From IMG/VR virus record IMGVR_UViG_3300037461_000655, positions 3,053 to 67,052 of that record: a DNA stretch of 64,000 bases; one strand, 5' to 3'. Both the position numbers and the translations under genes were made by a program. The DNA is from a virus. Taxonomy: Duplodnaviria; Caudoviricetes. The notes beneath the pieces are model-generated. The model was not told where the DNA came from, did not search any database, and was given only the letters and a program-made list of their open reading frames with translations. This document shows positions 1 to 64,000 of the stretch, in pieces. Within the stretch, counting starts at the first letter, position 1. Each line of letters opens with the position of its first letter.

Positions 1-1057
1 CAAGTCCCTTCCGAAGATAGGTGTAATTGGTCTTGCGCGTCTCAGCAAACCACTTGATCCGCTCCATCTGGGCAACACCACAAGCAGCTTGCATGTCCGT
101 CATCTTGAGGTTGAAGCCCAACTCAGAGAACAAATACTTGTCGTCATAGCCAAGCGGCATCCCGCCCACTTGCCAGCCAAACCGTTTCCCACAGACGTTA
201 TCGTGATTTGGGGGACAGACGCATCGCTTCCCCCAGTTGCTTATTGATGCGACGATCTTGTGGAGCACTGAATTATCTGTGTAAACTGCACCCCCCTCGC
301 CCGTGGTGATTGTGTGGGCTGGGAAGAATGACAGCGTAGCGAGGTCACCCAGCACACCCACAGGAACACCGTCATACTTAGAGGTCATTGCATCGCAGGT
401 ATCATTGATGACCCAAAGAAAGTGCTCTTGCGCGATCTTCATGATGCGTGCCATATCACACGGATTGCCCAGGGTGTGGTCCAGCATGAGGGCCTTTGTG
501 TGTGGACCAATCGCATCGGCAACCTTTTCTGGATCAATGGTGTAGTAGGGCAGCTTGGCATCCACAAACACCGGTACGAGTCCACACTGGAGGAGGGGAT
601 TGACTGTGGTGGGGAAGCCCACAGCAGAGCAGATCACCTCATCGCCAGGGATAAGTGCTCGATAACCAAGGCTTGGCGACATGAGCGCAGCAACCGCCAA
701 CAGATTTGCAGACGATCCTGAATTGCAGGTTGTCACGTAGTCTGTACTTAGATACTCACCAAGTCGCTTCTCAAAGATAGGGTTCCACTTCCCTGTGCTG
801 GTGAGGTCCAGTGCGACTGCTGCTTCAACCATGTTCAAAGCTTCCTGCACACCCACCATCTTGCCTGTGCACGGGATATAAGTCTCCCCTGGCGTAAACT
901 TCTTGGCGCTAACCTTGTGCGAAACATAACTATCCACTAGTGCCAGGATCGCCGGGAGCAAATCTGGTCCACTACGAACATAGCGCAATGACGGATCAGC
1001 TTCAGCGAGATGCTCCGCGCTGATCTCAAGCTCGGATGCGATGGGTTTCTCGTTCAT
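1..1057 (-). CDS. rfbH: RfbH/DdhC-like CDP-4-keto-6-deoxy-D-glucose 3-dehydrase (E1; DegT/DnrJ PLP/PMP fold), 3' end truncated by the window edge
   Basis: Missing from the ORF track; translated by hand from ATG 1057 (ATGA overlap with the upstream stop), open to the edge. Motifs: CNSGSSANLLA, GFPTTVNP, HTLGNP, SFFPAHTITTGEGG (His at the aminotransferase Lys position, as in E1), Fe-S motif WGKRCVCPPNHDNVCGKRF, GFNLKMTDMQAACG. Confidence 0.9.
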   Translation of the reverse strand, partial: MNEKPIASELEISAEHLAEADPSLRYVRSGPDLLPAILALVDSYVSHKVSAKKFTPGETYIPCTGKMVGVQEALNMVEAAVALDLTSTGKWNPIFEKRLGEYLSTDYVTTCNSGSSANLLAVAALMSPSLGYRALIPGDEVICSAVGFPTTVNPLLQCGLVPVFVDAKLPYYTIDPEKVADAIGPHTKALMLDHTLGNPCDMARIMKIAQEHFLWVINDTCDAMTSKYDGVPVGVLGDLATLSFFPAHTITTGEGGAVYTDNSVLHKIVASISNWGKRCVCPPNHDNVCGKRFGWQVGGMPLGYDDKYLFSELGFNLKMTDMQAACGVAQMERIKWFAETRKTNYTYLRKGL

Positions 1058-2364
1058 TTTGTACTCCCAAGATCAGCATCATTGATGAAGTCGTAGCGAC
1101 CCTGCTCCATGGCCTCGCACATGTCCGGATAGCGATTGCAGAAGCTGCATGTCGGATAATAGGGCTGATGGATATAAGTCCTGAGCCTCTCTCGTAGATC
1201 TGGAGCATCAATGTCAAGTCGATCCATCCCTGGATCAACCAATCCGATATTATGAAGCGCGACGCCCAGGTCACAAGGATAAATCTTCCCATTGCAAGCT
1301 TGAAGATTGCGGGGTGGCATGACACACGTTTCCTTGTCATACAGCATCTCACCAACGCTCTTCTTGCGATCATAGAGCGTGCTTGGCTTCACCCATTTCA
1401 ACATAGGATTGCCCAATGTGTAGGAAAGCCCCATGCTCTTTACGATTTCCACATTGGTATGGAACACCTCAAGCTGCCGTTCACTCAACACGCGCTGGTA
1501 ATTCCCGAAGTTGATGCTCAACCGTGGATCTCGGAAATACTCCAGCTTCCAAGGGTAGAGGGGAACCGTGCCAGAAGTAGGGAAGGATGCTAGTCCGAAG
1601 TTGTCGCACTCCGACAGTGCCTTGGCGATGAGATGAATTTCGGGATGCGCGAAGGTTTCTCCACCCATTACCGATACACCACCGATGCTATCGCATGCGC
1701 CGAGCCATGCCTTGATGTCCTTGCAGACCCGTTCAGTGGGATAGTTTACCTGACGATCCTTGGGGTAGCTGTTGATGTACTGAACGCAGTACTTGCAATT
1801 CAACGTACAGAGCGAGTTGACAATCACGCAGACATAGGTGAGGTCGATCCGAGGTCCTGGTTTAGGCTCAGTGCGTGCAGCTACGATGTTGCCCAGCCGT
1901 TCGCAACATATAAATCTACAGGAAAGCGGATCAATACACTTCGAAGCCTTCACACCAGTCTTGGACGAAAAAGGGCACATGGCGCCCATGTAGAGATACT
2001 CACCCTTGATGGCATTACTGAACCCAGCTTGGCGCAGTTGCTCCCATAGATTTGACTTCACGACATTGTTATTGATTGCCAAAATCACAACCGTTTCGGC
2101 AGGGTTCCAGTCACCCGTGAAAGGTTTCCGAACAATGGACCCATTCAAGCTCTTGAGCTCATCAGCACGTTCGTCCCAATAGCACGTCACGCCAATTTTC
2201 TTCTGGGTCAAGTAATCACCGATCTCCGCACCAAAGTTCGCGGCACCGAAGATGATCACATGGGGGAATGAATTGATGTATTCAAGGAGCCCTTCGGGAT
2301 CAGGGTGATTGTCAGGCTGTAGGGCTTTGGCGTAGAAGGTATCAAGATCAAAGGACAGAGGCAT
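1054..2364 (-). CDS. Radical SAM protein with N-terminal Rossmann-like (PglD_N-like) domain and Cys-rich C-terminus
   Basis: CxxxCxxC motif CTLNCKYC, GGE motif (VMGGETF), C-terminal C...NGKIYPC...CSFC; N-terminal VIIFGAANFG. Confidence 0.8.
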   Translation of the reverse strand: MPLSFDLDTFYAKALQPDNHPDPEGLLEYINSFPHVIIFGAANFGAEIGDYLTQKKIGVTCYWDERADELKSLNGSIVRKPFTGDWNPAETVVILAINNNVVKSNLWEQLRQAGFSNAIKGEYLYMGAMCPFSSKTGVKASKCIDPLSCRFICCERLGNIVAARTEPKPGPRIDLTYVCVIVNSLCTLNCKYCVQYINSYPKDRQVNYPTERVCKDIKAWLGACDSIGGVSVMGGETFAHPEIHLIAKALSECDNFGLASFPTSGTVPLYPWKLEYFRDPRLSINFGNYQRVLSERQLEVFHTNVEIVKSMGLSYTLGNPMLKWVKPSTLYDRKKSVGEMLYDKETCVMPPRNLQACNGKIYPCDLGVALHNIGLVDPGMDRLDIDAPDLRERLRTYIHQPYYPTCSFCNRYPDMCEAMEQGRYDFINDADLGSTK

Positions 2365-3433
2365 AGAGCACCGTTTCGGAGTAATCGTGGTGATGGTGGC
2401 GGAGATAGATCTTGTACTCAGGCACTAGCTCATGGAGGTATTGAGGGATCAGCCAGAGGTCCGTCATTTTGTGGTAAACACAGATGGCCAGGTCGGGCTT
2501 GTGGGTCTTAATGGCCTCTTTCGCACCTTTGAGCATCTCCAACTCAAAGCCTTCAATGTCGGCCTTAATGAACGTCACAGATCGACCTTGGAGATAGTCA
2601 TCGAGTGAGTAAAGGGGCACCTCTTCGCCCTTGCGTTCTGCGAGATTGTAGAAGCTATTCCCAGCGCCATTAGGATCAGAGTCTTTCATACAGAGATGTA
2701 ATGCACCACTGAATTCACCAAGGCCACCAAACTCAACATCAATTTTATCCATGGGTAGATCAAACTTCTTAGCCACATCCAACTTACGAGTAAGCACTTG
2801 AAGATATAATGCAGGAGTAGGCTCAAATGAAATGATTTTCTCAAACTGACCATTAGTTGCTTCCGCGAACTCCATCATGGTATCACCGGTGTAAGCTCCA
2901 GCATCAATGAAGACGTGGTTCTTCTGTTGGTGTTTCTGAAAGTCCATGCACCAGTACTGCTTGTCCTCTTGCACGATCTTAAAATATGCAGAATCCTGCT
3001 CATAATGAGCACGAAGAACATGGTAGAAAACATCACGAGACCAATCATCAGCGAGCATGTGGTATACGGCATCCAGACGGTGCAACACGGGAGGATAGAT
3101 GAACTCGCCAATCGTAGCAGACTCAAAAAAGTTCAATGTCTTTTTGATTTTTGTCTGAGCTTCTACTGTCTGCACAGCTACCACAACGTAAGCACCCAGC
3201 GGAATCCGTTTTGGTGAAAATACAGGAAGCCCATGAAACACCGTCCCATGCTTACTAAGATTATCATCTATAAAGCCGATCACTTTATAACCTAGATCAC
3301 GTAATGTGAAGTAGGCATATTTCCCACGGTCACCCGCGCAATAAACTACCATGGGCTGGTCAGGGAAATGGTAAGGCGGACGATTCTTGTGGATGTGTTC
3401 TTTCAGCTCATCCCAGCGCTTTTCAATGTTCAT
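2348..3433 (-). CDS. FkbM-family SAM-dependent methyltransferase with N-terminal Rossmann-like domain
   Basis: VFIDAGAYTGDT, IISFEP, FIKADIEGFE, KPDLAICVYH motifs; start moved to ATG 3433 (ATGA overlap with the GT2 stop). Confidence 0.9.
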   Translation of the reverse strand: MNIEKRWDELKEHIHKNRPPYHFPDQPMVVYCAGDRGKYAYFTLRDLGYKVIGFIDDNLSKHGTVFHGLPVFSPKRIPLGAYVVVAVQTVEAQTKIKKTLNFFESATIGEFIYPPVLHRLDAVYHMLADDWSRDVFYHVLRAHYEQDSAYFKIVQEDKQYWCMDFQKHQQKNHVFIDAGAYTGDTMMEFAEATNGQFEKIISFEPTPALYLQVLTRKLDVAKKFDLPMDKIDVEFGGLGEFSGALHLCMKDSDPNGAGNSFYNLAERKGEEVPLYSLDDYLQGRSVTFIKADIEGFELEMLKGAKEAIKTHKPDLAICVYHKMTDLWLIPQYLHELVPEYKIYLRHHHHDYSETVLYASVL

Positions 3434-4641
3434 AGTGGGAACTCCTTCCAATGGAAAATAGGCACCTCGGTATTGGCGCGCCGAAGACGTGCTTCAATCT
3501 GTTCTTTAGGACGACGTTCACTGGAGATAAGTACCACGTCAACATTGTGATCACAGAGCCACTCCGTGGGATAAATATGAATGCCGGACATGCGGCTACC
3601 TTGGCGCTTTACGTTATCGTCCAAGAAGCAAATCACTTTTGCTGCAGAAACAATGCAATCCTCTGCGAGGAGGTAACTGTTCAAAAACGACCCAAAGATC
3701 GCTACGGTCTTCCCCCTAAGGGAATGTGTCCTCCCATCAGGGATTGCAGGAAGACTGTATTCGGGTGGATACTGTGCTTCAACTTCTGCCAATTCGCTTA
3801 GTAGCTTTGCTGTTGGTTGATCTTTGGTCAGTGCATCTAATACACGATGCCGTAGCAAAGATGCACGGACCATCGGAACTACATCCAGCTTTCCCATGAT
3901 CTTACACATGCTCAACATCTCCTCATGCAGCGCGATGTCACTAGGTGTTATATCCAGCTGGAACGTTTCTGAGCCGGTGTGCACACGATAGTCAATCAGC
4001 GGCTCTGCAATGTAACCAACCCACCCATACATATTGCACTGGCATACCGTGAAGATATCGCCCAGTGGGCCAATGTGCACAGGCGGAGCACCACCTCCCC
4101 ATGGATGGCATTCTGCCTTAGCGCGGATTGGTGGAACGGCGGAAACTCGGATCATGTGCGTTGAGCATTTAATATGGAACCGCTCTTTCATATAAGCTTG
4201 GATGTACTCCCCTTGGCGAAAGATAATGTCCTGTGTATTGGTATCCTGACACTCTTGGGTAATGTGTCCATCCTCGTCAATGATCCTCGCATTGGCTCCT
4301 ACCAACGTCATCTCTGGGCACTTCTCCATCATTGCAATCTCACGTTCCACGATGGTTGGATGGAGAATATCATCATCATGCGTGTGGAGCACAAACTCAC
4401 CACGGGAGCGACGTAACCCTTCCTCCCATGCCACAGGACTCCCACCATGCACCGCTCGTCGCACATAAACAAGGCGGGGGTCTGTGAAGAGTTTGATGAT
4501 CTCCGAAGTGTTATCTGTGGAGCAATCATCCACCACGACAACCTCAATATCCTTGTAGGTTTGGTTAAGAATCGCCTGGATGCAGCCGTGTAGCATCTTA
4601 GCTCTGTTTCGGGTGGTTACCATCACGCTGACTTTGGGCAT
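3430..4641 (-). CDS. Family 2 glycosyltransferase with C-terminal Rossmann-like domain
   Basis: VSVMVTTRNR, EVVVVDDCSTDNT, HTHDDD (DxD-like), DYRVH; ATG 4641 overlaps the upstream TAA (TAATG). Confidence 0.88.
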   Translation of the reverse strand: MPKVSVMVTTRNRAKMLHGCIQAILNQTYKDIEVVVVDDCSTDNTSEIIKLFTDPRLVYVRRAVHGGSPVAWEEGLRRSRGEFVLHTHDDDILHPTIVEREIAMMEKCPEMTLVGANARIIDEDGHITQECQDTNTQDIIFRQGEYIQAYMKERFHIKCSTHMIRVSAVPPIRAKAECHPWGGGAPPVHIGPLGDIFTVCQCNMYGWVGYIAEPLIDYRVHTGSETFQLDITPSDIALHEEMLSMCKIMGKLDVVPMVRASLLRHRVLDALTKDQPTAKLLSELAEVEAQYPPEYSLPAIPDGRTHSLRGKTVAIFGSFLNSYLLAEDCIVSAAKVICFLDDNVKRQGSRMSGIHIYPTEWLCDHNVDVVLISSERRPKEQIEARLRRANTEVPIFHWKEFPL

Positions 4642-5726
4642 TACTTCACTCCCTTCTTCAAAGGCATTCCGAAGCTCGCGCACCATGCGGAAAATTCGTT
4701 ATACCGACATAAATAATTCCGGTTGATCCTATTGACATCAATGCGCTCGAACATCTCACGGATAGACGCCTCGATAACCGCAAGGGGCTCACCAGGCATC
4801 AATGGTATGCCCATATAATCACAGGCGTCGCGTGATCGCATGTCGGTGTTGGTAGTGATCGCAGGAACACCTGCGTTCATCGCAATCACTGACCCATGGC
4901 ACCGAGTTCCCACCATGCAGTGACAATGCTTAGAAATGTGCCGCTTCCATTCATCAGGGTTCATGAAGAAGTGTGTGAGTCCTCCCAGGTAAGCATCTGA
5001 GGTTGGATTATGGAGTTGGCAAATTAGGTTCATGTCATCGTCACCTTGCACATAGTGATGAACGCGCTCGGTTATGGGCTCATAGACCATCTTACCATTC
5101 AACCCTATCCGCAAGGTTTTGCCTTCATCCTGGAGGAACGGTTGTCGGATGAGCCTACCTGGCCCCATTTCGAAATTACTAGGACAGCCTACAGCCTTCA
5201 CATTGGTTAGCCCTGCATCGCACAGGATGCGCTCAGTGATATGTCCACGTGTCCCGATGCTGAAAGCTCTATCGCCCAGCAATTCAAATAGGTGCCGCTT
5301 GATGGGTGTGAGTTTGTCCCAAATGGTGGTGTCGTAGGGTTGTGGGAATGGCATAATGGAGTTCGCGCATAAGCTCATCACAATGAGCTTGGTCTTGTGC
5401 GGATCAATCGCTTCTACGTAACGGCTTACGGAGTCGTACCAGTTATCCTCGCCCTCTGGATCTGTGTAATAGGTTTCTCTGAGGTAGTCTTGGAGGACCA
5501 GTATTACATGGCTAATGTCGCACAAGCTTTTCCGGAATCGGAGCAGCTCACGTGAATTACCATTACCAGGGGAGTTGAAAAAGGCTGTATTAGTTTCATT
5601 CAGGCCAAGCAGCTTCTCAATGGAGTAAGCGATGTAGTAGTTTCCACTGTTCCCATTAGTCTCGTTGAACCATAGCGGGTCCAGTGGTGATCGTGTGCTG
5701 AAGTTGCGATTGAGCAGTGCGTACAT
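4641..5726 (-). CDS. Polysaccharide pyruvyl transferase family protein
   Basis: N-terminal GNSGNYYI, SIGTRGHITERIL, VGCPS and VGTRCHGSVIAMNAGVPA patterns; ATG 5726 overlaps the NeuB stop. Confidence 0.65.
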   Translation of the reverse strand: MYALLNRNFSTRSPLDPLWFNETNGNSGNYYIAYSIEKLLGLNETNTAFFNSPGNGNSRELLRFRKSLCDISHVILVLQDYLRETYYTDPEGEDNWYDSVSRYVEAIDPHKTKLIVMSLCANSIMPFPQPYDTTIWDKLTPIKRHLFELLGDRAFSIGTRGHITERILCDAGLTNVKAVGCPSNFEMGPGRLIRQPFLQDEGKTLRIGLNGKMVYEPITERVHHYVQGDDDMNLICQLHNPTSDAYLGGLTHFFMNPDEWKRHISKHCHCMVGTRCHGSVIAMNAGVPAITTNTDMRSRDACDYMGIPLMPGEPLAVIEASIREMFERIDVNRINRNYLCRYNEFSAWCASFGMPLKKGVK

Positions 5727-6799
5727 CACAAACCTCTGTTTTCAATGTGCGCCCGAAGCTTCGGGTCACGTGAGTAATCATTATCCAGATGGCCAATGGT
5801 CAGTGGATCATCCTTACGAAGTGAACGGATCAGCATCTCGCAGGAAAGGTGTTCTCGATTGCAAAGTTGCCCTTTCTGAAGGGGAACAGCCAGATAAAGA
5901 TCGCCTTCTTGGAGCACATGGCCCACTTCGAGGTCCCGCGTGGCATAGGCCCCACGGACCAGCGCATCAAGGTACTCAATCTCTTTACGAGGTGGAAGTC
6001 GCTTTTCGCAGCCTGGTGCACCGCACATCTCCTTGGCCTTGGCCCAAGCTTTGAACCAAGCATCTACTTGATGAGGCAAGGAGCAATAAGGGGAAACTGT
6101 GACACCATCGGCATTTATGTCTACATGGCGTTCATAGGTCCGTGCGCCCTTTGCCACAGCAATCGCAATGCTAGTCTGCCAGTCTGTGTACTCATGAGTG
6201 GAGAGGCCGATAACGTGATCGGGATAGCGATTCCGCAGAAAGTCAATCTGGTTTAGTTCTAGATCTTCATCTGCTGTTGGGTAGAGTGCAACGCAGTGAT
6301 TAATTGCCAAGGGAATGTGACGGTTTTTGAAGAACTTCACCACATTGTCGATATCTGCAAGAGAGGTTCCACCTGTTGAGACAATCACTGGGAGTTTAGT
6401 GGATGCCATCTTGCGGAGTAGTCCCCAATCAGCCACATCAGAAGAGGCAATCTTTAGGACCTCACACCCGATCTCCACCGCAAGTTCGACACTCCGCTCA
6501 TCAAAGCACGTCGCACAGACCATACAGCCCTCTTTGCGAATCGCATCAGCAAAGGTATGATAGGCTTCGCGGGGGAGTTGCGTAGCAGTGATCTTCTTGA
6601 TATAACGGCACTCGCTTGTACAAAAGTCCTTATGCACAAATGTGCTCACATCCCGAAGTTGAAGCTTGATAGCAGCGCGCACACCATTGTAATAGATGAT
6701 CCGCCCGAAGTCTTTGATGATTTTTAGCCCACGGTCTATGCTGCCTAAATGGTTGTTCGCCATCTCCAACACGAAAAGGTCTTCAAAGATTCGGGTCAT
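5726..6799 (-). CDS. neuB: NeuB/SpsE-family nonulosonate (sialic-acid-type) synthase with C-terminal SAF-like domain
   Basis: VLEMANNHLG, AIKLQ, LKIASSD, PVIVSTGG, INHCVALYP, VIGLSTHE, GARTYERH motifs. Confidence 0.88.
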   Translation of the reverse strand: MTRIFEDLFVLEMANNHLGSIDRGLKIIKDFGRIIYYNGVRAAIKLQLRDVSTFVHKDFCTSECRYIKKITATQLPREAYHTFADAIRKEGCMVCATCFDERSVELAVEIGCEVLKIASSDVADWGLLRKMASTKLPVIVSTGGTSLADIDNVVKFFKNRHIPLAINHCVALYPTADEDLELNQIDFLRNRYPDHVIGLSTHEYTDWQTSIAIAVAKGARTYERHVDINADGVTVSPYCSLPHQVDAWFKAWAKAKEMCGAPGCEKRLPPRKEIEYLDALVRGAYATRDLEVGHVLQEGDLYLAVPLQKGQLCNREHLSCEMLIRSLRKDDPLTIGHLDNDYSRDPKLRAHIENRGL

Positions 6800-7005
6800 T
6801 TGATTATCTCGTGGGTAGTTTTGACGATGTAGTAGAGATTCGCTTCAGTGCCAGGCATGCCTTCGCAGAGATGAGACAAGGCTGTGCGTGCATCAGTAAG
6901 ATTCCGCGCAGAGTCCCAATACTCTCCAGGGAATGACACGCCTTCGGTGCCTTTATAGATGGCCCATTCTGTGCCTTTTTCTTTTTCATTTCTCCGCCTC
7001 CCCAC
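6796..7005 (-). CDS. Small hypothetical protein, start uncertain (possibly frameshifted)
   Basis: Ends in an ATGA overlap with neuB. The ATG at 6989 with the best RBS (GGGGAGG) is in another frame. Confidence 0.4.
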   Translation of the reverse strand: MGRRRNEKEKGTEWAIYKGTEGVSFPGEYWDSARNLTDARTALSHLCEGMPGTEANLYYIVKTTHEIIK

Positions 7006-7048
7006 AGAAAACGAATGCGTAATTTATTCATAGCCCTTCCTGAAAATC

Positions 7049-7288
7049 TTACGACCCCGACCGTGACCGCGACCACGACCACGACCACGACCGCGACCAC
7101 GACCGCGACCACGACCACGACCACGACCGCGACCACGACCACGACCCCGACCGTGGCAACGCCCATGACCGCGACCGCGACCGCGACCGCGACCGCGACC
7201 ACGACCACGACCGCGACCGCGACCGTGACCGTGACCGTGACCGCGACCGTACTATGCTAACTCTACTACTTGCCATAGCAACCAACAT
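7049..7288 (-). CDS. Ser/Arg/Trp dipeptide-repeat protein (SRSRSWSWSRS...)
   Basis: ATG 7288 overlaps the upstream TGA (TGATG); open frame to TAA 7049; same strand as the surrounding operon. Confidence 0.6.
   Translation of the reverse strand: MLVAMASSRVSIVRSRSRSRSRSRSRSWSWSRSRSRSRSRSWALPRSGSWSWSRSWSWSWSRSWSRSWSWSWSRSRSGS
7052..7249. repeat. Hexanucleotide tandem repeat, minus-strand unit TC(G/A)-(C/T/G)GG, about 33 units with one interruption
   Basis: Directly visible cgacca/cgaccg/tgaccg run. Confidence 0.95.
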
Positions 7289-7635
7289 CACTTCACCGTT
7301 TGTGGAAGTGCATGCTTCCACTCTACGGCATCTACAATGCTCCCTAATGACACTATGGCTTGCCCGTACACCGGTTCAACTTCGTTGAGCTTGCCGTCGC
7401 GGATCGCTTCATTATAGCGCCCCGTGTCAGCGATCCACGCCGCAGAATCTAGAACGAGAAAGCCGCCTTGCGTTGTCACGACCTGTCCCGTCCATGTCAT
7501 GGTGACTGTTCGGATGAGGTAGCATTTACCAACATGGAAAGGCGTCGGATTACCAACATCATTCATAGTGGCACCACCCAACCCTTTTAACTCTTTCACT
7601 TGGCCTAGTGTTAGGTCATCGATATTGATGCTCAT
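7288..7635 (-). CDS. Conserved phage hypothetical protein (Sm-like beta fold suspected)
   Basis: MSINIDDLTLGQVKEL...YLIRTVTMTWTG...AAWIADTGR pattern, which I recognise from environmental phages; coupled overlaps at both ends. Confidence 0.7.
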   Translation of the reverse strand: MSINIDDLTLGQVKELKGLGGATMNDVGNPTPFHVGKCYLIRTVTMTWTGQVVTTQGGFLVLDSAAWIADTGRYNEAIRDGKLNEVEPVYGQAIVSLGSIVDAVEWKHALPQTVK

Positions 7636-8294
7636 AGTCCCTCCTTTAGGGGAAATTTGATACGTGGTTCGAAGTTCTGTGCAGGATCAACTAGAACTTC
7701 AATCAACACAGGGCCAGGCCACTCCTCCAGCGCGTCTGCCAAGTCGTCTTCGTCCTCCACCAGTTCATACCGTAAGCCGTAAGCCTGAGCAAGCAACTCG
7801 AAGTCAGGGAAACCCACACCCGATTCAAGCCCTATACCGGCATAGTGACCACCGAAAAAGCGATCTTGGGTTTGTCGAATGCTCACATAGCCTGAATTGT
7901 TTAGCACAAAGATCGTTATGGGCAGATCATTGTGTGCGATAGTAGCGAGATCCCCCACGCTCATCTGGAGCGAGCCATCCCCCTCAATCAGGATCACACG
8001 CTGACCTGGCTTCGCGCCCCGTGCCGCTCCAATGGCTGCGCCCACGCCCCAGCCCATCGCAGAGCTTCCACCGTTGGTGTAGAGGCGCTGGCCCTCTTTG
8101 ATCTTCGCGGCCTGGAACGTTGCAACGGTGGCGGTTCCATTCGCACAAACGATGATGGTGTCCTCACGCAGCTGGTCGAAGAGCTGTGCCATGAAGGCGT
8201 AGGGATTCAGCCTCGGTGTATCGTGGTACTCAGGCAGGATAACGGGGTATTTTGCCTGCCATTCGTAGCACTGAGCGAGCCATGTTGGATTCAT
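7632..8294 (-). CDS. TPP-binding C-terminal domain of an acetolactate-synthase-like (YerE-like) enzyme, second half of a split gene
   Basis: SAMGWGVGAAIGA and the TPP/Mg motif EGDGSLQM...VLNNSGY; RBS GGGAGGAGG before ATG 8294. Confidence 0.88.
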   Translation of the reverse strand: MNPTWLAQCYEWQAKYPVILPEYHDTPRLNPYAFMAQLFDQLREDTIIVCANGTATVATFQAAKIKEGQRLYTNGGSSAMGWGVGAAIGAARGAKPGQRVILIEGDGSLQMSVGDLATIAHNDLPITIFVLNNSGYVSIRQTQDRFFGGHYAGIGLESGVGFPDFELLAQAYGLRYELVEDEDDLADALEEWPGPVLIEVLVDPAQNFEPRIKFPLKEGL

Positions 8295-8307
8295 GATTCC
8301 TCCTCCC

Positions 8308-9456
8308 CTAAGTTTGCACAAGAGGGTGATACTCTTGCGCGGTCTTTCCAAAGGTGCTCGCTATAGCACTATGCGCTGTTCGGGGTTGAGGATCACCAAG
8401 AGAACCGTCCGGATGCATCAACCTGATTTCCGGATGCACTCTCAGAAAATAGGTTTTATATTCACCATCTGGCTCCGGTGTAGAGTTAATGACTTCTACC
8501 ATAAGCATGGGCTCATCATCTTTAAAACGTCGTTCCCACAGTTTGCCGGTCTCATCTTCATGCAATAGTGTGGAGCCAGAATCTGTCAAGAAACGAGATT
8601 GCCCATAACGCTCAATCATAACACGGCGGACTTCTACGTTCTTCTCTTTTAGCACATCACTACAAGTGATCATCTCTGGATTTTCAATAATCTTGGCCGG
8701 GACACGTACACCCTTGTAGGCGAATACGGCATAACCGTCTGAGAATGCGAGTGCAGGGCCGGTCTCGCAATGTAATAGGTTGCGTTCATTCTGGTGGATT
8801 TCGGTAGGGCGATCACAAATAAAACAGATGCCATCGAGAGCATAAATCCACCCACAGGACCGCGTTAGCCGTTCCCATTGAGACAATAGCGCTCGATCCT
8901 CATTGGAGAACATGGGGTGTATGAAGCGATCTGGGAATGTGTAATAGCTAATCCATGCGATGTCCCACTGTCCCCAGGAAAAAGCATCAACCCATTCGAT
9001 TTTCATGTCCCCAAGGTTGGCCCAAAGGTTGTCCCGAAGGTTGTCCTGAAGGTTGTCCCCAAGGTTGTCCTGAAGGTTGTCCCCAAGGTTGTCCACAAGG
9101 TTGTCCTGAAGGTTGGCCCGAAGGTTGTCCACAAGGTTGTCCACAAGGTTGTACCAAAGGTTGTCCCAAAGGTTGGCCTAAAGGTTGTCCCCAAGGTTGT
9201 CCTGAAGGTTGGCCACAAGGTTGGCCAATTTCCCGCTTCGCAAGATATTGATTTCAAGTTGTGCCTGGAAAGGCGATTGGCAGAGAAAAAATTTAGGTGT
9301 TGGTTTCCCAATGCGTCGATAAAAATCTGTCAATACCTCTACGGATGCTTGGGCATCCATCTTGTCAGTGGATAACCCGATTTTAAGACATTCGTCTCTC
9401 CAGGAAACCATTCGTGTTTCCTGCTCCAAAGTGAGGGATAATATTTTCTTCTTCAT
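8308..9456 (-). pseudogene. DUF6745-like phage protein with a tetrapeptide repeat, interrupted by an in-frame TAG at 9178-9180
   Basis: Track ORFs 9178..9492 and 8308..9144 are in the same frame, separated by one TAG. C-terminal features: CGWIY, LHCETGPALAFSDG, NVEVRRVMIERYG, VEVINSTPEPDG...YFLRV. Confidence 0.75.
9007..9226. repeat. 12-bp tandem repeat, 18 units, minus-strand consensus NNG-G(A/C)C-AAC-CTT (x-D/A-N-L)
   Basis: aaggtt recurs exactly every 12 nt from 9013 to 9217. Confidence 0.97.
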
Positions 9457-9457
9457 G

Positions 9458-9763
9458 TCAATCCGCCACTCGCTGCGTTCCGAGAGGGTCATATTCCCGC
9501 TGGATGTAGCTCACGTAATCCCCAGGCGGAAGAGTAACAGGCGCATGTTCTTCGTGGACGAGATCCACGGGAGATTCAACATGTAGATATATCTTGCCAT
9601 CTTTCTCGTATGCCACGCATATGGTGGGATCGGCAACAATGACGTGTTGATGCCCTGTTACCTCGCCATCTGCCAAAACGATGCGCGGGCCAAGGATTGG
9701 TTTTGCATCCTTGGGGATGTCAGACTGTTGAACGAAAACGTCGCCCTGTCTGTAGCATTTCAT
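9458..9763 (-). CDS. Conserved phage hypothetical protein, usual neighbour of DUF6745-type genes (His-rich, cupin-like)
   Basis: YRQGDV...LADGEVTGHQH...LVHEEHAPVTLPPGDY...QREY pattern. Confidence 0.75.
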   Translation of the reverse strand: MKCYRQGDVFVQQSDIPKDAKPILGPRIVLADGEVTGHQHVIVADPTICVAYEKDGKIYLHVESPVDLVHEEHAPVTLPPGDYVSYIQREYDPLGTQRVAD

Positions 9764-10797
9764 TGTGGTGCCTCTTGAGAGTGAAGAAGTTTTGAAAGAA
9801 ACTCTTTTAGATCCGCGTGGATGGGCAGGTCGATCTTGGGGAAGGGCTTTGTCAGCTCAGCCTCATCAATGTCCACCATCACCTTGTAGGCTTTGGGAGC
9901 GAAGGCATCCCAGTTGAAGCTGACACTTCGGATGTTGCACCGGCTCCCCAGGATCAACAGGAAGTCGCTCTTCTGCACCGCGAGGTTCCCTGCGATGTCG
10001 CCGATGGTTCCCTGCCGTCCGATGTAACAGGGATGATCGCTAGGGATCAGGTCATGGCCGTTGTAGGCCGTCACCACGGGGATTCCTAACAGTTCCACCA
10101 GTGCCCGGAACTCCTCCACCGCACCCGCCGTGCGGATACCTGAGCCCGCGAGGCTCACGGGACGCCTGGCCCTAACTAGCCGATCCATGAGAGCATGAAC
10201 GCCGTTGCTGATGTCAGGCAATTCCTCTTCCCATAGTAGGGTGTCATCTTGCATTTCAGCAGGGTTAACCTCTCTGGCTTGTATGTCCACAGGGATGCTT
10301 AGCCACACAGGGCCAGGACGCCGGGTGGTAGCTAGGCCGAGAGCAATGAAGAGGTGATTCTTGGTGGTGTAGACATCAATTATTTCTTCTGCATACTTCG
10401 TGATGTCTCGCACCATCTCCATGATTGGCGTTTCTTGATCGCCCAGTTGCCGCAACTGCCCGGTGAAGCGCAGATCCCTATTGATCGTCCGCGAGTCGCA
10501 TTGCCCAGAGATCACGATCATGCCCATGGAGTCGCAGTAGGCCCCATGCACACCCGTCACAGCATTCAAGCTTCCTGGTCCAGCCGTTACGCAGACACAA
10601 GCCAACCTGCCGGTCAAGCGGAAGTAACTCTCAGCAGCACAGACGCATGCATTCTCATGAGCAAAATAAGTCACGCGAAGATCAGGGTGCTTAGCGAAGC
10701 TGTCATTGAGGTGCATGCTCGCACCACCCACCACCGAGAAAACCTCAGTGATCCCAGCATCCACAAGGGTTTGGGCTACGTAGTCTGAAAGTTTCAC
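9760..10797 (-). CDS. N-terminal and central domains of an acetolactate-synthase-like TPP enzyme (YerE-like), first half of a split gene
   Basis: MKLSDYVA...VFSVVGGASMHL, HENAC (catalytic Glu), TAGPG, RPGPVWLSIPVDIQ, GNLAVQKSDFLLILGSR; stops before the TPP-binding domain. Confidence 0.9.
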   Translation of the reverse strand: MKLSDYVAQTLVDAGITEVFSVVGGASMHLNDSFAKHPDLRVTYFAHENACVCAAESYFRLTGRLACVCVTAGPGSLNAVTGVHGAYCDSMGMIVISGQCDSRTINRDLRFTGQLRQLGDQETPIMEMVRDITKYAEEIIDVYTTKNHLFIALGLATTRRPGPVWLSIPVDIQAREVNPAEMQDDTLLWEEELPDISNGVHALMDRLVRARRPVSLAGSGIRTAGAVEEFRALVELLGIPVVTAYNGHDLIPSDHPCYIGRQGTIGDIAGNLAVQKSDFLLILGSRCNIRSVSFNWDAFAPKAYKVMVDIDEAELTKPFPKIDLPIHADLKEFLSKLLHSQEAPQ

Positions 10798-11222
10798 ACT
10801 ACATCTCCATTATCAAATCTACAATGCTGATGGTGCCGTTCAGCACACGCATGATGGTCCGGTTGGAAGTAACCAGGGCCATTATAGCCACAGATGAAAC
10901 ATGGGGCTTTGCGCATGGCTCCGAGTTTCAGGAGCATGTTCTCTAGGCGTTCGATGGCGACTAAGCTCTCTGTGCGTTGTAACTTCAGCTCTTGAACTTG
11001 CTGGGTCAACTCCGCGAGGTAGTCCTCGCCTATTGCCCTGTGGAATGCCGCACGGATTGCATCTAGCTGTGATGGCCACGAGCCCTCGGGACTCACTCCA
11101 TTAGCAAGCAGCTCCACAAAGCTCTCCAGAAAATGGCGATCACTCATGGCCCATGAAAGGAATTCGTGCCTCGCTTCCTCGTCTTGCATCACTTTTTCGG
11201 GCTCTAGTTTTAAGAGGATCAT
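10794..11222 (-). CDS. Hypothetical protein with a coiled coil and C-terminal Cys/His cluster (CFICGYNGPGYFQPDHHAC)
   Basis: ORF track; coupled overlaps at both ends. Confidence 0.6.
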   Translation of the reverse strand: MILLKLEPEKVMQDEEARHEFLSWAMSDRHFLESFVELLANGVSPEGSWPSQLDAIRAAFHRAIGEDYLAELTQQVQELKLQRTESLVAIERLENMLLKLGAMRKAPCFICGYNGPGYFQPDHHACAERHHQHCRFDNGDVV

Positions 11223-11518
11223 TTCACACCTCGTTCAATCCGCTGCTTGGCCTTTGCTTCTTCCATACGCTTCCGTGCTTGCGAAGCCTCTAAGATCCAC
11301 TGATTGATATCTTTCTTTGTATAGGCCTCACGTAGCTCAAGCAGCTCTTGCTCGGCATACACTGCCCGCCGATGTTCATCCCGAGCGATGATGCAGAGGA
11401 TCAGCAATGCTGCCGTGCACGAGATAAGTAATATTATGTAGACCGCCTTGTGGTTGGCTTGGTTGGGTGGCTCATCCAGTGAGTGTCCTTGGTCTTGGTC
11501 CCCTGCCCAATGGTTCAT
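11219..11518 (-). CDS. Hypothetical membrane protein (one TM helix followed by a coiled coil)
   Basis: Hydrophobic stretch AVYIILLISCTAALLILCIIA; overlaps the next gene. Confidence 0.55.
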   Translation of the reverse strand: MNHWAGDQDQGHSLDEPPNQANHKAVYIILLISCTAALLILCIIARDEHRRAVYAEQELLELREAYTKKDINQWILEASQARKRMEEAKAKQRIERGVK

Positions 11519-11526
11519 GGCGTCCT

Positions 11527-11754
11527 CTACAATTCGCGGAAAAAAGTTTTAAGCTCATTCGCGTGGCGTTGCATCTCTTCGAGCTTTTTCTCGCTGATGC
11601 AACGCCGAAGAAAGCTATCAGTATGCCCAACAATGCCCGTAGTAATGTATTGGTAACATGGGGCGCACAGGAAAGATATGAAAGTACCCTCATTAGTGTG
11701 ATTCGTGCAACCGTGGACAATGCATCGCGTACTCTTGATTGATCCATCGCTCAT
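11527..11754 (-). CDS. Small Cys-rich hypothetical protein (CIVHGCTNH...CAPC)
   Basis: ATG 11754 forms an ATGA overlap with the upstream stop. Confidence 0.55.
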   Translation of the reverse strand: MSDGSIKSTRCIVHGCTNHTNEGTFISFLCAPCYQYITTGIVGHTDSFLRRCISEKKLEEMQRHANELKTFFREL

Positions 11755-11888
11755 TTCACATCTCCATTCTTTTGGCAAATAACCCAATGCCTGAGCCATT
11801 GGCTAGTCCATGCTCGATAAAGACACCACGCTACGATGCCTAAGAATGCTACAACATCAATGAACTTTGCTATGATTTGCCCTGTCAT
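11751..11888 (-). CDS. Small membrane peptide (45 aa)
   Basis: ATG 11888 overlaps the deaminase TGA; hydrophobic core; ends in an ATGA overlap. Confidence 0.45.
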   Translation of the reverse strand: MTGQIIAKFIDVVAFLGIVAWCLYRAWTSQWLRHWVICQKNGDVK

Positions 11889-12331
11889 AAAAGTAATTCC
11901 CAAATACGTCCAGTCTTCAACCAAAGCTCTTTTGGTAGTGGGTCTACATGTTCTTCTAAAAACACAATACGCTGGCAACTTGTATTCAGTAATAATTTTA
12001 AGCAAGCTTTACATGGGCTTAGTGTGACATAAGCAGTTTCAATATCAGAAGTTTCACGGCACTGTAAAAGTGCGTTCATCTCCGCGTGCACAGCTTCACA
12101 CGTATCTTTTCCAGGGGGTAGATCATGGCCTATACAAAGATTACTCCAGCGGTGTTCTGTGTCTAGCTCATTACAATGTGGAAGTCCACGAGCGACGCCA
12201 TTATAACCAATTGCTAAAACATGCCCTTGTTTGTTAGCAAGCACACACCCAACACCCCGTCGAATACACGTCGTACGAGTAGCTGCTACCTTAGCAAGCT
12301 CCATCAAATATTGATCAAGAGTAGGCCTCAT
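11885..12331 (-). CDS. dCMP deaminase (cytidine/deoxycytidylate deaminase family)
   Basis: CIRRGVGCVL, HAEMNAL and SPCKAC zinc-binding motifs. Confidence 0.92.
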   Translation of the reverse strand: MRPTLDQYLMELAKVAATRTTCIRRGVGCVLANKQGHVLAIGYNGVARGLPHCNELDTEHRWSNLCIGHDLPPGKDTCEAVHAEMNALLQCRETSDIETAYVTLSPCKACLKLLLNTSCQRIVFLEEHVDPLPKELWLKTGRIWELLL

Positions 12332-12726
12332 AAAGATTCCAACCTTAAGCTAGGTTTATGGTCAGGAGCTCGCCAGAACGGCGGTTTAATAATGTCAAGT
12401 GTTGTCCCGTGCTTACTCTCCTCAGGTCGTTGTGCCCGTACTTTCTCCATATTAGCGCGCTGCACTTCAACCCACAAAGCATCCCATGGGAGCCCCATAC
12501 AAATAGCTGTCCCATGCACGATATAGGCCAGATCTATTAAGGCATCTGCAGCCCCCTCAAGATCATCAGCTCCATGTGCTTCTGCAAATTCATCAAGCTC
12601 TTCTGTAAGGCGCTTTAGCCTAAAAACTAACGTTGTGTCATCTAGCAACCCTGGTTTCACTAATCTGGGTATTCCAAATTTTGTAAAAAATGCTTGAACG
12701 TCTTCATGGTCAGTAGTTTCACGCAT
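12328..12726 (-). CDS. MazG-like all-alpha NTP pyrophosphohydrolase
   Basis: EELDEF...DALIDLAYIVHGTA...VQRANMEK...IIKP pattern. Confidence 0.85.
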   Translation of the reverse strand: MRETTDHEDVQAFFTKFGIPRLVKPGLLDDTTLVFRLKRLTEELDEFAEAHGADDLEGAADALIDLAYIVHGTAICMGLPWDALWVEVQRANMEKVRAQRPEESKHGTTLDIIKPPFWRAPDHKPSLRLESL

Positions 12727-12735
12727 CTCAGTCCC

Positions 12736-13584
12736 CTAAACATTAAGCTTAGCACTTACTGCATCATGAGCTAGGTAATCTATTAGCCTAGCACCTTCAG
12801 GTTCAAACCCAAATAATGAAGTCTCAGACCTAAGTCCTAGCATAGGAGCTTTGTAGGGTTTTCGCTTGAGTACTTCTGTTACTTGTGGAAGATGATTAAG
12901 ATACACATGAGCATCCCCGATGAAGAAAGTGAGCTCATTGCTTTGCAGCCCTACCTCCTTAGCAATCAGCCGTTGGAGTAGTGCGTAACCAGCCAAGTCA
13001 AAAGGTAGCCCTAAGAATAGATCACATGATCGTTGGTAAACAGCCATTCTAAGTTGTGACCCCACTATGTAACACTGAAATAGGATAGGGCATGGTGGGA
13101 GGCACATACAATCCAGCTCACCGGGATTCCACGCAGTGACAATATGACGTCGACCATGAGGTTCCCTACGGAGCCCATCTATAAGCACTTGAAGTTGATC
13201 CGTCGTTTTCATTTGGCAACTAGTCGCTTGCACAGATTCAATAGACCGCCAGGTTCGCCAGTTGACCCCGTAAATACGCCCAAGATCACCATCAAATTCT
13301 TGTTTCCCAGAAGCGAGCCACCGTGGGTCTGTGCCATTACCATCCCAGACCGTGCACCCTTTAGCGTGAAAGGCTTCAAGACTATGGCTTCCGCTAATAA
13401 AACATGCCATTTCAGCTGCGCATTGCCTAAAAGCTAGGCGTTTTGTAGTTACAGCTGGAAAAGTAGTAGAGTTAGAAACAGTTATCTGTTCCGCAAATAA
13501 AGCTAGTGTCCCAGTGCCTGTTCGGTCTTGCCGGGAAGTTCCATGATTAAGAACTTTTCTAAGGAGCGTAAGCCAAACCCTCAT
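12736..13584 (-). CDS. thyA: Thymidylate synthase homolog with Asp at the Asn177 position (candidate dCMP methylase/hydroxymethylase)
   Basis: DRTGTGT, FPAVTTK, DLGRIYGVNWR, RRHIVTAWNP, LPPCP, QRSCDLFLGLPFD, GDAHVYLNH; start moved to ATG 13584. Confidence 0.9.
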   Translation of the reverse strand: MRVWLTLLRKVLNHGTSRQDRTGTGTLALFAEQITVSNSTTFPAVTTKRLAFRQCAAEMACFISGSHSLEAFHAKGCTVWDGNGTDPRWLASGKQEFDGDLGRIYGVNWRTWRSIESVQATSCQMKTTDQLQVLIDGLRREPHGRRHIVTAWNPGELDCMCLPPCPILFQCYIVGSQLRMAVYQRSCDLFLGLPFDLAGYALLQRLIAKEVGLQSNELTFFIGDAHVYLNHLPQVTEVLKRKPYKAPMLGLRSETSLFGFEPEGARLIDYLAHDAVSAKLNV

Positions 13585-13585
13585 T

Positions 13586-13915
13586 TCATTGCTCCTCGCG
13601 ATCATCTAATTCAGGATGCCGCTTAGTCATACTAAGCAGAAACATAAGACAGCACATCGCATGCGCAAGATGTGGTAGATTGCTTTCAGGATCGAGATCT
13701 TCACCCTTAATAAAGGCGAACAAATGCCGCAAAGCTGCTCCAATAAGCCGACTAAATGCTAAACCTTTAGTCCAATTCCATGGCGCATACTTTTGAGCTC
13801 CAAAAGTTAGAACACACGCAAGCTGCTCTATTGCATAAGGATCAAGCAACTCCATACGAGGCTTCTCGGCATCAAATTTAGTAGCTCCAAGTTGAGAAGT
13901 AGGCTCAAGCCCCAT
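13586..13915 (-). CDS. dATP/dGTP diphosphohydrolase N-terminal-type protein (DUF5664)
   Basis: KFDAEKPRMELL...VLTFGAQKYAPWNWTKG...AALRHL...GEDLDPES.LPHLAHA pattern. Confidence 0.85.
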   Translation of the reverse strand: MGLEPTSQLGATKFDAEKPRMELLDPYAIEQLACVLTFGAQKYAPWNWTKGLAFSRLIGAALRHLFAFIKGEDLDPESNLPHLAHAMCCLMFLLSMTKRHPELDDREEQ

Positions 13916-13985
13916 ACACGCTCCATCTTTATCTATGTAATAGGCCGGACTTTTCCGACCTATTACATAACCTATATTTCTTAAC

Positions 13986-14879
13986 CTATCCTATTAGTCC
14001 CTCAGACTTGAGCTTATTACGATACCACGCTACACTTGAAGCTGAGGTTTTAGACCCAAACTTCGCTTGTGCAGCTGTCGCAACATCTTCATTAGATTTA
14101 CCCTTTAACACCAGTTCACAGCAGAAAGCACCGATACCTTGGGATTTACGACCTACTATGCCTTCAGCCTTCTTTGATGTAGGTGCGGCTTTCTTACTAG
14201 GTGCAACTTTCTTTTCTGCTTTCTTACTAGGTGCAACTTTCTTTTCTACTTTCTTGTTAACCATTGCGGCCTCCTTAGATATGGCCTTTTCGGCCTTAGT
14301 TTTACGCCTTAGCTCAGCATCTTCTGCTTTGCGTTCTTTGAGGTCTGCCAAACCGGCGAGGCGTTTTTCAGCCGTGGCAGTATTTGCTTCTTTGTTAACA
14401 ACTTGCTCCGGAGTTCGTGCTTTGAGATTAGCTTCTGCGAGTTTTACCGCGTCGAGTAAAAGTTTCTTAGTCTTAAATGTTTTTTCCGTAATAATACCCG
14501 TTCCTCCAACTGATGCATTAATTGCATTGAAATGCTCAGCTAGCTCCTTAGCTGAACAATCCTCCAAAGTTTTCCCATTTACTGTTGCCATACGGAGTAC
14601 CTCCAAAAGTATTTCGGCGACACCTTCGCCGGGTAGGTAGGCTCGTTTGAGAGCCTTAGTAAGTTTGGGAATATAACTACGGGGATCCGAGTCTGCTGGA
14701 CCTCGCTTGAATTGCCTTTCAAAATGATCATTAGAACAGAATGCTCGTTGGGGGCCTTCAGATTCAATCATCAAATAGTCTGTGCGACGCTTGTCACGCT
14801 TGTAGGGCAGGGCAATATGAGACCCTGAATCTAACCAAATTACCAAATCTTTTAGTTCGAGGTTCACAAACTGAGACAT
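13986..14879 (-). CDS. Hypothetical protein with a Lys/Ala-rich (histone-H1-like) linker and small C-terminal helical, probably DNA-binding, domain
   Basis: KKVAPSKKAEKKVAPSKKAAP, encoded by a 30-bp duplication at about 14188-14247; C-terminal TSASSVAWYRNKLK. Confidence 0.65.
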   Translation of the reverse strand: MSQFVNLELKDLVIWLDSGSHIALPYKRDKRRTDYLMIESEGPQRAFCSNDHFERQFKRGPADSDPRSYIPKLTKALKRAYLPGEGVAEILLEVLRMATVNGKTLEDCSAKELAEHFNAINASVGGTGIITEKTFKTKKLLLDAVKLAEANLKARTPEQVVNKEANTATAEKRLAGLADLKERKAEDAELRRKTKAEKAISKEAAMVNKKVEKKVAPSKKAEKKVAPSKKAAPTSKKAEGIVGRKSQGIGAFCCELVLKGKSNEDVATAAQAKFGSKTSASSVAWYRNKLKSEGLIG

Positions 14880-14905
14880 TTGGCTAGACCTTAAAAGAAA
14901 CTCAT

Positions 14906-15094
14906 CTATTTTGACTTTGGTTTACTAGCAGATTCAATCGCTTTGCATGCGAGGAACAAAGACACATTAGTAGTTAGCGTGATTAGTAGTGCGACCTGTT
15001 CTTGTATTGCTGTTTGTGCACCCGCCAGAAGCAAACATCCTCCGAGGCTCGTGATTACTAACACTACAAGATAAGTGATCCAAAGTGCGTTCAT
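14906..15094 (-). CDS. Small two-TM membrane protein
   Basis: ORF track; two hydrophobic segments. Confidence 0.55.
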   Translation of the reverse strand: MNALWITYLVVLVITSLGGCLLLAGAQTAIQEQVALLITLTTNVSLFLACKAIESASKPKSK

Positions 15095-15098
15095 GGTG

Positions 15099-15365
15099 TC
15101 ACTCTTTCCCTTCTGCCTTGGTAATGGCTGACTGAACCTTGGCGAACACGATTGGTTTGCGCATGTTTGTGACGTATGCGCTTCCCTCCTCCTTTTCGAT
15201 GTTCCAGTCCAGGAGTTCCTTCAGTGCTTCGAGGAGTTCGGTATTTAACAATTCTGCCTTGGTGGTCCTGTCAATAACCTCTTCCACCGTGGATGCAAGA
15301 ACGTGATCTCTTACTAGATCCTGGTTTCGAGCATGAAGCAAGGTGTCTAAGAATGGTGTTTTCAT
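15099..15365 (-). CDS. Phage hypothetical protein (ELLEALKEL...AITKAEG type)
   Basis: RBS AAAGGAG before the ATG; common phage small-protein pattern. Confidence 0.65.
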   Translation of the reverse strand: MKTPFLDTLLHARNQDLVRDHVLASTVEEVIDRTTKAELLNTELLEALKELLDWNIEKEEGSAYVTNMRKPIVFAKVQSAITKAEGKE

Positions 15366-15413
15366 GGCGTGTCTCCTTTACCTATTAGAATGCGGTTTCA
15401 TGTAAAATTTTTA

Positions 15414-15659
15414 CTATTCTGAAAGTGCTTCAGCAAACATCAGTGCCAAAGTATAAAGGTCTTCACCTAAGCAAGGATCTTCACATTCCATATCAAAAGC
15501 ACCCCGTACTAATTCAACAAGCGATTCTGCAGCGTCAATATCTTGAACATCTAAAACAAGTGCATAAGCCAGAAGATCCATTGGAGTAATTCCAAGCTCT
15601 TCTATTGTTATTAAAGCCGTCTTGACAGCTTCAAGTTTAGTTTGTAGTTCTTGTGTCAT
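15414..15659 (-). CDS. Acidic hypothetical protein
   Basis: ATG 15659 preceded by GAAGGGG; the track's upstream extension is probably non-coding. Confidence 0.55.
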   Translation of the reverse strand: MTQELQTKLEAVKTALITIEELGITPMDLLAYALVLDVQDIDAAESLVELVRGAFDMECEDPCLGEDLYTLALMFAEALSE

Positions 15660-15750
15660 GTGGGTGTCCCCTTCGCCTATTAGAATACATCCAATTGGGA
15701 CTTCATGTGCAATGGTTGTGTGACATTTACGCGACAATCCCTAATTGGGA

Positions 15751-17304
15751 CTACTTCTTAGTTTTCTTTGCTTTGGCATAGGTTTTTAGAGCACGTAGAA
15801 AAGACCCCTGAGTGCGATCTTTGTCTATATTTGATTCAATAATTACCTCGTCAATCGTACCACGCGCAATGATGCGATGGTTGAAAACATGAGTGTGTGT
15901 ATTACCTTGCCGTAAAACACGGCGTAAAAATTGCAAATAAAGCTCCAAGTCCCATGTCAACGAATGCCATACAACGTGTTGACAAGCCTCTTGAAGATTA
16001 AGCCCATGACCTACTGAAGCAGGGTGTCCAAGCAAGACTGGAATTTGACCAAGATTCCACGCTCGTTCTATTTGGTCAGCTCGTTTGTCGCTCACACCAC
16101 TACCAAGATATGGGACATCTTTACCAAATATTTTACGAAGTCGTGCAAGGTCATGCTGAAAGTCATAAGCCACAAGCACAGGTCGACCTGAGCACTCCTC
16201 CACGATGTCAAGCACTGCCTCAGCTTTCTCCCAATGTAGATGAACCCACTCTTCAGATTTATACTTTGCCATTGCACGTAGGTAGTCCTCTCTGAAGATG
16301 CCACCATTGGCGATTTGACGGCACTTCCCTGAGGCCACCCCTGCAGTTAGTGAGGTGACGACCTCTCCATTTTCAAGCTTCGCAATTAGCTCATTTTCCA
16401 TTTCATCGTAAACTTTTCTAGCATCGCTTGGCAAATCGATATAGACATCATGCAGTACTTCCTCTGGAAGCTCCAAATAATCTTTAGCTTCAAGACACAG
16501 CACCTCAGGTTTGAGTAATTTTTTAATCTGTTCTAACGCTGTTGGCTTAGGAAGCCAGGTGTAACCACCGAACCCAGTAGAGTCAAAGAACTTATTTCGA
16601 TACTGTGTAATAAATGAACCTAGTGTACGCCCTAAGTCCATGATGTAGATCTGCCCAAATAAGTCTAGTAAACCATTAGGACAGATAGTTCCTGTTAAGA
16701 TATAACGTCGTCGAAACTTAGGTAATACAGGGCGTAAAATTCGTGAACGGTCAGAAGTTGCCTTCTTAAACTTTGTAGACTCATCCACAACCAACATTGC
16801 TGTCTCAAGCCGCAATGACTTAATTCGCTTGGCATCGTGCTTGAGCTCTACTCTAAATACTAAGTCACCTAAGTCATTTACCTTTTGAACTTTTACGCCA
16901 TCAATTTTTTCATAGATTGGTATTTTGACAAACGTCGCCCCGAAAAGCCAAGCCAATCCTTCAGGGTTAATAATGTAGATGTCAGCTTCGCGTGCTAATG
17001 CCTCCTCTTTTTTCGGACCATGAAGCACCTCAACACGCAGATTTTCAAAGTCTTTCCACTTGACAACTTCCTTAGGCCAAACTAAGTGGCATACACGGCG
17101 CGGTGCAATTACAAAAAGGTGATCTACATAACCCTTATCCTGTAGAATTTTGAAAGCCGCGAGTATACTTGATGTTTTACCTAGTCCTGGATCGAGTAAC
17201 AAGCCGGCACACATCTTTTGGACAGCGAGCTTCACTGCCCACTTTTGATATTTTCGCGGTATCCACCTTACCGCTGGCTTCGTTGTCAGTAGCTCTTGCG
17301 GCAT
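15751..17304 (-). CDS. SNF2-like superfamily 2 helicase
   Basis: LLLDPGLGKT (motif I), VVDESTKFK (motif II), LTGTICPNG, HPASVGHGLNLQ, RVLRQGN; start placed at ATG 17304. Confidence 0.9.
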   Translation of the reverse strand: MPQELLTTKPAVRWIPRKYQKWAVKLAVQKMCAGLLLDPGLGKTSSILAAFKILQDKGYVDHLFVIAPRRVCHLVWPKEVVKWKDFENLRVEVLHGPKKEEALAREADIYIINPEGLAWLFGATFVKIPIYEKIDGVKVQKVNDLGDLVFRVELKHDAKRIKSLRLETAMLVVDESTKFKKATSDRSRILRPVLPKFRRRYILTGTICPNGLLDLFGQIYIMDLGRTLGSFITQYRNKFFDSTGFGGYTWLPKPTALEQIKKLLKPEVLCLEAKDYLELPEEVLHDVYIDLPSDARKVYDEMENELIAKLENGEVVTSLTAGVASGKCRQIANGGIFREDYLRAMAKYKSEEWVHLHWEKAEAVLDIVEECSGRPVLVAYDFQHDLARLRKIFGKDVPYLGSGVSDKRADQIERAWNLGQIPVLLGHPASVGHGLNLQEACQHVVWHSLTWDLELYLQFLRRVLRQGNTHTHVFNHRIIARGTIDEVIIESNIDKDRTQGSFLRALKTYAKAKKTKK

Positions 17305-17593
17305 TAACTCTTGTAGTGATCGCTTCAATTGCACGGGTAGGATCATCATACACCTCAACATCATATTTTTGGCGTAGCAATTTGGCAATTGTAAAAGCCT
17401 GCTTTACAGTAGGCTCTTCGCCTGGGCTCTTAAACTCAATCAAAAAAGGTCGTCCGCCAGGTATGAAAAAGCATCGATCAGGCCAGCTTCGCTGGCCCAT
17501 ACCATTCATTTTCTTGCACTCCATCTCAGGCCAATGCTGCTTACAATATCGTAAAACTGGCGCTTCGACATGCCTCTTTTCTGACAATCTCAT
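17177..17593 (-). CDS. VRR-NUC domain nuclease
   Basis: WPDRCFF...LIEFKSPG...Q (PD-(D/E)xK pattern); RBS AAGGA before ATG 17593. Confidence 0.85.
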   Translation of the reverse strand: MRLSEKRHVEAPVLRYCKQHWPEMECKKMNGMGQRSWPDRCFFIPGGRPFLIEFKSPGEEPTVKQAFTIAKLLRQKYDVEVYDDPTRAIEAITTRVNAARATDNEASGKVDTAKISKVGSEARCPKDVCRLVTRSRTR

Positions 17594-17608
17594 GACGTAT
17601 CCTTTCAC

Positions 17609-18286
17609 TCAGTATTGACATGGGCCCCCATTGACTTTGCGGAAATGGCAGAACCGACACTTATCACTTGGCTTTGGATCAAACCGCAAATCAAGTAGCA
17701 TTGCTCGTGTACGTGAAGCCCAAAGATCTTTAAGTTCAGTAAGCTGATCTCGCTTAAAGTCTTCTCCTAAAATTCTATCTTGACCTTTAGTAAGCTTTTC
17801 TACATCAAGGTACCAATCTTGAGCTTCAATTTCTTGAGCCTCTGAAATACTACAAAAGCCTCCTAAAGCATACAACTCCAGTTGCTCTATATGCTCAGGA
17901 TATTGCCGGCCTGTTTTATGATCTACTAAGACATATTGACCATGCTTCATAACTAAGACATCGAGCTTGATACGACACCAAGCATTCTTATCAAACCAGC
18001 CTGTAGGAGACCATGAAGATGTAAAGGCCCATTGAAGCTCTACTTGAGGCTTTAGCCCTCTTAGTTTTTTGAACTCCGTAGCAAAAGCTTTTAGTTCTCC
18101 TGGCAATGTTTTTATTTTTCCTGTGGTATAGTCCTCAGCAAGTTTATGAATCGCTGTACCTCGTGCTTGTGCCGAACTATCAGGTTCTTTGAGTTTGTCT
18201 ACATACAAGAACTTAGCTTTTAATGGACAACTTTCATAGGTCGTCCACCGTGAAAAACTCCAAGCAGTAATTGGTTGTGCAGACAT
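17609..18286 (-). CDS. PD-(D/E)XK nuclease (Cas4/RecB-like exonuclease)
   Basis: WSFSRW...CP, RGTAIH, KLDVL...VDHKTG, QLELYA, C-terminal CRFC...CQY Fe-S cysteines. Confidence 0.85.
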   Translation of the reverse strand: MSAQPITAWSFSRWTTYESCPLKAKFLYVDKLKEPDSSAQARGTAIHKLAEDYTTGKIKTLPGELKAFATEFKKLRGLKPQVELQWAFTSSWSPTGWFDKNAWCRIKLDVLVMKHGQYVLVDHKTGRQYPEHIEQLELYALGGFCSISEAQEIEAQDWYLDVEKLTKGQDRILGEDFKRDQLTELKDLWASRTRAMLLDLRFDPKPSDKCRFCHFRKVNGGPCQY

Positions 18287-18287
18287 C

Positions 18288-20183
18288 TTAGTGCTCCTTA
18301 AATTTTTCTAAGTTACCCCAATTAGGCCCAAATTTGCCATCACTAAGCATGGGTACGTCAAAATCAACATCTGCCATTGCATCCTGCAGTAACTTCATTT
18401 CTGATACTAACGCTTTTTTAGGAACTGAGAAATTAATTTCGTCATGTACCGTCAATAAGAATCGCCCATCTTTGCGCACTGCATCATAGTTCAGAATGGC
18501 TTGCTTTGTGCATCCTGCAGCAGACCCCTGAATAAGGTAATTAGTCAGCTTGTACTCGAATGTACGTCTATGACCATCTATCTCCTTAGGCTCTTCACAG
18601 TAGTACTCACGGCCATCCCACAATCGTATCGGTTGGCCGGACTTACCACGTGCGGTAAGCTCTTTTTGTAAGTCCTTAAGACCAGGTAAAATTTCTAAGT
18701 ACTCCCGTTTTAACCGCGTTGCAGTTTCAACATTTACTCCAATACGCTCTGCTAGCTTACCAATACCCATACCATAGAGCAAGCCAAAACTATTATTCTT
18801 AGCAACTGAACGTTCTTCCTCAGTAACTTCCGAAGCAGGTTTATTATTTAGGAGACTAGCTACCAATACATGCATATCTAAATTAGGATTTTCTTGAAAT
18901 TGCTTAAGCAATACGCCTTGCTCATAATGTGCCAAAATTCTCATTTCTTGTTGTTGGTAATCCCGCTTACCCCAGAGATGACCCTTGTCAGGTAGTAAGT
19001 AACGACGAACAAGGGGTAAAGGGGGCGCTGCGGTTATCCATTTTGGATGAGTATATTTTATAACTTCTTTGGGACAATTCATAAAGCGAGAAGCTGACAT
19101 GCGGCCCGTCCGTGCACCAGCATCACCGCCTAACCCGTATTGCTTTACTTGATTCCAAGATGGGTGTACCAACCCTCCCGTTTCTTGTGCCTCAGTTACC
19201 CATGGTTCCAGAAATGTACCTATGAAAGTTGATAGCTTAGACCTGTATTGGAGTGTTGCCAATACTCTTGGGTCTGTGATAGCTTCAATAAGACTATTTT
19301 TAGCTGTGGAAACTTTACCTGTCTTAGCCGTACGAGTAAACAAAGCCTCATCAGCTTTGCCTGAGGCAATCAATGCCGCCGCTAGTTCAGCACCTGAATC
19401 TACATTGAAGTCTTTAGACTTCAAAATTCTGTGTAACCATTTATCACAAGCCACTAGTCCATCTTGCATCAGCACTACATCCCGCTCAGCTAAGGTTACA
19501 TCGAACCATATACCCTCACGTTCATTACGCAATAAAATTGGCATGAGCTGACGCTCACGGTCATAAGCTTTACACATGCCACGGTCACAGATCTCAGGCC
19601 AGAGTTTCTTGAACAACAACTCAGTCCTTACTACATCGCCATCAGCATACGCACCTACAAGTCTGCCAGGAGCTAGACTGATCCACTTACCAAAGTTCTT
19701 ACTTGTCACGTGCTCATTCTGAGGTAATAACCCAGTAGCATGCAGATCGCCCTGGTGATTCACCAGCCAGTCGCGTACAGCATCCTGCTCCTCAGGCTTC
19801 ATACCAAGAATGCGCTCAGCTGACGGCTTTAGAGCATGTGAGCTCGCATGTGGGTCGTCAAGAAATAGAAGATATAAGGTATCATGCAAGAGCGACCAGT
19901 CCAGATCAGGCATCCCCATATGAACTTGTGCAACATCATAATCAAATTTTAAGTTCTGACAAAGCAATGGAAGCCCACTTCCCCAGGCCTTACATAACAC
20001 TTCTTTTGCTTGTTCTTTTGTACAGGTATTCTCAGTCGGATGCCCCCACCCATAGTACTTCGACTTACGATCACCCGGAAATTTTATTGAGAACCCAACT
20101 GGCTTGGGTGGGTAGTGTGGCCGCTTCTCAATGCCTGCTGTTTCGAAGTCTATCACGATGACTTTAGGTGGTCTTGGGGACAT
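18288..20183 (-). CDS. Family A DNA polymerase with 3'-5' exonuclease domain
   Basis: Exo I IDFET; RTGRMS; motif A DYQQQEMR; motif B RSVAKNNSFGLLYG (Phe at position 762); NYLIQGSAA; motif C TVHDEI. Confidence 0.95.
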   Translation of the reverse strand: MSPRPPKVIVIDFETAGIEKRPHYPPKPVGFSIKFPGDRKSKYYGWGHPTENTCTKEQAKEVLCKAWGSGLPLLCQNLKFDYDVAQVHMGMPDLDWSLLHDTLYLLFLDDPHASSHALKPSAERILGMKPEEQDAVRDWLVNHQGDLHATGLLPQNEHVTSKNFGKWISLAPGRLVGAYADGDVVRTELLFKKLWPEICDRGMCKAYDRERQLMPILLRNEREGIWFDVTLAERDVVLMQDGLVACDKWLHRILKSKDFNVDSGAELAAALIASGKADEALFTRTAKTGKVSTAKNSLIEAITDPRVLATLQYRSKLSTFIGTFLEPWVTEAQETGGLVHPSWNQVKQYGLGGDAGARTGRMSASRFMNCPKEVIKYTHPKWITAAPPLPLVRRYLLPDKGHLWGKRDYQQQEMRILAHYEQGVLLKQFQENPNLDMHVLVASLLNNKPASEVTEEERSVAKNNSFGLLYGMGIGKLAERIGVNVETATRLKREYLEILPGLKDLQKELTARGKSGQPIRLWDGREYYCEEPKEIDGHRRTFEYKLTNYLIQGSAAGCTKQAILNYDAVRKDGRFLLTVHDEINFSVPKKALVSEMKLLQDAMADVDFDVPMLSDGKFGPNWGNLEKFKEH

Positions 20184-20208
20184 GTCTGCTCCTCTGATAT
20201 AACCAAAA

Positions 20209-20248
20209 GGAAGCTACCCTACTCCAGTACTCTAATAAGGTAGCTTCC
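20209..20248 (-). terminator. Inverted repeat GGAAGCTACC-N20-GGTAGCTTCC followed by TTTT on the minus strand; possible intrinsic terminator or attenuator between SSB and polymerase
   Basis: Perfect 10-bp arms in an intergenic gap; the loop is unusually long. Confidence 0.4.
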
Positions 20249-20261
20249 AAATTATAAAGCC

Positions 20262-21155
20262 CTAAAAGCGACGTCCCCCACGACCCTTGGTAGGCTCAGG
20301 CTCAGACTCAGGCTTAGGCTTAGCGGTAGCACGACGCGGCACAGGGCCTGTGCTCTCACGACCTGGCCGCCCTGGAGGGTTACTATCGCGCTCTTCACGT
20401 GCCTTGCCACGAGACCGTGAGGCGGGCTTAGCAGGCTCTTCAGTAAACGTAGCAGGTTGGTAAGGTGTACGCAGTTCTTCCGTGATTGACTCCCGCTTAG
20501 CAATTAACTGCTTGATCTTAGCCTTATCTGTTACTTGTTCGACAAGCTTGAAAGTAACTCTGATCTGTGTCTTAGGGTCTGTCTGATTCTGAAGCTCAGT
20601 CACTACTGCAAATGGCGGAACTTTCATAACTTTGGTAATCTGTTGTACATACCCAGCCCAAAACTTAGTTGATGTGGGAGGTATCTTAACATAAAACACA
20701 GTGGCGTCTTCAATATTCTCAAGATCTTCCTCAGTAATACACGCAAGTCGTCGCGTATTTTTACATGCCTTACCTTTACCCTTCTCCGCTGAGCCGAACT
20801 TGTTGAACGCACAATCAATACACTTACTTTCACACTGCATGGCGGAGGAGTTTTCGTGTGGCGCCATAATTCTATCGTCGTTTCCAAAAGCGAAACATGA
20901 TGGCGACACTGGATTATCTACATCGTAAGGTTCTTCGTAATAGAGATTTTCGAAGATGCTGTCGAGTACGATCACATTAAGTCGTGAGTCAGGGACTTCC
21001 CCACCGTTATAAGTAAGCTTGCCGCTCTTGAGTGACAACATGGGAAGATTACCACCAGAACGTTCTTCCATACTCCCATACTGCTGTGCGAATTTAGCGA
21101 GCTCCGCATCATAGCTATTTACTTTCTGGGTTTCTGCTTGCTTTGTACGAGCCAT
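20262..21155 (-). CDS. Phage single-stranded DNA-binding or annealing protein (putative)
   Basis: C..C.FNKFGSA..GKGKACKNTRRL motif and Pro/Arg-rich disordered tail; sits next to the polymerase; RBS AAGGAG before ATG 21155. Confidence 0.6.
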   Translation of the reverse strand: MARTKQAETQKVNSYDAELAKFAQQYGSMEERSGGNLPMLSLKSGKLTYNGGEVPDSRLNVIVLDSIFENLYYEEPYDVDNPVSPSCFAFGNDDRIMAPHENSSAMQCESKCIDCAFNKFGSAEKGKGKACKNTRRLACITEEDLENIEDATVFYVKIPPTSTKFWAGYVQQITKVMKVPPFAVVTELQNQTDPKTQIRVTFKLVEQVTDKAKIKQLIAKRESITEELRTPYQPATFTEEPAKPASRSRGKAREERDSNPPGRPGRESTGPVPRRATAKPKPESEPEPTKGRGGRRF

Positions 21156-21166
21156 AGTAATTCTCC

Positions 21167-21667
21167 TTATAGCCAACTAGGTCGCTGGCGCTTGGTGTAA
21201 GTAAGAAGGTGGGCTTTAGCCACCCGATAATAGGAGCGGTAAGAAGTAACGACATCATGCTCGAAGTCGTTGGCATAGTAAATAATGAACTCATCAGGCA
21301 TGCAACACACAAATGGAGTTAGCTCACCGCCTTGCACGCAGGCAGGAACACAACTCAGAGCATTCAAGACAGCTCGCGACTTGTGGGCGTGGCCGTAGCG
21401 AAATTCGAACTCATCGCACAAGGTAATGCCAAGCTTGAAGAGCCATGAGTAGTTGCCCGAGGACTGACCGGCCCACTTGACACATGGATGATTCCGATGG
21501 GTGGGACGATACGCCTCAGCAGGAATGGCATAGTGAGCACCCTTAGGAAGCTCATGCCAAACAGTGCTCAAGATCTGAGTAGTTTCAAGGATCATCTTGA
21601 CCACGTGCTTATCACAGTGCATCTGAGCAGCAAGCACGGGATCAGTATCAAGCACAAATATATTCAT
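21167..21667 (-). CDS. Pyrimidine-dimer DNA glycosylase/endonuclease V-like family protein
   Basis: MNIFVL...HCDKHVVKMILE..Q.LST, YRPTHRNHPCVKW, RYGHAHKS, SYRSYY pattern. Confidence 0.75.
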   Translation of the reverse strand: MNIFVLDTDPVLAAQMHCDKHVVKMILETTQILSTVWHELPKGAHYAIPAEAYRPTHRNHPCVKWAGQSSGNYSWLFKLGITLCDEFEFRYGHAHKSRAVLNALSCVPACVQGGELTPFVCCMPDEFIIYYANDFEHDVVTSYRSYYRVAKAHLLTYTKRQRPSWL

Positions 21668-21668
21668 A

Positions 21669-22133
21669 TTACTTGATCTTATGAAGTGATAATGTGACGG
21701 TATCGAAGGCTTCAACGCCAGGAACAATTTTCTTATCATTCCATCGTTCTTCTACAGCCTTCTTATTCAGCGCACGGTTCAGCAAGCTGAAGTCCTTTGT
21801 CTTAAGCACATGCTTGTATAAGGCGTCCCAGTCTTTCACTTGGGGCACACTCTTGCAGACTACGGACACCTGGGCCCGCTTACCTGCCACTCCAGTTGCT
21901 TCAGACTTAGGGATATTGTCAATAAGGTAAGCCTTCACAAACTCTTCTTGAGTTTTTAGTGCTGCAGCTTCCTTGTCCTTAGCCAACCGCTCATCGCGCA
22001 GTTGATCGTACAGGTCTGCACACGCTGCTAAAGTTTTGGGTAACTTAATAGCAGGGCTCTCTTTTATATTTTCAAAACTAGTGTCCTCAGCACTACACTC
22101 TTTAGACTTCTTTGGGCTTATAACTTTGACCAT
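21669..22133 (-). CDS. Conserved phage replication-module hypothetical protein
   Basis: Helical N-terminus followed by VKDWDALYKHV...LLNRALN pattern. Confidence 0.7.
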   Translation of the reverse strand: MVKVISPKKSKECSAEDTSFENIKESPAIKLPKTLAACADLYDQLRDERLAKDKEAAALKTQEEFVKAYLIDNIPKSEATGVAGKRAQVSVVCKSVPQVKDWDALYKHVLKTKDFSLLNRALNKKAVEERWNDKKIVPGVEAFDTVTLSLHKIK

Positions 22134-22191
22134 ATTAATCTCCTGACAGAATTAGAAACTAGAACCTTAGGCGTAATACTTAACGACGACT

Positions 22192-22575
22192 TTACATTGA
22201 AAGCTTGACTGTAGGACCTTCATTTATTGAACTACTCTCTACGTGATACTCTCGTTCAAGCTCTGCGAAAATTCCTCGTATGATATCAGGCTCTGTTTTG
22301 AAGTCCCGAAATGCATGACAAAAAGTCACTAATGGAATACCATGTTGAAGTCCAAGTGACACTGCTACAGCAAAAGCATGCATCATTGCACGCCCAAAAG
22401 TCCCTTCGCGTTGGTGGTCAAGAAAAATCTCTCCTAGACTACCGTCTACATACTCACCTGTAGCTAGATGAACTCGGGCAGCGCCTATTCCAACTTCAAC
22501 TCTTAAGCCTTCACGACGGTCTTTCAACCGATACCTTAGTGCAGCTGGTGGAGCGCTCCCGAATTCATTAGCCAT
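22192..22575 (-). CDS. Stand-alone TSCPD-like domain (C-terminal module of class II ribonucleotide reductase)
   Basis: TGEYVDGSLGEIF...AFAVAVSLGLQHGIPL...F.D.KTEP pattern. Confidence 0.7.
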   Translation of the reverse strand: MANEFGSAPPAALRYRLKDRREGLRVEVGIGAARVHLATGEYVDGSLGEIFLDHQREGTFGRAMMHAFAVAVSLGLQHGIPLVTFCHAFRDFKTEPDIIRGIFAELEREYHVESSSINEGPTVKLSM

Positions 22576-22605
22576 ATAAGTAGCTCCTACATTTCAAAAT
22601 GCTAG

Positions 22606-22770
22606 CTAGCTTTCAACAACTGGTAATTTTTCACGAAGTTTTTCAGCTTTCGTTAAAAGCTTATCGTAAGCTTTACCTTGCTTTATTACCTCCTTTTCAT
22701 GCAGCTTGATTTCTTTTTCTAATTCTCTGAGCTCTTGCTTTACTGCCTTAACATCGATGGGTCTGGCCAT
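22606..22770 (-). CDS. Small Lys/Glu-rich coiled-coil protein (54 aa)
   Basis: Below the track cut-off; RBS GGAGGG, MARPIDVKAVKQELRELEK...VVES-TAG. Confidence 0.6.
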   Translation of the reverse strand: MARPIDVKAVKQELRELEKEIKLHEKEVIKQGKAYDKLLTKAEKLREKLPVVES

Positions 22771-22839
22771 GTTGGCCCTCCTATGTGAACTAAGCTCAGT
22801 GGCTTAGGAAATACCGAAATCCGTCCGGCACGGTTACTA

Positions 22840-23067
22840 TTATTCTACACAATTTTTATTAAGCCAACCTAACAAATCTGCTTTATTTGTAGGTACCTCT
22901 GTTTCTTCATAAGTCACTTGGCGGGTCGTAGTATCCCCTATTGCAAGCTTAGCTTTAGCCTCGCGACACTCAGCCATGGAACCCGCCCATATCTTTGTCG
23001 TTCCTTGTACTTTGACTTTGTAACAACGCATTCTACAGCTCCTTTGAAAGATAGCCTCAGCTATCAA
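22840..23067 (-). CDS. Small phage hypothetical protein
   Basis: ORF track; EVPTNKADLLGWLN motif; overlaps the DHFR stop. Confidence 0.6.
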   Translation of the reverse strand: MIAEAIFQRSCRMRCYKVKVQGTTKIWAGSMAECREAKAKLAIGDTTTRQVTYEETEVPTNKADLLGWLNKNCVE

Positions 23068-23591
23068 AAGTTAGTCCAAATTTGATACTTACTTAATATT
23101 GGTTGCCTTATTACTGGGCCATCTTGAATAATTGTCCAACCAGATAATAGCTTAGGAAAAAATGTATCGCACTCAAATTCACCAGCTACTCTGGTTAGGT
23201 GTAAGTGGGTAGGCACCCCACCTCGTGCTAACCACAAAGCTTCTTCCCAAGCCTGATAACCTCCTAATACAAATAGAGGCCCAAATCGTTGAGCTTCGGC
23301 AACTGCTAACGCATCCGCAACAGTCCTACAAATAGAACCGTTTGAATCAAAGCCTATTGGAAGTTTTTCAAATTTGGTTGTTAATAAAATATTATAGCGT
23401 TGTGAAAGGTATTGCCCATCTGTTACTATGGGCAGGGATTGCCATGTGCGGCGTCCGTAGCACACACAACCACCTAATGTTAGTGCGCGCATGCGCTTAA
23501 GGTCCTCGGGCAAAGTCCACGGAATACCTCCATTTTTACCCACACCATTAATATCATCTAGAGCCGCTATCAAAACTAGCCTTACGGGCAT
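23064..23591 (-). CDS. folA: Dihydrofolate reductase
   Basis: LIAALD..NGVGKNGGIPWTLPEDLKR, YGRRTWQSLP, RYNILLT, VLGG, FECDTFFP. Confidence 0.92.
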   Translation of the reverse strand: MPVRLVLIAALDDINGVGKNGGIPWTLPEDLKRMRALTLGGCVCYGRRTWQSLPIVTDGQYLSQRYNILLTTKFEKLPIGFDSNGSICRTVADALAVAEAQRFGPLFVLGGYQAWEEALWLARGGVPTHLHLTRVAGEFECDTFFPKLLSGWTIIQDGPVIRQPILSKYQIWTNF

Positions 23592-23983
23592 ATCGGCTCC
23601 TTAAACAGTAATCTACCACTTCCACCACATTCTTCGCAAGCTTTTTGAGTTCGTGTTGAGAATCCTGAAGCCCGTATAATTACTCCTGTTCCTTGACATG
23701 TTTGGCATAGCTTTCCTAAAAAATCAAGCTCTTTGTCATATTTACGGCGAGCTCGTGTATCACATAAAACACATCGTGCTTCATTCAATTTGGCAAAAGT
23801 TTCTGCAAGTTCCATGATTCGTTCAGGTGAAGCTTGGGGTTCAGTATCCGGATGTACTTGTCGAGACAAGTGCCGCCATTTAGTTTCAACATCAGCTTGA
23901 GAAGACTTTCTTGTAAGCCCCATAACTTGATAATAATTAGTAAGTGCACTCAAGTCTTTTACCCTACCTTCCTCATTTACCAT
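23582..23983 (-). CDS. Minimal J-domain protein with two CxxCxGxG zinc-finger repeats
   Basis: NYYQVMGL...HPD...LNEARCVL.D...R.KYD, then CQTCQGTG and CEECGGSG. Confidence 0.8.
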   Translation of the reverse strand: MVNEEGRVKDLSALTNYYQVMGLTRKSSQADVETKWRHLSRQVHPDTEPQASPERIMELAETFAKLNEARCVLCDTRARRKYDKELDFLGKLCQTCQGTGVIIRASGFSTRTQKACEECGGSGRLLFKEPICP

Positions 23984-24027
23984 ATACTAAGTACTGAAAG
24001 AACTGCCATAAATACGTGACAATCTTG

Positions 24028-26178
24028 CTAGTACTTTTGATTTCCTTCAGGTGTCTCAGCCAATCGACGCTTGATGATCTCTTTATTAGTTGCAGTTTCT
24101 AATTTTTCACGATCAAACAATATCCATAAACGCACCGTTTTTCCTATACCGAGTGAGACCGGCTCACCTTTGTTAGCCTTCTTTAATCCTGCGACCGTCA
24201 TTGCACGGCCTAACCCATTTTCAGAGATTCTGGGGTGTGAATCTCTTACGGCATCTAAAACTTCACGGTTAGTCCACAAAGCCTTTGTTCCAGGTACTGG
24301 GAACTTCAGTATGGACCCTGGATCAGTTGCGAGGGCTTCCCCTAACAGTATTAAATCACTTTTCGCACAGTCTACCATGTCATGCTTCGCACGTGTGACT
24401 GGGGCTGCTGCAGCAGGATTGAAGTCACCTAGGTCCATGTCACGAAGGTGACAAAACAATGCTTCACGGCCTTCCTCCGAAGTATACCAATGCTCATATT
24501 TGAGGGCAAACTCTTGGGATAGTGCCTTACTTGGGCACTCCCAAACAAATACTCGGCGATCTGATGGCTCCAAATAAAGTGCATCCGCGTGATTGCTTGT
24601 TAAATAGTAATTGATACAATCAGCTAAGCTATACGCAGGTAATCCTTTTGGGTTGATCCGTGTTGATGTCTGTGTGAGCATCCCTTTGATTTTATTTGCA
24701 ACAGCTCTGTTGTCACCGCCTGTAATTTCATCACCTACCACAAACTGCTTACGAATTGCCCAATTGTTAAACTGGCCTTTGAGTGACTCATTTGTCAATA
24801 GTTCATAGTTGTCTTCTCCATAGACTGCTTTCATGGTCTCACCTAGAAGCGACTTGCCTGAGCCATGCATAGGACTCCACATCAGCACGGCTGTCATCAA
24901 CTTTGCACCAGGATGCTGTATGGGGTAAGCAAACCATCGTTCAAGCCACTGTCGATGTGCTAAGTCTGCATTTGGCATTAAGTGGTCTAATAATGCATGC
25001 CATAGACTCACATCTCCAGGTCTAGCAGTCTCAGGATTAAGTTCTGGAAGTGTAACCCGTAATGTTAAGCCAACATAACTATTTGTAACTTCGCCCCATC
25101 CACGCCATCCATTATAAACACGGCCATTGGTATTAAGCCAACCTTTCGAGCCAGGCCGGTAAACTAAGCGTGCTGCACAATTTCTACCTGGCCATTTTAG
25201 CCATTCTTTTGCTGTTTGCTTTATTACTCGCTTTATTCCACCATCAGGCTGCTTAACTAATTCTACATACGTACGATCGGCATAAGCTACTTCGGTGAAG
25301 TCATGTTTGGACATGGCTTCCCCATTTGTCATGTTGTAAATCATAGGAGGATGCATAACTATAAGGAGCTCCTCATTCATTTCATGTAATGCGATGGCTG
25401 CTCCAAGTTCTGATGCATTCACTAACAACTTATTTAGCGCATCAGGGCCTTCAGCGACAATGTAATCATCGAGGCCTTGTTTCTTACCATCTGTAGCAGT
25501 AGGTAGCCTAAGAAGACATGGACGAGCACTTCTATGGGCAAGCCTAACGGCAAGGTAATTTTCGGCACGCTGTACTTCAAGCTTGTCTGTAATGTCGCTG
25601 TCAAATGCAATAACTACTTTCCGATCTGCCCATACAAAATCATCAAAGGCCTTTAGTAAATCAGACGCTTCTGATTTACTGACAACGCATGACACGCCTC
25701 CTAAACCAATCGTTGGAAAACCATGCTTACATGCACAAGCTGCTTTGAGTTCGCCTTCTGTAATGACGATAGACTCTTTTGGATCGTTAGCAATGCGGCG
25801 CCAGTCTATAGATGGTGGGAGATACAAGCCACATGAGATGCCTTTGGGTTGCGTATAGCGGAACTCCTTTTTATTAACGACTTTCTCTAATGGTGTTCGT
25901 ATATCTTCTAAATATCGAAATCGAAAGAAACTTGAAATTTCCCCATTTAAGGTAAAGTAAGGAATAACAAAGCCTTTGGCCTTTGGTGCTTTTGGTAAGA
26001 ACTTTGATAAGTCACTTGCTTCAACTTCTCTAAATTTCAAAGTAGCAACATCCTGCATATCTAAGCCACTCGTCTTTGCTTTCGCAAGCATAAGGTCACG
26101 TGTGGTATTACTAAAATTAGAGGAGGTTGAGCCTAAGCCTGCGTGTTTAGACGCGGGTCTTACCAATGATGCTGCCAT
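24028..26178 (-). CDS. Primase-helicase fusion (Toprim/DUF3854-like N-terminus, SF3/DUF5906-like C-terminus)
   Basis: ITEGELKA, VVIAFDSD, KQGLDDY (Toprim); HGSGKS (Walker A), VVGDE (Walker B), TSNHADAL..EPSDRR. Confidence 0.88.
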   Translation of the reverse strand: MAASLVRPASKHAGLGSTSSNFSNTTRDLMLAKAKTSGLDMQDVATLKFREVEASDLSKFLPKAPKAKGFVIPYFTLNGEISSFFRFRYLEDIRTPLEKVVNKKEFRYTQPKGISCGLYLPPSIDWRRIANDPKESIVITEGELKAACACKHGFPTIGLGGVSCVVSKSEASDLLKAFDDFVWADRKVVIAFDSDITDKLEVQRAENYLAVRLAHRSARPCLLRLPTATDGKKQGLDDYIVAEGPDALNKLLVNASELGAAIALHEMNEELLIVMHPPMIYNMTNGEAMSKHDFTEVAYADRTYVELVKQPDGGIKRVIKQTAKEWLKWPGRNCAARLVYRPGSKGWLNTNGRVYNGWRGWGEVTNSYVGLTLRVTLPELNPETARPGDVSLWHALLDHLMPNADLAHRQWLERWFAYPIQHPGAKLMTAVLMWSPMHGSGKSLLGETMKAVYGEDNYELLTNESLKGQFNNWAIRKQFVVGDEITGGDNRAVANKIKGMLTQTSTRINPKGLPAYSLADCINYYLTSNHADALYLEPSDRRVFVWECPSKALSQEFALKYEHWYTSEEGREALFCHLRDMDLGDFNPAAAAPVTRAKHDMVDCAKSDLILLGEALATDPGSILKFPVPGTKALWTNREVLDAVRDSHPRISENGLGRAMTVAGLKKANKGEPVSLGIGKTVRLWILFDREKLETATNKEIIKRRLAETPEGNQKY

Positions 26179-26179
26179 G

Positions 26180-26899
26180 TCAGTCCTCGCCTAACACGAA
26201 CTTTTGGTTAATAAGATGTTCTATATGGAACGTACAAAAAGCGAGTTTTTCGCTTGTGTAATGCCCAGGTTTTAGTCGTCGCAAATAGTAGTCCCAATCA
26301 CATTCACTGGGTATACTATAAAGCTTTCTTTGCAAATTACGATGTTCGTGATCAATCTGTAATTCATGAAACTTTGAATTGAATACCTTATTACAGAGAC
26401 CTCCATTTAAGCATTCTAAATCTTCAGAATTATTACAAGCTGCATAGGTCTTACAAACTTCGTGTAAATTTTCTAATAATTTGTAAAGGCGTACCTCAAG
26501 TTTACGTTCTCGAGCCCCTTGATGAAATTCTTCTCGAATATCACTACATGGTAGACCAAGGACTTTGCGTAAGATAAACACACGGAGTTCAAGTTGCCAC
26601 ACCCGATATCGTTTATAATTGAGTTTCAGGGGTCTGCCTGGGGTTGGCTTGACTTCACCAAGTTCGACAAATGCACCCCCAAGATTAAGTCTGGTGACTA
26701 GTTCATTGGGCCCTAACCCAAATAATCGGGCCCACTCAAATAGATGGAGGTTCATACCTCTAAATTCTATATTTCTATGTCGATGAGTAAATTCCCCAGG
26801 GTTGCTCAAGTCATGCAATCTAAAATCCAAAGTGACTTGTGACGACATTTCTGGCTCCTGAGACCTTAATATAGCACTGAGGTTTCGAAAAGGGAACAC
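26180..26899 (-). CDS. Hypothetical protein, first gene of the leftward arm; N-terminus resembles the small DNA-binding module of HNH endonucleases
   Basis: IEFRGMNLHLFEWARLFGL...LVTRL motif; GTG start. Confidence 0.5.
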   Translation of the reverse strand: MFPFRNLSAILRSQEPEMSSQVTLDFRLHDLSNPGEFTHRHRNIEFRGMNLHLFEWARLFGLGPNELVTRLNLGGAFVELGEVKPTPGRPLKLNYKRYRVWQLELRVFILRKVLGLPCSDIREEFHQGARERKLEVRLYKLLENLHEVCKTYAACNNSEDLECLNGGLCNKVFNSKFHELQIDHEHRNLQRKLYSIPSECDWDYYLRRLKPGHYTSEKLAFCTFHIEHLINQKFVLGED

Positions 26900-27317
26900 A
26901 AAATTATTTTTTTACAAATTTCGTAGGACTTGTAAAAAACCGAGCGAAGTCTTGGGCGAACAAAAAAATACGGAACTTAATACGCCAAATATACATATTG
27001 TAAATTACAAGTTTGGGAGGCTTGAAGCCTAGCGTTGCTAGTTTTCAAGTATTAGAATATTACGCTATTACGGTAATACGCAATTTTGACCCTGTTTTTA
27101 TATAAATATATCTACTACTACATGTAGTCTTTGTATATATTTTTTATTTTTATATAAAAAGAGTATTACTGTATTAAATATATGTGTCCAAAGGACTTAG
27201 AACAATACGCAAAATTTAGCTAATACGCATTTACCGTGTTAACTTCTGCAAAGAAAGTAGTTGTAGAATCCCCCTTTTGAAAGTGCGTATTAAAACTACT
27301 TTTGTGTAACAATAGGG
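26900..27317. promoter_or_regulatory. Divergent AT-rich control region and candidate replication origin with iterated TA(A/T)TACG(C/G) octamers
   Basis: Longest non-coding gap, at the strand switch. Octamers at 26978, 27058, 27066, 27074, 27203, 27221 and (reverse) 27285; 10-bp inverted repeat at 26908-26939. Confidence 0.6.
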
Positions 27318-27346
27318 TTGCGAAAGGCTTATACTTGTAGTATATG
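27318..27346 (+). promoter_or_regulatory. Sigma70-like promoter TTGCGA-N17-TATATG upstream of the small terminase, overlapped by the palindrome TATACT-TGT-AGTATA
   Basis: Read directly; the palindrome spans 27330-27344. Confidence 0.45.
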
Positions 27347-27362
27347 GGATGGGACCACCACG

Positions 27363-27842
27363 ATGCCGAGAGCTCATGGAAAACCTGATAAGCCTACTGG
27401 TAACCCAGTTGGGGTAGCTTTAGGTGAGAAATTTTGGGACGACTTTCTAGAAGCTCTTGTAAAGTTCAGCGGCAATGTCAGCCGCACCTGCGAGGTTATG
27501 AAAGTAAAGCGAGCAGTCTTATACTCCAAGCGTGAGCATAACCCAGAATTTGAAGCACGTTTTCTTGTGGCCAAAGAACGTGGCCTTGATACGATGGAAG
27601 ATGAAGCAACGCGACGTGCTGTTGATGGTGTGGAAAAGGGTATTTACTATCAAGGTGCTAGGGTTGATACTGAAACAGTTTACTCGGATACTCTTATTCA
27701 GTTTTTGTTGAAAGGCGGTCGACCTGAGAAGTTTAAAGATAGGTCTGTAGTTGAGCATGAAGGGCTGGTTACTAGACCTTTAGAACAAATGACGGATTGT
27801 GAGCTTGAAGCATTGATAGCTCGGAAAGCTGGGACTAAGTGA
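27363..27842 (+). CDS. terS: Terminase small subunit
   Basis: HTH-like GNVSRTCEVMKVKR..LY, EDEATRRAVDG...YSDTL..FLLKG.RPEKF; directly upstream of terL. Confidence 0.85.
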   Translation: MPRAHGKPDKPTGNPVGVALGEKFWDDFLEALVKFSGNVSRTCEVMKVKRAVLYSKREHNPEFEARFLVAKERGLDTMEDEATRRAVDGVEKGIYYQGARVDTETVYSDTLIQFLLKGGRPEKFKDRSVVEHEGLVTRPLEQMTDCELEALIARKAGTK

Positions 27843-29434
27843 GTTACACGAGTTTAGCACGGCTTAAGCCAGAGTCCATAGCACCAGGTACACTGAAGCA
27901 TCGACAAGCTTTTCCTACTTCACCAAAGCGTGCAGAACTAATTTTACAAATTGAAGCTATTCGAGAACTGGCACGGCGTTCGCTTTTAAGTTTTACCAAG
28001 TATACAAAAGAAGATTTTACGGCAGACTGGTTTCATTATGATTTAGCTAAAGCACTTGACCAATTTCTTGTAGATGTTGTTGACGGCAAATCGCCACGAT
28101 TGATTGTGTGTGCCCCACCGAGACATGGAAAAACGGAACTTGTCAGTCGTCGGTTTCCTGCATATGCTTTAGGGCGTTATCCAGATCTGACTCTTATTGC
28201 GACAAGTTATGGCGCTTCACTTGCGGCCGATAATAATCGTGATGTACAACGTATTATCGATGATGATAGTTACCGAGAGTTGTTTCCTGCTACACAGCTT
28301 TCAGGCGAAGGTATCCATGGAAGTGCGAAATATGTGCGCACGTCCGAAGCCTTTGAGGTTGTTGGACAACATGGTGCATATAAAAATGCTGGAGTCTTAG
28401 GTCCGATTACAGGTAAGGGCGGGCATATTCTTATCTTAGACGACCCTATTAAAGACTCAGCAGATGCGCACTCGGAGACGGTGCGACAATCGACTTGGGA
28501 TTGGTACACCAAAACGTTCTACACACGCTGCGAGCCAGGAGGTGGCATTCTCATTATCATGACGCGTTGGCATGAGGACGATGTAGTAGGGCGCCTTCTT
28601 CAGAAGATGGAAAAAGGCGGTGAGCAGTGGAAAGTGCTGTCGTTCCCCGCAGTAGCAGAGGTTGATGAGGAGCATCGTAAGGCAGGCGAGGCACTATGTC
28701 CTTCACGCTTCCCGTTGGAGGCACTTAAACGGATTAAGGATGGTACTGAGGATGTAGATGATGTGGGCTTAGGTAGTAGGGCATGGAGTTCGCTCTATCA
28801 GCAAGCTCCATCGTCAAAAGAAGGTGAGACGTTTAAACGAGAAAATTGGAAGTACGTAAAGTTAGATGCGCGGATGTCTGTGATGGAACCGCGAGAACGT
28901 CGGCGCTATCTCGCCACTATTGGTGTGACGCGGCTCATTCAGACATGGGACACGGCGATCGGTAGTAAAAAGAAAAATGATTTTGCAGCATGCGCAACGA
29001 TGGGTATTTTGAAGAATGGGTATCTTTGTTTGGACATCTGGAAAGATAAGGTCAAATATCCTGAGATGCGTCGGGAAATTCAAATTCGTTATGACGCTTG
29101 GTTGCCTGATGTTGTTGCTGTCGAAGGTGGCGGTGCTGGCCCAGGGAAAGCTGTTGTACAAGATCTTCATCCAGAGTCACGCATTCCATTGAAAGAAACT
29201 GTCACTTCAAAAGACAAAGAGCTTCGTGCGGACATGATTAGCCCGCTGCAAGAAACAGGTAAATGTTTTCTCCCAGAGGGCGCACCCTGGGTTGCTACTT
29301 TTGTGGACACCGCTGCAAAGTTTCCTTCGGTGAAGAACGACGATGATCTTGATGCTTGGATGCTAGGGATTGAAGAAGCACGAACTGGGCGTGCGCCCAT
29401 GCGAATTAATGATGCTGTTTTGGCGAGGGTGTGA
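27839..29434 (+). CDS. terL: Terminase large subunit
   Basis: APPRHGKTE (Walker A), ILILDDPIKD (Walker B), IMTRWHEDD, C-terminal nuclease QTWDTA...FP...NDDDLDA. Confidence 0.95.
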   Translation: MSYTSLARLKPESIAPGTLKHRQAFPTSPKRAELILQIEAIRELARRSLLSFTKYTKEDFTADWFHYDLAKALDQFLVDVVDGKSPRLIVCAPPRHGKTELVSRRFPAYALGRYPDLTLIATSYGASLAADNNRDVQRIIDDDSYRELFPATQLSGEGIHGSAKYVRTSEAFEVVGQHGAYKNAGVLGPITGKGGHILILDDPIKDSADAHSETVRQSTWDWYTKTFYTRCEPGGGILIIMTRWHEDDVVGRLLQKMEKGGEQWKVLSFPAVAEVDEEHRKAGEALCPSRFPLEALKRIKDGTEDVDDVGLGSRAWSSLYQQAPSSKEGETFKRENWKYVKLDARMSVMEPRERRRYLATIGVTRLIQTWDTAIGSKKKNDFAACATMGILKNGYLCLDIWKDKVKYPEMRREIQIRYDAWLPDVVAVEGGGAGPGKAVVQDLHPESRIPLKETVTSKDKELRADMISPLQETGKCFLPEGAPWVATFVDTAAKFPSVKNDDDLDAWMLGIEEARTGRAPMRINDAVLARV

Positions 29435-31341
29435 TGCGCCTACTTGGACTAACTATCACGCGAGATTCGAAGCCAGCCGTGCAGGAGTCCATCGAGCAAC
29501 GTGCCCACAAGGAATTACAGAAACGCCGAATGCGCATCACAGCCAATGTGATTGAAGCACTTCATCATAAGCCAGAGAATCCGCTTTATCCTACTCGTGT
29601 CAATTTTCCGATGACACCATACGTCCCGCCCGAAGGCGTGTGCCCTGATGCGCATGTGTTGGCGATGGACTCTGCACAAACAGCTTCCTACATGGCCAGC
29701 GTGCAGATGTTCAGCGGGCTCGGTTTTCCAGGTTTCCCATATCTGACTGAACTTGCGCAGCTCACCGAATACCGGGACATGAGTGAGCGCATGGCAGACC
29801 AGATGACGCGCAAGTGGATCAAGCTTAAGTCCATGAGCAAACAAAATAAGACAGAAGTGATCAGCAGGCTTGAAGCAGACATGCGCAAGTTCAAAGTGCG
29901 CGAGGCATTTCACGCTGCAGCAGTGCTTGATGGTGAGATGGGGCGTGCTCAAATCTTCATTGATCTTGGAGAGGATGGGGGCAAGGACAAAGAGGAATTG
30001 AGCACACACCTTATGTTGAATAAGTGGAAGGTGAAGCTTGACTCATTGCGTCGTTTGAAGATTGTGGAGCCTGTGACGACATATCCTGAGCAATACAACT
30101 CGACCAACCCACTCGCAGAAGATTACTACAAGCCATCGTCATGGTATGTCTATGGGACGAAGATCAACGCAACGCGCATGTTAACCTTCATCGGGCGACC
30201 GTTGCCGAATGTGCTGAAGCCCTCTTACAACTTCTCCGGCATCAGCCTCAGCCAGCTCGCACAGCCTTATGTGGAGTATTGGCTCAACACGCGGAACAGC
30301 ATTGGCAACTTGCTGCGCAATTTTAGCACGAGCATCTTGCAAACTAACATGCAGGATATTCTTGGTGGTGATGCTGACGGTTCAGAGTTAGTTAAGCGCG
30401 CTCGGCTCTTCACGCAAGGTCGAGATAATCAAGGAGTATTCCTCCTTGATAAGGACACGGAGAACTTTCTCCAGATCAATACACCACTATCAGGGCTCTC
30501 TGATCTTCAGGCTCAGGCACAGGAGCACATGGCAGCAGTTGCGAAGATTCCGTTGGTGATCTTGCTAGGCATTAGCCCCAAGGGATTGAATGCCAGTTCT
30601 GAAGGCGAGCTTCAAACCTTTTACTCCTATGTTAACGAGATGCAGGAAAAATTGTTCCGGCCTAATTTGGAATATCTGCTCAAGATTATGCAGCTCAATG
30701 CGTTCGGTATGGTGGATGAAGACATCACCTTCGACTTTGTGCCGTTGTTCGAGATGAGTGAGCAGAATCTCGCATCCATTCGCAAGTCAGACGGTGACCG
30801 TGACGTGGCGTTGATTGGGGCGTCTGTGGTAAGCCCAGAGGAAGTTCGGGCGAAGCTCGCTGCTGATCCCAATTCCGGGTTTGACAATTTGAATGCAGCC
30901 CAGGTACAGGGCACGTTGACGCCTACTGCACCAGAAGGTGCGGAGCCTGGTGTGCCACCTGCTGAGGGTGCAGAGCCATCCACCCAGGAAGAGTTGCCTG
31001 TGAAGGATGTCGCACGATATGCGATGGACTATGCAATCCAGTTGACTGAAGATCGTAGTTACTATGGGAACCAAACCACTGAAGGTGGAATTGGCAGCAA
31101 GCACGAAAATCCTCAGCACATCGCAATGCGGTGGAGCGGAGTGGCGCGCAGAGCGACGAACGTCGCGCGCAGGACGGGAACCCGAGCCGCTCATGGACGT
31201 GCTGCTACAGCACATCAACGGGCATTAGATGCTCACCAGAGCGCCTTGGGTTCTTGTTCGCAGGATGCAGCTCATATCCATGATGCTTACATCGCGGCGC
31301 ACAGTGCTGCAATCAAAGAACATTCGGGAGGACATCAATGA
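29431..31341 (+). CDS. Portal protein (DUF1073 family) with a Pro/Glu linker and His/Ala-rich C-terminal extension
   Basis: FPGFPYL.ELAQ, TRKWI, IPLVILLGISPKGLNAS, DITFDF.PL motifs; follows terL. Confidence 0.9.
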   Translation: MMRLLGLTITRDSKPAVQESIEQRAHKELQKRRMRITANVIEALHHKPENPLYPTRVNFPMTPYVPPEGVCPDAHVLAMDSAQTASYMASVQMFSGLGFPGFPYLTELAQLTEYRDMSERMADQMTRKWIKLKSMSKQNKTEVISRLEADMRKFKVREAFHAAAVLDGEMGRAQIFIDLGEDGGKDKEELSTHLMLNKWKVKLDSLRRLKIVEPVTTYPEQYNSTNPLAEDYYKPSSWYVYGTKINATRMLTFIGRPLPNVLKPSYNFSGISLSQLAQPYVEYWLNTRNSIGNLLRNFSTSILQTNMQDILGGDADGSELVKRARLFTQGRDNQGVFLLDKDTENFLQINTPLSGLSDLQAQAQEHMAAVAKIPLVILLGISPKGLNASSEGELQTFYSYVNEMQEKLFRPNLEYLLKIMQLNAFGMVDEDITFDFVPLFEMSEQNLASIRKSDGDRDVALIGASVVSPEEVRAKLAADPNSGFDNLNAAQVQGTLTPTAPEGAEPGVPPAEGAEPSTQEELPVKDVARYAMDYAIQLTEDRSYYGNQTTEGGIGSKHENPQHIAMRWSGVARRATNVARRTGTRAAHGRAATAHQRALDAHQSALGSCSQDAAHIHDAYIAAHSAAIKEHSGGHQ

Positions 31342-31742
31342 GCTTCGTTAAGAAAAAATCACAGCCCTTAAATTCTTCTGTCATTAGCGATCCTTTTCCT
31401 GCCCAGCCCATAGCAGTCAGCGATCCTTTTCCTGCACCGCCCACAGTAGCGGTGCCCATCTGGACGAGTATGGGTATTGAGCTGGAGGAAGAATACAAAA
31501 AGCAGATTGAAGATCTTCGTGATCAAGTTCTCAGTCTTGAAGGCACGCTTGCTGAAGCGCTGCATGAGCGCGATGTACTGGCAACACGAGTAGCTGATGT
31601 GCAGACAGAGAACCAACTCTTGCGTACACGACCCGTAATAGTTGCTACCCAAACATCGCAGACTACTTTCGTGAATGAGGAAAATCAGTTTCTGAAGCAG
31701 CGCATGCGGGACCTTGAAGCACGATTGGCGAGGCTCCCATGA
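31338..31742 (+). CDS. Coiled-coil hypothetical protein with Pro-rich N-terminus
   Basis: ORF track; ATGA overlap with the portal gene. Confidence 0.6.
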   Translation: MSFVKKKSQPLNSSVISDPFPAQPIAVSDPFPAPPTVAVPIWTSMGIELEEEYKKQIEDLRDQVLSLEGTLAEALHERDVLATRVADVQTENQLLRTRPVIVATQTSQTTFVNEENQFLKQRMRDLEARLARLP

Positions 31743-31936
31743 TGAAAGAAACCGCTCTTGCTAAGATCTACATGGAGCAGTTCCGTCCATTGGTGCTGCT
31801 GCTGTACAGTGAAGCAGGGTTGGTGATTCCTTTGGACTTTGATCCTGCGGTTGAAGGTCCTCGTCTTATCGCAACGTTCCGGGAACAGGGCATGAAGACG
31901 AAGTTCAAGACAGTTGGTGGGAGGGAAGTAAAGTGA
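31739..31936 (+). CDS. Small hypothetical protein
   Basis: ORF track; coupled overlaps. Confidence 0.55.
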   Translation: MMKETALAKIYMEQFRPLVLLLYSEAGLVIPLDFDPAVEGPRLIATFREQGMKTKFKTVGGREVK

Positions 31937-32784
31937 AGCTCATCGCCTCAGGCCCCAAGGCCATCACTCTCAAACCTGTGCGCCCCAACGTGGGTGTGCG
32001 GGTTGCTTATGAGCGTGAACTGGTGGCGATGGTCGAGAGTTTGCATAAGGCACTGGTGAAGGCCATACTGCCTCTCTACAAAGAACTTCCAGAGATTGCC
32101 GAGGACGCCTCTACCGTGAAGCAGCTCCAAGCGGCGATGGATGCAGCTGCGAAGGAATGGCGCAAGAACTTTGAGCTAGAACATAAGAAGATCGCGCAGG
32201 CGTTCGCTAACAGCAGCATGAAGTCAACGGATGTAGCGTTCAAGACTGGTCTTAAGAAGGCAGGCTTTACTGTCAAGCTGTCCATCCCTGACAAGGTGAC
32301 CGGGCGTGTTGCGGGAGGGCTTCAGAACACGCTGGATGCTGTGGTCCATGAGAATGTGGGTCTCATCAAGAGTATCGCAGAGAAGCACCTGGGCGATGTG
32401 CAAGGCGCGGTGATGCGGAGCGTGCAACGCGGGCGCTCGTTGAAGGAATTGACGGATGTGTTGCAGGAGCGTTTTGGCGCTACACGCAGCCGCGCTGAAT
32501 TGATCGCACGAGACCAGAACAACAAAGCAACGTCAACAATTCACCGCGCACGGCAGAAGCAGTTTGGGCTTACCAAGGCGCGGTGGATTCACACCCAAGC
32601 TAGCGTCCACCCGCGTGAAGAGCACGAGAGCTGGAACGGTGAGATCTACGACATTGAAGAAGGTATGTGGAGTGAAGTTGATCAGGAGTTTGTTTGGCCG
32701 GGCACACCGATCAACTGCGGGTGTAGTTCAGAGTCGATCATTCCCGGCTATAACGACGAGGAAGAGATGGAGGAAGCATCATGA
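31933..32784 (+). CDS. Head morphogenesis protein (Mu gpF/SPP1 gp7 family)
   Basis: ENVGLIKSI, RAELIARDQ..K, W.H...PREEH...G..Y, PGTPINCGC. Confidence 0.88.
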   Translation: MKLIASGPKAITLKPVRPNVGVRVAYERELVAMVESLHKALVKAILPLYKELPEIAEDASTVKQLQAAMDAAAKEWRKNFELEHKKIAQAFANSSMKSTDVAFKTGLKKAGFTVKLSIPDKVTGRVAGGLQNTLDAVVHENVGLIKSIAEKHLGDVQGAVMRSVQRGRSLKELTDVLQERFGATRSRAELIARDQNNKATSTIHRARQKQFGLTKARWIHTQASVHPREEHESWNGEIYDIEEGMWSEVDQEFVWPGTPINCGCSSESIIPGYNDEEEMEEAS

Positions 32785-33128
32785 GATATAAAGACTCAAT
32801 TACTTTCGATGCCGCTGAGGTTGATGATTCCAATCCTGAGGGGATTAATCAGTACACAGGCGGTGGCGGCGGTGGTAGTAGTGAAAAGGCAAAAGAGGCT
32901 ACTGAAAAGGCTACAGCAGCGTCTAATAAAGCTTATAAGGGCAAAAGTGGTAAAACTACACATCGTGAGGTTGCGCAAGCACACCGTGAAGCTGCACAAG
33001 TACACCGTGAAGCTGCTAAAGTTAATGCAGGTTCTAAAGGTCGTGTAGAGCATCATAATAAACGAGCAGCTGAGCATGAGGCGCATGCAAAGACTTGGGG
33101 TGCTAGCGATCCAAATAAGGTGATCTAA
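32781..33128 (+). CDS. Small His/Ala/Lys-rich head-module protein (candidate internal virion protein)
   Basis: ITFDAA...[12 protein letters not shown] followed by [19 protein letters not shown] repeats; ATGA overlap. Confidence 0.65.
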
Positions 33129-33129
33129 A

Positions 33130-34842
33130 ATGGCTTTGCAGAAACTCATCGCCTTCGACAAGCAATCCGCACGCACCATTGACGCACAGGGATTCTTGCA
33201 CGTCGCAGGATGTAACATCAGCAAGGGCATCGTGAACCCCTACCTTGGTGCGGAGATCCCAGGTTCAGAGCAGCTTGGCCTCGACCCCGCCAAGACCTAC
33301 CAGATCTTCCGAGACCCCGAGGAACTAACAAAGGCAGCGCCGACATTCAACAACCTCCCATTGCTCGACAAGCACGTTGAAGTGGGCGCTGCGGACTTTG
33401 AAGATCCTGACATCAAGAAGCACATCGTGGGCAGCACAGGCCAGGTCGCAGAGTTCAAAGCACCTTACTTAGTGAATGACCTCGTGCTGTGGACGGCAGG
33501 GGCTATTGCGGGTGTGGACTCCAAGGAGCAACATGAGCTAAGCTGTGCCTACCGCTACCAAGTGGATATGACTCCGGGCGTTTATGAAGGAACGCGGTAC
33601 GATGGGCGTATGACAAACATTATCGGGAACCACGTTGCGTTGGTTGAAGAAGGCCGTGCTGGGCGGGATGTAGTGGTTGCTGACTCTGCTGCGAAAGACA
33701 CCATCATCGAAGCACCCGGTCACAAGGACAGTGAAGGTAAGCCCGCGCCTGTGGCCATCAAGTCAGAGAAGACAGGAAAGACAATTTGGAGCGGAAGCTC
33801 AAAGGAGGAAGCCAAGATAGCACTCAGACGCATGAAGGCATTCTCAAAGGATGAACACCATAAGATCAGCGTCACTGGCGCTGCGGGCACACAGGCCCAA
33901 GACTCCAAGGAGAGCCATATGGCTAAGAACAAGCAGATCAAACTGACGCCGCGAGGGTGTGCCGTGCAAGGCGCACTCTTGGCTCATCTGAGGCCTCGTC
34001 TTGCGGCAGACGCGGCAGTAGGACCCAAGGAGGTGGCTGCGCTTCTGCGGAACGTAACTCCGGAGCGCTACGCCAAGCAGATCCCTGGGATTCTCGGTGT
34101 AGTGAAAGAGCGCTTCAGCACTAAGCTCACCAAGGACGCTGAGCTGGACATCGACGAGTTGAAAGACTTGTTAGAGTCGATGGGTGAAGAGCTGGATGAG
34201 ATTGACGAGGAAGAGATGGGTGATGCGGATATGGGTGAGACGTTAGATGCGCCACCTGAACTTCCTGCACCGCCTTCTACGCCAAGCCCCGAAGATCCCG
34301 CTGCGAAGCTCATTGCCAAACTCGAAAGTCTAAATCTATCGCCTGCTGATATGGAGGAGCTAAACGGTTACATCGTCGCTATGACCAGTGAACCCGCTGG
34401 GGATGAGTTCCCACCTAAGCCCAAAGAAGAGGAAGGAAAAGAAGAGGGCAATCTGCCACCTAAAAAAGAAGGAGAAGTTATGCCAGCACCCCCTATCACC
34501 AAACCCACGATGGACGCTGCGTTGAAGCTCGTCCGAGCAGAAACTAAGAAAGAGACCATCGAAGAGATTGGTGCACGCTATGCCGCATGTGACATGGTGA
34601 AGAAGATCATCGGCAAGGTTGATCCTTTGGCCATGGACTCTGCGGAATCCATTTATAAGATGGCCCTTGACGCAAAGAAGATCAAAACTGAGGGTGTGCA
34701 TCCTTCTGCTTACAAGGCGTTGGTCGAGATGCTAGTTGCGAAGGACGATGTGCTTGCTGCCGATGCACAACTTGCTACAAGTGTCGACGTGGCCACTTCG
34801 TTCAAAGAAGTATTCCCCAACGCTCACGTTGGCAAAGCATAG
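33130..34842 (+). CDS. DUF2213-family head maturation protease/scaffold protein
   Basis: [11 protein letters not shown]...[37 protein letters not shown]; acidic, Pro-rich scaffold-like C-terminal half. Confidence 0.85.
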
Positions 34843-34857
34843 GAAAGGAGAAAACAC

Positions 34858-35835
34858 ATGAGTGGTTTTCAATCTCACGTCAATCAGTTCCCCGCTCCCG
34901 GTGTAGAGGGTGGGCGAGCTAGCAACAACCCGTATAGCACGGTTGTTGCAGGCAACGGTGCGCTTATCAGCGATGGCACTGTTCGTGCATCGAGCTTCGG
35001 CTGGGTTGTGTCAGGTATCGCTTACGGTTACAGCTTGACTGCTGCTACGCCTGACGGCTTTGTGGCAAACGAAGATCAGGCACTCATCACCACGTATCTT
35101 GCTGAGAGCAGCATGATCCTTCCTGAAGGATTCCCGGTCACGATGTATGATCGTGGTGACTTCTGGGCACGCAGCGTCTTCAGTGAAGCAACCATCGGCC
35201 AGAAGGTCTATGCCAACTTGCTTAGTGGCAAGATTCTCACGGCTGCGACCGGTGCATTCCCCGTCACAGTAAGTGGTGGAACGGGTGTCATCTCCGTTTC
35301 CGGCACCACAGCAGCAGGCGTCATGACTGTCACAGCTACGAGCGTTTATCTTGCGCCGGGCATGCTGATCACTGATCCTACTAAGGGCGGCTATCCTCCG
35401 GGCACTTACATTAGCTCGCAGGTCACGGGCTCTGCTGGTGGAACAGGCACCTATCAGCTCACGACGTTGCTCCCAGTGGCGATCACTGCAGCTTCAACGA
35501 CTGTGGTTGCAACCGCGATGGACTGCGGTGGTTCTACGACCTCAGCTTGCTCTTGTGATAATGCCAGTCCTACGCTGACGGTTACAACGCGAACCAACGG
35601 CAACATCTACGTGGGCCAGCGTGTCAGCGGCACGAGCATCCCCACCGGTACTTATGTCTCTGCGCTTGGGACCTACAATGATACCACAGGCACTGGCACG
35701 CTAACGCTATCCGCCAACGCTACAGACACCATCACAGGTGCTGCGGTCCTCTTCAGTCCTTGGATCGAAACGCCGTGGTATGTCAAGTCCAACGGCAACG
35801 TGGGCGACCTCATCAAGATCGGCATCAGGAACTAG
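34858..35835 (+). CDS. Capsid decoration/cement protein with a Thr/Ser-rich internal insertion
   Basis: MSGFQSHVNQFPAPGVEG, GDFWA and C-terminal WYVKS.G..GDLIKI; directly upstream of the MCP. Confidence 0.75.
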   Translation: MSGFQSHVNQFPAPGVEGGRASNNPYSTVVAGNGALISDGTVRASSFGWVVSGIAYGYSLTAATPDGFVANEDQALITTYLAESSMILPEGFPVTMYDRGDFWARSVFSEATIGQKVYANLLSGKILTAATGAFPVTVSGGTGVISVSGTTAAGVMTVTATSVYLAPGMLITDPTKGGYPPGTYISSQVTGSAGGTGTYQLTTLLPVAITAASTTVVATAMDCGGSTTSACSCDNASPTLTVTTRTNGNIYVGQRVSGTSIPTGTYVSALGTYNDTTGTGTLTLSANATDTITGAAVLFSPWIETPWYVKSNGNVGDLIKIGIRN

Positions 35836-35848
35836 AGGAGACACTCAC

Positions 35849-36928
35849 ATGAACGCACCTTTTCGAAAAGAACACGCTCAATTTGCTCGCGAGCACTATG
35901 GCATCATCTTTGATGGCGCGATGGAGGTCCGCAATCCTGCTATCGAACAACGTTGGGCTGCACGTGGCTTTGCGATGGACGCCGCTCCAACCTATGCGCT
36001 TCAATCGCAGATGGTCACGACCGTCAACGCAGGCATTCCTGCCTATCTCACCAACTACATGGATCCTGAGTTGGTTCGTGTGCTCACCACCCCGCTGAAA
36101 GCTGAGGAAATTTTCTCCAGCAAGAAGTATGGTGACTGGACTACGCGCACCGCTCAGTTCCCCATCGTTGAGAGCAGTGGGGAAGTGAGTACTTACGGGG
36201 ACTATAACAATAACGGCAGCACTAATGCCAATGTGGACTTTGTACCTCGACAGAGCTACGGTTTCCAGACATTCACGCAATGGGGCGATCAGCAGCTTGA
36301 CACGATGGGTCTTGCGAAGATTGATTATGCCGCTGAGCTGAACGTGGCAAGTGCCAAGGTGCTTACCACTGAGCTGAATCGTGGCTGGTTCCGAGGTTAC
36401 ACGGGGATTGATGCTTATGGCATCTTAAATGATCCTTCGTTGTCTGCTTACTTGACCCCAAGCACGAAGACAGGTGGTGGGACGGCATGGAGTGGCACGA
36501 GTGCGCTAGGCACAGAACTTGTGGCTGACGTGACAGCACTCTTTACCGCATTAGTACGGCAGACTGGCGGCAACATTGAGATTGGTGATGAACTAATCTT
36601 GGTTATGCCTACGCTCGTTGCGCCTTACCTGCTCAAGCCGATGACCAATGTCTACGGTGCGCAATCCGTTAAGGCGTTCCTGCTTGAGGCATTCCCCAAG
36701 ATGCGCTTCGTTTCTACCGTTGAGCATGCTACTACCGCAGGCAACGTTATTCAGCTGATTGCTCCTAGCATTCAGGGTCAGAAAACGGGGTGGTTGGGCT
36801 TTACCGAACGTATGCGTGCACATGACATTGTGCGTGCGACTAGTTCTACCCATCAGAAGAAAAGCGCTGGCACATGGGGTGCCATCATCAAGCTGCCTAT
36901 CGGCATCGCCCAAGGCATCGGTTACTAG
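35849..36928 (+). CDS. Major capsid protein (DUF2184 family)
   Basis: FAMDAAP, NAGIPAYLTNY.DP, K.GDWT, GILNDP.L, KKSAGTWGAII; RBS GAGGAG before ATG 35849. Confidence 0.9.
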   Translation: MNAPFRKEHAQFAREHYGIIFDGAMEVRNPAIEQRWAARGFAMDAAPTYALQSQMVTTVNAGIPAYLTNYMDPELVRVLTTPLKAEEIFSSKKYGDWTTRTAQFPIVESSGEVSTYGDYNNNGSTNANVDFVPRQSYGFQTFTQWGDQQLDTMGLAKIDYAAELNVASAKVLTTELNRGWFRGYTGIDAYGILNDPSLSAYLTPSTKTGGGTAWSGTSALGTELVADVTALFTALVRQTGGNIEIGDELILVMPTLVAPYLLKPMTNVYGAQSVKAFLLEAFPKMRFVSTVEHATTAGNVIQLIAPSIQGQKTGWLGFTERMRAHDIVRATSSTHQKKSAGTWGAIIKLPIGIAQGIGY

Positions 36929-36996
36929 TCAACGTAAGAGCGCCATCAAGACACCTGAGCTTCACTCATAACATCAAACTTCAAGGAGAACTAGAA

Positions 36997-37383
36997 ATGG
37001 CTGAAACAGTTACGGTCGCTTGTAAACTTCCCAACGGATTGCTGATCCAGGTGGGTGAAACTCAGGCTCGTCTTAATGGTCCTGCGCGGTTCCTCACTCC
37101 GCAACCAGGTCGAGTCAATCTTAACCCTATCGAGGATATCGTCTACTCTGCAGGCTTCACGGTTGTGGACAAAGCTTTGTGGGATGCATGGATCAAAGAC
37201 CATAAGAACTTTGACCCTGTGAAAACGGGCTTTGTTTATGCAATGCCTTCTCGCAATGAAGCTACAGCTAAGGCTAAGGACGGCGAGAGCATGAAGACAG
37301 GGCTTGAACCTATTGACATACTAAACCGTAAGGGCGCGGTTGAAACGGCAGATGAGATGTTGAAGACCTTGGCGGGTCGGTAA
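36997..37383 (+). CDS. Conserved virion hypothetical protein following the MCP
   Basis: TVTVACKLPNGL...G.T.VDK..WDAW...TGLEP pattern; RBS AAGGAG. Confidence 0.75.
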   Translation: MAETVTVACKLPNGLLIQVGETQARLNGPARFLTPQPGRVNLNPIEDIVYSAGFTVVDKALWDAWIKDHKNFDPVKTGFVYAMPSRNEATAKAKDGESMKTGLEPIDILNRKGAVETADEMLKTLAGR

Positions 37384-37392
37384 GGAGCACCC

Positions 37393-37806
37393 ATGGCGAT
37401 TGTCGCGTTTGATCTCGTTACGTTTCGGGCTCGCTATCCTGAGTTCAGTGCAGTGAGTGATGCTTCTCTGTCAGCTTACTTTTCAGAGGCCACGCTCTAC
37501 TGCAACAACTCAGACGCAAGCTTAATCTGTGATGTGTCTGTGCGTGGCATGATCCTGAACATGCTCGTGGCTCACATCGCTGCCCTGTCTTCTACAGACA
37601 TTGCAGCAACCATGGTTGGTCGAGTGAGTAGCGCAGGCGAAGGCAGCGTCAATGTTTCTACTGCCTACGTTGCACCCTCTGCGGGTCGTGCGTGGCTTGA
37701 TCAAACAAAATACGGTGCATCTGCTTGGCAGGCGATGAGTCCTTACCGACGGGCTTACTACGTTGCTCCATCAACGCAAATTGTTACTGTTATTCCTCAA
37801 GGCTAG
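37393..37806 (+). CDS. Head-tail adaptor (DUF4054 family)
   Basis: FRARYPEF, L..LVAHIA.L, GRVSSA.EGSV.VS, W..QTKYG..AW. Confidence 0.85.
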   Translation: MAIVAFDLVTFRARYPEFSAVSDASLSAYFSEATLYCNNSDASLICDVSVRGMILNMLVAHIAALSSTDIAATMVGRVSSAGEGSVNVSTAYVAPSAGRAWLDQTKYGASAWQAMSPYRRAYYVAPSTQIVTVIPQG

Positions 37807-37809
37807 CAC

Positions 37810-38301
37810 ATGGAAGTTACTCTCATTGGCGGCGAGAAGTTGAAGTCAACCCTCAGCCAAATGGCTGAGAAGGTTGGCGTCAGCACCGTTGTCCGTGTGG
37901 GATTTCTAGAGGGCGCCACCTACCCAGATGGGACATCGGTGGCAGAGGTTGCGATGATCAATGAGTTTGGTGCTCCTGCTGCGCACATCCCGCCTCGTCC
38001 TTTCTTCCGCAATGCAATCTCGCAGAACTCGCCAACATGGGGGAAGCGTATCGCAGCTGCGATGAAACAGTGCAAGCTTGATTCAAAGAAGGCACTAGCA
38101 TTAGTTGGCATGAAGGTCGGAGAACAGATTGTGCGGTCCATTGAGAGCAATACACCGCCTGAGAATGCACCCTCAACTGCAAAACGAAAAGGTTTCAAGG
38201 GTGGTGCAGCCGTAACGCTTCAAGACACAAAGCACATGAAGCGCTCGGTGGAGTATGAGGTCAGCAATGGCGGGGAACGTAAGAAAGTGGAGGCGAAATA
38301 A
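37810..38301 (+). CDS. Neck/tail-completion protein (HK97 gp10-like)
   Basis: RVGF...ATYPDGTSVA.VA.INEFG...IPPRPF.R...NA.ST..RKG....L.DT..M. Confidence 0.75.
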   Translation: MEVTLIGGEKLKSTLSQMAEKVGVSTVVRVGFLEGATYPDGTSVAEVAMINEFGAPAAHIPPRPFFRNAISQNSPTWGKRIAAAMKQCKLDSKKALALVGMKVGEQIVRSIESNTPPENAPSTAKRKGFKGGAAVTLQDTKHMKRSVEYEVSNGGERKKVEAK

Positions 38302-38669
38302 TGGACCTCCACGCATTAGCTTCTCCTATGATTGGTCTCGTCAATCCGCTGATCAGCGCGACCTTATCACGCTGCACAGGTTACACCACAGCAGATGATG
38401 GCACACGTACGCCAACGTATGATACGACTACCGTCATCAGTATCCAACTTCAAGCCATGGATGAAGGGGAGGTCCGACAAATCAACGAGTTAAACATCAG
38501 CGGCACAGTGCGGAAGGTCTACACTAAGGGCACGCTATCCAGCCTTGATCGGAACGCAGGCACAGGTGGGGATCTCTTAGTATTCAGCACTGCAACATGG
38601 TTAGTGGTGCATACCTTCGAACAGTGGCCTGACTGGGTTGCTGTTGCTGTTCAGAAGCAGGTCAGCTAA
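38301..38669 (+). CDS. Head closure/head-tail joining protein
   Basis: MDLH...I..VNP...GY.T..DG.R.P.Y...QLQA...E.WPDW pattern and gene position. Confidence 0.7.
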   Translation: MDLHALASPMIGLVNPLISATLSRCTGYTTADDGTRTPTYDTTTVISIQLQAMDEGEVRQINELNISGTVRKVYTKGTLSSLDRNAGTGGDLLVFSTATWLVVHTFEQWPDWVAVAVQKQVS

Positions 38670-39217
38670 TGGTTGCCACGATTTCTAAAACTGAGAGCCA
38701 AGCCTTCACGGCCTTACGGTCGTGGATCAAGGATGTGCTTCCAGCTGCAGTGGAAGTGGTGCGTGGTGATAACAACCGAGTCCCTTCTCCGAAGAACGAT
38801 TTCGTGGTGCTTAGTCATATTAACAAGCGCATGATTGAATGGCCCACAGAAACTTACACGGATGATTTTGTTGAGACTCTCACGATCACAGGTACGGAGG
38901 TCATTACCAACACACAACCTATCGACTTCTCTATTCAGGTCGATTGCTATGGGGCTAATTCAGGGGATTACAGCACTATGCTCGCTATTCTATGGAGCAC
39001 ATCTCAAGCATGCAGTTTCTTAGATCCATTGGGCATCCAGCCTTTGTACATGGATGACCCCAAGCACGTTCCTTTCATCGATGGGGAAAAACAATACGAG
39101 GAACGGTGGGTCACTACAGCGCACTTGCAATACAACCCGGCGGTATCTACTGCCATGCAGTTCACCTCAACCGCAGAGGTTGAGATCGTCAACGTTGACA
39201 GGACATATCCTGCCTAG
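38669..39217 (+). CDS. Tail terminator/neck protein
   Basis: NNRVP.P...FVV, QVDCYG, PLY.DDP...PFIDGEKQYEERW...LQYNP; upstream of the sheath. Confidence 0.7.
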   Translation: MVATISKTESQAFTALRSWIKDVLPAAVEVVRGDNNRVPSPKNDFVVLSHINKRMIEWPTETYTDDFVETLTITGTEVITNTQPIDFSIQVDCYGANSGDYSTMLAILWSTSQACSFLDPLGIQPLYMDDPKHVPFIDGEKQYEERWVTTAHLQYNPAVSTAMQFTSTAEVEIVNVDRTYPA

Positions 39218-39228
39218 GAGAAAGACCT

Positions 39229-40731
39229 ATGAGCATTCCTGCTTCACAAATCGTCTCCGTTACGCCGTCCGTACTGAGCGCAGGCGGGAACCCGCTCGCT
39301 TTTAACGGTCTCATCCTGAGCACGGCGGCTTCCTTACCTACTGGTGCGCCAACATCCTTCCCAACTGCTGCTTCCGTAGAGACTTACTTCGGTGCAGGGT
39401 CCACAGAAGCAGATATGGCGTCGGTCTACTTTGATGGCTTCGATAATTCCACAATGAAGCCCAGTGCCTTACTCTTCTCACGCTATGCAAGTGCAGCCAT
39501 TGCCGCCTTCAATCGTGCAGGCGCACATGGGCTGACCCTCGCAGAACTGAAGGATACTTCCTCTATTATCGGGATGACCATCGTGACGGATGGCACCTCT
39601 GCTGCGATCACAGGTGTGGACCTCAGTGGCGCGACAAGCTTCTCAGATGCGGCAACATTACTGTCAGCAGCTCTTTCAGGAGCCACAAAGCCCACCATCA
39701 CGTATGATGCTACGTTTGGCGCATTCGTCGCAACTTCTGGAACGACAGGGGTCGATAGCACCATCGCTTATGGCGCGGGCGATCTGGCGACCATCCTGAA
39801 GTTTACGCTGGCTACAGGCGCAACACTCTCCCAAGGTGCGGATGCGACCACACCTGCGGTGCATATGGCTTCGGTTTTGCCTCTGAACCAGAACTGGGTG
39901 AGCTTCACATCAACCTTTGAGCCATCATTGGCAAACAAGGAAGCTTTCGCCACATGGACCGATGGCACAGGTGGGCGGTATATGTACGCCTGCTGGGACA
40001 CAGATGCTAATGCGGTGGCTACACCTGGCATCGCCAATGCGAGCTTCGGACAATGGCTCAATGCGAACGCACCTAACGGAACGACACCAGTTTATTCAGA
40101 TGCGACTAATGGCCCGTTGCATGCGGCATTTATCTGCGGCATTGTTGCAAGTATTGACTTCACTGAGAAGGAAGGTCGAATTACATTAGCCTTCAAATCC
40201 AACTCTGGATTATCTGCCTATGTCACAGACGCGACTATTGCAGCGAACCTCTTATTGAATGGCTATAGCTACTATGGGGCTTACGCTACTGCGAATGATT
40301 CCTTTGTGTGGCTTTACAACGGTCAAGTGAGTGGTGACTATGGCTTCGCGGATAGTTACATCAATGCTTGCTGGTTGAACAATCAGCTTCAGCTTGCAAT
40401 GATGACGCTCTTCGCTAACACCAAGAGCGTTCCTTACAACCCGCTGGGCTATGGCTTCATCCGTGCTGCTGCACAAGACCCAATTGACGCTGCGCTGAAC
40501 TTCGGTGCGATTCGTGCGGGTGTTCCTCTCTCTGCAGCGCAGGTAGCACAAGTTAATGCTGCAGCCGGTCTTGCGATTGACCAGACCCTTTCCAGTCGTG
40601 GTTGGTACTTCCAAGTATCAGCAGCAACAGCACAAGTGCGCGCACTTCGTCAGACGCCTCCGTGCAAGCTTTGGTATATGGACGGTGAAAGTGTTCAGCA
40701 GTTGAACATCGCCTCCATTGACATTCTGTGA
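39229..40731 (+). CDS. Contractile tail sheath protein (DUF3383 family)
   Basis: MSIPASQIV.V.P.VLSAGG, NLLLNGYSYYGAYATAND.F, DSYIN..WLN, L.YMDG.SVQ. Confidence 0.9.
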   Translation: MSIPASQIVSVTPSVLSAGGNPLAFNGLILSTAASLPTGAPTSFPTAASVETYFGAGSTEADMASVYFDGFDNSTMKPSALLFSRYASAAIAAFNRAGAHGLTLAELKDTSSIIGMTIVTDGTSAAITGVDLSGATSFSDAATLLSAALSGATKPTITYDATFGAFVATSGTTGVDSTIAYGAGDLATILKFTLATGATLSQGADATTPAVHMASVLPLNQNWVSFTSTFEPSLANKEAFATWTDGTGGRYMYACWDTDANAVATPGIANASFGQWLNANAPNGTTPVYSDATNGPLHAAFICGIVASIDFTEKEGRITLAFKSNSGLSAYVTDATIAANLLLNGYSYYGAYATANDSFVWLYNGQVSGDYGFADSYINACWLNNQLQLAMMTLFANTKSVPYNPLGYGFIRAAAQDPIDAALNFGAIRAGVPLSAAQVAQVNAAAGLAIDQTLSSRGWYFQVSAATAQVRALRQTPPCKLWYMDGESVQQLNIASIDIL

Positions 40732-40747
40732 TAGGGAGAGATAAACT

Positions 40748-41188
40748 ATGGTCACTACGAAAACAATCACTTCTGCAAACGCGGTCTTTCTCCTGAATAT
40801 CCCAGGAGTCTACAACCAAGTTGTACAGATTCAAGGCTTCTCGACAGACACTGCATTTACTGAGGACTCCATTGCGCCTGCGGAAGCAGTAATGGGCGTG
40901 GATGGTTTTCTTAGTGCAGGGTTAGTGCTCCATCCCACAAAGCAGAAGATCAGTCTTGCTGCTGATAGTGCTAGCGTGACGATCTTTGATCAATGGTATG
41001 AGGCCCAACGTGCAGTACGGGATGTGTTCTTTGCCAATGGTACTATTGAACTGACTAGCTTAGGTAAGACCTATAATCTAACCAAAGGGGTGCTTACCGG
41101 TTACAAACACGTCCCTGATGCCAAGAAGATGTTAGGCAATCAGGAATACGAGATTACTTGGGAAACTATTTCCACAGCACAAGTTTAG
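40748..41188 (+). CDS. Tail tube protein
   Basis: TITSANA.F.L...Q.QGFS.D...MGVDG.LSAG...L.ADS pattern; follows the sheath. Confidence 0.85.
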   Translation: MVTTKTITSANAVFLLNIPGVYNQVVQIQGFSTDTAFTEDSIAPAEAVMGVDGFLSAGLVLHPTKQKISLAADSASVTIFDQWYEAQRAVRDVFFANGTIELTSLGKTYNLTKGVLTGYKHVPDAKKMLGNQEYEITWETISTAQV

Positions 41189-41198
41189 GAGGTAGCTA

Positions 41199-41654
41199 AT
41201 GGCGCGGAGAACGAAGTCAATCACATTGAGTGAGGACAACCGTGATAAGGGCAAGGTTTTCCTGCTCACGGAGATGCCCGCGCATAAGGCTGAGAAGTGG
41301 GCTTGTCGTGCATTGCTTGCGCTCATCAAGTCTGGCGTGCAGATACCAGATGAGATGGCGCAGGCAGGCATGGCGGGCGTTGCTGCCATGGGGTCAAGCT
41401 TCCTTACTTCGATGGGAGGCGTTAAGTGGGCTGAATTGGAGCCCTTATTGGATGAAATGATGACCTGCATGCAGACCATCCCGAGTCCAGGGATTATTAG
41501 GCCCTTGTGTGTTATTGATGGAGCTGAAGACATCGAAGAGGTTAAAACCCTTATTACCTTGCGTAAGGAGGTGCTTGAATTGCACTTGGGTTTTTCCTTA
41601 GCCGAGCGCCTTGCGACCTCGGCTACCAAAGTCCAGGGGGTCCCGACTACGTAA
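41199..41654 (+). CDS. Tail assembly chaperone
   Basis: RDKGKVFLLTEMPA..AEKWA, PLLDEM..C, DIEEV.TL..LR.E..ELHLGF; between tube and tape measure. Confidence 0.85.
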   Translation: MARRTKSITLSEDNRDKGKVFLLTEMPAHKAEKWACRALLALIKSGVQIPDEMAQAGMAGVAAMGSSFLTSMGGVKWAELEPLLDEMMTCMQTIPSPGIIRPLCVIDGAEDIEEVKTLITLRKEVLELHLGFSLAERLATSATKVQGVPTT

Positions 41655-41824
41655 CAAGCGCCAATATCCCTAGCACATTGGTGCCGATCATTATCAAGAA
41701 GCTTGCAACACTTTATGAACTACAAACGATCTACGGTTTGGAGGATGTTTACGACATGCTTGAATTGATCGCTGTAGATAATCGTAATCAGCAGATCGCC
41801 CATGATCATTCGGCACAGGACTAG
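41588..41824 (+). other. Programmed -1 frameshift site G-GGT-TTT (41588-41594) and the frameshift extension of the chaperone
   Basis: X-XXY-YYZ heptamer in frame with the chaperone; the -1 frame stays open to TAG 41824 and encodes LATLYELQTIYGLEDVYDMLE. Confidence 0.8.
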
Positions 41825-41832
41825 GAGAGCAT

Positions 41833-43485
41833 ATGGCAACCGTCATTGATGCCCTCCTAGTCACGTTAGGGCTTGATTCTTCGGAGTTCAAGGAAGGGGT
41901 TAGGGGAGCAACAGAAAGTCTCGAAGGGCTTATCGGTACGTTCGGTGGGCTCTTTGCTATGGTGCAGGGCTGGGGTGAGTTCAAGGAGTTCATTGAGAGC
42001 ACCGTTAAGGGTCGTGCAGAATTAGAGGACCTAGGTTCGCGGTTGAATGTGGCCACGCATGAGCTTCAAGTTTGGCAGAATGCAGCAACTATTGCGACAG
42101 GTTCTGCGAGTGGGCTCAATAGCTCGCTTGAATCACTGAATGGGATGGTGGCCTTGTTGGGTGGTCCCTTAGCTCAGCGAGCTATTAGGCGCTTCCAGAA
42201 CTTTAGCCCTGCATTTACCGAAGCTGCATTGAAAGGTAAGGATGCGCTTCAGGTCTTTGATATGGTCATCGCAACTGCGAACAAGATGCAAGCAGATGGC
42301 AAAGCATCAAACATCATCGCAGCAAAAATGATGCGGATGGGTATTAGCAAAGATGTTGTGGACATGTGGCTTGATGGTAGTGAGGCAATTGCAGACTACC
42401 GAAAACGTGCGGAGGAGCTAGGCACAATTTCACAAGAGAACATTGAAGCATCAGAGAAGCAGGAGCAGAGTTGGAACCAACTCTCGTTAACACTAAAGAA
42501 GGCCAAGGACACTATCTACGATATGCTTGCCCCTGCGATTAAGTGGGTGACAGGTCTGCTCAATGAGTTTGCGCTCTGGGCTAAGAAACATCCACAAGTC
42601 ATTCGCGTTGCGTTCATGGGCATTGCTGCTGCGGTGGGCGTGCTATCATTGGCTTTGGGTCTCTTGGCTGTTAAGGCTGCATTAGCTATGGTCCCTATTG
42701 CTGTGCCTTTACTGGTTATTTCAGTAGCTATCGGGCTCATCGTCGCAGGGATCACCTGGCTTGTGCAGAAGTGGAAGGCTTGGAACGATGCAGGACGCGA
42801 GACAACAACTGTGCTAGGTAAGTTCTTTGCGACTATTACAGAAGTGTTCATGCAGCTTAGAAATACCGTCATGGGCGCCCTTATGTCAATCTGGGATATG
42901 ATCAAGGATTACGTGCAATTGATTCTTGATCAAGTTGAGTTGGTTGCTGCGCTATTCTCGGGTGATGCTGATCGAATTAAGGCTGCATGGAAAACGTTAT
43001 GCCAGCATTTAGGTGAATTTTTTAATACTTTTGTTAAGTTCATTCTTCTAGAAATGGCAATTGGCATTATCAACCTAACGCGCATTTGGGAGAAATTCTT
43101 TAGTTGGATTGAGAAGAAACTCAGGACAACTGCACAGAATATCACAAAGACATTAGTCACAAAAATTGGTGGAGAAGAACTAGGAAAGCAGTACTCAGAA
43201 GCTCTTGACAGAACAAATGCCATCCGTGACAAGCTAAGCCTTACGCAACAACTTGGAATTGGTTGGCAAGGCCTTAAAGCAAAAGTCTCGTTTGGAAAAG
43301 ACGTGCTGACGAGCGGCTACACAGCAGGTCGTCAACGTTATGAGGCTTCACAAAAGACCATTGAAACTAATATTACTAGCCTGGTTGTCAACGCACCTAA
43401 TGCCACAGATTCCAACGCAATCGCAGCTACCATGCAAGAGGCCATTAGTACTCACCCTCTTGTTGCTCAGACTGAGGCAAACTGA
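41833..43485 (+). CDS. Tail tape measure protein (550 aa)
   Basis: MATVIDALLVTLGLD N-terminus, helical composition, central hydrophobic segments, gene position. Confidence 0.88.
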   Translation: MATVIDALLVTLGLDSSEFKEGVRGATESLEGLIGTFGGLFAMVQGWGEFKEFIESTVKGRAELEDLGSRLNVATHELQVWQNAATIATGSASGLNSSLESLNGMVALLGGPLAQRAIRRFQNFSPAFTEAALKGKDALQVFDMVIATANKMQADGKASNIIAAKMMRMGISKDVVDMWLDGSEAIADYRKRAEELGTISQENIEASEKQEQSWNQLSLTLKKAKDTIYDMLAPAIKWVTGLLNEFALWAKKHPQVIRVAFMGIAAAVGVLSLALGLLAVKAALAMVPIAVPLLVISVAIGLIVAGITWLVQKWKAWNDAGRETTTVLGKFFATITEVFMQLRNTVMGALMSIWDMIKDYVQLILDQVELVAALFSGDADRIKAAWKTLCQHLGEFFNTFVKFILLEMAIGIINLTRIWEKFFSWIEKKLRTTAQNITKTLVTKIGGEELGKQYSEALDRTNAIRDKLSLTQQLGIGWQGLKAKVSFGKDVLTSGYTAGRQRYEASQKTIETNITSLVVNAPNATDSNAIAATMQEAISTHPLVAQTEAN

Positions 43486-44087
43486 TGTCCACCCCAACAC
43501 GGAAGCCTTTGATCTCGAATGGGTTCCCCAATGTGTGGGGCATCTTTGATGATAGTTTTGATCCTGTTTTCAATGCGGATACTTATCTTGAAGTTAGTGT
43601 TAAGGCGAAAACAAAGGTCAGCCAATTCCCAGTGGAGCGTGGCGGCTTTGTGGATTACAACAAGGTGCAGGATCCAATTGATATTAAGGCACGCTTCGCC
43701 GTGGGCGGCGACATGTTGCAAATTACATTGATCCTTGTCAAGCTTGAGCTTGAAAAGAATTCTACAAATCTTTATCGCGTGGTCACACCGGGACGGACGT
43801 ATTCAAATATGACGCTCGTGAGCTTCGACTATAAGCGCACCCAGGATAAGGGTCACAACATGATTGTTGCAGACCTTGATCTCACTGAGATTCGTCAAGT
43901 TGATCCTGCATACGCCTCAGTCAAGATTCCTCCCACAAAGGCGAAAGATCCGAACACACCAGAGAAGAAAACAACCGGTCAAGCACAAGCAGAATCAGAA
44001 AATGATAGCCATTGGGCAATAGCTAAAGGCATTGGCTATGGAGATATTTTCAGCACAGCAAGAGAACTGACAGCGAGGCCGAAATGA
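43485..44087 (+). CDS. Baseplate Dit-like/tube initiator protein
   Basis: S.FPVE.G.F.DYNKV..P, V.TP..TY.NM.L, DL.EIRQV. Confidence 0.8.
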   Translation: MSTPTRKPLISNGFPNVWGIFDDSFDPVFNADTYLEVSVKAKTKVSQFPVERGGFVDYNKVQDPIDIKARFAVGGDMLQITLILVKLELEKNSTNLYRVVTPGRTYSNMTLVSFDYKRTQDKGHNMIVADLDLTEIRQVDPAYASVKIPPTKAKDPNTPEKKTTGQAQAESENDSHWAIAKGIGYGDIFSTARELTARPK

Positions 44088-45787
44088 TTTATTGCGATCT
44101 CTCTGTTGATGGAACAATTATTTGGACAGGCGTGCCATGTCTTAATAAGGTAAGCATTAACACGCATGCATATCTTGGGTTTTCCGGTGAACTATTCTTC
44201 TATGATGGCTTTGGAGAACTTGATCCAGAGTATGCAGAGTTTGGTGCTCGTTATTTCTTAGTCTACGCACCAGATGATACTTCTGATGTGTTCAACATAC
44301 CTCTCCAAGCAATCTCAGCGCAGACCCTTAATGTTGTGCTGGGTGGGCAGAACTGCACACTCTCGATCTACTACAAGGATGCACCCGATCTTTCGCACCC
44401 TGGTCCAGCTGTGTCGTGGGATTGCCCATCAGTCTTAGTTGCGGATCAGTATCTTCTAACGTCGGTGACGGTTACCGCACCGGCAGGATGTGAGTTTGAT
44501 TGGTCGATCTACATCCCAGCACAGGACGATGCGAATGCAGCAATCTTTGTGAATATGGATGGTTACACTAGTTTGGTCTACCCCCATGTTGGAGGATGTA
44601 AGCGTGTTCATATGGGCGTGGATGCTAACCTCGGAGACCTAGAGATCACAGGTGTAAACGAAGACTACAGCTTCTTCATGTATCTGATTTGTGATGTGTA
44701 TCTTGATGGCGGAGTTACACGCCTCTTTCAAAAGATCACTGTGACGGGCAGCGCTGTAGTAGCCAGTGCCTTTTACTTATTGAATCCTTACAACTACGGT
44801 GCGGTGGCCACTGCGCGTATCAAAGACAGAATGTTCTACGCGACAGCCTATAGCATAATCAGTGTGTGGGATGGTGAGACATTATCTGAATGGAGCACCC
44901 TGACAGGAAATATGTATCAAGATTTGAGTATGAGTGATGATTACATATATGCTTTCCAGGATGTGGGTGGCGCCAACGGCTCTGATCTAGTCAAACGTGC
45001 AGTAAACGCAGATCCAGGAGATGATTGGGCTTCTGTGTTAACTGCCCTTGAGATTCTTACGCTGGTGGAGGAGAGTGTTGAGGAAACTGTGTTCCCGGCA
45101 CATTATCTCGTTGACGCGGACGGAATGCTCTATATACCTATCACAGTGTCAGGGGATCCTGGCGCATATTACTTGCTCTATGGGGAGGAAGATGCGCTCG
45201 CCGTCATTGAACGAACAGCTCCACAGGACTTCGCACCTGTGCTTTATTGGGCAGGTCCTAATCAAACAGTCCCAGGCTGGGTAGAGACTCTTGATACGGA
45301 GTTAATAGGCGCACAGTACTATTACTGGGAAGATGGGTTAAGTGCTCCTGTAGAGTTGGCACTCCCAGCAGGTCATGTGTGGACTTCCACAGCCAAAGTC
45401 TATTTCACAAATGACACTTGGTTCTTCATTGGTTCAGAGTATGGAACAGGTGCCTATTATATTTATACCCAAGCTATTGGCGGCGCATGGGTTGATGTTT
45501 CTTCTAACTTTGATGAAACTACACTCAGCAGCATCATCAATCACAACTGGATCATCCCACTTTCAGACGGAACTCTTTTGGTTGGGTTTGATGGAAATAG
45601 TGCTTCACGATTGGACGGATCAACTTTTGTGGCTGCACTAGTTTATAGCGAGGAGGAAGAGAGCTATTTCTTTGATGGGCAGGCACTCATTTTATTGGGA
45701 GTAGCTGAGTATTCAATAAATGCTATCGAGAACATTTGTGAGCTTGAAGATGGATCAATTTTCTTCCCATGTAGTTCAGGGGGATAA
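44084..45787 (+). CDS. Baseplate plug-like domain (apparently circularly permuted) fused to a long acidic beta-rich extension
   Basis: DL.VDG....GVPCL...YLGFSGELFFYD..G..DP.Y...G.RY.LVY precedes IPLQAISAQTLNVVLGGQNCTLSIY; located between Dit-like and hub genes. Confidence 0.65.
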   Translation: MIYCDLSVDGTIIWTGVPCLNKVSINTHAYLGFSGELFFYDGFGELDPEYAEFGARYFLVYAPDDTSDVFNIPLQAISAQTLNVVLGGQNCTLSIYYKDAPDLSHPGPAVSWDCPSVLVADQYLLTSVTVTAPAGCEFDWSIYIPAQDDANAAIFVNMDGYTSLVYPHVGGCKRVHMGVDANLGDLEITGVNEDYSFFMYLICDVYLDGGVTRLFQKITVTGSAVVASAFYLLNPYNYGAVATARIKDRMFYATAYSIISVWDGETLSEWSTLTGNMYQDLSMSDDYIYAFQDVGGANGSDLVKRAVNADPGDDWASVLTALEILTLVEESVEETVFPAHYLVDADGMLYIPITVSGDPGAYYLLYGEEDALAVIERTAPQDFAPVLYWAGPNQTVPGWVETLDTELIGAQYYYWEDGLSAPVELALPAGHVWTSTAKVYFTNDTWFFIGSEYGTGAYYIYTQAIGGAWVDVSSNFDETTLSSIINHNWIIPLSDGTLLVGFDGNSASRLDGSTFVAALVYSEEEESYFFDGQALILLGVAEYSINAIENICELEDGSIFFPCSSGG

Positions 45788-46687
45788 ATGACAACTAGCT
45801 CTTTCACCAAGAAACGCATCCAGGTCTGGCTCACGCTAGGCCAAGGGGCGTTTGGCGAAGGGAAGGGCAACACGAAAATTATCGATGGGCTACGAGTTGA
45901 CTGTATGGTTGAAAAGTCTGGCCACCCATCTAAGAACAAGTGCAAATTGCGCATTTACGGGATGCTTGAGCACGACATGACAGAGTTGACGCAACCTGAG
46001 TTCGCACCCCTAGCTGTCCGCAAGAATCTTATCAAGGTCTTTGCCGGAGATGTTGATCCATTACCTGTGGCCTACGCTGGGAACATCACGGGTGCCTGGG
46101 CTGTGTATCATAGCCCGCCCAATTTGTACTTCCACATCGAAGCACTAGAAGGCTACTACCCTGCCGTCGCACCAGCCCCTGCAAAGAGCTATAGTGGTGC
46201 GACGGATGTTTCCTCGGTAATGAAGCGCTTAGCAGCAGAGATGGGCTATGAGTTTGAAGATGGTGGTGTCTCAACCATGATCGCATCACCTTATCTCAGT
46301 GGGTCAGCTTATCAGCAAGCCTCGCAACTCGCTGAAGCAGCGAATCTTGAGTTTGGTATTGATGATGGAACGCTATTCATTGCGCCGCGCGGCGCGCCTC
46401 GTGGAGGGGCGAGTGGTAACGCAGTGCTTCTCTCACCCAGCACAGGCCTCAAAGGCTACCCTGTACTCGGCAAGAAGGGCCTCTCTCTTGAGTGCCTTTA
46501 CAACCCGACACTGAAGCTCGGCGGACTCGTCAAGGTTGAGAGCATGCTACCAGCAACTTCAGGTGTATGGCGCGTGACAGCACTTCATCACCACCTTGAA
46601 TCAGAGCACCCTGGTGGGAAGTGGCTTTCGAAGCTTAAGACCGCACGTGTCACCGGAGCATCTTCTACTTCTGAGGAGGTTGACTAA
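45788..46687 (+). CDS. Baseplate hub protein
   Basis: GLRVDC.VEK.G, L.IYGM, AG..D.L...Y.G.I..AW, LS..TGL.GYP, CLYNP.L..GG.V. Confidence 0.8.
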   Translation: MTTSSFTKKRIQVWLTLGQGAFGEGKGNTKIIDGLRVDCMVEKSGHPSKNKCKLRIYGMLEHDMTELTQPEFAPLAVRKNLIKVFAGDVDPLPVAYAGNITGAWAVYHSPPNLYFHIEALEGYYPAVAPAPAKSYSGATDVSSVMKRLAAEMGYEFEDGGVSTMIASPYLSGSAYQQASQLAEAANLEFGIDDGTLFIAPRGAPRGGASGNAVLLSPSTGLKGYPVLGKKGLSLECLYNPTLKLGGLVKVESMLPATSGVWRVTALHHHLESEHPGGKWLSKLKTARVTGASSTSEEVD

Positions 46688-48345
46688 TGGCACAGTCACT
46701 TCCTCAAGCAGACGGCGTATATGGCCAACAGCAACTTGCGTCAGGCAATAGTGAGTTCAATGCCCTGACATTTATGATCCAGCAGATGTTGGGTCGGGTC
46801 AATACCGCGACGCTGGTGAGTGTGATCGCGGTGCATACAACCGGGCGCTCCGGATCAGTGGGCTTTGTGGATGTGCAGCCCTTAGTAAATCAGACTGACG
46901 GCATTGGACAGGCTACTCCACATGGTACGATCTATCACCTTCCTTACATTCGCTTACAAGGTGGGCAAAATGCGCTTGTGGTAGATCCCCACGCGGGTGA
47001 TGTGGGGCTAGTTGTATTCTGTGACCATGACATTTCTGCGATTAAAGAGAGTGGCAATCCGAGCGCGGTAAGCCCTGGTTCACGAAGACGTTTTGATATG
47101 GCAGATGGGGTCTATCTTGGTGGGTGGTCTCCAGCTTCCGCACTTACATGCTATGTCGTTATCGATGACGATGGCATCAAGATTGAAGCAGATGCACAGA
47201 AGTTCGAAGTGCACTCTAAAGATCTCACAGAAACGGCAGATGGGGATGTAGTTCGCAAGGCCAAGACCGTAGACGAGACAGTAACGGGCACTTACAAGAT
47301 AACTGTGCCGGAGTTATCGATCATCGGCAATTTAAGTGTGTCAGGCATCGTGCATTGTGAATGGCAGGGCAGCCTCATCGGTGTGAAATATGGCGGCACG
47401 GGCGCGGATCTCTCGGCCACGGGCGGCCTTGATCAAGTGGTTTGTCAGCTTGCACCAGGTGCTCCATTCGAGGTGCGCAGCCTTGGTGAACTGCCGATTT
47501 CCATTCTGTATTCCAACGCCACACCCGTGCCCGAGACCATTGGCGGGGTGTTAGAAGGAGAGACCTTCGTTAATCAAACCGTAAGCCAGGTTTTTGACCG
47601 ACTCTTTTATCCAGAGCTATTCCCAGCGCTCGTCGCCCCGTCCTCCACCTTCGCGCTCACCGAATCGGGCTACCACGAGATCGGCGAGGTTGTGGCGACT
47701 TTGCACTTCAGCGCCACCTTCTCGCGGGGCACCATCACCCCCGCCTACGGGACCAGTGGCCTTCGCTCCGGCCTACCCAACACCTACAAATACACCGGAA
47801 CCGGACTCTCGAATCAGACCTCCACGAGCCTGACGGACACGGAGACGGTGAGCAGCTACACGGTGCTGACAGGTGCGCAGAATTGGACTGGGGCTGTGGC
47901 CTACGATGCAGGTGAACAGCCAAAGTCAAGTTCTGGGAATGACTATAATAGTCCCCTTGCAGCAGGGAACACTGTTGCTGTCACGCGGACCATCACGGGC
48001 GTCTATCCGTGGTTCGCCACGTCGGTAGCCATCGCCACACTCACCAAGCAGGCGCTCACGTCCATGTCCTCCAGCTATGTCCAGGTGACGATGATTGCAG
48101 AGGATGGGGTGGACAAGCAGAAGGCGGCATTCCCGGACGGATGGAGCGCTATCACGGGGGTCCAGTTCTACAACACGGTCAGTTCGGCCTGGGAATGGCT
48201 CGGAGGAAGCAAGGCTAACTCGCTCCTGCTTTGGGACGTGACGGCCACCACGGAGACGATCCAGGGAAGCGTGATCGACTACGATCTCTACACCAACAAC
48301 TCAGCCACCATCGGAAGCAGACAGCTTAGGTGGTACACGACATGA
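46687..48345 (+). CDS. Baseplate spike (Gp138-like N-terminus) fused to a long C-terminal fibre/adhesin-like extension
   Basis: VDVQPLV, LPY.RLQGG.NA...DP..GD.G...FCD.DIS, RRFDMADG.Y.GG; extension with TIGGV..G.TF...FDRLFYP. Confidence 0.8.
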   Translation: MAQSLPQADGVYGQQQLASGNSEFNALTFMIQQMLGRVNTATLVSVIAVHTTGRSGSVGFVDVQPLVNQTDGIGQATPHGTIYHLPYIRLQGGQNALVVDPHAGDVGLVVFCDHDISAIKESGNPSAVSPGSRRRFDMADGVYLGGWSPASALTCYVVIDDDGIKIEADAQKFEVHSKDLTETADGDVVRKAKTVDETVTGTYKITVPELSIIGNLSVSGIVHCEWQGSLIGVKYGGTGADLSATGGLDQVVCQLAPGAPFEVRSLGELPISILYSNATPVPETIGGVLEGETFVNQTVSQVFDRLFYPELFPALVAPSSTFALTESGYHEIGEVVATLHFSATFSRGTITPAYGTSGLRSGLPNTYKYTGTGLSNQTSTSLTDTETVSSYTVLTGAQNWTGAVAYDAGEQPKSSSGNDYNSPLAAGNTVAVTRTITGVYPWFATSVAIATLTKQALTSMSSSYVQVTMIAEDGVDKQKAAFPDGWSAITGVQFYNTVSSAWEWLGGSKANSLLLWDVTATTETIQGSVIDYDLYTNNSATIGSRQLRWYTT

Positions 48346-48935
48346 CGGCGCGCACCAAGGGCCTCGCATCGTTCTCTGCGAACTTTGAAACGCAGATGGC
48401 GGCTCCGCTCGATGCCCGGATGCTCTGCGATACCAAGGCTGACTTGCTTCTGGCCACCACCTGGGAGGCGAATGACGGCGGGCACTACGCCTACGTGGGG
48501 ATGCTCGTTACGGTGAACGGCGACTCCACCTCTGCGAACAACGGCGTCTACCGGCTCACAGCGCTTCCCTACACGAGTGCGGGAAATTGGGAACGCTGCG
48601 GGTCGTCCGCAGATGCACCGGCCATCGCTGAGATTGCCTTCGCCTACGGTGATGCAACCCCTCGCACGATCTACACCACGATTGGAACTCAGCGCGTGTG
48701 GCAGGTTCTTCTTTCCATCGACACCCCATTCAACGGTACTGCCCCGGCCCTTACCATCGGGGACGCAGGCGATGCAGACCGGCTCATGACGGCAACACAG
48801 AATGATCCCAAGACGGCTGACGTGTACTCCACCCAGCCTGCCTACGAATACTCCGACGGCACGGCAATAACACTTTCCATCACCCCAGGCGCAGGGGCGT
48901 CTGCCGGTTCCGGCAAGATTCAACTTTTCTTCTAG
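48342..48935 (+). CDS. Putative tail/baseplate accessory protein (SANFE.Q.AAPLDAR module plus C-terminal beta-sandwich)
   Basis: ATG 48342 forms an ATGA overlap with the spike stop. Confidence 0.65.
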   Translation: MTARTKGLASFSANFETQMAAPLDARMLCDTKADLLLATTWEANDGGHYAYVGMLVTVNGDSTSANNGVYRLTALPYTSAGNWERCGSSADAPAIAEIAFAYGDATPRTIYTTIGTQRVWQVLLSIDTPFNGTAPALTIGDAGDADRLMTATQNDPKTADVYSTQPAYEYSDGTAITLSITPGAGASAGSGKIQLFF

Positions 48936-48945
48936 GAGGTGCCCC

Positions 48946-49635
48946 ATGGGCTTGTGGTCTGATCTCAAAGGTATAACCGGTGCGATTCTGCAATTCGGAA
49001 TCGGTGGCGCGAACATCACCAACAACAGCGGCACGATTGACATCAAGAATGCCGCGAACAATGCCTACGCTCCCATCAAGGCATCGCTTGTAAGTTGTGG
49101 TGATGAGATCCTGGAGATCAACTCCAGCGCGGCTGGGGCTGGGGCGGATTGGAAGTACCGCCTCTTGGTGCCCACTTCCGGTATGACTGCGGCGGTGGAT
49201 CTCACGCTTCCTGTGGATGACGGGACACCGAATCAGCTTCTGGGGACGGATGGAAGCGGCAATCTGTCGTTTATGACGGCAGGTGTGACTACGGACTGCA
49301 TCCATTCTGAGACAACCTCACTAGCTTGGGACACAGGCGTAACCACGGCGATGTTCACCTCGCCTGCTAGCTCAATTATTGAAGCCGTGGAAGTCATCAT
49401 CGACACGTCTTTTGATGGCACTGCACCATCCATGAGCGTAGGAATCACCGGGACGGTATCAAAGTACATGCCAGCCACAGCAGTGAACCTCGCTGGCACA
49501 GCCAAAGATCGTTACATCTACCACCCCGGCGAAGCAGCATCAGCAGGTGAGGATCTTAAGCTGACATTCACGGCGGGTGGTGGCGCTTCAGCGGGTGCCG
49601 CGCGAGTGATTGTGTACTACACGATTCCCGCATAA
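48946..49635 (+). CDS. Putative tail accessory protein; C-terminal domain paralogous to that of 48342..48935
   Basis: Both share IDT.F.GTAP...G and G.GASAG; RBS AGGAGG. Confidence 0.65.
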   Translation: MGLWSDLKGITGAILQFGIGGANITNNSGTIDIKNAANNAYAPIKASLVSCGDEILEINSSAAGAGADWKYRLLVPTSGMTAAVDLTLPVDDGTPNQLLGTDGSGNLSFMTAGVTTDCIHSETTSLAWDTGVTTAMFTSPASSIIEAVEVIIDTSFDGTAPSMSVGITGTVSKYMPATAVNLAGTAKDRYIYHPGEAASAGEDLKLTFTAGGGASAGAARVIVYYTIPA

Positions 49636-49645
49636 GGACTAGCAC

Positions 49646-49876
49646 ATGGGCCTCTGGCAAGATCTCAAGGGCATCACCGGACTCGGCTCTGACGCCGGGT
49701 TTCTGAAGCAGTCTGCCACTGGGGCGCTGTCCGTGGACACCACGACGTATCTTGCCGCTGTGTCCACGGACGCCACGCTCACGGGTGACGGGACTCCGGG
49801 CGATCCGTTGTCGGCGGTGGGCGGTGGCGGAATTGAGCTTGATGACGTATTAGCAACAAATTGGTTTATGGGGTAA
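49646..49876 (+). CDS. Small virion-type protein sharing its N-terminus with 48946..49635
   Basis: MGLWQDLKGITG versus MGLWSDLKGITG; VSTDATLTGDGTPGDPL motif. Confidence 0.6.
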   Translation: MGLWQDLKGITGLGSDAGFLKQSATGALSVDTTTYLAAVSTDATLTGDGTPGDPLSAVGGGGIELDDVLATNWFMG

Positions 49877-49879
49877 ATT

Positions 49880-50212
49880 ATGACCACATTCTCTCCTTCT
49901 TGCACTGGCGGAAGCCTGAATGGATCTTCCGAGGTCACGCTCGTGGCGGCTCCTGGCGCGGGAACGCGGCTCGTGAAGATGATCTCGGTGGCAAACGTAG
50001 ACACGGCAGCGGTGGTGTTCACGCTATACGTCGCCGTGGGGGCGAACCGATACACGCTCTGGAGCGGCACGCTATCCGTTGGCGACACCTTCCAGCTAAC
50101 GGACGGCGACATGGTTTCTCTTCCTGCGACCTACTCGGTCGTTGGAAAGCTCGCGGGCGCGGCGGCAACGACGAACCCAACATTTTACGCTTCGTGGGGG
50201 GACCAAACATGA
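49880..50212 (+). CDS. Small beta-sandwich structural protein
   Basis: LVKMISVANVDT..VVFTLYV...TLSVGDT; ATGA overlap with the next gene. Confidence 0.65.
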   Translation: MTTFSPSCTGGSLNGSSEVTLVAAPGAGTRLVKMISVANVDTAAVVFTLYVAVGANRYTLWSGTLSVGDTFQLTDGDMVSLPATYSVVGKLAGAAATTNPTFYASWGDQT

Positions 50213-50805
50213 AGGTAATCGATAATCAGGGTCGCATTAAAGATGTTGGCCTAAAAGGAGATCAGGGGGATCAGGGGGAGACTGGCCCAGCAGGAGCAGA
50301 AGTTGTCATTTCTGGTGATGCCTCCAATACCCGCATTCCATTTTACGATGCTGATGGGAATCTGTATGATTTGGCCGCACTTAATTATGTTAGCGGAACA
50401 GGAATATTGAACACACCTGGCATCAATCTTGGCGATACCGATTTGACAGATTATAAAGCTGGAACATGGACGCCAACAGTTACTGCGGCATCGGGTTCTA
50501 TCACAACTTACACGCTGTGCGCAGCGAATTACATGTTGGTTGGACCTGTTGTTTACTTTGGCATATCTATTCACTTAGACAATAAAGGAACCGCTAGTGG
50601 GTCGATGAATATCACGATGCCCTATACCAACGGCGCGACAATGCCGGGACATTTTAGGGGCCGTGAGGATTGGGTCACCGGGGCATTTTTGTGGGGTTTC
50701 TTGGGTCAGAGTAGCGGAACAATGTTTCTTTATCGTGAAGATGGAGGGAGTTTGTGGACCAATGGGTATCGCTTTGATATTTACGGTTTTTATTGGAAAG
50801 CGTGA
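50209..50805 (+). CDS. Short tail fibre/adhesin-like protein with collagen-like triplets
   Basis: ATG 50209 (the track's 49861 start is a spurious extension); GLKGDQGDQGETGPAG, DYKAGTWTPTV. Confidence 0.65.
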   Translation: MKVIDNQGRIKDVGLKGDQGDQGETGPAGAEVVISGDASNTRIPFYDADGNLYDLAALNYVSGTGILNTPGINLGDTDLTDYKAGTWTPTVTAASGSITTYTLCAANYMLVGPVVYFGISIHLDNKGTASGSMNITMPYTNGATMPGHFRGREDWVTGAFLWGFLGQSSGTMFLYREDGGSLWTNGYRFDIYGFYWKA

Positions 50806-50811
50806 TGTAGC

Positions 50812-51222
50812 ATGAAAGTCATCGACAATACAGGCCGAACCAAAGTCCTCGGAATGGTATCTCTGGACGCCGTTAATTCGTGGACCAAGGGGCAGGTTGG
50901 ACCGATCACGGCGCTAACGGACGCGAACCCGATCTCGCTTGACCTGTCGCTCGGGAACAACTTCTCGTTGCTCATGACCTCCGCCGTCGGTGCTACACGA
51001 CAGTTGGCCAACCCTACCAACATCGGCGCCGGTCAGAGCGGGATGATCACCGTGACCCAGAGTTCTGGCGGTTCTAACGCGCTCACGTACGGCTCTTACT
51101 ACAAGTTTGCCTACGGGACTGCCCCGATCCTGTCCACGGGGGCCAACGCGATTGACTGTCTGGCCTACTACGTTCTCAGCGCAACACAGATACTCGTGAC
51201 CATGGTTCCGGGTGTCGCATGA
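50812..51222 (+). CDS. Tail-fibre C-terminal-type beta domain protein
   Basis: GNNFSL...RQLANPTN..AGQSG.I.VTQ...G...L.YG..YKF..GTAP.LST.ANA.D pattern. Confidence 0.65.
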   Translation: MKVIDNTGRTKVLGMVSLDAVNSWTKGQVGPITALTDANPISLDLSLGNNFSLLMTSAVGATRQLANPTNIGAGQSGMITVTQSSGGSNALTYGSYYKFAYGTAPILSTGANAIDCLAYYVLSATQILVTMVPGVA

Positions 51223-52148
51223 TAACTCCCGGAACGCTCAGCTCTGTGTTTCCTGGCCGCTCCGTGGTCGGTATACCGGGCGGCGTGTTCGCGGGTGGGG
51301 CTGACACCGCTGGCAACTCCTTAAGTTCTACCGAGAAGTATTCTTACGCCTCGGACTCGGTGTCAAACGGGACCGCACTGAGCTGTCAGCGCAAGATGTG
51401 GGCGGCTGCCGGAAACCAAACGTACGGGATCTATGCCGCTGGTCGTGATCAGTCCGTTCCGACGGATCTTGCCACTACCGAGAAGTACGTGTTCGGCACC
51501 GATGCCAGAAGCATGGGTACAAGTCTTTCGGCAACGCGACGAACGCACTCGGGGACGGGCAACGCGGCGAAAGGAATCTTTTCGGGTGGTTACGACGGCG
51601 TAAACTACCTCAGCATTACCGAGAAATACACTTACACCACTGAGGCGGTGGCCACGCTCACGGCGCTTGGAACAGCGAGAGAGCAGTTATCGGCCTGCGG
51701 AAACAACACGCTTGGCGTCGTCGGTGGTGGTGATGCTGGCGCGACTCGATACGCAACGGTGGACGAATACACCTATTCCTCCGACGCTCGGGCGGCTGGA
51801 ACCAATCTCGGAACGGCTCGCAGGAGCCTTGCCGCTTGCTCGGGCAACGGAACGTCGGGGATATTCTCCGGAGGTTCGATCTATCCAGATACCGTTCAGT
51901 CCGTGTCTGACAAGTACACTTTCTCAACTCATGCTGTGGCATCTGGAACGAGCCTCGGCACGGCGCGAAAGGATCTCACGGCTTCAAGCAACTATTTGAA
52001 GGGCATCTTCAACGGCGGATACACGACGGTTGCCGTGGCGACGACCGACAAATACACATTCTCGTCCGATGCCGTTGCGGCTGGCACGAGCTTGTCCGTT
52101 GCCAGGCAGACCCACGCAGCCGCTTCTAACTCCAACGGTGGTGCGTAA
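51219..52148 (+). CDS. Kelch-like six-bladed beta-propeller protein
   Basis: Six repeats of about 46 aa: G.F.GG...T.KY.F....V..GT.L..AR...A...N. Confidence 0.8.
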   Translation: MITPGTLSSVFPGRSVVGIPGGVFAGGADTAGNSLSSTEKYSYASDSVSNGTALSCQRKMWAAAGNQTYGIYAAGRDQSVPTDLATTEKYVFGTDARSMGTSLSATRRTHSGTGNAAKGIFSGGYDGVNYLSITEKYTYTTEAVATLTALGTAREQLSACGNNTLGVVGGGDAGATRYATVDEYTYSSDARAAGTNLGTARRSLAACSGNGTSGIFSGGSIYPDTVQSVSDKYTFSTHAVASGTSLGTARKDLTASSNYLKGIFNGGYTTVAVATTDKYTFSSDAVAAGTSLSVARQTHAAASNSNGGA

Positions 52149-52750
52149 TGGGCAAGAACCACAGGAACAACACTAACTTCCAGATCCGCTATTTCCTCGC
52201 GGGGATGTGTCACACACCGGACGGTGCCTACGCGGTGCTCTGCGATTTGTTGGAGGACCGCGAACTTGCGGTGAAAACTCACCGCGCTTCGTTGCTAAAA
52301 ACAGAGGCATCGAGGCTTCGCGCGAAACGGCTTCTCGAATCTGATGACGAGATTGTGCGGCTTGATGGCGAGGCCGCGCTTGCTGAGATCGAGTCCGTTC
52401 GAGCACTTTCGGATAGTTGCTACGCCGCTGCCCTGGATGAGGTTGACTACATAAAGTGCTGCATGGAAGAGCTACAGCCATTGCGAAAATACGCGTACCT
52501 ACCAGACGCGCAGGCCCACGAGATCTCGCAGGCGGAGGAGTGGAGGCTTGAGCTAATCCACCGCGCGGAGAACTATTTGGTTACAAGTGGGACCATCCCG
52601 GCGGATCATCTCGCAACGATGCGAGCGCATCCGGACTTTCACGAGTCCATCGCTCCTGCAATTGAAGCGCTGAGCGAGCGAATGAAGTGCGGTGGACTTT
52701 CATTGCTTGAACTTTCAAAACCGACCCTTGGCATAAGAGAGGTGATCTGA
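52148..52750 (+). CDS. Helical/coiled-coil protein coupled to the propeller gene (possible assembly chaperone)
   Basis: TAATG overlap; NFQIRYFLAG...TPDGAY, EEWRLEL..RAENYL...MR.HPDF. Confidence 0.6.
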   Translation: MGKNHRNNTNFQIRYFLAGMCHTPDGAYAVLCDLLEDRELAVKTHRASLLKTEASRLRAKRLLESDDEIVRLDGEAALAEIESVRALSDSCYAAALDEVDYIKCCMEELQPLRKYAYLPDAQAHEISQAEEWRLELIHRAENYLVTSGTIPADHLATMRAHPDFHESIAPAIEALSERMKCGGLSLLELSKPTLGIREVI

Positions 52751-53628
52751 TGGTAATGTACTCCCCCCTTGTCTACCCACAGGCTGACCCTGCGATTGGC
52801 TACACGAGGCCCGATATCCCGCTTACTTTTACTCGTCCTGCGTTCACTCCGAGAACATGGAATCCCTATAGTGCCGACGTTTATGATCGAACAGAATATT
52901 GGGAAGACACAGCGGGTTTACTAACTGAAACTCAAGTGTGGACTCTTCTCTATGGTGGCAACCTTTCGGGAGCTATGAGTCAAGAAACAAATATTTATGA
53001 TTTTTGGAATGGGCTCAATGGAACGCCTTTCTCGGCTTATATAAATGGTACAGGTGCAGCAGTAGCCTCTTATGCGGGGGTTGAAACGTCCGGGAAAGTT
53101 GGCGTAGTACTTTGTAATACTGGGACTACGGCAACTGGCCGGGCGGGCTTCGGTACCAACTTGACATCACTCCTGCCCTCGGGCCTCGTCCTTTCGGCGG
53201 CGTCCCAGCTCTACCTCCCGGCCCTGTCCACCTCGGCTCAGGCGTTCAGTGTCTTCATGGGGTTCTTCAACTCCATCACCACGCTGCTCCAGGGCAACGG
53301 GGCCTACTTCGAATACAGCCGCACCAAGGGCGTGAACTGGAGGATGAACACGGCCAAGGCCAGCGTGAGAACGGAGCAGGACACGGGTGTGGCCGTTGTC
53401 GCCGGGACTTGGGTCTTGCTCAGAGTTGTCCTGAACGGGGCTACTGGAGTCGCTACCTTCTTCATCAACGGCGTTCCCGTGGGCACGATCGACACCAACA
53501 TCCCGAACACGCCCGCTAACACTTTCGGCTTCGGGTGCGGAATTCTGAAAACGGCGGGAACAGCACAGGCTTACCTAGGTTCGGACTTCGTTTCTCTTAG
53601 TTATGCCATTCCAGCGGAGGCGAAATGA
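52750..53628 (+). CDS. Putative receptor-binding/lectin-like beta-sandwich protein
   Basis: TGTTATGRAG, GAYFEYS...NWR..T, DTGVAV....W..L, FFING..VGTI.TNIP pattern. Confidence 0.55.
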   Translation: MVMYSPLVYPQADPAIGYTRPDIPLTFTRPAFTPRTWNPYSADVYDRTEYWEDTAGLLTETQVWTLLYGGNLSGAMSQETNIYDFWNGLNGTPFSAYINGTGAAVASYAGVETSGKVGVVLCNTGTTATGRAGFGTNLTSLLPSGLVLSAASQLYLPALSTSAQAFSVFMGFFNSITTLLQGNGAYFEYSRTKGVNWRMNTAKASVRTEQDTGVAVVAGTWVLLRVVLNGATGVATFFINGVPVGTIDTNIPNTPANTFGFGCGILKTAGTAQAYLGSDFVSLSYAIPAEAK

Positions 53629-53897
53629 CTAAATTCTGGCGATATTTCTCACGGGCGGAGTAGGCATCCATCTTAAAATACAGGGAGAATACATGGGTAA
53701 CAGCATCTTCAACTACGTAACATCAGCCGAGGAGGGCTTAATATGATCCCAGATCAACTTCTAACAGAAGCAACTTCAACGGGGCCGGGTGAGAGCTTTG
53801 TGGTGATGACCTCTTCAAGGGCTTTGGAACTGATTCTTCCAATCCTGTCGTAGTTCTTTCCAACCTATCATAGAAGGCACTCATGGGAGCGAGTTCA

Positions 53898-54233
53898 ATG
53901 TCTGATGTCCCAATCAGTCGTGGAGAGTTCAATAATGCGATGGCCTCGCTCCGTGACATTTTGAGCCGCCTTGAGAAGAATCAAGAGGTGTTATCTAATG
54001 ACATTAAGCAGCTTTATGAGTTGCACAGAAACTGTATGTTTGCGCAGAGTGAAAAGGCATTCCACGCCGGGCGAGCTGCGGGGAAGATTGAAGAAGTTAA
54101 TATGCGTGTAACAGACTTAGAAACGGATCAACGCGATAACCGTGGACATAAGCGCCAACTTAGTATTGGGATCATCCTCACTGCGCTAGCTGCAATGGCT
54201 TCGCTGGTCACTAGTCTTTTTCTGAAGAAATAG
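53898..54233 (+). CDS. Coiled-coil protein with C-terminal TM anchor (holin/antiholin or XhlA-like)
   Basis: C-terminal LSIGIILTALAAMASLVTSLFLKK; directly upstream of the endolysin. Confidence 0.55.
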   Translation: MSDVPISRGEFNNAMASLRDILSRLEKNQEVLSNDIKQLYELHRNCMFAQSEKAFHAGRAAGKIEEVNMRVTDLETDQRDNRGHKRQLSIGIILTALAAMASLVTSLFLKK

Positions 54234-54243
54234 GGGGTAATGC

Positions 54244-54732
54244 ATGAACCTAACCGAACATTTCACAGCCGAAGAGTTAGTTACCAGCGGCAAGCATCCT
54301 GAGATCGACAACTCACTGCCAGAGAAATTTGATGGGAACCGCCTCAAAGTTGCAGAACTGTTAGAGGAAGCACGCGCCATTCTCACTGAGTACTATGGCG
54401 AGGACACACCCATCCATGTCAAGTATGCGTGGCGCGGCTCGGAACTAAATAAGGCTTGCGGAGGCGAGCGCTCCAGTGCACATCTGGAGATGCTCGCAGC
54501 AGACACTTACTACACCGGGCATGAGTCTTCAGAGGTTGCTCAGATTCTCTTTGAGCATCCCACCTTCATGAAAAACGTAGATCAACTCATCATCGAGCGC
54601 GGATGCCTGCACTATGGGCTCCCTTGTGCAGCATCAGCCTACCAAGCGCGCCGTGAACTGCGGAAGGATGCCTGGGTAAACGGTGAACGGCACTACCCAC
54701 TCATCGCCGTGTGGCGTAGTCCACACGACTAG
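54244..54732 (+). CDS. Endolysin, peptidase M15 family
   Basis: LTEHFT.EEL, R..ELNKACGG...SAH...AAD, DQLIIE...LH. Confidence 0.8.
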   Translation: MNLTEHFTAEELVTSGKHPEIDNSLPEKFDGNRLKVAELLEEARAILTEYYGEDTPIHVKYAWRGSELNKACGGERSSAHLEMLAADTYYTGHESSEVAQILFEHPTFMKNVDQLIIERGCLHYGLPCAASAYQARRELRKDAWVNGERHYPLIAVWRSPHD

Positions 54733-54742
54733 GAGGTGACCA

Positions 54743-55060
54743 TTGACTATCCAAGTTGGGCAGGAACCAATCCTGACGACCCCTACGACACCAATCCATA
54801 CGGGGTTCTATGGCCTGTGGATGAAAATCCTCCACGCACTCAAAGAGGCAGTGACAGGGCGAGACAACCAGACCCATGATCTGGGGCGCTGGAGCTGGCT
54901 CACCTGTACCATAGCGATCCTCGCCCATGATGCCTACCTGCTTCAGCATGGTAGCGCACCCAACATCAAGGACCTTGCAATTGCCCTATCAGCCATCGTG
55001 GTGGCACATGGGGTTGCGCTAGGGCTTAAGTCCTCGACTGAACCCGGAGGCACATCATGA
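54743..55060 (+). CDS. Putative holin (two TM segments)
   Basis: DNQTHDLGRW, hydrophobic segments; inside the lysis cassette; TTG start uncertain. Confidence 0.55.
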   Translation: MTIQVGQEPILTTPTTPIHTGFYGLWMKILHALKEAVTGRDNQTHDLGRWSWLTCTIAILAHDAYLLQHGSAPNIKDLAIALSAIVVAHGVALGLKSSTEPGGTS

Positions 55061-55686
55061 TCCCTCGCAAATGGCTACTCTACCTTGTGGGCGCAGGCAT
55101 AGGCATTGGTCTGATTTACGGCGGCATCGCAGGCTATGAGCGCTGGAAATTGTACAAAGCAGATCAACATCAACAACAGGCGGTAGTGCATCATGAAACA
55201 GGGATTAGTCAGGCGGCACAGGGTCAAGCAGCTGCCCAGCAGGGTGCGAGTGGTATGGCACAAGGGCAGGCGCTCCAGGCAAAGCTTGATGCCAGAGACA
55301 AGGAAGTGGCACGACTCAAGGCAATCTTGGCAAAGCTTAAGTCAGGCAATCAGTCTGCTCCTGACATTACTCCTAGCATTTCAGATCCTGCTCCTATGGT
55401 GGCTGATGACCTAAAGGATCAGATCATTGCTGAGCTGACCGAAGAGGTCGCGGACCTGAAGCTTCAGAGCTTCAACTATAAGACTTCGGCAGAACAGTAT
55501 CGAACTTCCTCAGAACGCTATAAAAGTGCTTATGAAGAAGAATGTAAGTCCCATGCTCTTGACAACATCGCCAATGAAGCGAAGCTCGCCGCAGCCAAGG
55601 CTGCTGGCTGGAAGATCGGAATGATCCGACTCGGTGAGGGTGCGGTGATTGGCGGCGTATTAGGCTACGCCACAGGGAGACGATGA
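55057..55686 (+). CDS. Putative spanin-like protein (N-terminal TM, coiled coil, hydrophobic Gly-rich C-terminus)
   Basis: WLLYLVGAGIGIGLIYGGI, long heptad region, GAVIGGVLGY at the end. Confidence 0.5.
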   Translation: MIPRKWLLYLVGAGIGIGLIYGGIAGYERWKLYKADQHQQQAVVHHETGISQAAQGQAAAQQGASGMAQGQALQAKLDARDKEVARLKAILAKLKSGNQSAPDITPSISDPAPMVADDLKDQIIAELTEEVADLKLQSFNYKTSAEQYRTSSERYKSAYEEECKSHALDNIANEAKLAAAKAAGWKIGMIRLGEGAVIGGVLGYATGRR

Positions 55687-56039
55687 TGAATACGTTAGCA
55701 CTTGATGTAGCTACTTGGGACCTCGAACTCAACACAGTAGGGGATATCAAGGTGAACACCAATGGTCTTGCAATTGCGCAGGATGTCGCAAGTGCAATTA
55801 AGCTCTTCGCAGGGGAACTGTGGTATGACAAACTCCTAGGCATTCCTTATTTTGAGCAGGTGCTCGGGAAACCGTATGCACAGTCCCTTGTCCAAGGGCT
55901 AGTTAACGATGCAGCTCTGACGGTGCCTGAGGTCGTTGCAGCACAAACTGATCTAGCAAGCATTCTAACTGCACGAAAGATCACAGGGTCCTGTCAAGTT
56001 ATTGATGTTACCGGACAAGCACTTAACGTTCAATTCTAG
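55683..56039 (+). CDS. Baseplate wedge protein (gp25-like)
   Basis: TL.LD..TWDL.L...G.I...AIAQDVASAIKLF.GE.WYD...GIPYF...LG. Confidence 0.8.
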   Translation: MMNTLALDVATWDLELNTVGDIKVNTNGLAIAQDVASAIKLFAGELWYDKLLGIPYFEQVLGKPYAQSLVQGLVNDAALTVPEVVAAQTDLASILTARKITGSCQVIDVTGQALNVQF

Positions 56040-56047
56040 GAGACCCT

Positions 56048-57277
56048 ATGGCCACTTCGGTTCCACCCCCTGTCATCACGGACACTGGCTATGAAATGCC
56101 AGAAGAGGCCACAATTCTTGCTGCGGTGTTGTCTGATATTGATGCTGCCTTTGGTGGCGGGCTCAATCAGGAACTGTCTACGCCACAAGGGCAGTTAGCC
56201 TCATCTCTTGCTGCGATCATCGCTGATAAAGATCGGTGTTTCCTATCCTACGTGAACCAGATTGATCCCCAGTATGCACAGGGTCGAATGCAGGATGCAA
56301 TCGCATCCCTTTACTTTTTAAGCAGGATTCCTGCTCGATCTACTACAGTGATTTGCACTTGCACAGGATTAGAAAACACCGTCATCCCAGCAACCACCGC
56401 ACTTGCCAAGGACACTGCTGGAAACATCTACGCATGCACTGTGGGGGGAACGATTGATGCAACTGGCTCCATTGAATTGGAGTTCTACAATGTGGTCCCA
56501 GGCCCTACGGCTTGCCCAGCAGGCACGCTGACGGCCATTTATGGCTCCATTCCTGGGTGGGATACCATTACTAATGCTGCTGACGGTGCATTAGGTAATG
56601 CAGTAGAGACATCTCAGGAGTTTGAAGCGAGACGTTATGCATCTGTCTCAATCAATTCCCTAGGCAGTATCTCTTCTATCTATGGAGCTGTCGCAGCCTC
56701 CGGTGCCGATCTTGATCCTCCCAATATTCCGCTAGATGTGTATGTGGTTGATAATCGTAATGACATTGCTACTGAGGTCGGTGGGGTAACACTACTTCCC
56801 CATTCGGTTTATGTTGCAGCTGCGGGTGGTGATCCTGATTCAATTGGGATGGCTATTTGGAAGAAGACCTCAGTTGGTTGTAATTTCAACGGAGACACCA
56901 CAGTGGTGATTGAGGACACATCAGGTTATGATGCGCCCTACCCTACCTACACCGTAAAATATCAAGTTCCAGATGACTACGCTATTAAGTTCCGTGTCAG
57001 CATTGCCTCAAGTCCTAGCTTACCAGCAAACATTGTAACGCTGGTAAAGAATGCCATCGTAGATGCCTTTGCAGGGCTGGACGGGGGTTCACGCGCAAGG
57101 ATTGGTGCGGACATTTATGCAAGTCGATTCTACTATCCCGTTTCAACGTGCGCAACAGGGGTAGCAATCGTGTCGATCCTCGTAGGACACACTACCGCGA
57201 CTGCGAACAGCGTGGCAGTTAACATTGACCAATATCCAACCTTAACTGTTAGTGATATCACGGTATTCCTCGTATGA
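56048..57277 (+). CDS. Baseplate J-like wedge protein
   Basis: TPQGQLA.S, GRMQDAI, E...EFEARR..SV..N, VGC.FNG. Confidence 0.88.
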   Translation: MATSVPPPVITDTGYEMPEEATILAAVLSDIDAAFGGGLNQELSTPQGQLASSLAAIIADKDRCFLSYVNQIDPQYAQGRMQDAIASLYFLSRIPARSTTVICTCTGLENTVIPATTALAKDTAGNIYACTVGGTIDATGSIELEFYNVVPGPTACPAGTLTAIYGSIPGWDTITNAADGALGNAVETSQEFEARRYASVSINSLGSISSIYGAVAASGADLDPPNIPLDVYVVDNRNDIATEVGGVTLLPHSVYVAAAGGDPDSIGMAIWKKTSVGCNFNGDTTVVIEDTSGYDAPYPTYTVKYQVPDDYAIKFRVSIASSPSLPANIVTLVKNAIVDAFAGLDGGSRARIGADIYASRFYYPVSTCATGVAIVSILVGHTTATANSVAVNIDQYPTLTVSDITVFLV

Positions 57278-57930
57278 GAGATGTTGACGAAACCATCATC
57301 AGTCAATACGCAAATAGCCCGCGTCTCCTCCAGATCATTCGTGACATGGATGAAGCGATTGATCCTAGAACAGACCTCGATGATTTTTATAATAACGTCT
57401 GGAACCTGGCTACAGCACAAACATGGGGCTTGGATGTGTGGGGTCGGATTGTCGGGGTTTCGCGAGTGCTACGGTTACCAGGAGCCTTAACCAGCGTGTT
57501 TGGGTTTTCTGAAGCGACAGGATGTCAGCCCTTCGGACAAGCCCCGTTCTATTCACCACAGACAAACTTCACACCCTACATACTACCTGACGAAGCTTTT
57601 CGTGCTATGATCTACGTTAAAGCTCTAGCAAACATCTCAGGCTGTTCCTTTGATACATTGAACCGAGCTATGCAGCAGATCTTCCTAGACTATGGACGCT
57701 GCTACGTGCACAGCAATGGTTTGATGAAGATGCGGTATGTGTTTGAGTTTGTAGTCCCACCAACTCAGTTAGCTATTCTTCTGAATTCTAATGTTCTACC
57801 ACGCCCAACCGGTGTAAAGCTCTTTGTCCTAGAGTGCATTCCTTCTTCAACCTTCGGTTTCAATGGTTCGGGCATGCAGCCCTTCGGCCAAGGAACCTTC
57901 TCTACTGGAGAGACCAATGTCAGCGCCTAG
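57274..57930 (+). CDS. DUF2612-family baseplate wedge protein
   Basis: TIISQYANSP, WNL.TA..WGLD.WGRIVG..R, KALANI, LPRPTGV. Confidence 0.85.
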   Translation: MRDVDETIISQYANSPRLLQIIRDMDEAIDPRTDLDDFYNNVWNLATAQTWGLDVWGRIVGVSRVLRLPGALTSVFGFSEATGCQPFGQAPFYSPQTNFTPYILPDEAFRAMIYVKALANISGCSFDTLNRAMQQIFLDYGRCYVHSNGLMKMRYVFEFVVPPTQLAILLNSNVLPRPTGVKLFVLECIPSSTFGFNGSGMQPFGQGTFSTGETNVSA

Positions 57931-59062
57931 CTTGCCTGATTTCTTTACCATCCCTTTCGCTGACTCCGGCGCTAAGAACGTCATCCCTACAGCGTCCGCT
58001 CCTCCACTAGCCTCTTTGACGGATGGCTTCCCTCCGGAGACAATGCAGCCTCTTGAGAGTGGAGGCGTTCCTCCCGCAGGTGAGGACTTCAACGGTATCC
58101 TGAATTGGATTACCAAATGGCTAGCCTACATGGGCGCAGGAGGGCGTGTCCCGTTTAATTCTGCTTTGTCAACTGCTATGGGAGGCTATTCCGCAGGCAT
58201 GATCGTACAGTCTGATGATGGGGCCAGTGAGTACGTCTCCCTTATCGACAGCAACACCTATGACCCAAATACTTCTTCAAATGTTGGGCCTTACTGGGCA
58301 CCTTATTCGGGAGCTGCATCCTGTAATGGCATGTATGCTATTGACACAGGGACTGCGAATGCTTACATCATTGCAGTGAATCCACCGCTTACTGCTAACG
58401 CGGATGGCCGCCGAGTGGCATTCAAAGCCACCGTTAGTAACACAGGAGCCTCAACGCTTAATGCGGGTGGTGGTGCTACCAATCTTAGACGTAATGATGG
58501 CACCGCAATGGTATCAGGTGACATTCTTGCAGGAGCTATTTACGATTGTATTTATGATGCAAGCTCCAATACCTTCATCATGACAACCCCTGTCATTTCA
58601 CAATACGCCCCACTTTATGCGCCTGAAGTGCCTACAGGAACAATTCTGAGCTTTGCTAGTTCTGTCGCTCCAAGTGGTTACCTATTGTGTGATGGTGCTG
58701 CTGTCTCACGTACAACTTACGCAGCCCTCTACTCATTAGTGGGAAATTTGTATGGGTCAGGCGACGGTTCAACTACCTTCAATGTCCCTGATTTACGTGG
58801 GCGTGTTGCGATGGGCGCAGGCCAAGGAGCTGGGCTAGAGAACCGAGTACTTGCAAATACACACGGCACTGAAACGCATACCCTTTCCATCGCAGAAATG
58901 CCCTCGCATACCCATGGGCTCCAAGTGATAACAGGGTCTGGGGCTTATGACAATGGCTCATATTACGGCAATTACCCAGGTAATACAAGTGCAGCAGGCG
59001 GTGGTGGAGCCCACAATAACATACAACCGTCACTCGTTCTTTCCGCTATCATCAAGACTTAA
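57917..59062 (+). CDS. Tail fibre protein with C-terminal collar domain
   Basis: PFA.SG.KN.IP, GFPP.TM.P...GG.PP.G.DFNG.L; collar VPTG.I..F......GYL.CDG..VSRTTYA.LY...G...G.GDGSTTFNVPDLRGR; ATG 57917. Confidence 0.88.
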   Translation: MSAPSLPDFFTIPFADSGAKNVIPTASAPPLASLTDGFPPETMQPLESGGVPPAGEDFNGILNWITKWLAYMGAGGRVPFNSALSTAMGGYSAGMIVQSDDGASEYVSLIDSNTYDPNTSSNVGPYWAPYSGAASCNGMYAIDTGTANAYIIAVNPPLTANADGRRVAFKATVSNTGASTLNAGGGATNLRRNDGTAMVSGDILAGAIYDCIYDASSNTFIMTTPVISQYAPLYAPEVPTGTILSFASSVAPSGYLLCDGAAVSRTTYAALYSLVGNLYGSGDGSTTFNVPDLRGRVAMGAGQGAGLENRVLANTHGTETHTLSIAEMPSHTHGLQVITGSGAYDNGSYYGNYPGNTSAAGGGGAHNNIQPSLVLSAIIKT

Positions 59063-61064
59063 GCGAAGTTATCAGCTCGATGATCTGCTCCCGGACCTTG
59101 TCTGGGAGCGGTCGTTTGAGTAGTTCTTCGATATATTGGCGGATGTTCTCGTGTTGGTGAAGGGCTACCAGGGCTTGTATGAGGAGGAACAGCCCTTTCC
59201 ATTGTGCCCACTCTGGCTCTAAAAATTCTGAGGTAGATGGATCAGGCTTCGGCGCATAGGCACAGGCTAAGGCCCAAGCTCGTGCAAGCGCTGGGAGTCC
59301 GTTATCAAGGGCATATTGGGCCAGCTCACCCCACACCTCAACACGAGTGGGGCACATAGTCACAGCTTGCAGATAAGCGTTTGTGATGTCTGTGGCATCG
59401 CACTGCTGCATCGTAAGAATACGCCCACAGGTCAACAGAGTATAGTAAGCCATACCCTTTTGAGGGCCTGGGTTCTCTGTAAACCTGCTAAATGCTGCGA
59501 GTGCTTTGGCAAGCCACTGGTCACGGTCTTCTCCTGGTTCAGTGGAACGGGCCTTGTTCCAGCATGCCTCACCAAGAAAGAAATAATCACGCAGCTCAGT
59601 ATTTGTGCTCAGGGTCTCGATATCATCCTCTAGCTTCCTTGGATTCTTGGATCGCTGCCCATCCTGCTCTGTGCGAATGTGGGTAGCACTTATTGGATTT
59701 TCAAAACTGCCAAGGACCATAGCCGATGGAACTTCGCCATGGATAAAGGGTGCTTCATGCAATCTACCTTTCCACTCCCATCCAAGAATGTTGCGAATGA
59801 AGGTAAGACGTTTGTTAAGGCGATTAGTGATGCTGACCATTGGTACCACAACTCCAGGTGTTATGGTACGGGCTAACGTTTCAAGCACTTCATGCAAATC
59901 AAATTCACCCCATTCATCAGCATCCATCAAGAGGAGCCATTCACAGTCTGTGGTCCTGGCTAATGCGTAAGCTTCATTGCGGGCTTCTGAAAAATCCTTA
60001 CGCCAACGGATATGCTTGCGATGGTATTTGATGTCGTTCCCAAGAGCCCAATGACGGGCGAGATCATCCACATCCCCCTCTTCATTCGTTTCGCTGCTGT
60101 CTACAATGATAAGATCAGTGATTAGGCCATACGTAGAGTCAAGACACCGTTCTAATACATGTGTCTCATCCGCACCTTTATCATTCTTCACAATCATTGT
60201 GAGACCGATCCGAGGTTTAGGATACTGCGGTTTCATCGTCTCCAAGATGCGCAGTAACTCCTCGGGTGAGGATGATTCTCCACTTGCTTTGTCCTGAAGT
60301 GCTTGTATCTTCTGCGCAATACCAAGCATTGCAGCCCAATCTCGGTATGTGATGCTATGGCCATGGTCGAGCCAATACTGCCAGAGCGCATAATGCGCAC
60401 GGAGGAAGCCACCTTTGAGAAGGCCCTCGGTGCTGCTCATTTGATCAGTATGAGTGCGCAGAGAGACTGTGGGCTGCGCAAGGTAGGCTTGATCACCAAG
60501 TTTACTCAATCGCTGCCACCAGAACCAGTCACGAGCTAATGCGCCTTCACCGGGATAGTCTGCTGAGAAGTCAAGATCAGTACGACGGAACATTCCCGAG
60601 GGCCAGGGGACATTACAATCGATGAACAGGCGGTTGAATGGCGCTGCATTAGAGAGCACATCCATTGGGGCAATACGGCCCATACTCAGGAACCCTAAGA
60701 CCACCCCCATTCTGTCGTGCCCCTGTACAGAGGAGAAGACAAAAGCTAGCTCCGGGTTTTCTTCAAGGACACGAGCACGTCGGGCAAGAGAGTCGTCTCC
60801 CAGCAGCCAATCATCATCAGGGAGACTACAGATGTAGTCACCAGTTGCGACACTGAAGAGGTGAGGATCTCCTTTCTGAAATAGGCGGATACATCCGTGC
60901 TTGCTTGCGTAGTCAGCAAGGACGGCAGGCGTATTGTCCGTACTGCCATCATCAAGAATGAGTAGCTCAAGATCAACTCCTTTCTGGTTGAGGACAGTGC
61001 CGATAGACTCAGGTAGCCAATGGGCGCGGTCTTTCGTGTACATGCAGACGCTTACTTTGGACAT
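59052..61064 (-). CDS. Tandem glycosyltransferase: GT2, second GT2 (SunS-like), TPR-like helical C-terminus
   Basis: Domain 1: VSVCMYTKDR, LILDDGSTDNT, LPDDD. Domain 2: IGLTMIVKN..E...LERCLDS, WRKDFSEARN, LLMDADE, W.GRLHE. Helical repeats follow. Confidence 0.88.
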   Translation of the reverse strand: MSKVSVCMYTKDRAHWLPESIGTVLNQKGVDLELLILDDGSTDNTPAVLADYASKHGCIRLFQKGDPHLFSVATGDYICSLPDDDWLLGDDSLARRARVLEENPELAFVFSSVQGHDRMGVVLGFLSMGRIAPMDVLSNAAPFNRLFIDCNVPWPSGMFRRTDLDFSADYPGEGALARDWFWWQRLSKLGDQAYLAQPTVSLRTHTDQMSSTEGLLKGGFLRAHYALWQYWLDHGHSITYRDWAAMLGIAQKIQALQDKASGESSSPEELLRILETMKPQYPKPRIGLTMIVKNDKGADETHVLERCLDSTYGLITDLIIVDSSETNEEGDVDDLARHWALGNDIKYHRKHIRWRKDFSEARNEAYALARTTDCEWLLLMDADEWGEFDLHEVLETLARTITPGVVVPMVSITNRLNKRLTFIRNILGWEWKGRLHEAPFIHGEVPSAMVLGSFENPISATHIRTEQDGQRSKNPRKLEDDIETLSTNTELRDYFFLGEACWNKARSTEPGEDRDQWLAKALAAFSRFTENPGPQKGMAYYTLLTCGRILTMQQCDATDITNAYLQAVTMCPTRVEVWGELAQYALDNGLPALARAWALACAYAPKPDPSTSEFLEPEWAQWKGLFLLIQALVALHQHENIRQYIEELLKRPLPDKVREQIIELITSLKS

Positions 61065-61288
61065 TTAGGACTCCTAACTGTTAAATTTCTATATTTCGCA
61101 ACACTAGTCTCACACGCTGCAAGGGCGTGTGTAAGGGTTTGTGAGGTGCCTTTACGTAGCACATTGGTAATCTTAAAATGAACAGCCCAGCAATATCCTG
61201 TAGGGGTTGACTGCACCCAACCATCAGCATTGTCTTTTGCTAAGTGAAAAGACATTGCAGTTACTTCCCATTGAAGACAGACTTTCAT
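61052..61288 (-). CDS. Small hypothetical protein
   Basis: ORF track; ATG 61288 coupled to the upstream mini-ORF. Confidence 0.5.
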   Translation of the reverse strand: MKVCLQWEVTAMSFHLAKDNADGWVQSTPTGYCWAVHFKITNVLRKGTSQTLTHALAACETSVAKYRNLTVRSPKCPK

Positions 61289-61344
61289 CGGTTCACCCTT
61301 GCCTTATCGATTAATTCATAGTCAGTGCCATCAATTCGGATCAT
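61285..61344 (-). CDS. 19-aa mini-ORF MIRIDGTDYELIDKARVNR
   Basis: ATG 5 nt after the AAGGGAG of junction element 1; TGA overlaps the next ATG. Confidence 0.4.
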   Translation of the reverse strand: MIRIDGTDYELIDKARVNR

Positions 61345-61349
61345 CGCGT

Positions 61350-61366
61350 CTCCCTTGTGGTGTTAG
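61350..61366 (-). repeat. 17-bp junction element copy 1, CTAACACCACAAGGGAG
   Basis: Identical copies at 61350, 62113 and 63421. Confidence 0.95.
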
Positions 61367-61381
61367 ACCGCCTAATCCGTG

Positions 61382-61630
61382 TTAGGCATCCAATCCGTGG
61401 TCTCGGAGGGTTTGCGTGTATGCAGCGTCGTACGCAGCTTGTCCATTAGCCACGGCGCGAGCCACAATATCACCAGCAACCCATAGCGGCTCGCCTTTCA
61501 GCATAACCAGCACATCCCCCGATTTTGCGCTTGGTTTTGGCAACACCCAGCCTAACCCATCGCTCAACCCGGAATCAGCCGTGACTTCTTCCTTCGTTTC
61601 ATTGTTCTCGTCCATTGTTTCGTCCTCCAT
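61382..61630 (-). CDS. Small hypothetical protein that starts inside attC site B
   Basis: ATG 61630 or 61615 with GGAGG; ADSGLSDGLG is encoded by the attC arm; stop TAA lies in GCCTAAC. Confidence 0.6.
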   Translation of the reverse strand: MEDETMDENNETKEEVTADSGLSDGLGWVLPKPSAKSGDVLVMLKGEPLWVAGDIVARAVANGQAAYDAAYTQTLRDHGLDA

Positions 61631-61674
61631 ATTTGCCGATTAAACGGCTGGTCCGGTTAGCTTGGTCGTTAGGC
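61550..61674 (+). mobile_element. Integron attC-type recombination site B (125 bp)
   Basis: GCCTAAC-CCATC-GCTCAAC-C-CGG-A-ATCAGCCG ... CGGCTGGT-CCG-GTTAGC-TTGGTC-GTTAGGC: R''/L''/L'/R' boxes, 5- and 6-nt spacers, three extrahelical bases. Confidence 0.8.
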
Positions 61675-61890
61675 GCTCTTTCGCCGGTTCCATCTCCGCA
61701 CAGCCAGGGTCAACATCGAGCGCTTGTCGCCACGCTCGTAACCCTCTCCGACATAGAATGTTTCCAGAATGAGGCCGCACTTAAAACACTCTATCTGCCA
61801 GCTCCCGTTAGCCGCCAGCTCGTCTGGTAGATCAATCAATTCTGGTTCTCTGCCACATAGCGGGCAAGGTTTGAGCTTCGCTGTTCCCAT
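61669..61890 (-). CDS. Lar-like (restriction alleviation) zinc-ribbon protein
   Basis: LKPCPLCG...WQIECFKCG...AVRRWNRR; stop codon inside the attC B core. Confidence 0.75.
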   Translation of the reverse strand: MGTAKLKPCPLCGREPELIDLPDELAANGSWQIECFKCGLILETFYVGEGYERGDKRSMLTLAVRRWNRRKSA

Positions 61891-61907
61891 CTCTCCACCA
61901 CCGTCGC

Positions 61908-62005
61908 GCCTAACCAGGCGCTCAACTCGGACCCGTTAGCCACGGTCCGCTTTCATCATCCAAGGCCCAGTCTGGCTAACGGGCCGGTTAGCTCCATCGT
62001 TAGGT
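61908..62005 (+). mobile_element. Integron attC-type recombination site A (98 bp)
   Basis: GCCTAAC-CAGGC-GCTCAAC-T-CGG-A-CCCGTTAGCCA ... TGGCTAACGGG-CCG-GTTAGC-TCCATC-GTTAGGT. Confidence 0.85.
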
Positions 62006-62107
62006 GGCCTCATTCAGACGGCGCATGAGGGTTTGAAATGCCAAGGCAGCACATTGCGGAACCTGGCCGTTGCCAATAGCGTGGAGTCGCTCCACCCCAA
62101 AGGCCAT
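62000..62107 (-). pseudogene. 35-codon C-terminal remnant of a C5 cytosine DNA methyltransferase
   Basis: MAFGVERLHAIGNGQVPQCAALAFQTL matches the motif X end (RL.A.GNGQVP..AA.A) of phage Dcm-like enzymes. Confidence 0.7.
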
Positions 62108-62112
62108 CACTA

Positions 62113-62129
62113 CTCCCTTGTGGTGTTAG
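62113..62129 (-). repeat. 17-bp junction element copy 2
   Basis: Contains the upstream gene's TAA and the downstream RBS. Confidence 0.95.
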
Positions 62130-62359
62130 GATTTGGAAAACATCGCGCATTTTCCTGCGTCGTCTTGAGCATCGACGGGGATTAACATGTCGAGAATGAC
62201 CTTCCCTGGAGGCTCTTTCTCGTTGCAAAGATCGTAGGCATAGAGAAAATGTGCGTCCATTATGGGACAGCCTCCATCTTTGTCTTGGTGAATGCAGCGT
62301 GAACAATACCTAGCGGCATAATAGGCTTGTTCGAGACCGTTCGAAAAATATGCCATCAT
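62126..62359 (-). CDS. Small Cys-rich phage hypothetical protein (YFSNG...YC.RC.H...CP)
   Basis: RBS GGGAG before ATG ATG at 62359/62356; stop codon inside junction element 2. Confidence 0.7.
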   Translation of the reverse strand: MMAYFSNGLEQAYYAARYCSRCIHQDKDGGCPIMDAHFLYAYDLCNEKEPPGKVILDMLIPVDAQDDAGKCAMFSKS

Positions 62360-62389
62360 TTCTCCCAAAGTGGACAATCAAACGCGGGT

Positions 62390-63142
62390 TCACAAGTTTT
62401 CACGTAGCGCCTCCGCCTGAAACCTTTCGGCTAGTCGCAGCGCTTCCGCACGAGTGAAATCAAAAGCCCTCACTCTTTGTTCGCATGTCTCGCTTCCATC
62501 ATTCGGGAATTGTCCCAAATTGCTATCTCGAATCCCAATCGCGTCCCACTCGTCAACTGGTTTCCATAGGCATCCCATTCTCACCCACGGGCACCCTTCC
62601 GCAGTAGCGAATGCCCAGCATTCATACGGATAGAGCCCCGAGAACACTGACAGACTATGTATTTTTATTGCATCGCCAAGATCGGTCCCGCGAAGATCGG
62701 TCCCGCTAAGAACGGCCCCGCGAAGAACGGCATCGCTAAGATCGGCCCGGCGAAGATCGGCCCGGCTAAGATCGGCCCCGCTAAGAACGGCCTCGCTAAG
62801 ATCGGCCCCGCTAAGATCGGCATCGCTAAGATCGGTCCCGCTAAGAACGGCCCGGCTAAGATCGGCCCCGCTAAGAACGGCATCGCGAAGATCGGCATTG
62901 CCAAGATCGGCCCCGCTAAGAACGGCATCGCGAAGATCGGCCCGGCTAAGAACGGCCCGGCTAAGATCGGCCCGGCTAAGATCGGCCCCGCTAAGATCGG
63001 CATCGCTAAGATCGGCCCCGCGAAGATCGGTCCCGCGAAGATCGGTCCCGCTAAGAACGGCCCGGTTTCCGTTCCCATTCTCTAGCCATTTTTCGTGTTT
63101 AGCCCGTACGGTTTGGAGCTCGTCTAGTGTGTAACGTTTCAT
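62390..63142 (-). CDS. Pentapeptide repeat protein with a C-terminal accessory domain
   Basis: 26 A(D/V)L(S/R)x units; H.KWL N-terminus; VRMGC...EW C-terminus. Confidence 0.92.
   Translation of the reverse strand: MKRYTLDELQTVRAKHEKWLENGNGNRAVLSGTDLRGTDLRGADLSDADLSGADLSRADLSRAVLSRADLRDAVLSGADLGNADLRDAVLSGADLSRAVLSGTDLSDADLSGADLSEAVLSGADLSRADLRRADLSDAVLRGAVLSGTDLRGTDLGDAIKIHSLSVFSGLYPYECWAFATAEGCPWVRMGCLWKPVDEWDAIGIRDSNLGQFPNDGSETCEQRVRAFDFTRAEALRLAERFQAEALRENL
62672..63061. repeat. 15-bp tandem repeat, 26 units, minus-strand consensus (G/A)CC-G(A/T)T-CTT-(A/C/G)GC-NNN
   Basis: Directly visible. Confidence 0.95.
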
Positions 63143-63205
63143 TTCTGCGCCTCCGCGATCATCTTCTGGTTCTGTGGTGAGATTTTTTTCGTGGTTGCGA
63201 TTATT

Positions 63206-63418
63206 TCAACGAGGTGGCGTAGTGCTGATTTTCGTGTGGGCGTGTTGGGGAGGCTCTGGCGCGGCCTTGCGGAGTGAGTGGACGAGTTTTCGAATCAACA
63301 TAGCCATGTCGTCCATCTCTGCCACGCGGGCAGCGATATGGTCCAGCGCTTTATGGCATTCATCGCACGGATGCTTTTTAGACATTGCTTTGTGTAAGAT
63401 CGCTATATCATCCATCAT
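63206..63418 (-). CDS. Small hypothetical protein (MLIRKLVHSLRKAAP motif), C-terminus possibly truncated
   Basis: ATG follows junction element 3. Confidence 0.6.
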   Translation of the reverse strand: MMDDIAILHKAMSKKHPCDECHKALDHIAARVAEMDDMAMLIRKLVHSLRKAAPEPPQHAHTKISTTPPR

Positions 63419-63420
63419 CC

Positions 63421-63437
63421 CTCCCTTGTGGTGTTAG
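63421..63437 (-). repeat. 17-bp junction element copy 3
   Basis: Three nt downstream of the upstream TGA and directly before the next start. Confidence 0.95.
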
Positions 63438-63440
63438 TCG

Positions 63441-64000
63441 TCATAGCATCTCGCGCCCTACAGGGCCTCCTTTTTGGAACCATGCGGTATCCGCGTGTAG
63501 CTCCTGTATCGCATCAGGAGTCACATCCCGCAGGAGTTCATCAGTGGAATAGCGCTTAGTATGCTCCCGGAGTCGCAAGATCTCCTTCTCTAGTTGATCC
63601 CTGCTAACGAGGAGTGCATCACGCTCTTCTCGCACCTGCCGAAGCTCCTCCGCGTTGCATGTGCAGTTCTCCACGCGGGCGCGGAGTTCTTGGACCTCAT
63701 TCAACAAATTCCGCAAAAATCCAGTTTCAATATAGAGTCCAGTCCTTTCTGTCCCATCGTTCATATCCACTATGAGACTGTGTTCGGCATTGGCATACCC
63801 ACGCACCTGTTCCATGAGAGCTGAATCTTGGACATTGATCCGAGAGAATTCATTTTTCAATCGCTCTAGCTGTCTTTCGGCATCTTCCAGTTGGCACCGC
63901 TGGCACGGCTCACCCAGTGGACAGTTGCGCCTGCCGCCCGCATCCCATAACTTGCCAACCATCTGGCAGTCATACTCGCGCGTTTCCCTGCCCTCCAACT
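63441..64000 (-). CDS. Coiled-coil hypothetical protein, probably 5'-truncated by the window edge
   Basis: The frame is open to the edge; the track's TTG at 63998 need not be the real start. Confidence 0.55.
   Translation of the reverse strand, partial: LEGRETREYDCQMVGKLWDAGGRRNCPLGEPCQRCQLEDAERQLERLKNEFSRINVQDSALMEQVRGYANAEHSLIVDMNDGTERTGLYIETGFLRNLLNEVQELRARVENCTCNAEELRQVREERDALLVSRDQLEKEILRLREHTKRYSTDELLRDVTPDAIQELHADTAWFQKGGPVGREML

Follow-up and report, generated by a model that had tools for sequence, protein, structure and literature searches.

The window analyzed in this study, a stretch of 64,000 bp, comprises bases 3053-67052 of a 67,052-bp IMG/VR record rated 100% complete. Its last 127 bp (63874-64000) repeat contig bases 1-127, and this terminal repeat closed the genome in the circularity check proposed in the first-pass annotation. 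The assignment to a myophage in the same annotation was confirmed by head and tail genes at 27.8-59 kb (terminase, portal, protease, major head protein, tail sheath, tape measure, and baseplate), together with replication genes at 15-26 kb (DNA polymerase, helicase, primase, and exonuclease); no integrase was found in the phage.

On the leftward arm, Pfam recovered all seven sugar-gene families previously described there, each on the minus strand: DegT/RfbH (frame 2-1057, running off the left edge), radical SAM (1054-2364), FkbM (2348-3451), GT2 (3430-4686), polysaccharide pyruvyl transferase (4641-5729), NeuB (5726-6799), and a TPP enzyme in two pieces, TPP_enzyme_C (7632-8351) and TPP_enzyme_N plus TPP_enzyme_M (9760-10797). 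The proposed chaining of these genes by ATGA, TAATG, and TGATG also held, with overlaps of 1 and 4 bases: 4-base ATGA or GTGA overlaps occurred at eight junctions and, given a start choice backed by ribosome-binding sites (RBS), TAATG was located at the pyruvyl transferase/GT2 junction and TGATG at the NeuB/pyruvyl transferase junction. Minus-strand ORFs of 69 aa (6796-7005) and 115 aa (7288-7635), with ATGA overlaps with NeuB and the TPP C-half, respectively, matched no family; nor did two coupled ORFs of 142 and 99 aa (10794-11518, minus strand; 4-base overlaps), which connect the sugar genes to a block of dCMP deaminase, MazG, and thymidylate-synthase-like genes. The description of the interleaved ORFs as typical phage hypotheticals was appropriate for a 101-aa ORF, a DUF6745 protein (both below) and, weakly, a 105-aa ORF; the others were orphans. 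An intergenic hexamer repeat of 198 bp was also present in the cluster.

The cluster exceeded its earlier description by an SDR reductase to the left of the window and a 670-aa double-GT2 protein at 59052-61064. The 3 kb left of the window contained the remainder of rfbH, this SDR (309 aa, with GxxGxxG and YxxxK), and small ORFs. On the other hand, rfbF, rfbG, ddhD, and a CMP-transferase, suggested to lie beyond the left edge in the first-pass annotation, were absent from this extension, and the rest of the genome did not reveal them either; NTP_transferase, CTP_transf_3, NTP_transf_3, Fer2, and NAD_binding_1 gave no match in whole-genome searches. An E3 reductase and a HAD phosphatase were also not found in the phage.

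The G+C content of the sugar block (0.51) exceeds that of the replication block next to it (0.44), which would be compatible with a chimeric assembly, or with a prophage end and adjacent host DNA, but this origin is extremely improbable. The tetranucleotide signature of the sugar block was nearer to the phage head and tail modules (correlations of 0.75-0.83) than to any bacterial locus with the same genes (only 0.38-0.57), phage-type genes flank the cluster on both sides and also sit inside it, and no integrase was found. Since the genome is complete with terminal repeats, and since the 4-base overlaps cross the 11-kb boundary and thereby couple the cluster translationally into nucleotide-metabolism genes, these features together with the tetranucleotide signature indicate that the sugar genes belong to the phage, in agreement with the original claim, which rejected flanking host DNA as their source.

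The first 352 codons of rfbH, for E1 (CDP-6-deoxy-D-xylo-4-hexulose 3-dehydrase), occupy 1-1057 on the minus strand; the full gene encodes 462 aa, and its end lies beyond the left edge (2721-4109 of L002). The protein scored 547.7 bits with the NCBIfam RfbH equivalog (cut-off of 423) and matched Yersinia E1 (PDB 3bcx) with an E-value of 6e-141, and the positions of E1 His220 and the four Fe-S cysteines (Cys193/251/253/261) were conserved. The phage RfbH is a true E1 3-dehydrase.

The N-half of the TPP enzyme (345 aa; 9760-10797, minus strand) contains the N-terminal (Pyr) and middle domains with the catalytic Glu, and the C-half (PP; 220 aa; 7632-8294, minus strand; 118 bits with TPP_enzyme_C) contains the GDGS...NN motif, starting at an ATG behind the RBS GGAGGAGG directly past the DUF6745 stop. 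For both halves, the top PDB match was 8rph, namely JanthE, a YerE-like enzyme (PMC12188165): E-values of 8e-51 (N) and 8e-37 (C), against 9e-41 and 2e-19 for acetolactate synthase, i.e. differences of 10 and 17 orders of magnitude, respectively. By these matches, the split enzyme is a YerE-like ThDP enzyme, with JanthE as its best solved relative. In a phylogenetic tree, it fell inside a clade of NeuB-linked enzymes (support of 99), with the N-half as sister to the enzyme of the viral locus L003. The halves are separated by a 1.4-kb insert on the same strand, consisting of the 101-aa ORF (9458-9763; phrog_27831, E-value of 4e-12) and the DUF6745 frame (8308-9492; 187 bits; phrog_31813). The latter, a single reading frame on read-through translation, is broken by an in-frame TAG (9178-9180) within a 12-nt repeat of 18 copies (9006-9223). 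Since relatives with 69-81% identity have an unsplit gene, the split is private to this phage.

The NeuB-fold protein (5726-6799, minus strand; 125 bits with Pfam NeuB) is a putative synthase condensing PEP with an aldehyde, and belongs to the subfamily typified by PDB 3g8r (E-value of 1e-56); we know of no enzyme in this subfamily with an established substrate. The equivalents of K129, H215, E234, and H236 of Neisseria meningitidis NeuB (metal and PEP ligands) were retained. A function as sialic-acid synthase, implied by the original naming, was rejected because the protein scored far short of the equivalog cut-offs for NeuB and PseI and its subfamily is linked to YerE-like enzymes. The phage protein shares the TIM-barrel fold and the ligands with the enzymes of sialic, pseudaminic, and legionaminic acid synthesis (NeuB, PseI, and LegI), but differs in these scores and this linkage, and the CMP-transferase, 2-epimerase, and acetyltransferase of those pathways are absent from the phage.

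The remaining enzymes are candidates for tailoring and transfer. The radical SAM enzyme (436 aa; 1054-2364, minus strand) scored weakly with Pfam Radical_SAM (25 bits, below the cut-off of 29.5), contained CxxxCxxC at residues 186-193, and had no sequence relative in PDB; its Atlas neighbours were radical SAM clusters, some of them with a C2185-like_N domain. A small NeuD/PglD-like (C2185-like_N) domain is found at its own N-terminus, which matches the first 85 positions of TIGR03570. An N-terminal domain of the same kind, again matching the N-terminus of TIGR03570, is carried by the FkbM-family SAM methyltransferase (2348-3433, minus strand; Methyltransf_21, 57 bits; TIGR01444), whose likely start is an ATG at 3433 overlapping the GT2 stop (ATGA), and the C-terminal domain of the GT2 enzyme resembled this FkbM domain (z = 6.2 against shuffles). 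The GT2 (GT-A) glycosyltransferase (3430-4641, minus strand; Glycos_transf_2, 90.8 bits), with a likely start at the ATG at 4641 (TAATG overlap), is soluble, no transmembrane segment being detected, and shares 44% identity over the whole length with the GT2 that follows NeuB in L003. The pyruvyl-transferase-like protein (4641-5729, minus strand) belongs to a PEP-dependent family (PS_pyruv_trans, 45.6 bits; cut-off of 25.3). The 670-aa protein (59052-61064, minus strand), with two matches to Glycos_transf_2 and a weak match to the SunS family, is convergent on a tail-fibre (collar-domain) gene (57863-59062) and, once the circular junction is crossed, forms part of the same leftward arm; it corresponds to phrog_13126, which also matches a glycosyltransferase beside the tail fibre in L003.

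Linkage of these genes was analyzed in 80 bacterial loci whose NeuB-like genes are the closest to that of the phage (L013-L092) and in 10 viral loci with the TPP enzyme. Among the former, a TPP homolog was located within 10 kb of the NeuB-like gene in 76-78 loci, and SDR, RfbH, and FkbM homologs were found in 54, 46, and 18 loci, respectively; RfbF, RfbG, and HAD phosphatase were also common. This module (RfbF-RfbG-RfbH-SDR-TPP-HAD-NeuB-like), of which no published description was found in a literature search, occurs in Terriglobales, Rhodocyclales, Accumulibacter, and others. As in the phage, its genes are adjacent and its TPP enzymes form one clade, with identities to the phage proteins of 59-65% (NeuB-like), 41-52% (TPP enzyme), 44-49% (RfbH), and 30-34% (SDR); in contrast to the phage, it usually also contains a nucleotidyltransferase, a 4,6-dehydratase, a HAD phosphatase, and export/chain-length genes such as Wzz. 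Counterparts of the pyruvyl transferase and radical SAM enzyme were found in none of the 90 comparison loci, a point against the branched-sugar pathway proposed below. In nine of the 10 viral loci, an E1 or ColD-type dehydratase gene was located within ~3 kb of the TPP gene, and all four aligned DegT proteins (L004, L009, L010, and L011) had the dehydratase His, not the aminotransferase Lys. In L009 and L011, the TPP enzyme was paired with PanB, which likewise makes a hydroxy-keto acid. Since the NeuB-like subfamily adjoins a YerE-like gene in 78 of the 80 bacterial loci, the phage enzyme probably makes an α-keto acid (4-hydroxy-2-oxo acid) as a branch donor.

These results bore out the view of the genes as a multi-step sugar pathway, and suggested, with a probability of roughly 0.6, that the phage encodes the later steps toward an acyl-branched 3,6-dideoxyhexose, the class of yersiniose, erwiniose, caryophyllose, and gastriose. 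Host RfbF and RfbG would make CDP-4-keto-6-deoxyglucose, the host also supplying the reductase for E1, and phage RfbH would remove the 3-hydroxyl to give CDP-4-keto-3,6-dideoxyglucose. The NeuB-like enzyme would condense PEP with an aldehyde into a 4-hydroxy-2-oxo acid, which the two-piece YerE-like enzyme would decarboxylate, attaching its acyl moiety at C4 of the keto-sugar; the SDR would then reduce the new side-chain ketone, as YerF does. The product may be tailored by the FkbM methyltransferase, radical SAM enzyme, and pyruvyl-transferase-like protein, and be transferred to an acceptor by the soluble GT2 and perhaps also by the double GT2. The sequences show directly the enzyme families, the catalytic motifs of the E1 and ThDP enzymes, the lack of early genes, and the way these genes are linked in other viruses and in bacteria; we infer the order of steps, the use of the NeuB product as donor, the tailoring roles, and the acceptor.

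In gene clusters of this kind, a YerE-like enzyme is paired with a cluster-encoded maker of a γ-hydroxy α-keto acid and with a YerF-like reductase, the substrate being CDP-4-keto-3,6-dideoxyglucose (PMC9306805). The known clusters, for yersiniose (YerE/YerF of Yersinia pseudotuberculosis), erwiniose (ErwE/F/I/J), caryophyllose (MMAR_2331-2333), and gastriose (PMC9306805, PMC12247030), resemble that of the phage in combining E1, a YerE-like ThDP enzyme, an NAD(P)H reductase, a hydroxy α-keto acid maker, and a glycosyltransferase in one operon, with an optional SAM methyltransferase. The phage cluster differs in its carrier, a virulent-looking phage, in a PEP-dependent donor maker of the NeuB fold instead of an HpcH- or BphI-type pyruvate aldolase, in the lack of detectable rfbF, rfbG, and E3, in the two-piece ThDP enzyme without the C-terminal tail, and in the addition of the radical SAM enzyme and pyruvyl-transferase-like protein.

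As a further point against this pathway, the searched stretch contained NeuB and the TPP enzyme but no E1 in the complete viral genome G001 and in 34 of the 80 bacterial loci. For this subfamily, the keto-sugar used as acceptor need not always be made by E1, and the same fact would fit two unrelated routes without branching: NeuB and the TPP enzyme toward a higher ulosonic acid or (via decarboxylation of the NeuB product) a chain-extended deoxy sugar, and RfbH separately toward an ordinary 3,6-dideoxyhexose. ThDP enzymes of the TPP superfamily can serve as plain α-keto-acid decarboxylases, and the bacterial HAD phosphatase between the NeuB and TPP genes recalls ulosonate-phosphate pathways. 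We regard this explanation as unlikely because a YerE-like carboligase is specifically the nearest match of each TPP half, the nine viral and 46 bacterial loci have a dehydratase (E1 or ColD type) no more than about 3 kb from the TPP gene, the phage lacks a CMP- or other nucleotidyltransferase by which a free ulosonic acid would be activated and, beyond the single SDR, no 4-reductase/epimerase set for a standard dideoxyhexose was seen.

Several features count against the branched-sugar pathway: the insert in the TPP enzyme, the lack of a ~28-aa C-terminal tail present in the bacterial homologs and JanthE, and the missing early genes. Together with the in-frame stop in the DUF6745 gene and the 198-bp hexamer repeat, they may point to a cluster that was captured from a bacterium as cargo, is being lost, and no longer yields a product. 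Such decay is quite unlikely: all nine enzyme frames are intact, with the checked motifs kept in RfbH, both TPP halves, NeuB, SDR, and the radical SAM enzyme; coupling between the genes is tight, and the C-half has its own strong RBS and ATG; the short TPP C-terminus is conserved in four relatives (66-82% identity); relatives on other contigs retain both RfbH and the TPP enzyme; the composition matches that of the phage's own structural genes; and the TPP enzyme of L010 has been split independently at the same linker.

DNA sugars are attached to 5-hydroxymethyl bases. Hypermodification of this kind, in which the GT2 enzymes would place sugar on a modified pyrimidine of the phage DNA, was among the original proposals; its model is phage clusters in which a thymidylate-synthase homolog or a TET-like dioxygenase accompanies a glycosyltransferase. 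The GT-A enzyme lies ~9 kb from a thymidylate-synthase homolog (12736-13605), with dCMP deaminase and MazG-like genes between them, and the homolog has Asp at the position of Asn177, implying a cytosine substrate. A glycosyltransferase in such a neighbourhood (<10 kb) is a mark of candidate DNA-sugar pathways, as in clusters glycosylating 5-hydroxymethylcytosine (Pyle et al., bioRxiv 10.1101/2023.12.21.572611). In contrast to these clusters, no hydroxymethylase or TET-like enzyme was found here (no Tet_JBP domain and no C5 DNA methyltransferase in the phage), and the homolog is methylase-like, with a full C-terminus and only thymidylate synthases among its best 60 PDB matches. The phage also has DHFR, which is required by the reductive methylase and dispensable for the hydroxymethylase. 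Furthermore, the known DNA glycans covered by that preprint consist of hexose, HexNAc, or heptose taken from the host pool, and none results from a nine-enzyme pathway. DNA glycosylation is unlikely on this gene content, and we consider hypermodification as the purpose of the cluster very unlikely.

Given the branched-sugar pathway, a virion protein would be the acceptor in about two cases out of five, a host envelope glycan in only slightly fewer, and something else in the remaining quarter. Virion glycosylation in mycobacteriophages and glycan pathways in giant viruses use common or amino sugars. The present phage resembles them in its virus-encoded glycosyltransferases and sugar-nucleotide enzymes and in a glycosyltransferase gene beside structural genes, and differs in the predicted branched-sugar chemistry. 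Such branched 3,6-dideoxy chemistry is known from bacterial surface glycans, and our literature search found no report for any phage. With no rfbF, rfbG, E3 reductase, or HAD phosphatase detected in its genome, the phage could run the pathway only in a host providing these functions: the branching and tailoring steps appear to be kept by the phage, and the activated precursor must come from the host. Most likely, some ten phage enzymes would use this nucleotide-sugar of the host to build a rare, branched 3,6-dideoxy sugar, which they would then transfer to a target.

The window spans bases 3053-67052 of the 67,052-bp IMG/VR record, which is rated 100% complete, and the final 127 bases of the window repeated the first 127 of the contig; the genome therefore closes on itself, and the left flank missing from the window could be read (locus L002). 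Elsewhere, the window contained myophage genes (terminase, portal, protease, head protein, sheath, tape measure, and baseplate) as well as those for a polymerase, helicase, primase, and exonuclease. The families named in the first-pass annotation were confirmed by Pfam at the coordinates given there, all on the minus strand: DegT/RfbH, radical SAM, FkbM methyltransferase, GT2, polysaccharide pyruvyl transferase, NeuB, and the ThDP (TPP) enzyme. The ATGA/GTGA, TAATG, and TGATG overlaps that it described were also present when RBS-backed starts were used, and this coupling continued via two orphan ORFs toward the dCMP deaminase/MazG/thymidylate-synthase-like block. The tetranucleotide signature of the sugar block correlated at 0.75-0.83 with the head and tail modules of the phage, versus only 0.38-0.57 with bacterial loci carrying the same genes, and no integrase was found in the genome. 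The coupling, the signature, and the absence of an integrase, together with the terminal repeat, thus bear out the earlier claim that the sugar genes are the phage's own and not flanking host DNA. Neither the cluster nor the structural region had any Megablast match among GenBank phages, and no close phage of the same lineage was retrieved using helicase, RfbH, or terminase as the query.

The left flank completed RfbH (462 aa) and carried two small ORFs, a small membrane-anchored ORF, and an extended SDR (309 aa) in which both the GxxGxxG and the YxxxK motif were intact. Across the circular junction, a DUF5660-like ORF was accompanied by genes for a pentapeptide-repeat protein and for a double GT2 of 670 aa, the latter running convergently toward the tail-fibre gene. 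On the other hand, rfbF, rfbG, ddhD, and a CMP-transferase, all predicted to lie beyond the left edge, were absent from this flank. The NTP_transferase, CTP_transf_3, NTP_transf_3, Fer2, and NAD_binding_1 profiles had no match across the 67-kb genome (control genomes were detected), and bacterial RfbF and RfbG as tblastn queries found nothing in the phage; none of the E1 companions (rfbF, rfbG, and the E3 reductase, ddhD) was found in its genome. The cluster proteins were all soluble, and the genome yielded no polytopic protein resembling Wzx, Wzy, or WaaL.

RfbH passed the curated equivalog model NF011936 (547.7 bits; cut-off, 423) and aligned end to end with Yersinia E1 (PDB 3bcx; E 6e-141). 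The active-site His (E1 His220) replaced the Schiff-base Lys of aminotransferases, the surrounding residues being PAH in both the phage protein and 3bcx, and H248 was invariant in our alignment of DegT proteins (A1). Cys was found at all four positions corresponding to Cys193, 251, 253, and 261 of 3bcx, the residues of the four-cysteine [2Fe-2S] motif of E1 (C-X57-C-X-C-X7-C). A Cys-rich 157-aa ORF following RfbH was considered as a possible redox partner and set aside: Atlas returned just low-scoring small viral hypotheticals.

The Pyr, middle, and PP domains of the TPP enzyme were all present, on two polypeptides: N-terminal plus middle at 9760-10797 and C-terminal at 7632-8351. The catalytic Glu (in HEN) and the GDGS...NN ThDP motif were retained. 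The best solved relative of both halves was 8rph (E 8e-51 and 8e-37 for the N- and C-halves, respectively), with weaker best matches to acetolactate synthase (9e-41 and 2e-19); 8rph is JanthE, a YerE-like enzyme (PMC12188165). RfbH, a sugar 3-dehydratase, and the SDR reductase were encoded on the same arm, a linkage that recurs in bacteria and other viruses. By its domains, nearest relative, and gene neighbours, the protein is a putative YerE-like carboligase, predicted to transfer the acyl anion of an alpha-keto acid onto a keto-sugar.

The enzyme departed from the usual form, one complete chain ending in a conserved tail (..DG..V.P.L.DM.PFL..): it was split, and lacked the ~28-aa tail found in bacterial homologs and JanthE. 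The insert was located in the linker joining the middle and PP domains, and consisted of a 101-aa ORF of a phage family and a DUF6745 gene (8308-9492), in which a 104-aa ORF and the DUF6745 ORF formed one frame of 394 codons with a single in-frame TAG (9178-9180). This TAG fell within a repeat (9006-9223; 18 copies of a 12-nt unit coding xNLxDNLx), and could represent a broken gene, read-through, or a repeat assembly error; recoding was ruled out because TAG ended 18 of the 72 long ORFs. The C-half started from its own RBS and ATG immediately behind the DUF6745 stop. In the protein collection, relatives 81%, 73%, 69%, and 66% identical to the N-half were unsplit (558-562 aa) and finished at the same short ..FAPRIRFP.E.. 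terminus, an end shared by P0122-P0125. Since these relatives are unsplit with the same short end, the split is private to this phage and the short tail a conserved trait of its clade. RfbH relatives at 87%, 61%, and 70% identity were encoded on contigs equal in length to those of three of the unsplit TPP relatives, and may share these contigs (87% RfbH with 81% TPP, and 70% RfbH with 69% TPP). The two halves probably still assemble. In another viral locus (L010 9989-11768), the linker of the TPP enzyme was likewise the site of a split, giving two overlapping ORFs (344 and 252 aa) without inserted genes; this split is independent of that in the window phage.

The NeuB domain scored 125 bits in Pfam, with the equivalents of the PEP/metal ligands K129, H215, E234, and H236 retained. 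A sialic-acid role was not supported: the scores were 111.6 bits against the NeuB_NnaB cut-off of 399.65 and 106.1 against the PseI cut-off of 340.25, and the genome contained no CTP_transf_3 domain as a companion CMP-transferase. The best solved relative was the uncharacterised protein 3g8r. NeuB-type enzymes yield a 4-hydroxy-2-oxo acid. In the scheme described for acyl-branched sugars, the acceptor is CDP-4-keto-3,6-dideoxyglucose from E1, an enzyme encoded in the cluster supplies a gamma-hydroxy alpha-keto acid, which is coupled to the keto-sugar by a YerE-like ThDP enzyme, and a YerF-like reductase finishes the branch (PMC9306805). In the phage, the product of the NeuB-like enzyme would be the branch donor for the YerE-like enzyme.

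The pairing was examined in the best 80 of more than 560 matching bacterial loci with the closest NeuB-like genes. A TPP homolog (41-52% identity) was located within 10 kb of the NeuB-like gene in 76-78 of these 80, while SDR, RfbH, and FkbM homologs were found in 54, 46, and 18, respectively; many also carried RfbF, RfbG, HAD phosphatase, Wzz, and GT2 genes. Against a background of 80 environmental RfbH loci (bacterial only, ~50% identity, from a metagenome scan), the TPP gene occurred in 24 and the NeuB-like gene in 9. The NeuB-linked TPP enzymes formed one clade (support, 99) with the phage enzyme inside it. A HAD-family phosphatase was encoded between the TPP and NeuB-like genes in 47/80 of the bacterial loci (L039 9317-9976 and 46 others). 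By analogy with the KDO-8-P and Neu5Ac-9-P routes, this adjacency suggests that the NeuB-like enzyme may handle a phosphorylated aldose. The HAD phosphatase gene was absent from the phage.

This TPP enzyme was also found on ten viral contigs, with NeuB adjoining in six, and PanB, another maker of a hydroxy-keto acid, adjoined the TPP gene in at least two of the others; PanB gives the kit an alternative type of donor enzyme. In loci L009 and L011, the homolog of PanB (ketopantoate hydroxymethyltransferase) followed the YerE-like gene (11796-12731 and 11800-12723, respectively; 80% identical to each other), and a ColD-type dehydratase without Fe-S cysteines and a 4,6-dehydratase were encoded upstream. 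DegT neighbours in the viral loci had the dehydratase His in all four cases aligned. No terminase or sheath protein was common to these TPP-carrying viruses and the window phage. The viral TPP sequences occupied at least three separate tree positions, which makes it probable that the kit was acquired, or exchanged among viruses, on several occasions. In the closest case (L003), TPP, NeuB, and GT2 genes stood in one order and preceded genes for SDRs and for a radical SAM enzyme; this block lay immediately downstream of tail-fibre genes, near a glycosyltransferase of the PHROG family of the window's double GT2. No DegT gene was present anywhere in the genome of the L003 phage, so it is branching, and not deoxygenation, that forms the constant core. 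Locus L004 (5981-7572) carried GT17- and GT34-like glycosyltransferases beside the same cassette of dehydratase, NeuB, TPP enzyme, and FkbM; its viral contig of 70.7 kb was rated 15% complete, indicating a very large virus.

A more speculative proposal, to which we give a probability of roughly three in ten, is that a portable kit occurs in several unrelated phage lineages. It would comprise a NeuB- or PanB-like alpha-keto-acid maker together with a YerE-like ThDP enzyme, a reductase, and a GT2, and would turn a keto-sugar nucleotide of the host into a branched higher sugar with a long chain, which in this phage would be displayed on the tail fibres or capsid of the virion.

What the radical SAM enzyme, FkbM, and the pyruvyl-transferase-like protein do in the pathway can only be guessed at. 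The polysaccharide pyruvyl transferase scored 45.6 bits in Pfam (gathering cut-off, 25.3) and did not reach the WcaK equivalog models, and the radical SAM enzyme had no PDB relative, with Atlas returning generic radical SAM clusters alone. The N-termini of the radical SAM enzyme and FkbM matched the N-terminal region of NeuD/PglD, and the C-terminus of GT2 resembled the N-terminus of FkbM; these similarities hint that the three proteins may share one nucleotide-sugar as a substrate. As for the acceptor, the evidence is circumstantial and leans slightly toward the virion over the host envelope: the glycosyltransferases are soluble, two unrelated phages encode one next to a tail-fibre gene, and the genome looks virulent.

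The first-pass annotation had also raised hypermodification of DNA, in which the sugar is transferred onto the phage genome. The criteria of Pyle et al. (bioRxiv 10.1101/2023.12.21.572611) would still pick out this neighbourhood, and the reading was therefore retained, but as a very improbable one. As a maker of 5-hydroxymethyl pyrimidine (hydroxymethylase or TET-like 5mYOX), no Tet_JBP domain was detected in the genome, although a divergent dioxygenase is possible, and no C5 methyltransferase was found there. The sole thymidylate-synthase homolog had the cytosine-specifying Asp, but otherwise resembled a TS-type reductive synthase with a full C-terminus, and the phage encoded DHFR. DNA is thus an unlikely acceptor. 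The synthase homolog had Asp for Asn177 and Pro following the catalytic Cys. The nucleotide block to which it belongs (11885-13915 and 23064-23591: dCMP deaminase, MazG/PRA-PH-like pyrophosphatase, the thymidylate-synthase homolog, and a dGTP_diPhyd_N protein, with DHFR 10 kb away) fits a 5-methyl-dCMP route.

The phage had no tRNA genes. Terminase relatives among 401 Acidobacteriota genomes reached at most 39% identity, no better than the 41% of Aaphi23-like phages; one named Bryobacteraceae terminase at 50% identity provided a weak lead. Other terminase relatives (43-61% identity; P0248, P0252, P0255, P0257, P0280, P0282, and others in the protein collection) were 776-906 aa long with intein/Hint domains, and the window terminase (27839-29434) had neither. 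A scan for promoters and terminators showed no enrichment relative to shuffles. Between a 115-aa ORF and the small ORF preceding NeuB, 33 tandem CGACCG hexamers (7052-7249) were open in all three minus-strand frames, as RG-, RS-, and VA-repeats, and probably give rise to a spurious 134-aa ORF at 6804-7208. The replication arm also encoded a pyrimidine-dimer DNA glycosylase homolog (21167-21739), an ORF with a TSCPD domain (22192-22575), and a small protein combining a zinc finger with a DnaJ J-domain (23582-23983).

Branched 3,6-dideoxy sugars are rare, immunodominant components of bacterial surfaces, and to our knowledge their synthesis has been worked out in just a few bacteria. No phage with an E1 dehydrase or YerE-like enzyme was found in the searchable literature, and reviews on YerE-like enzymes mentioned neither NeuB nor phages. 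GenBank phages contained no close homolog of the TPP enzyme or NeuB; by tblastn, the TPP half and NeuB gave matches only at ~27-33% identity, ilvB and sialic-acid-synthase genes among them, and none a true relative. The branching chemistry and phage-borne glycan genes are each already known separately; new are their joint occurrence, a donor enzyme of the NeuB type, and a pathway that has lost its early steps.

If the branched-sugar reading is correct, the late enzymes alone are enough for a virus to convert a nucleotide-sugar of its host into a new sugar, with implications for virion shielding, for superinfection exclusion, and for how phage and host recognise each other. Under the portable-kit proposal, the product would also be a new type of virion glycan. 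The naturally split, tail-less ThDP enzyme would test how much of this biocatalyst scaffold is required. The near-constant pairing of a NeuB fold with a YerE-like enzyme across hundreds of environmental bacteria would indicate a route to long, polyhydroxylated side chains and give an uncharacterised NeuB subfamily a testable function; under the kit proposal, this 3g8r-type subfamily would gain its first assigned role, that of a branched-sugar donor synthase.

Follow-up and report, generated by a model that had tools for sequence, protein, structure and literature searches.

Two cultured phages, Xanthomonas phage Xp12 (MT664984) and Pseudomonas phage PaMx74 (JQ067093), encode proven methylases of the thymidylate synthase (ThyA) family and have DNA in which 5-methylcytosine (5mC) fully replaces cytosine (bioRxiv 10.1101/2024.12.05.627091). 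The same study examined ThyA homologues that are encoded next to a deaminase on contigs with modified DNA and carry Asp at the position of Asn177 of the Escherichia coli enzyme (E. coli numbering is used below for positions 143, 146, 147, 169 and 177): five of the seven tested produced 5-methyl-dC (5mdC) in vivo and two produced none. Contigs with this ThyA–deaminase pairing had been recovered by physical enrichment for cytosine-modified DNA, PRA-PH was among the top co-localised domains, and one of the linked deaminases, mSCD-B5, was found to convert 5mdCTP to dTTP; a deamination route to thymidylate has been published for both Xp12 and the MetaGPA contigs. Selectivity for 5mC is, however, a polyphyletic trait among these deaminases and is not predicted by their sequences (bioRxiv 10.1101/2024.12.05.627091).

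The activity of such ThyA homologues has been connected with a small number of positions. Asp177 goes with dCMP as the substrate, an acidic residue at position 143 with a hydroxymethyl product and Asn169 with a 5-hydroxy product (PMC13326640, PMC8670742), and positions 147 and 177 show the strongest association with cytosine modification in phage DNA (PMC8670742). Asp177 was described as the switch to dCMP specificity, and the engineered N229D mutant of the Lactobacillus casei thymidylate synthase methylates dCMP (Liu & Santi 1992, as cited in PMC8670742).

We analysed a 64,000-nt stretch of DNA (the window; positions 3,053–67,052 of IMG/VR record IMGVR_UViG_3300037461_000655) from a complete 67-kb phage genome with direct terminal repeats. 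The window encodes on its minus strand (positions 12736–13605) a ThyA-family enzyme that we predict to be a dCMP 5-methyltransferase. Its longest open reading frame has 289 codons and matches PF00303 (Thymidylat_synt, E = 1.3e-80) over Pfam profile positions 3–265 of 266; the translation includes the segments YQRSCDLFLGLPFDLAGYA and CLPPCPILFQ. The true start is probably the ATG at 13584 (Met8), giving a protein of 282 aa, since this codon has a GAGGAG box ahead of it, lies 1 nt past the stop codon of the preceding DUF5664 gene and agrees with the N-termini of the homologues. The AlphaFold2 model (pLDDT 94.5) was matched by Foldseek to the solved human and E. coli thymidylate synthases with TM-scores of 0.87–0.91. 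This is the sole gene of the thymidylate synthase family in the complete genome, in which no ThyX was found either. No ThyA homologue from a cultured phage exceeded 41% identity to the query, and a megablast search of GenBank phages with 21 kb of the window gave no match.

In most respects the protein resembles canonical ThyA (EC 2.1.1.45), as represented by E. coli ThyA and RB69 td: the fold is the same (TM-scores of 0.87–0.95), and Leu143 and the C-terminal tail (...AKLNV) are kept along with every catalytic and folate-binding residue. It is ∼ 39% identical to E. coli ThyA and only ∼ 21% identical to T4 gp42, and R21, E58, W80, Y94, R166, S167, H207 and Y209 are all present in the query and in 120–121 of its 121 nearest database homologues. 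The differences lie at two positions. HMMER alignment with solved thymidylate synthases put Asp203 (codon GAC, 12999–12997) opposite the Asn of the GVPFN motif and Pro173 (CCT, 13089–13087), which follows the catalytic Cys172 (Cys146; TGC, 13092–13090), opposite the His of PPCH; our own alignment with E. coli ThyA likewise gave D at position 177 and P at position 147. Both replacements had been noticed in the sequence-only reading of this DNA, which also took Asp177 for the dCMP determinant known from T4 gp42, and the alignments, in which T4 gp42, Xp12 and PaMx74 all have Asp, agree with it on each count. Asn177 to Asp and His147 to Pro are the substitutions that switch base specificity from uracil to cytosine. 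The same two positions discriminate the MetaGPA enzymes (PMC8670742).

Comparison of positions 143/147/169/177 in our alignments separates the known activities. The query, in which position 143 is occupied by Leu169 (codon CTC, 13099–13101) and position 169 by Asp195, has the signature L/P/D/D, as compared with L/H/D/N in E. coli ThyA and RB69 td, N/P/D/D in the 5mC phages Xp12 and PaMx74, D/T/D/D in T4 gp42, Stenotrophomonas phage AXL3, Xanthomonas phage Xp15 and the Manatee Spring contig (MW202621), D/N/D/N in SPO1 gp29 and E/T/N/D in RB69 gp48. Thus, the query has neither the Asn177, which recognises O4 and N3-H of uracil, nor the His147 of dUMP-methylating enzymes, neither the acidic residue 143 by which gp42-type hydroxymethylases admit or activate water nor the Asn169 of the 5-hydroxy-dCMP synthases (RB69 gp48 and DLP3 gp80 type), and combines Asp177 with a non-acidic residue 143 and Asp169, as is characteristic of dCMP 5-methyltransferases. 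The published rule for position 143 (PMC13326640) was reproduced, with Asp or Glu found in T4 gp42, SPO1 gp29, RB69 gp48, AXL3 and Xp15; a hydrophobic residue at this position appears to mark the methyl-product type, the rule being a correlation. Among the 121 nearest homologues, Cys146, Leu143 and Asp169 are invariant and Asp177 is present in 119, the other two having reverted to Asn177, while Pro147 is found in 20. The L143/D177 combination occurs in at least 23 of the best 150 representatives of 50%-identity clusters.

Xp12 and PaMx74 offer the closest parallel in gene content, and their enzymes share Asp177, Pro147 and the retained Asp169 with the query. In both phages a homologous NTP pyrophosphohydrolase is encoded beside the ThyA homologue, a gene of the dCMP deaminase family lies directly downstream, the genome contains a dihydrofolate reductase (DHFR) gene and no second thymidylate synthase was seen. 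The ThyA homologues themselves, however, share only 26–29% identity with the query, and in the Xp12 type, which has Asn143, a loop is inserted ahead of the catalytic Cys, whereas the query has no insertion and Leu143. In a quick IQ-TREE tree, in which the positions of long branches (Xp12, T4 gp42, SPO1 and RB69 gp48) are unreliable, the Xp12 and PaMx74 proteins fall on a long branch separate from the query. The deaminases are only 29–31% identical, the Xp12 and PaMx74 DHFR gene adjoins the deaminase gene while that of the query phage is 10.7 kb away, and the query locus differs further in that its MazG-like gene separates the ThyA homologue from the deaminase and an extra DUF5664 gene lies upstream. 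We predict from these residue patterns that the query works like the Xp12 enzyme without belonging to the Xp12 lineage. Since its identity to the proven Xp12-type enzyme is only 26–29% and the lineage is a different one, its assignment as a dCMP methylase is based on a few residues and on genomic context.

That context is a tightly packed group of four minus-strand genes, for DUF5664, the ThyA homologue, a MazG-like protein and a deaminase, whose families, as originally read from the sequence, were all recovered in Pfam searches. The first gene (13586–13915) encodes a 109-aa putative dNTP pyrophosphohydrolase of PF18909 (dGTP_diPhyd_N, formerly DUF5664; E = 3.5e-34) that also matches PHROG 801 'dATP/dGTP pyrophosphohydrolase' (E = 4e-43), and its stop codon is 1 nt ahead of the likely start of the ThyA homologue. 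Its single-sequence AlphaFold model is poor (pLDDT 56) and has three helices. In Arthrobacter phage Wayne, a standalone DUF5664 protein converts dATP, dUTP and dGTP to the respective dNMPs (PMC12884076). Among the IMG/VR loci and related contigs, a DUF5664 gene upstream of the ThyA homologue was otherwise seen only in L004 and L095.

The MazG-like (PRA-PH) protein (12328–12726; 132 aa, E = 1.4e-11) belongs to the all-alpha NTP pyrophosphohydrolases and is a putative dCTP/dUTP pyrophosphatase. Over 101 aa it shares 46% identity with the N-terminal domain of PaMx74 gp53, whose gene adjoins that of the PaMx74 ThyA homologue, and it is 38% identical to the product of the neighbouring gene in Xp12. 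Among solved structures, that of the MazG-like protein DR2231 is the nearest to it, and its closest homologues in cultured phages are from Microbacterium phages, where they are encoded beside thymidylate kinase and no ThyA gene is present in the surrounding 7.4 kb. On account of these two relationships, assignment of the MazG substrate by homology was dropped.

The deaminase gene (11885–12331), whose start overlaps the MazG stop codon (ATGA), encodes a 148-aa zinc enzyme of the dCMP/cytidine deaminase family (PF00383, dCMP_cyt_deam_1, E = 5e-20) with HAE and PCxxC zinc motifs. As in the mSCD-type enzymes, a dCMP_cyt_deam_1 domain with its zinc ligands is encoded close to an Asp177 ThyA homologue, and the protein is a putative 5-methyl-dC nucleotide deaminase. 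The DHFR gene, which the sequence-only reading had placed at 23 kb, is indeed found there (23064–23591, minus strand; 175 aa, PF00186, DHFR_1, E = 4e-26). We rejected DHFR as a conserved partner of the block because PF00186 was missing from five related IMG/VR contigs, one of these 95% complete.

The association of the deaminase with Asp177 extends beyond this phage. At all six IMG/VR loci with an Asp177 ThyA gene, homologues of the deaminase (59–71% identical) are encoded 0.6–1.2 kb downstream, whereas none is found downstream of the 74 Asn177 ThyA genes (Fisher p = 3e-9). The order ThyA, PRA-PH, deaminase is repeated in three metagenomic phage contigs (L095, L096 and L097). It also recalls the MetaGPA contigs, among them the mSCD-B5 contig, which according to their published description have Thymidylat_synt, PRA-PH and dCMP_cyt_deam_1 with MafB19-deam, and DNA_pol_A nearby, as here (PMC8670742, bioRxiv 10.1101/2024.12.05.627091).

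We consider it likely that the ThyA homologue is a dCMP 5-methyltransferase, that the phage has 5mC DNA and that it obtains thymidylate by deamination of 5-methyl-dC nucleotides; every substrate and product in this scheme, as well as the base composition of the DNA, are predictions made from the observed residues, fold, gene order, Asp177–deaminase linkage and absence of a second thymidylate synthase. In the proposed reaction, Cys172 would attack C6 of dCMP, which would be chosen over dUMP by hydrogen bonds from Asp203 to N3 and N4 of cytosine. The methylene group of 5,10-CH2-THF would then be moved to C5, where hydride from the folate would reduce it, since water would be shut out by Leu169 and the closed C-terminal tail. 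The products would be 5-methyl-dCMP and DHF, the latter being recycled to THF by the phage DHFR. The MazG-like and DUF5664 proteins would most likely hydrolyse dCTP and perhaps also dUTP to monophosphates, which would both feed the methylase and bar unmodified cytosine from the DNA. Kinases would phosphorylate 5-methyl-dCMP to the 5-methyl-dCTP used by the phage family-A polymerase; these are probably of the host, because no dNMP kinase or thymidylate kinase was recognisable in the complete phage genome. Part of the 5-methyl-dC nucleotide pool would be turned into thymidine nucleotides by the adjacent deaminase, and a dUMP-specific thymidylate synthase would therefore be unneeded. In virion DNA, 5mC would be expected to replace cytosine mostly or entirely. 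The original reading had suggested an alternative thymidylate route through deamination of 5-methyl-dCMP; the route as such gains from the gene linkage and the published pathway, but the proposed substrate does not, as mSCD-B5, the single deaminase of this kind to be characterised, acts on 5-methyl-dCTP and not on 5-methyl-dCMP.

The same genes could also serve ordinary thymidylate synthesis in a phage with canonical DNA, either through residual activity on dUMP or through methylation of dCMP solely on the way to dT nucleotides, in which case the DNA would contain little or no 5mC and the deaminase, DHFR and pyrophosphatases would make up a nucleotide-supply module. Thymidylate synthase, dCMP deaminase and DHFR are the classical phage set for dTMP supply, and the similarity to E. 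coli ThyA, whose catalytic residues are all retained, the two reversions to Asn177 within the clade and the failure to find a phage dNMP kinase all fit this explanation. So does the avoidance of C-containing palindromes, as CCGCGG and CCCGGG are both absent from the genome (15.5 and 6.8 expected, respectively) and GTAC is scarce; such avoidance, which would be needless if 5mC blocked the enzymes in question, suggests DNA that still faces restriction. Such depletion does not discriminate, though: Xp12 and PaMx74, with their proven 5mC DNA, are depleted to a comparable degree in other palindromes, having no TGATCA or TTCGAA. Maintenance of Asp177 in nearly all of the homologues, the absence of the adjacent deaminase from every phage locus with an Asn177 ThyA, the 5mdC placed in DNA by most of the enzymes tested, the enrichment of the paired contigs as cytosine-modified DNA (bioRxiv 10.1101/2024.12.05.627091) and the complete replacement of cytosine in both cultured carriers all argue against ordinary thymidylate supply, which we regard as unlikely.

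A lower probability still attaches to a dCMP hydroxymethylase that makes 5-hydroxymethyl-dCMP, with the resulting 5hmC possibly decorated, e.g. by the glycosyltransferases and sugar genes of the leftward arm. Asp177 is common to the query and T4 gp42, AXL3, Xp15 and MW202621, and in the latter three the hydroxymethylase-type ThyA homologue is partnered by an adjacent deaminase 44–49% identical to that of the query phage. The four proteins are nevertheless only 21–24% identical to the query, have Asp143 and Thr147 and have no thymidylate-synthase-type C-terminus, Xp15 differs further in having a carbamoyltransferase nearby, and every hydroxymethylase that we aligned has Asp or Glu at the position where Leu is invariant in the clade of the query. 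The initial preference for methylation over hydroxymethylation, which had been founded on the DHFR gene, is strengthened by Leu143, by the retained C-terminal tail and by the much closer similarity to canonical ThyA than to gp42.

The phage does encode a long set of sugar-nucleotide and glycan genes (a radical SAM protein, two GT2 glycosyltransferases, NeuB, a pyruvyl transferase, a DegT aminotransferase, an epimerase, an FkbM methyltransferase and a TPP enzyme). The last six resemble a glycan or nonulosonic-acid pathway. The sugar genes are unlinked to the ThyA block, which close relatives carry with no such genes nearby. An early suggestion that the sugar cluster could hypermodify 5hmC, should this be the product, found no backing in the methyl-type signature or in the complete genome, which has neither a Tet/JBP dioxygenase that could lead from 5mC to 5hmC nor a C5 DNA methyltransferase for post-replicative methylation. 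It is highly improbable that 5mdC, or a minor amount of 5hm-dC, receives a sugar-derived group from the products of the glycan genes to give a new hypermodified base. In a milder version, the DUF5664 protein would hydrolyse pyrimidine nucleotides (dCTP/dUTP), which, if true, would be a new specificity, as the family is known only from hydrolysis of dATP, dGTP and dUTP in Z-genome phages. Least credible of all is another C5 derivative, such as 5-hydroxy-dCMP made by a flavin-dependent enzyme of the RB69 gp48 type, or a ribonucleotide substrate as in MilA: the thymidylate synthase fold has repeatedly evolved new chemistry (PMC13326640) and Pro147 is unusual, but the diagnostic D169N replacement is missing from the query and all 121 homologues, position 143 is non-acidic, the folate-site residues are intact and the proven methylases of Xp12 and PaMx74 have Pro147 too.

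Published work already covers the residue signature as well as the cassette and the pathway; methylation of dCMP as proposed here is a known kind of system, its interpretation is not new and the module of this phage opens no new question. What the phage adds is a well-resolved case of the canonical-ThyA-like lineage (L143/D177, here with P147), which is distinct from the Xp12 lineage and, judging from the at least 23 50%-identity clusters among the 150 closest representatives, common in metagenomes. The deaminases linked to such enzymes are useful as 5mC-selective sequencing reagents (bioRxiv 10.1101/2024.12.05.627091). If our prediction is correct, an uncultured 67-kb phage packages DNA with 5mC instead of cytosine, a replacement that confers resistance to many restriction enzymes, and has deamination of methylated cytosine nucleotides as its source of thymidylate.

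The virus record is complete (67,052 bp with direct terminal repeats), and the window covers its positions 3053–67052. Terminase, portal and tail genes are found in the rightward arm. The leftward arm lies on the minus strand and includes a sugar/glycan gene set, a nucleotide-metabolism block, and the genes for an SNF2 helicase, a PD-(D/E)XK nuclease, a family-A DNA polymerase, a pyrimidine-dimer glycosylase, DHFR and a primase-helicase-like protein. The flanking genes named in the sequence-only reading were borne out: the block (11885–13915) consists of four tightly packed minus-strand genes, coding for PF18909/DUF5664 (13586–13915), a ThyA homologue (12736–13605), MazG/PRA-PH (12328–12726) and a dCMP-family deaminase (11885–12331). 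The ThyA homologue probably starts at ATG 13584, behind a GAGGAG box and 1 nt from the DUF5664 stop; the MazG stop and the deaminase start overlap as ATGA. Near the DHFR gene, a standalone TSCPD-domain protein (127 aa; 22192–22575, minus strand) is encoded, and no ribonucleotide reductase gene was seen; the usual setting of this domain is class II ribonucleotide reductases.

According to published rules, Asp177 (E. coli ThyA numbering) makes dCMP the substrate, position 143 gives a methyl product when a bulky hydrophobic residue there keeps water out and a hydroxymethyl product when it is Asp or Glu, and Asn169 marks flavin-dependent 5-hydroxy-dCMP synthases (PMC13326640; PMC8670742). Within thymidylate synthase, positions 147 and 177 show the strongest association with cytosine modification of phage contigs (PMC8670742). 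We rechecked these rules on reference genes at positions 143/147/169/177, which read L/H/D/N in E. coli ThyA and RB69 td, D/T/D/D in T4 gp42, D/N/D/N in SPO1 gp29, E/T/N/D in RB69 gp48, N/P/D/D in the 5mC phages Xp12 and PaMx74, and D/T/D/D in Stenotrophomonas phage AXL3 gp28, Xanthomonas phage Xp15 ZI and the Manatee Spring 'hmase'. The window's enzyme carries the motifs ...CLPPCPILFQ... and ...YQRSCDLFLGLPFDLAGYA...; alignments to solved thymidylate synthases and E. coli ThyA match its Asp203 (GAC, 12999–12997) with Asn177 and its Pro173 with His147, confirming the earlier observation of Asp at the Asn177 position and of PPCP for PPCH. Its residues are thus L/P/D/D, which under the published rules predicts cytosine specificity joined to a methyl-type pocket. 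Pro147 is shared with the proven methylases of Xp12 and PaMx74. The hydroxymethylases lack the C-terminal tail of the thymidylate synthase type, which the window's enzyme retains (...AKLNV; E. coli has ...APVAI). Its identity is 39% with E. coli ThyA and just 19–24% with hydroxy- and hydroxymethylases, and its AlphaFold model (pLDDT 94.5) superimposes on human and E. coli thymidylate synthases with TM 0.87–0.91. Tail, identity pattern and superposition fit methyl transfer and, with Leu143, uphold the initial preference for methylation.

Asp177 is not sporadic: in a set of 121 sequences, in which the query is joined by its 120 top-scoring homologues from the database, 119 have it. Cys146, Leu143, Asp169, R166, S167, H207 and Y209 are kept in all 121, and Pro147 is found in 20, which form the closest sub-clade. 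Two homologues, P0016 and P0058, have Asn177 within this otherwise Asp177 clade and may be reversions to dUMP specificity. Two others of the L143/D177 type, P0035 (455 aa) and P0130 (449 aa), are ∼165 aa longer and each match the query in two separate stretches, suggesting a mid-enzyme insertion, e.g. an intein or inserted domain.

The ThyA homologue is the sole thymidylate-synthase-family gene of the complete genome, in which no ThyX was found either. Among 80 IMG/VR loci fetched with the ThyA profile, a deaminase 59–71% identical to the window's lies 0.6–1.2 kb downstream of all six Asp177 ThyA genes but is adjacent to none of the 74 Asn177 genes (Fisher p = 3e-9), many of which have DHFR just upstream instead. 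A MazG homologue is located within 3.5 kb in five of the six. The order ThyA, PRA-PH, deaminase is identical in three metagenomic phage contigs with close homologues, one of which shares this phage's replication module and has a PF18909 gene upstream as well. Five related contigs lack DHFR. In Xp12 and PaMx74, the order is pyrophosphohydrolase, ThyA homologue, deaminase, DHFR, and the PaMx74 pyrophosphohydrolase has an N-terminal domain that shares 46% identity with the window's MazG; in a quick tree, the query lineage is separate from Xp12 (26–29% identity). In AXL3, Xp15 and the Manatee Spring contig MW202621, a deaminase 44–49% identical to the window's is paired with a ThyA homologue bearing the hydroxymethylase signature D143/T147/D177. 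In Xp15, a carbamoyltransferase gene also lies two genes upstream of the ThyA homologue. This points to DNA with 5hmC-derived bases, perhaps carbamoyloxymethyl-C, in cultured phages whose annotation reads just 'thymidylate synthase'.

Given these residues and linkages, it is improbable that the enzyme has a canonical or thymidylate-only role and the DNA is unmodified. This genome strongly avoids palindromes (CCGCGG 0 versus 15.5 expected, CCCGGG 0 versus 6.8), and relatives L095 and L096, contigs with the ThyA, MazG and deaminase block, lack GTAC (0 versus 37 and 0 versus 27 expected). This suggests restriction pressure not relieved by modification, but known 5mC phages likewise avoid palindromes, so such depletion does not discriminate between modified and unmodified DNA. 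A hydroxymethylase with later decoration is less probable still. The sugar cluster, which continues past the left window edge (genome 1–4500 and window 1054–6799), encodes a DegT/DnrJ aminotransferase (genome 2721–4109), an NAD-dependent epimerase/dehydratase (genome 749–1678), a radical SAM protein, an FkbM methyltransferase, GT2, a pyruvyl transferase, NeuB and a split TPP enzyme, and resembles a pathway for glycan or nonulosonic acid. Since it is of this type and unlinked to the ThyA block in relatives, and neither a Tet/JBP oxidase nor a C5 DNA methylase is encoded in the genome, DNA hypermodification is unlikely, and the proposal that this cluster could hypermodify hmC was not supported. 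Any other chemistry is barely credible. The TPP enzyme (7632–10797, minus strand) is divided into TPP_N plus TPP_M (9760–10797) and TPP_C (7632–8351), with two small ORFs and a DUF6745 gene (8308–9144) with DNLxDNL repeats between them. This last gene, a pentapeptide-repeat protein (250 aa, E 1.5e-47; 62390–63142, minus strand) and CGATCG avoidance hint at a cyanobacterial host.

On modified contigs, 70% of dCMP deaminase genes lie within 3 kb of a thymidylate synthase gene and PRA-PH is among the top co-localized domains; 5mdC was made in vivo by the Xp12 enzyme and by five of the seven linked enzymes with Asp177, and a linked deaminase, mSCD-B5, converted 5mdCTP, not 5mdCMP, to a thymidine nucleotide (bioRxiv 10.1101/2024.12.05.627091). 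Reports from 1982, as referenced in PMC11946847, describe a 5-methyl-dCTP deaminase and 'new thymidylate biosynthesis' in Xp12-infected cells. The mechanism put forward in the sequence-only reading, dCMP methylation with a deaminase route, is therefore essentially the published one, and its dCMP-methylation interpretation is supported by the residues and linkages of this phage. In a Z-genome phage, a standalone DUF5664 protein has dNTP pyrophosphohydrolase activity towards dATP, dUTP and dGTP (PMC12884076). In this phage, the MazG-like and/or DUF5664 enzymes would convert dCTP, and possibly dUTP, to the monophosphate, and the ThyA homologue would turn dCMP and CH2-THF into a C5-methylated product and DHF, with DHFR regenerating the folate. 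No phage kinase for 5mdCMP was found, and host kinases would phosphorylate it; the phage polymerase would incorporate 5mdCTP, and the deaminase would convert part of the 5-methyl-dC nucleotide pool to thymidine nucleotides. We consider this pathway as a whole, from pyrophosphohydrolysis to thymidine nucleotides, quite likely. The L143/D177 type of enzyme is widespread: among the 150 nearest cluster representatives at 50% identity, at least 23 are of this type.

Follow-up and report, generated by a model that had tools for sequence, protein, structure and literature searches.

Two attC sites in a complete myophage genome delimit cassettes whose genes lie on the attC bottom strand

The myophage genome analysed here contains a pair of genuine integron attC sites that delimit two small cassettes, one of them carrying a Lar-like restriction-alleviation gene, and in both cassettes the gene is encoded by the attC bottom strand. 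The window, i.e. the whole stretch of 64,000 nt that was analysed from the virus record IMGVR_UViG_3300037461_000655, belongs to a complete circular genome of 67 kb (127-nt circular overlap; CheckV 100%) in which the sites fall in a stretch of accessory genes. Most likely, with a probability of ca. 0.72, the pair represents a small CALIN (a cluster of attC sites without an integrase) of mirror-image phage cassettes that are shuffled by a host IntI acting in trans. The sites, cassettes and genes are as follows (positions are those of the window).

61550 to 61674, plus strand (top strand): attC site 1, 125 nt; 57.4 bits with covariance model R1 (see below), plus strand only; fold z = -2.8.
61908 to 62005, plus strand (top strand): attC site 2, 98 nt, wholly intergenic; R1 56.7 bits; fold z = -4.6.
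61382 to 61668, plus strand: cassette 1, 287 bp, from the TTAGGC that follows G61381 to the G of the R' box of attC site 1.
61669 to 61999, plus strand: cassette 2, 331 bp, from the TTAGGC of the attC site 1 R' box to the G of the attC site 2 R' box.
61382 to 61630, minus strand: orphan ORF, 82 aa from ATG 61630 or 77 aa from ATG 61615; its stop TAA lies in a core.
61669 to 61890, minus strand: Lar-like restriction-alleviation gene, 73 aa; PF14354, 34.3 bits; phrog_599.

The inverted core boxes R'' (RYYYAAC) and R' (GTTRRRY) occur as GCCTAAC/GTTAGGC in site 1 and as GCCTAAC/GTTAGGT in site 2, and at both sites the L'' box, GCT(C)AAC, has an extra base when compared to L', GTTAGC. The complete arrangement reads GCCTAAC-CCATC-GCT(C)AACC ... 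GGTTAGC-TTGGTC-GTTAGGC for site 1 and GCCTAAC-CAGGC-GCT(C)AAC ... GTTAGC-TCCATC-GTTAGGT for site 2, with spacers that are asymmetric, being of 5 nt on the '' side and 6 nt on the ' side (CCATC/TTGGTC and CAGGC/TCCATC). A sequence-only reading of the window had recognised this full attC grammar at 61550-61674 and 61908-62005, together with three extrahelical bases at each site. The grammar was borne out, and hand alignment of the arms recovered the three extra bases (C, T and A, 4 nt apart) in the '' arm of site 2, whereas those of site 1 are similar but less regular. The bottom strands, folded as single-stranded DNA and compared with shuffled sequences, gave the z values listed above, and the folds, the arm alignment and covariation (see below) all describe a hairpin with bulged bases marking the bottom strand. 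Boxes and extra bases are intact at both sites, with no decay. Scanning the whole 67-kb genome for the grammar with matching L boxes retrieved sites 1 and 2 only. An Rfam scan of positions 55000-64000 returned only two sub-threshold snoRNA chance matches and is uninformative on the attC sites.

The covariance model R1 is based on 34 bacterial sites; the window sequences were left out and the L'' bulge was included in the structure. Run on both strands, as had been proposed, it scored 57.4 and 56.7 bits (E about 1e-12) on the plus strand and only about 8 bits at most on the minus strand, box matches being partly by construction since the training sites had been retrieved with a box pattern taken from the window. 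This circularity is mitigated by the control on a class 1 integron, in which R1 detected all attC sites (6/6) on the gene strand with 16-50 bits. An alignment of 123 distinct sites, which come almost exclusively from phage contigs, has 94% of the hairpin cells paired, and compensatory changes occur in 15 of the 19 pairs; the pairing signal collapses in control alignments with shifted pairing partners.

The same site family is found in bacterial integrons. The exact 24-base box pattern retrieved >120 bacterial contigs with arrays, and is shared with cassette arrays of IntI-encoding Burkholderiales and Holophagae; IntI scored above its curated cut-off in 8/8 tested bacterial genomes and adjoins the array in two. 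Chance palindromes were considered and discarded, the pattern being expected about 0.1 times in the bacterial collection (estimate). In the sedentary integrons that Holophagae (Geothrix, Holophaga) and Burkholderiales (Roseateles, Pseudaquabacterium, Rubrivivax) carry on their chromosomes, the R''/L''/L'/R' box sequences are identical to those of the phage, and the bulge pattern and length classes (98-99 and 124-125 nt) are shared as well, but IntI adjoins these arrays while the phage has no integrase. Burkholderiales sites further differ from those of phages in that pairing extends through almost all of their centre, leaving a small loop, and in that this centre is devoid of translation signals; in the Holophagae sites of 124 nt, the centre is longer and rich in pyrimidines. 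The attC sites of the class 1 integron (aadA1, aadA2, cmlA1, qacL and others) follow the same grammar and are likewise detected by R1; unlike the phage sites, they are shorter (60-70 nt), lie after the genes and on the same strand, and occur beside intI1, attI1 and Pc. When individual sites are compared, attC 1 displays 74% identity to the 124-nt Holophagaceae chromosomal attC sites and attC 2 displays 91% identity to attC sites of two metagenome arrays (L184 and L185), with unrelated flanks and homology ending at the site edges. These relationships point to a host that would carry a chromosomal integron of the Holophagae type (Acidobacteriota) or of the Burkholderiales type. IntI1 shares 56% identity with the IntI of Roseateles, one of the candidate host groups, and the phage GC content (49.8%) is below that of the candidate hosts.

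The restriction of the phage-L184 homology to the attC would also be in line with the conserved boxes of 20-25 nt serving as short homology patches, through which general or phage-encoded homologous recombination swaps modules between co-infecting phages without IntI, and five copies of an unrelated 17-nt junction element present in the region (see below) could work likewise. We regard this as very improbable, as it leaves unexplained the conserved asymmetry, the bulged bases, the uniform orientation and a duplication, described below for another phage, that ends exactly at the G↓TT core (the arrow marks the crossover point).

No tyrosine recombinase or integrase was detected in the whole complete genome (no match to PF00589 or TIGR02249), so that the absence of an integrase, first noted for the window, holds for the entire phage and a recombinase encoded outside the window, which had been offered as an option, is excluded. 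The array thus has no adjoining intI gene as a complete integron would; with two attC sites 234 nt apart in a complete circular genome that is devoid of tyrosine recombinase, the locus is a small CALIN, and a host IntI in trans is the option left. Such integrase-less attC clusters have already been published for virulent phages, and 5 of the 6 phage attC sites tested recombined with IntI1 (Qi et al. 2023, PMC9892861). Like the present locus, those phage CALINs comprise at least two attC sites in a genome without intI, and anti-restriction functions are found among their small cargo genes. Gene orientation is not remarked on in that paper, and an R1 scan of MW202573, one of its example phages, indicates that the attC sites are opposite to every annotated gene. 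The present analysis makes three features explicit and shows that they are general: the inversion itself, stop codons located in the core, and start codons located in the loop.

The region has all its genes on the minus strand, and the attC sites score on the plus strand only, in agreement with the orientation described in the sequence-only reading. The canonical cassette layout, in which an ORF on the attC top strand is followed by its attC, is therefore not the one found, since both ORFs occupy the bottom strand. The Lar-like gene was confirmed on the minus strand, its PF14354 score exceeding the cut-off of 28.6 bits, and the coincidence of three stop codons with cores also held: the TAA of the Lar-like gene (61669-61671) is inside the R' box of attC 1, that of the orphan ORF (61382-61384) is within the GTTAGGC at 61381-61387, and that of the ORF located right of the array (62000-62002) is within the R' box of attC 2. 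The orphan ORF fills cassette 1 from the attC loop to the core and reads through L''/R''. On the minus strand, the loop of attC 1 carries a GGAGG motif 8 nt upstream of ATG 61615, which is the likely start codon, ATG 61630 being the alternative. This ORF has no Pfam or PHROG match, and a search among 5.8 billion proteins returned no homologue but itself. For the Lar-like gene, a homologue in another array (L173; 67%) likewise terminates within the R' core of an inverted attC and has different neighbours. Protein queries with the Lar-like gene, the orphan ORF, a GT2-TPR gene and a 185-aa ORF found no relatives of the phage in IMG/VR. The assembly JAOQIC010000019.1 is 100% identical to the phage, and gene order is also the same in a third contig.

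With only two sites, no integrase and site sequences near those of chromosomal arrays, the locus might be viewed as a stretch of a host array acquired by illegitimate or homologous recombination, the attC being functionless relics in the phage. This is unlikely: the genes are of phage type (Lar-like) and on the strand opposite to that of bacterial cassette genes, boxes and extra bases are intact, and the loop of attC 1 has become adapted to carrying a ribosome-binding site and a start codon. The adapted layout, moreover, is also seen in complete genomes of unrelated phages, which have as many as about 25 sites.

The inverted layout is general in phage arrays. When the longer ORF of each cassette was considered, 45 were on the bottom strand and 6 on the top strand in 18 phage arrays, versus 31 on the top and 2 on the bottom strand in bacterial arrays; an earlier orientation test of bacterial arrays had given 41/41 on the top strand. 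This ORF-length test was used instead of one based on GC periodicity because the latter, which favoured the bottom strand in phage arrays by 63 to 20, is uninformative for low-GC bacterial cassettes. N6/N4 methylases and NinB are among the products of bottom-strand ORFs that terminate in the R' core in other phage arrays. Reverse-oriented cassettes also occur in Vibrio superintegrons, e.g. toxin-antitoxin cassettes with their own promoters, and there too the gene runs antisense to the top strand of the attC. In Vibrio, however, such cassettes are exceptional within an otherwise forward array and depend on a promoter of their own, whereas in phage arrays reverse orientation is the rule and phage transcription reads through. 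A literature search found no paper on the inverted gene orientation of phage cassettes.

A reverse ribosome-binding site followed by an ATG was found in the loops of 39 of the 49 phage sites, versus 12 of the 156 bacterial sites. Most of the 12 bacterial signals are false positives of the regular expression. Together with attC 1 itself and with stems conserved by covariation, this frequency would suit hairpins acting mainly in RNA: within the bottom-strand transcript they would enclose the start codon and its ribosome-binding site and regulate how the downstream gene is translated or its message processed or stabilised, the likeness to attC reflecting ancestry only. As the principal role of the hairpins this seems decidedly unlikely: such a function requires pairing only, yet the R/L box sequences, the 5/6 spacer asymmetry and the bulges match IntI-bound bacterial sites; attC 2 and many short phage sites lack any start codon; and the exact cassette duplication at G↓TT in phage L010 is a DNA event. 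An RNA role is otherwise compatible with the CALIN reading.

In phage L010, a 367-nt cassette is duplicated with 100% identity and both ends fall exactly at GTTAGGC, although this event is not cleanly attributable to IntI because L010 encodes its own P4-type integrases. This perfect duplication bounded by G↓TT cores and the identical boxes in the IntI-bearing Holophagae and Burkholderiales arrays make a host IntI in trans plausible for the present phage, and we infer that the sites are active and that a host IntI acts on them. The cassettes belong to a phage-specific, mirror-image class with genes encoded by the attC bottom strand, each attC hence being placed upstream of its own gene. The attC can provide the ribosome-binding site, the start codon and the first codons of that gene, which stops at the TAA found in the crossover core, G↓TTAGGC. 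During infection, the host integron integrase would most likely catalyse gain, loss and reshuffling of the cassettes in trans, with crossover on the folded bottom strand at G↓TT.

Integrons are regarded as gene-capture systems of bacteria. Should phages routinely maintain inverted attC cassettes and make use of the host's integrase, integron recombination would become a route for the exchange of phage accessory and anti-defence genes, and integron integrase activity during infection would join the phage-host arms race. The inversion is a testable rule that offers a simple sequence criterion separating phage from bacterial cassettes in metagenomes, and raises the mechanistic question of why the coding strand of phage cassettes should be the recombinogenic one. 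The window provides a minimal two-cassette example in which one cargo gene has an identifiable role (Lar-like anti-restriction).

The edges of the array and the neighbouring elements are as follows.

61362 to 61387, plus strand: left array boundary, GTTAGAC-C-GCCTAAT-CCGT-G↓TTAGGC; third-best R1 match (12.4 bits), with R'' and R' only.
62000 to 62110, minus strand: 36-aa ORF, right of the array, with its stop codon in the attC 2 R' box.
61350 to 61366, plus strand: 17-nt junction element, copy 1 of 5, CTCCCTTGTGGTGTTAG; the minus strand reads a stop TAA, then AAGGGAG (ribosome-binding site).
62113 to 62129, plus strand: 17-nt junction element, copy 2.
63421 to 63437, plus strand: 17-nt junction element, copy 3.

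The left boundary consists of a core-like repeat followed by a mini-palindrome, CCTAA-N6-TTAGG, and might represent either a collapsed attC or an entry site resembling attI. The L010 array is bounded by the same structure, which the duplicated cassette abuts. Genes read towards the mini-palindrome (61370-61387) and not away from it. The structure does not resemble the candidate attI next to the intI of a Holophagaceae integron, in which no such palindrome was seen, and the attI-like reading, drawn from two phages, is for this reason only weakly suggested. A broader scheme built on it is possible, if rather doubtful: tailed phages of integron-bearing bacteria would keep a mirror-image pool of small early or anti-defence genes, each with its attC as a portable translation-initiation module, that host IntI would exchange between phages and that would enter at an attI-like simple site (CCTAA-N6-7-TTAGG). 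Inversion would then block expression of phage and bacterial pools in each other's arrays despite the common recombination machinery.

Only two attC-bounded cassettes exist here, those of the orphan ORF and of the Lar-like gene. The methylase-like and pentapeptide ORFs, previously counted as cassettes, are not bounded by attC on both sides, and the label of methylase fragment given to the 36-aa ORF is unsupported, as it has no Pfam or PDB match; this ORF is probably left over from the region originally targeted. Both this ORF and the pentapeptide gene are instead delimited by the 17-nt stop/ribosome-binding-site junction, which gave four single matches in IMG/VR, about chance level (estimate), and whose copies 4 and 5 are located at genome positions 216 and 426, beyond the end of the window.

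The two attC sites proposed by the sequence-only reading were found at exactly the coordinates it gave, and the full attC grammar claimed for them holds for the boxes, the asymmetry of 5-nt and 6-nt spacers and the extra C in L'' at both sites. In site 2, the '' arm carries three extra bases (C, T and A) spaced 4 nt apart. Taking the G|TT of R' as the crossover point sets the cassette limits listed here.

Sites, cassettes and left boundary in the window
61550-61674, plus strand: site 1, GCCTAAC-CCATC-GCT(C)AACC ... GGTTAGC-TTGGTC-GTTAGGC
61908-62005, plus strand: site 2, GCCTAAC-CAGGC-GCT(C)AAC ... GTTAGC-TCCATC-GTTAGGT
61382-61668: cassette 1, 287 bp, orphan ORF
61669-61999: cassette 2, 331 bp, Lar-like gene
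61362-61387: left boundary, GTTAGAC-C-GCCTAAT-CCGT-GTTAGGC, containing the core at 61381-61387

When folded as single-stranded DNA, the bottom strands of both sites beat shuffled sequences (z = -2.8 for site 1 and -4.6 for site 2); the three other core-pair candidates detected genome-wide all lack L boxes. Searches of Rfam returned no attC-type match. A covariance model (R1) was built from 34 diverse bacterial sites, the window being left out, and gave 57.4 and 56.7 bits for the two sites on the plus strand, versus only about 8 bits for the minus strand. In a class 1 integron used as a control, R1 recovered six of six attC (estX, psp, aadA2, cmlA1, aadA1 and qacL) at 16-50 bits, on the gene strand and each directly 3' of its gene, so that model and strand call are both validated. 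The mini-palindrome CCTAA-N6-TTAGG of the left boundary ranks third among the R1 hits of the window, at 12.4 bits and with only R'' and R' matched; neither the rest of the window nor genome bases 1-6000 contain a further attC. A 24-base box pattern (CCTAAC-N5-GCTCAAC-N58-88-GTTAGC-N6-GTTAG) further matched 41 IMG/VR contigs and, as a lower bound among the matches listed, more than 120 bacterial contigs, where we estimate that about 0.1 matches would be expected by chance in the bacterial collection. In 123 distinct sites, which come almost entirely from phage contigs, 94% of the cells are paired with compensatory changes in 15 of 19 pairs, in an alignment that was fitted to the model and thus somewhat favours structure; shifted-partner controls drop to 20-53% paired.

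Stop codons fall within the cores, as had been noted from the sequence. The TAA of the Lar-like gene corresponds to the TTA of the site 1 R', that of the orphan ORF to the TTA of the GTTAGGC core at 61381-61387, and a 36-aa ORF to the right of site 2 ends within the R' of that site. The assignment of the cassette 2 gene, on the minus strand, to the restriction-alleviation Lar type was borne out (PF14354, 34.3 bits for a cut-off of 28.6; phrog_599), while the label "methylase fragment" given to the 36-aa ORF found no support in Pfam or PDB. Homology searches with the orphan ORF retrieved only itself. Its start is likely the ATG at 61615, with a GGAGG 8 nt upstream; both motifs lie inside the site 1 loop, and the ORF then passes through L'' and R''.

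The sites are indeed inverted relative to the genes, R1 placing them on the plus strand of a region whose genes are on the minus strand. In bacterial arrays of the same site type, all 41 long inter-site ORFs lie on the top strand. A symmetric test, in which a strand was called when its longest ORF was at least 1.5 times that of the other, gave the following counts.

Coding strand of cassettes relative to attC
Bacterial cassettes: top 31, bottom 2, ambiguous 3
Phage cassettes (18 IMG/VR contigs): top 6, bottom 45, ambiguous 48

Inversion is the rule in phages. The 41 IMG/VR loci hold 198 R1 sites, arranged in arrays that keep to one strand and reach about 25 sites. Among the bottom-strand ORFs that stop in an R' core are two N6/N4 DNA methylases (E = 8e-51), NinB, an FtsK-gamma protein and members of many PHROG families, indicating that these genes are real and of phage type. 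Of 49 phage sites, 39 have a reverse ribosome-binding site with an ATG in the loop, versus 12 of 156 bacterial ones, most of the latter being false positives of the regular expression in fully paired hairpins. Clusters of attC sites lacking an integrase (CALINs) are already known in phages, and the one published in MW202573 (2069-3738) is also inverted, with R1 sites on the minus strand and every annotated gene on the plus strand; this inversion is not mentioned in PMC9892861 (Qi et al. 2023). No description of systematic inversion or of attC-borne translation starts was found in full-text literature searches. The window is a small, two-cassette instance of inverted phage attC arrays.

The window covers bases 3053-67052 of a 67,052-nt record whose first and last 127 nt are identical, which gives a complete circular genome of 66,925 nt, rated 100% complete with terminal repeats (IMG/VR and CheckV). 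Its genes include those for a large terminase (41% identity to Aaphi23 TerL), baseplate proteins and a tail fibre that has a collar domain, and it is therefore a real tailed phage. No match to PF00589 or TIGR02249 was found in this complete genome even at E = 1, while the same searches were positive in 14 of 14 control genomes. The locus is therefore a CALIN, and a recombinase encoded outside the window, one of the options put forward earlier, is excluded. Among the 41 viral records with the box pattern, several of them complete and two of the complete ones having TerL homologues, IntI is present in only one and 38 are devoid of any tyrosine recombinase.

The bacterial contigs correspond, among the matches listed, to cassette arrays mainly of Burkholderiales (including Roseateles, Pseudaquabacterium and Rubrivivax), Nitrosomonas and Holophagae (including Geothrix and Holophaga). 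An integron integrase scoring above the curated TIGR02249 cut-off occurs in eight of eight array genomes tested, directly adjoining the array in two. Holophagaceae chromosomal arrays are filled with 124-nt attC sites, to which site 1 (125 nt) shows 74% identity; the nearest relatives of site 2 are sites of arrays also holding 124-nt sites, and sites of an Acidobacteria MAG. As far as site resemblance indicates, the host would probably carry a chromosomal integron of Holophagae (Acidobacteriota) or Burkholderiales type; the GC content of the phage (49.8%) is below that of the arrays compared. Holophagaceae and Geothrix genomes (L044, L104, L122, L138 and L147) carry dense chromosomal arrays of up to 16 sites per 8 kb, with uniform attC of about 124 nt and pyrimidine-rich loops, and IntI was found in five of five Acidobacteria genomes tested, including L044, L122 and L147. 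The chromosomal integron integrase of Roseateles aquae (record L164, 1501-2445) shares 56% identity with class 1 IntI1 from clinical plasmids.

Several loci bear signs of recombination at such sites. Two metagenome arrays contain a site with 91% identity to site 2, the homology starting 3 nt before R'' and stopping at L' with both flanks unrelated. The gene for a Lar homologue on another contig (67% identical) likewise terminates within the R' core belonging to an inverted attC (65 bits), and its upstream and downstream neighbours are unlike those in the window. In the complete 67.9-kb phage IMGVR_UViG_3300048576_000125, a 367-nt stretch is duplicated with 100% identity (6177-6543 and 6887-7253) and both ends lie exactly at GTTAGGC cores, so that a single whole cassette makes up the repeat. 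Of the two copies, one abuts GTTAGGTC-GCCTAAT-TGAAA-G|TTAGGC, a boundary structure as in window 61362-61387; the mini-palindrome CCTAA-N7-TTAGG that this copy adjoins is next to an xis/int module. Such a duplication is what would result if a cassette were excised and then re-inserted at an attI-like site, but the enzyme involved is not certain because P4-type integrases and an excisionase lie beside the array. Of six attC sites of virulent phages, five were shown experimentally to recombine with IntI1 (Qi et al., PMC9892861).

The most likely reading, with a probability of about 0.7, is that the cassettes are functional, belong to a phage-adapted, mirror-image class and are moved by a host IntI in trans. 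That the sites are inert relics, that their hairpins act at the RNA level or that short-homology recombination accounts for them are less probable alternatives, each of which accounts less well for the bulges and intact boxes, for the uniformity of orientation and for end points lying exactly at G|TT. Inversion might leave the bottom strand, as the non-template strand, free to fold during transcription; it might keep phage and bacterial cassette pools unexpressed in each other's arrays; or it might allow maximal compaction because the attC would double as the 5' region of the gene.

The cassettes belong to a run of small minus-strand genes extending from 61,000 to the window end and on into genome bases 1-1,700, flanked by a GT2 glycosyltransferase and a nucleotide-sugar epimerase. 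Outside the attC pair, genes are separated by five copies of a 17-nt element instead of attC.

Copies of the 17-nt element CTCCCTTGTGGTGTTAG
Window: 61350-61366, 62113-62129, 63421-63437
Genome record of this phage: 216-232, 426-442

All five lie within the 3-kb accessory stretch with a GTTAG core at the end of each, and on the minus strand they provide a stop TAA followed by an AAGGGAG ribosome-binding site; a second GTGTTAGG follows the copy at genome 426. These elements are not attC according to R1; they may serve as patches of homology through which modules are exchanged, or as points at which inserting cassettes dock. After the element at 61350 comes a mini-ORF of 19 codons (MIRIDGTDYELIDKARVNR; window 61286-61345, minus strand), the stop of which overlaps the start of a 78-aa ORF (61052..61288) in an ATGA that suggests translational coupling. 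At 62390-63142 on the minus strand, a 15-nt periodic DNA array of about 24 units codes for a pentapeptide-repeat protein of 250 aa (PF00805, E = 1.5e-47), and similar repeats occur in Acinetobacter phages and Manatee Spring phage genomes. Finally, a 67,024-nt contig of a bacterial MAG assembly (JAOQIC010000019.1, GCA_025490955.1) is 100% identical to the phage over the 8,234 nt read (attC region and flanks), and this phage genome has thus been binned into a bacterial one.
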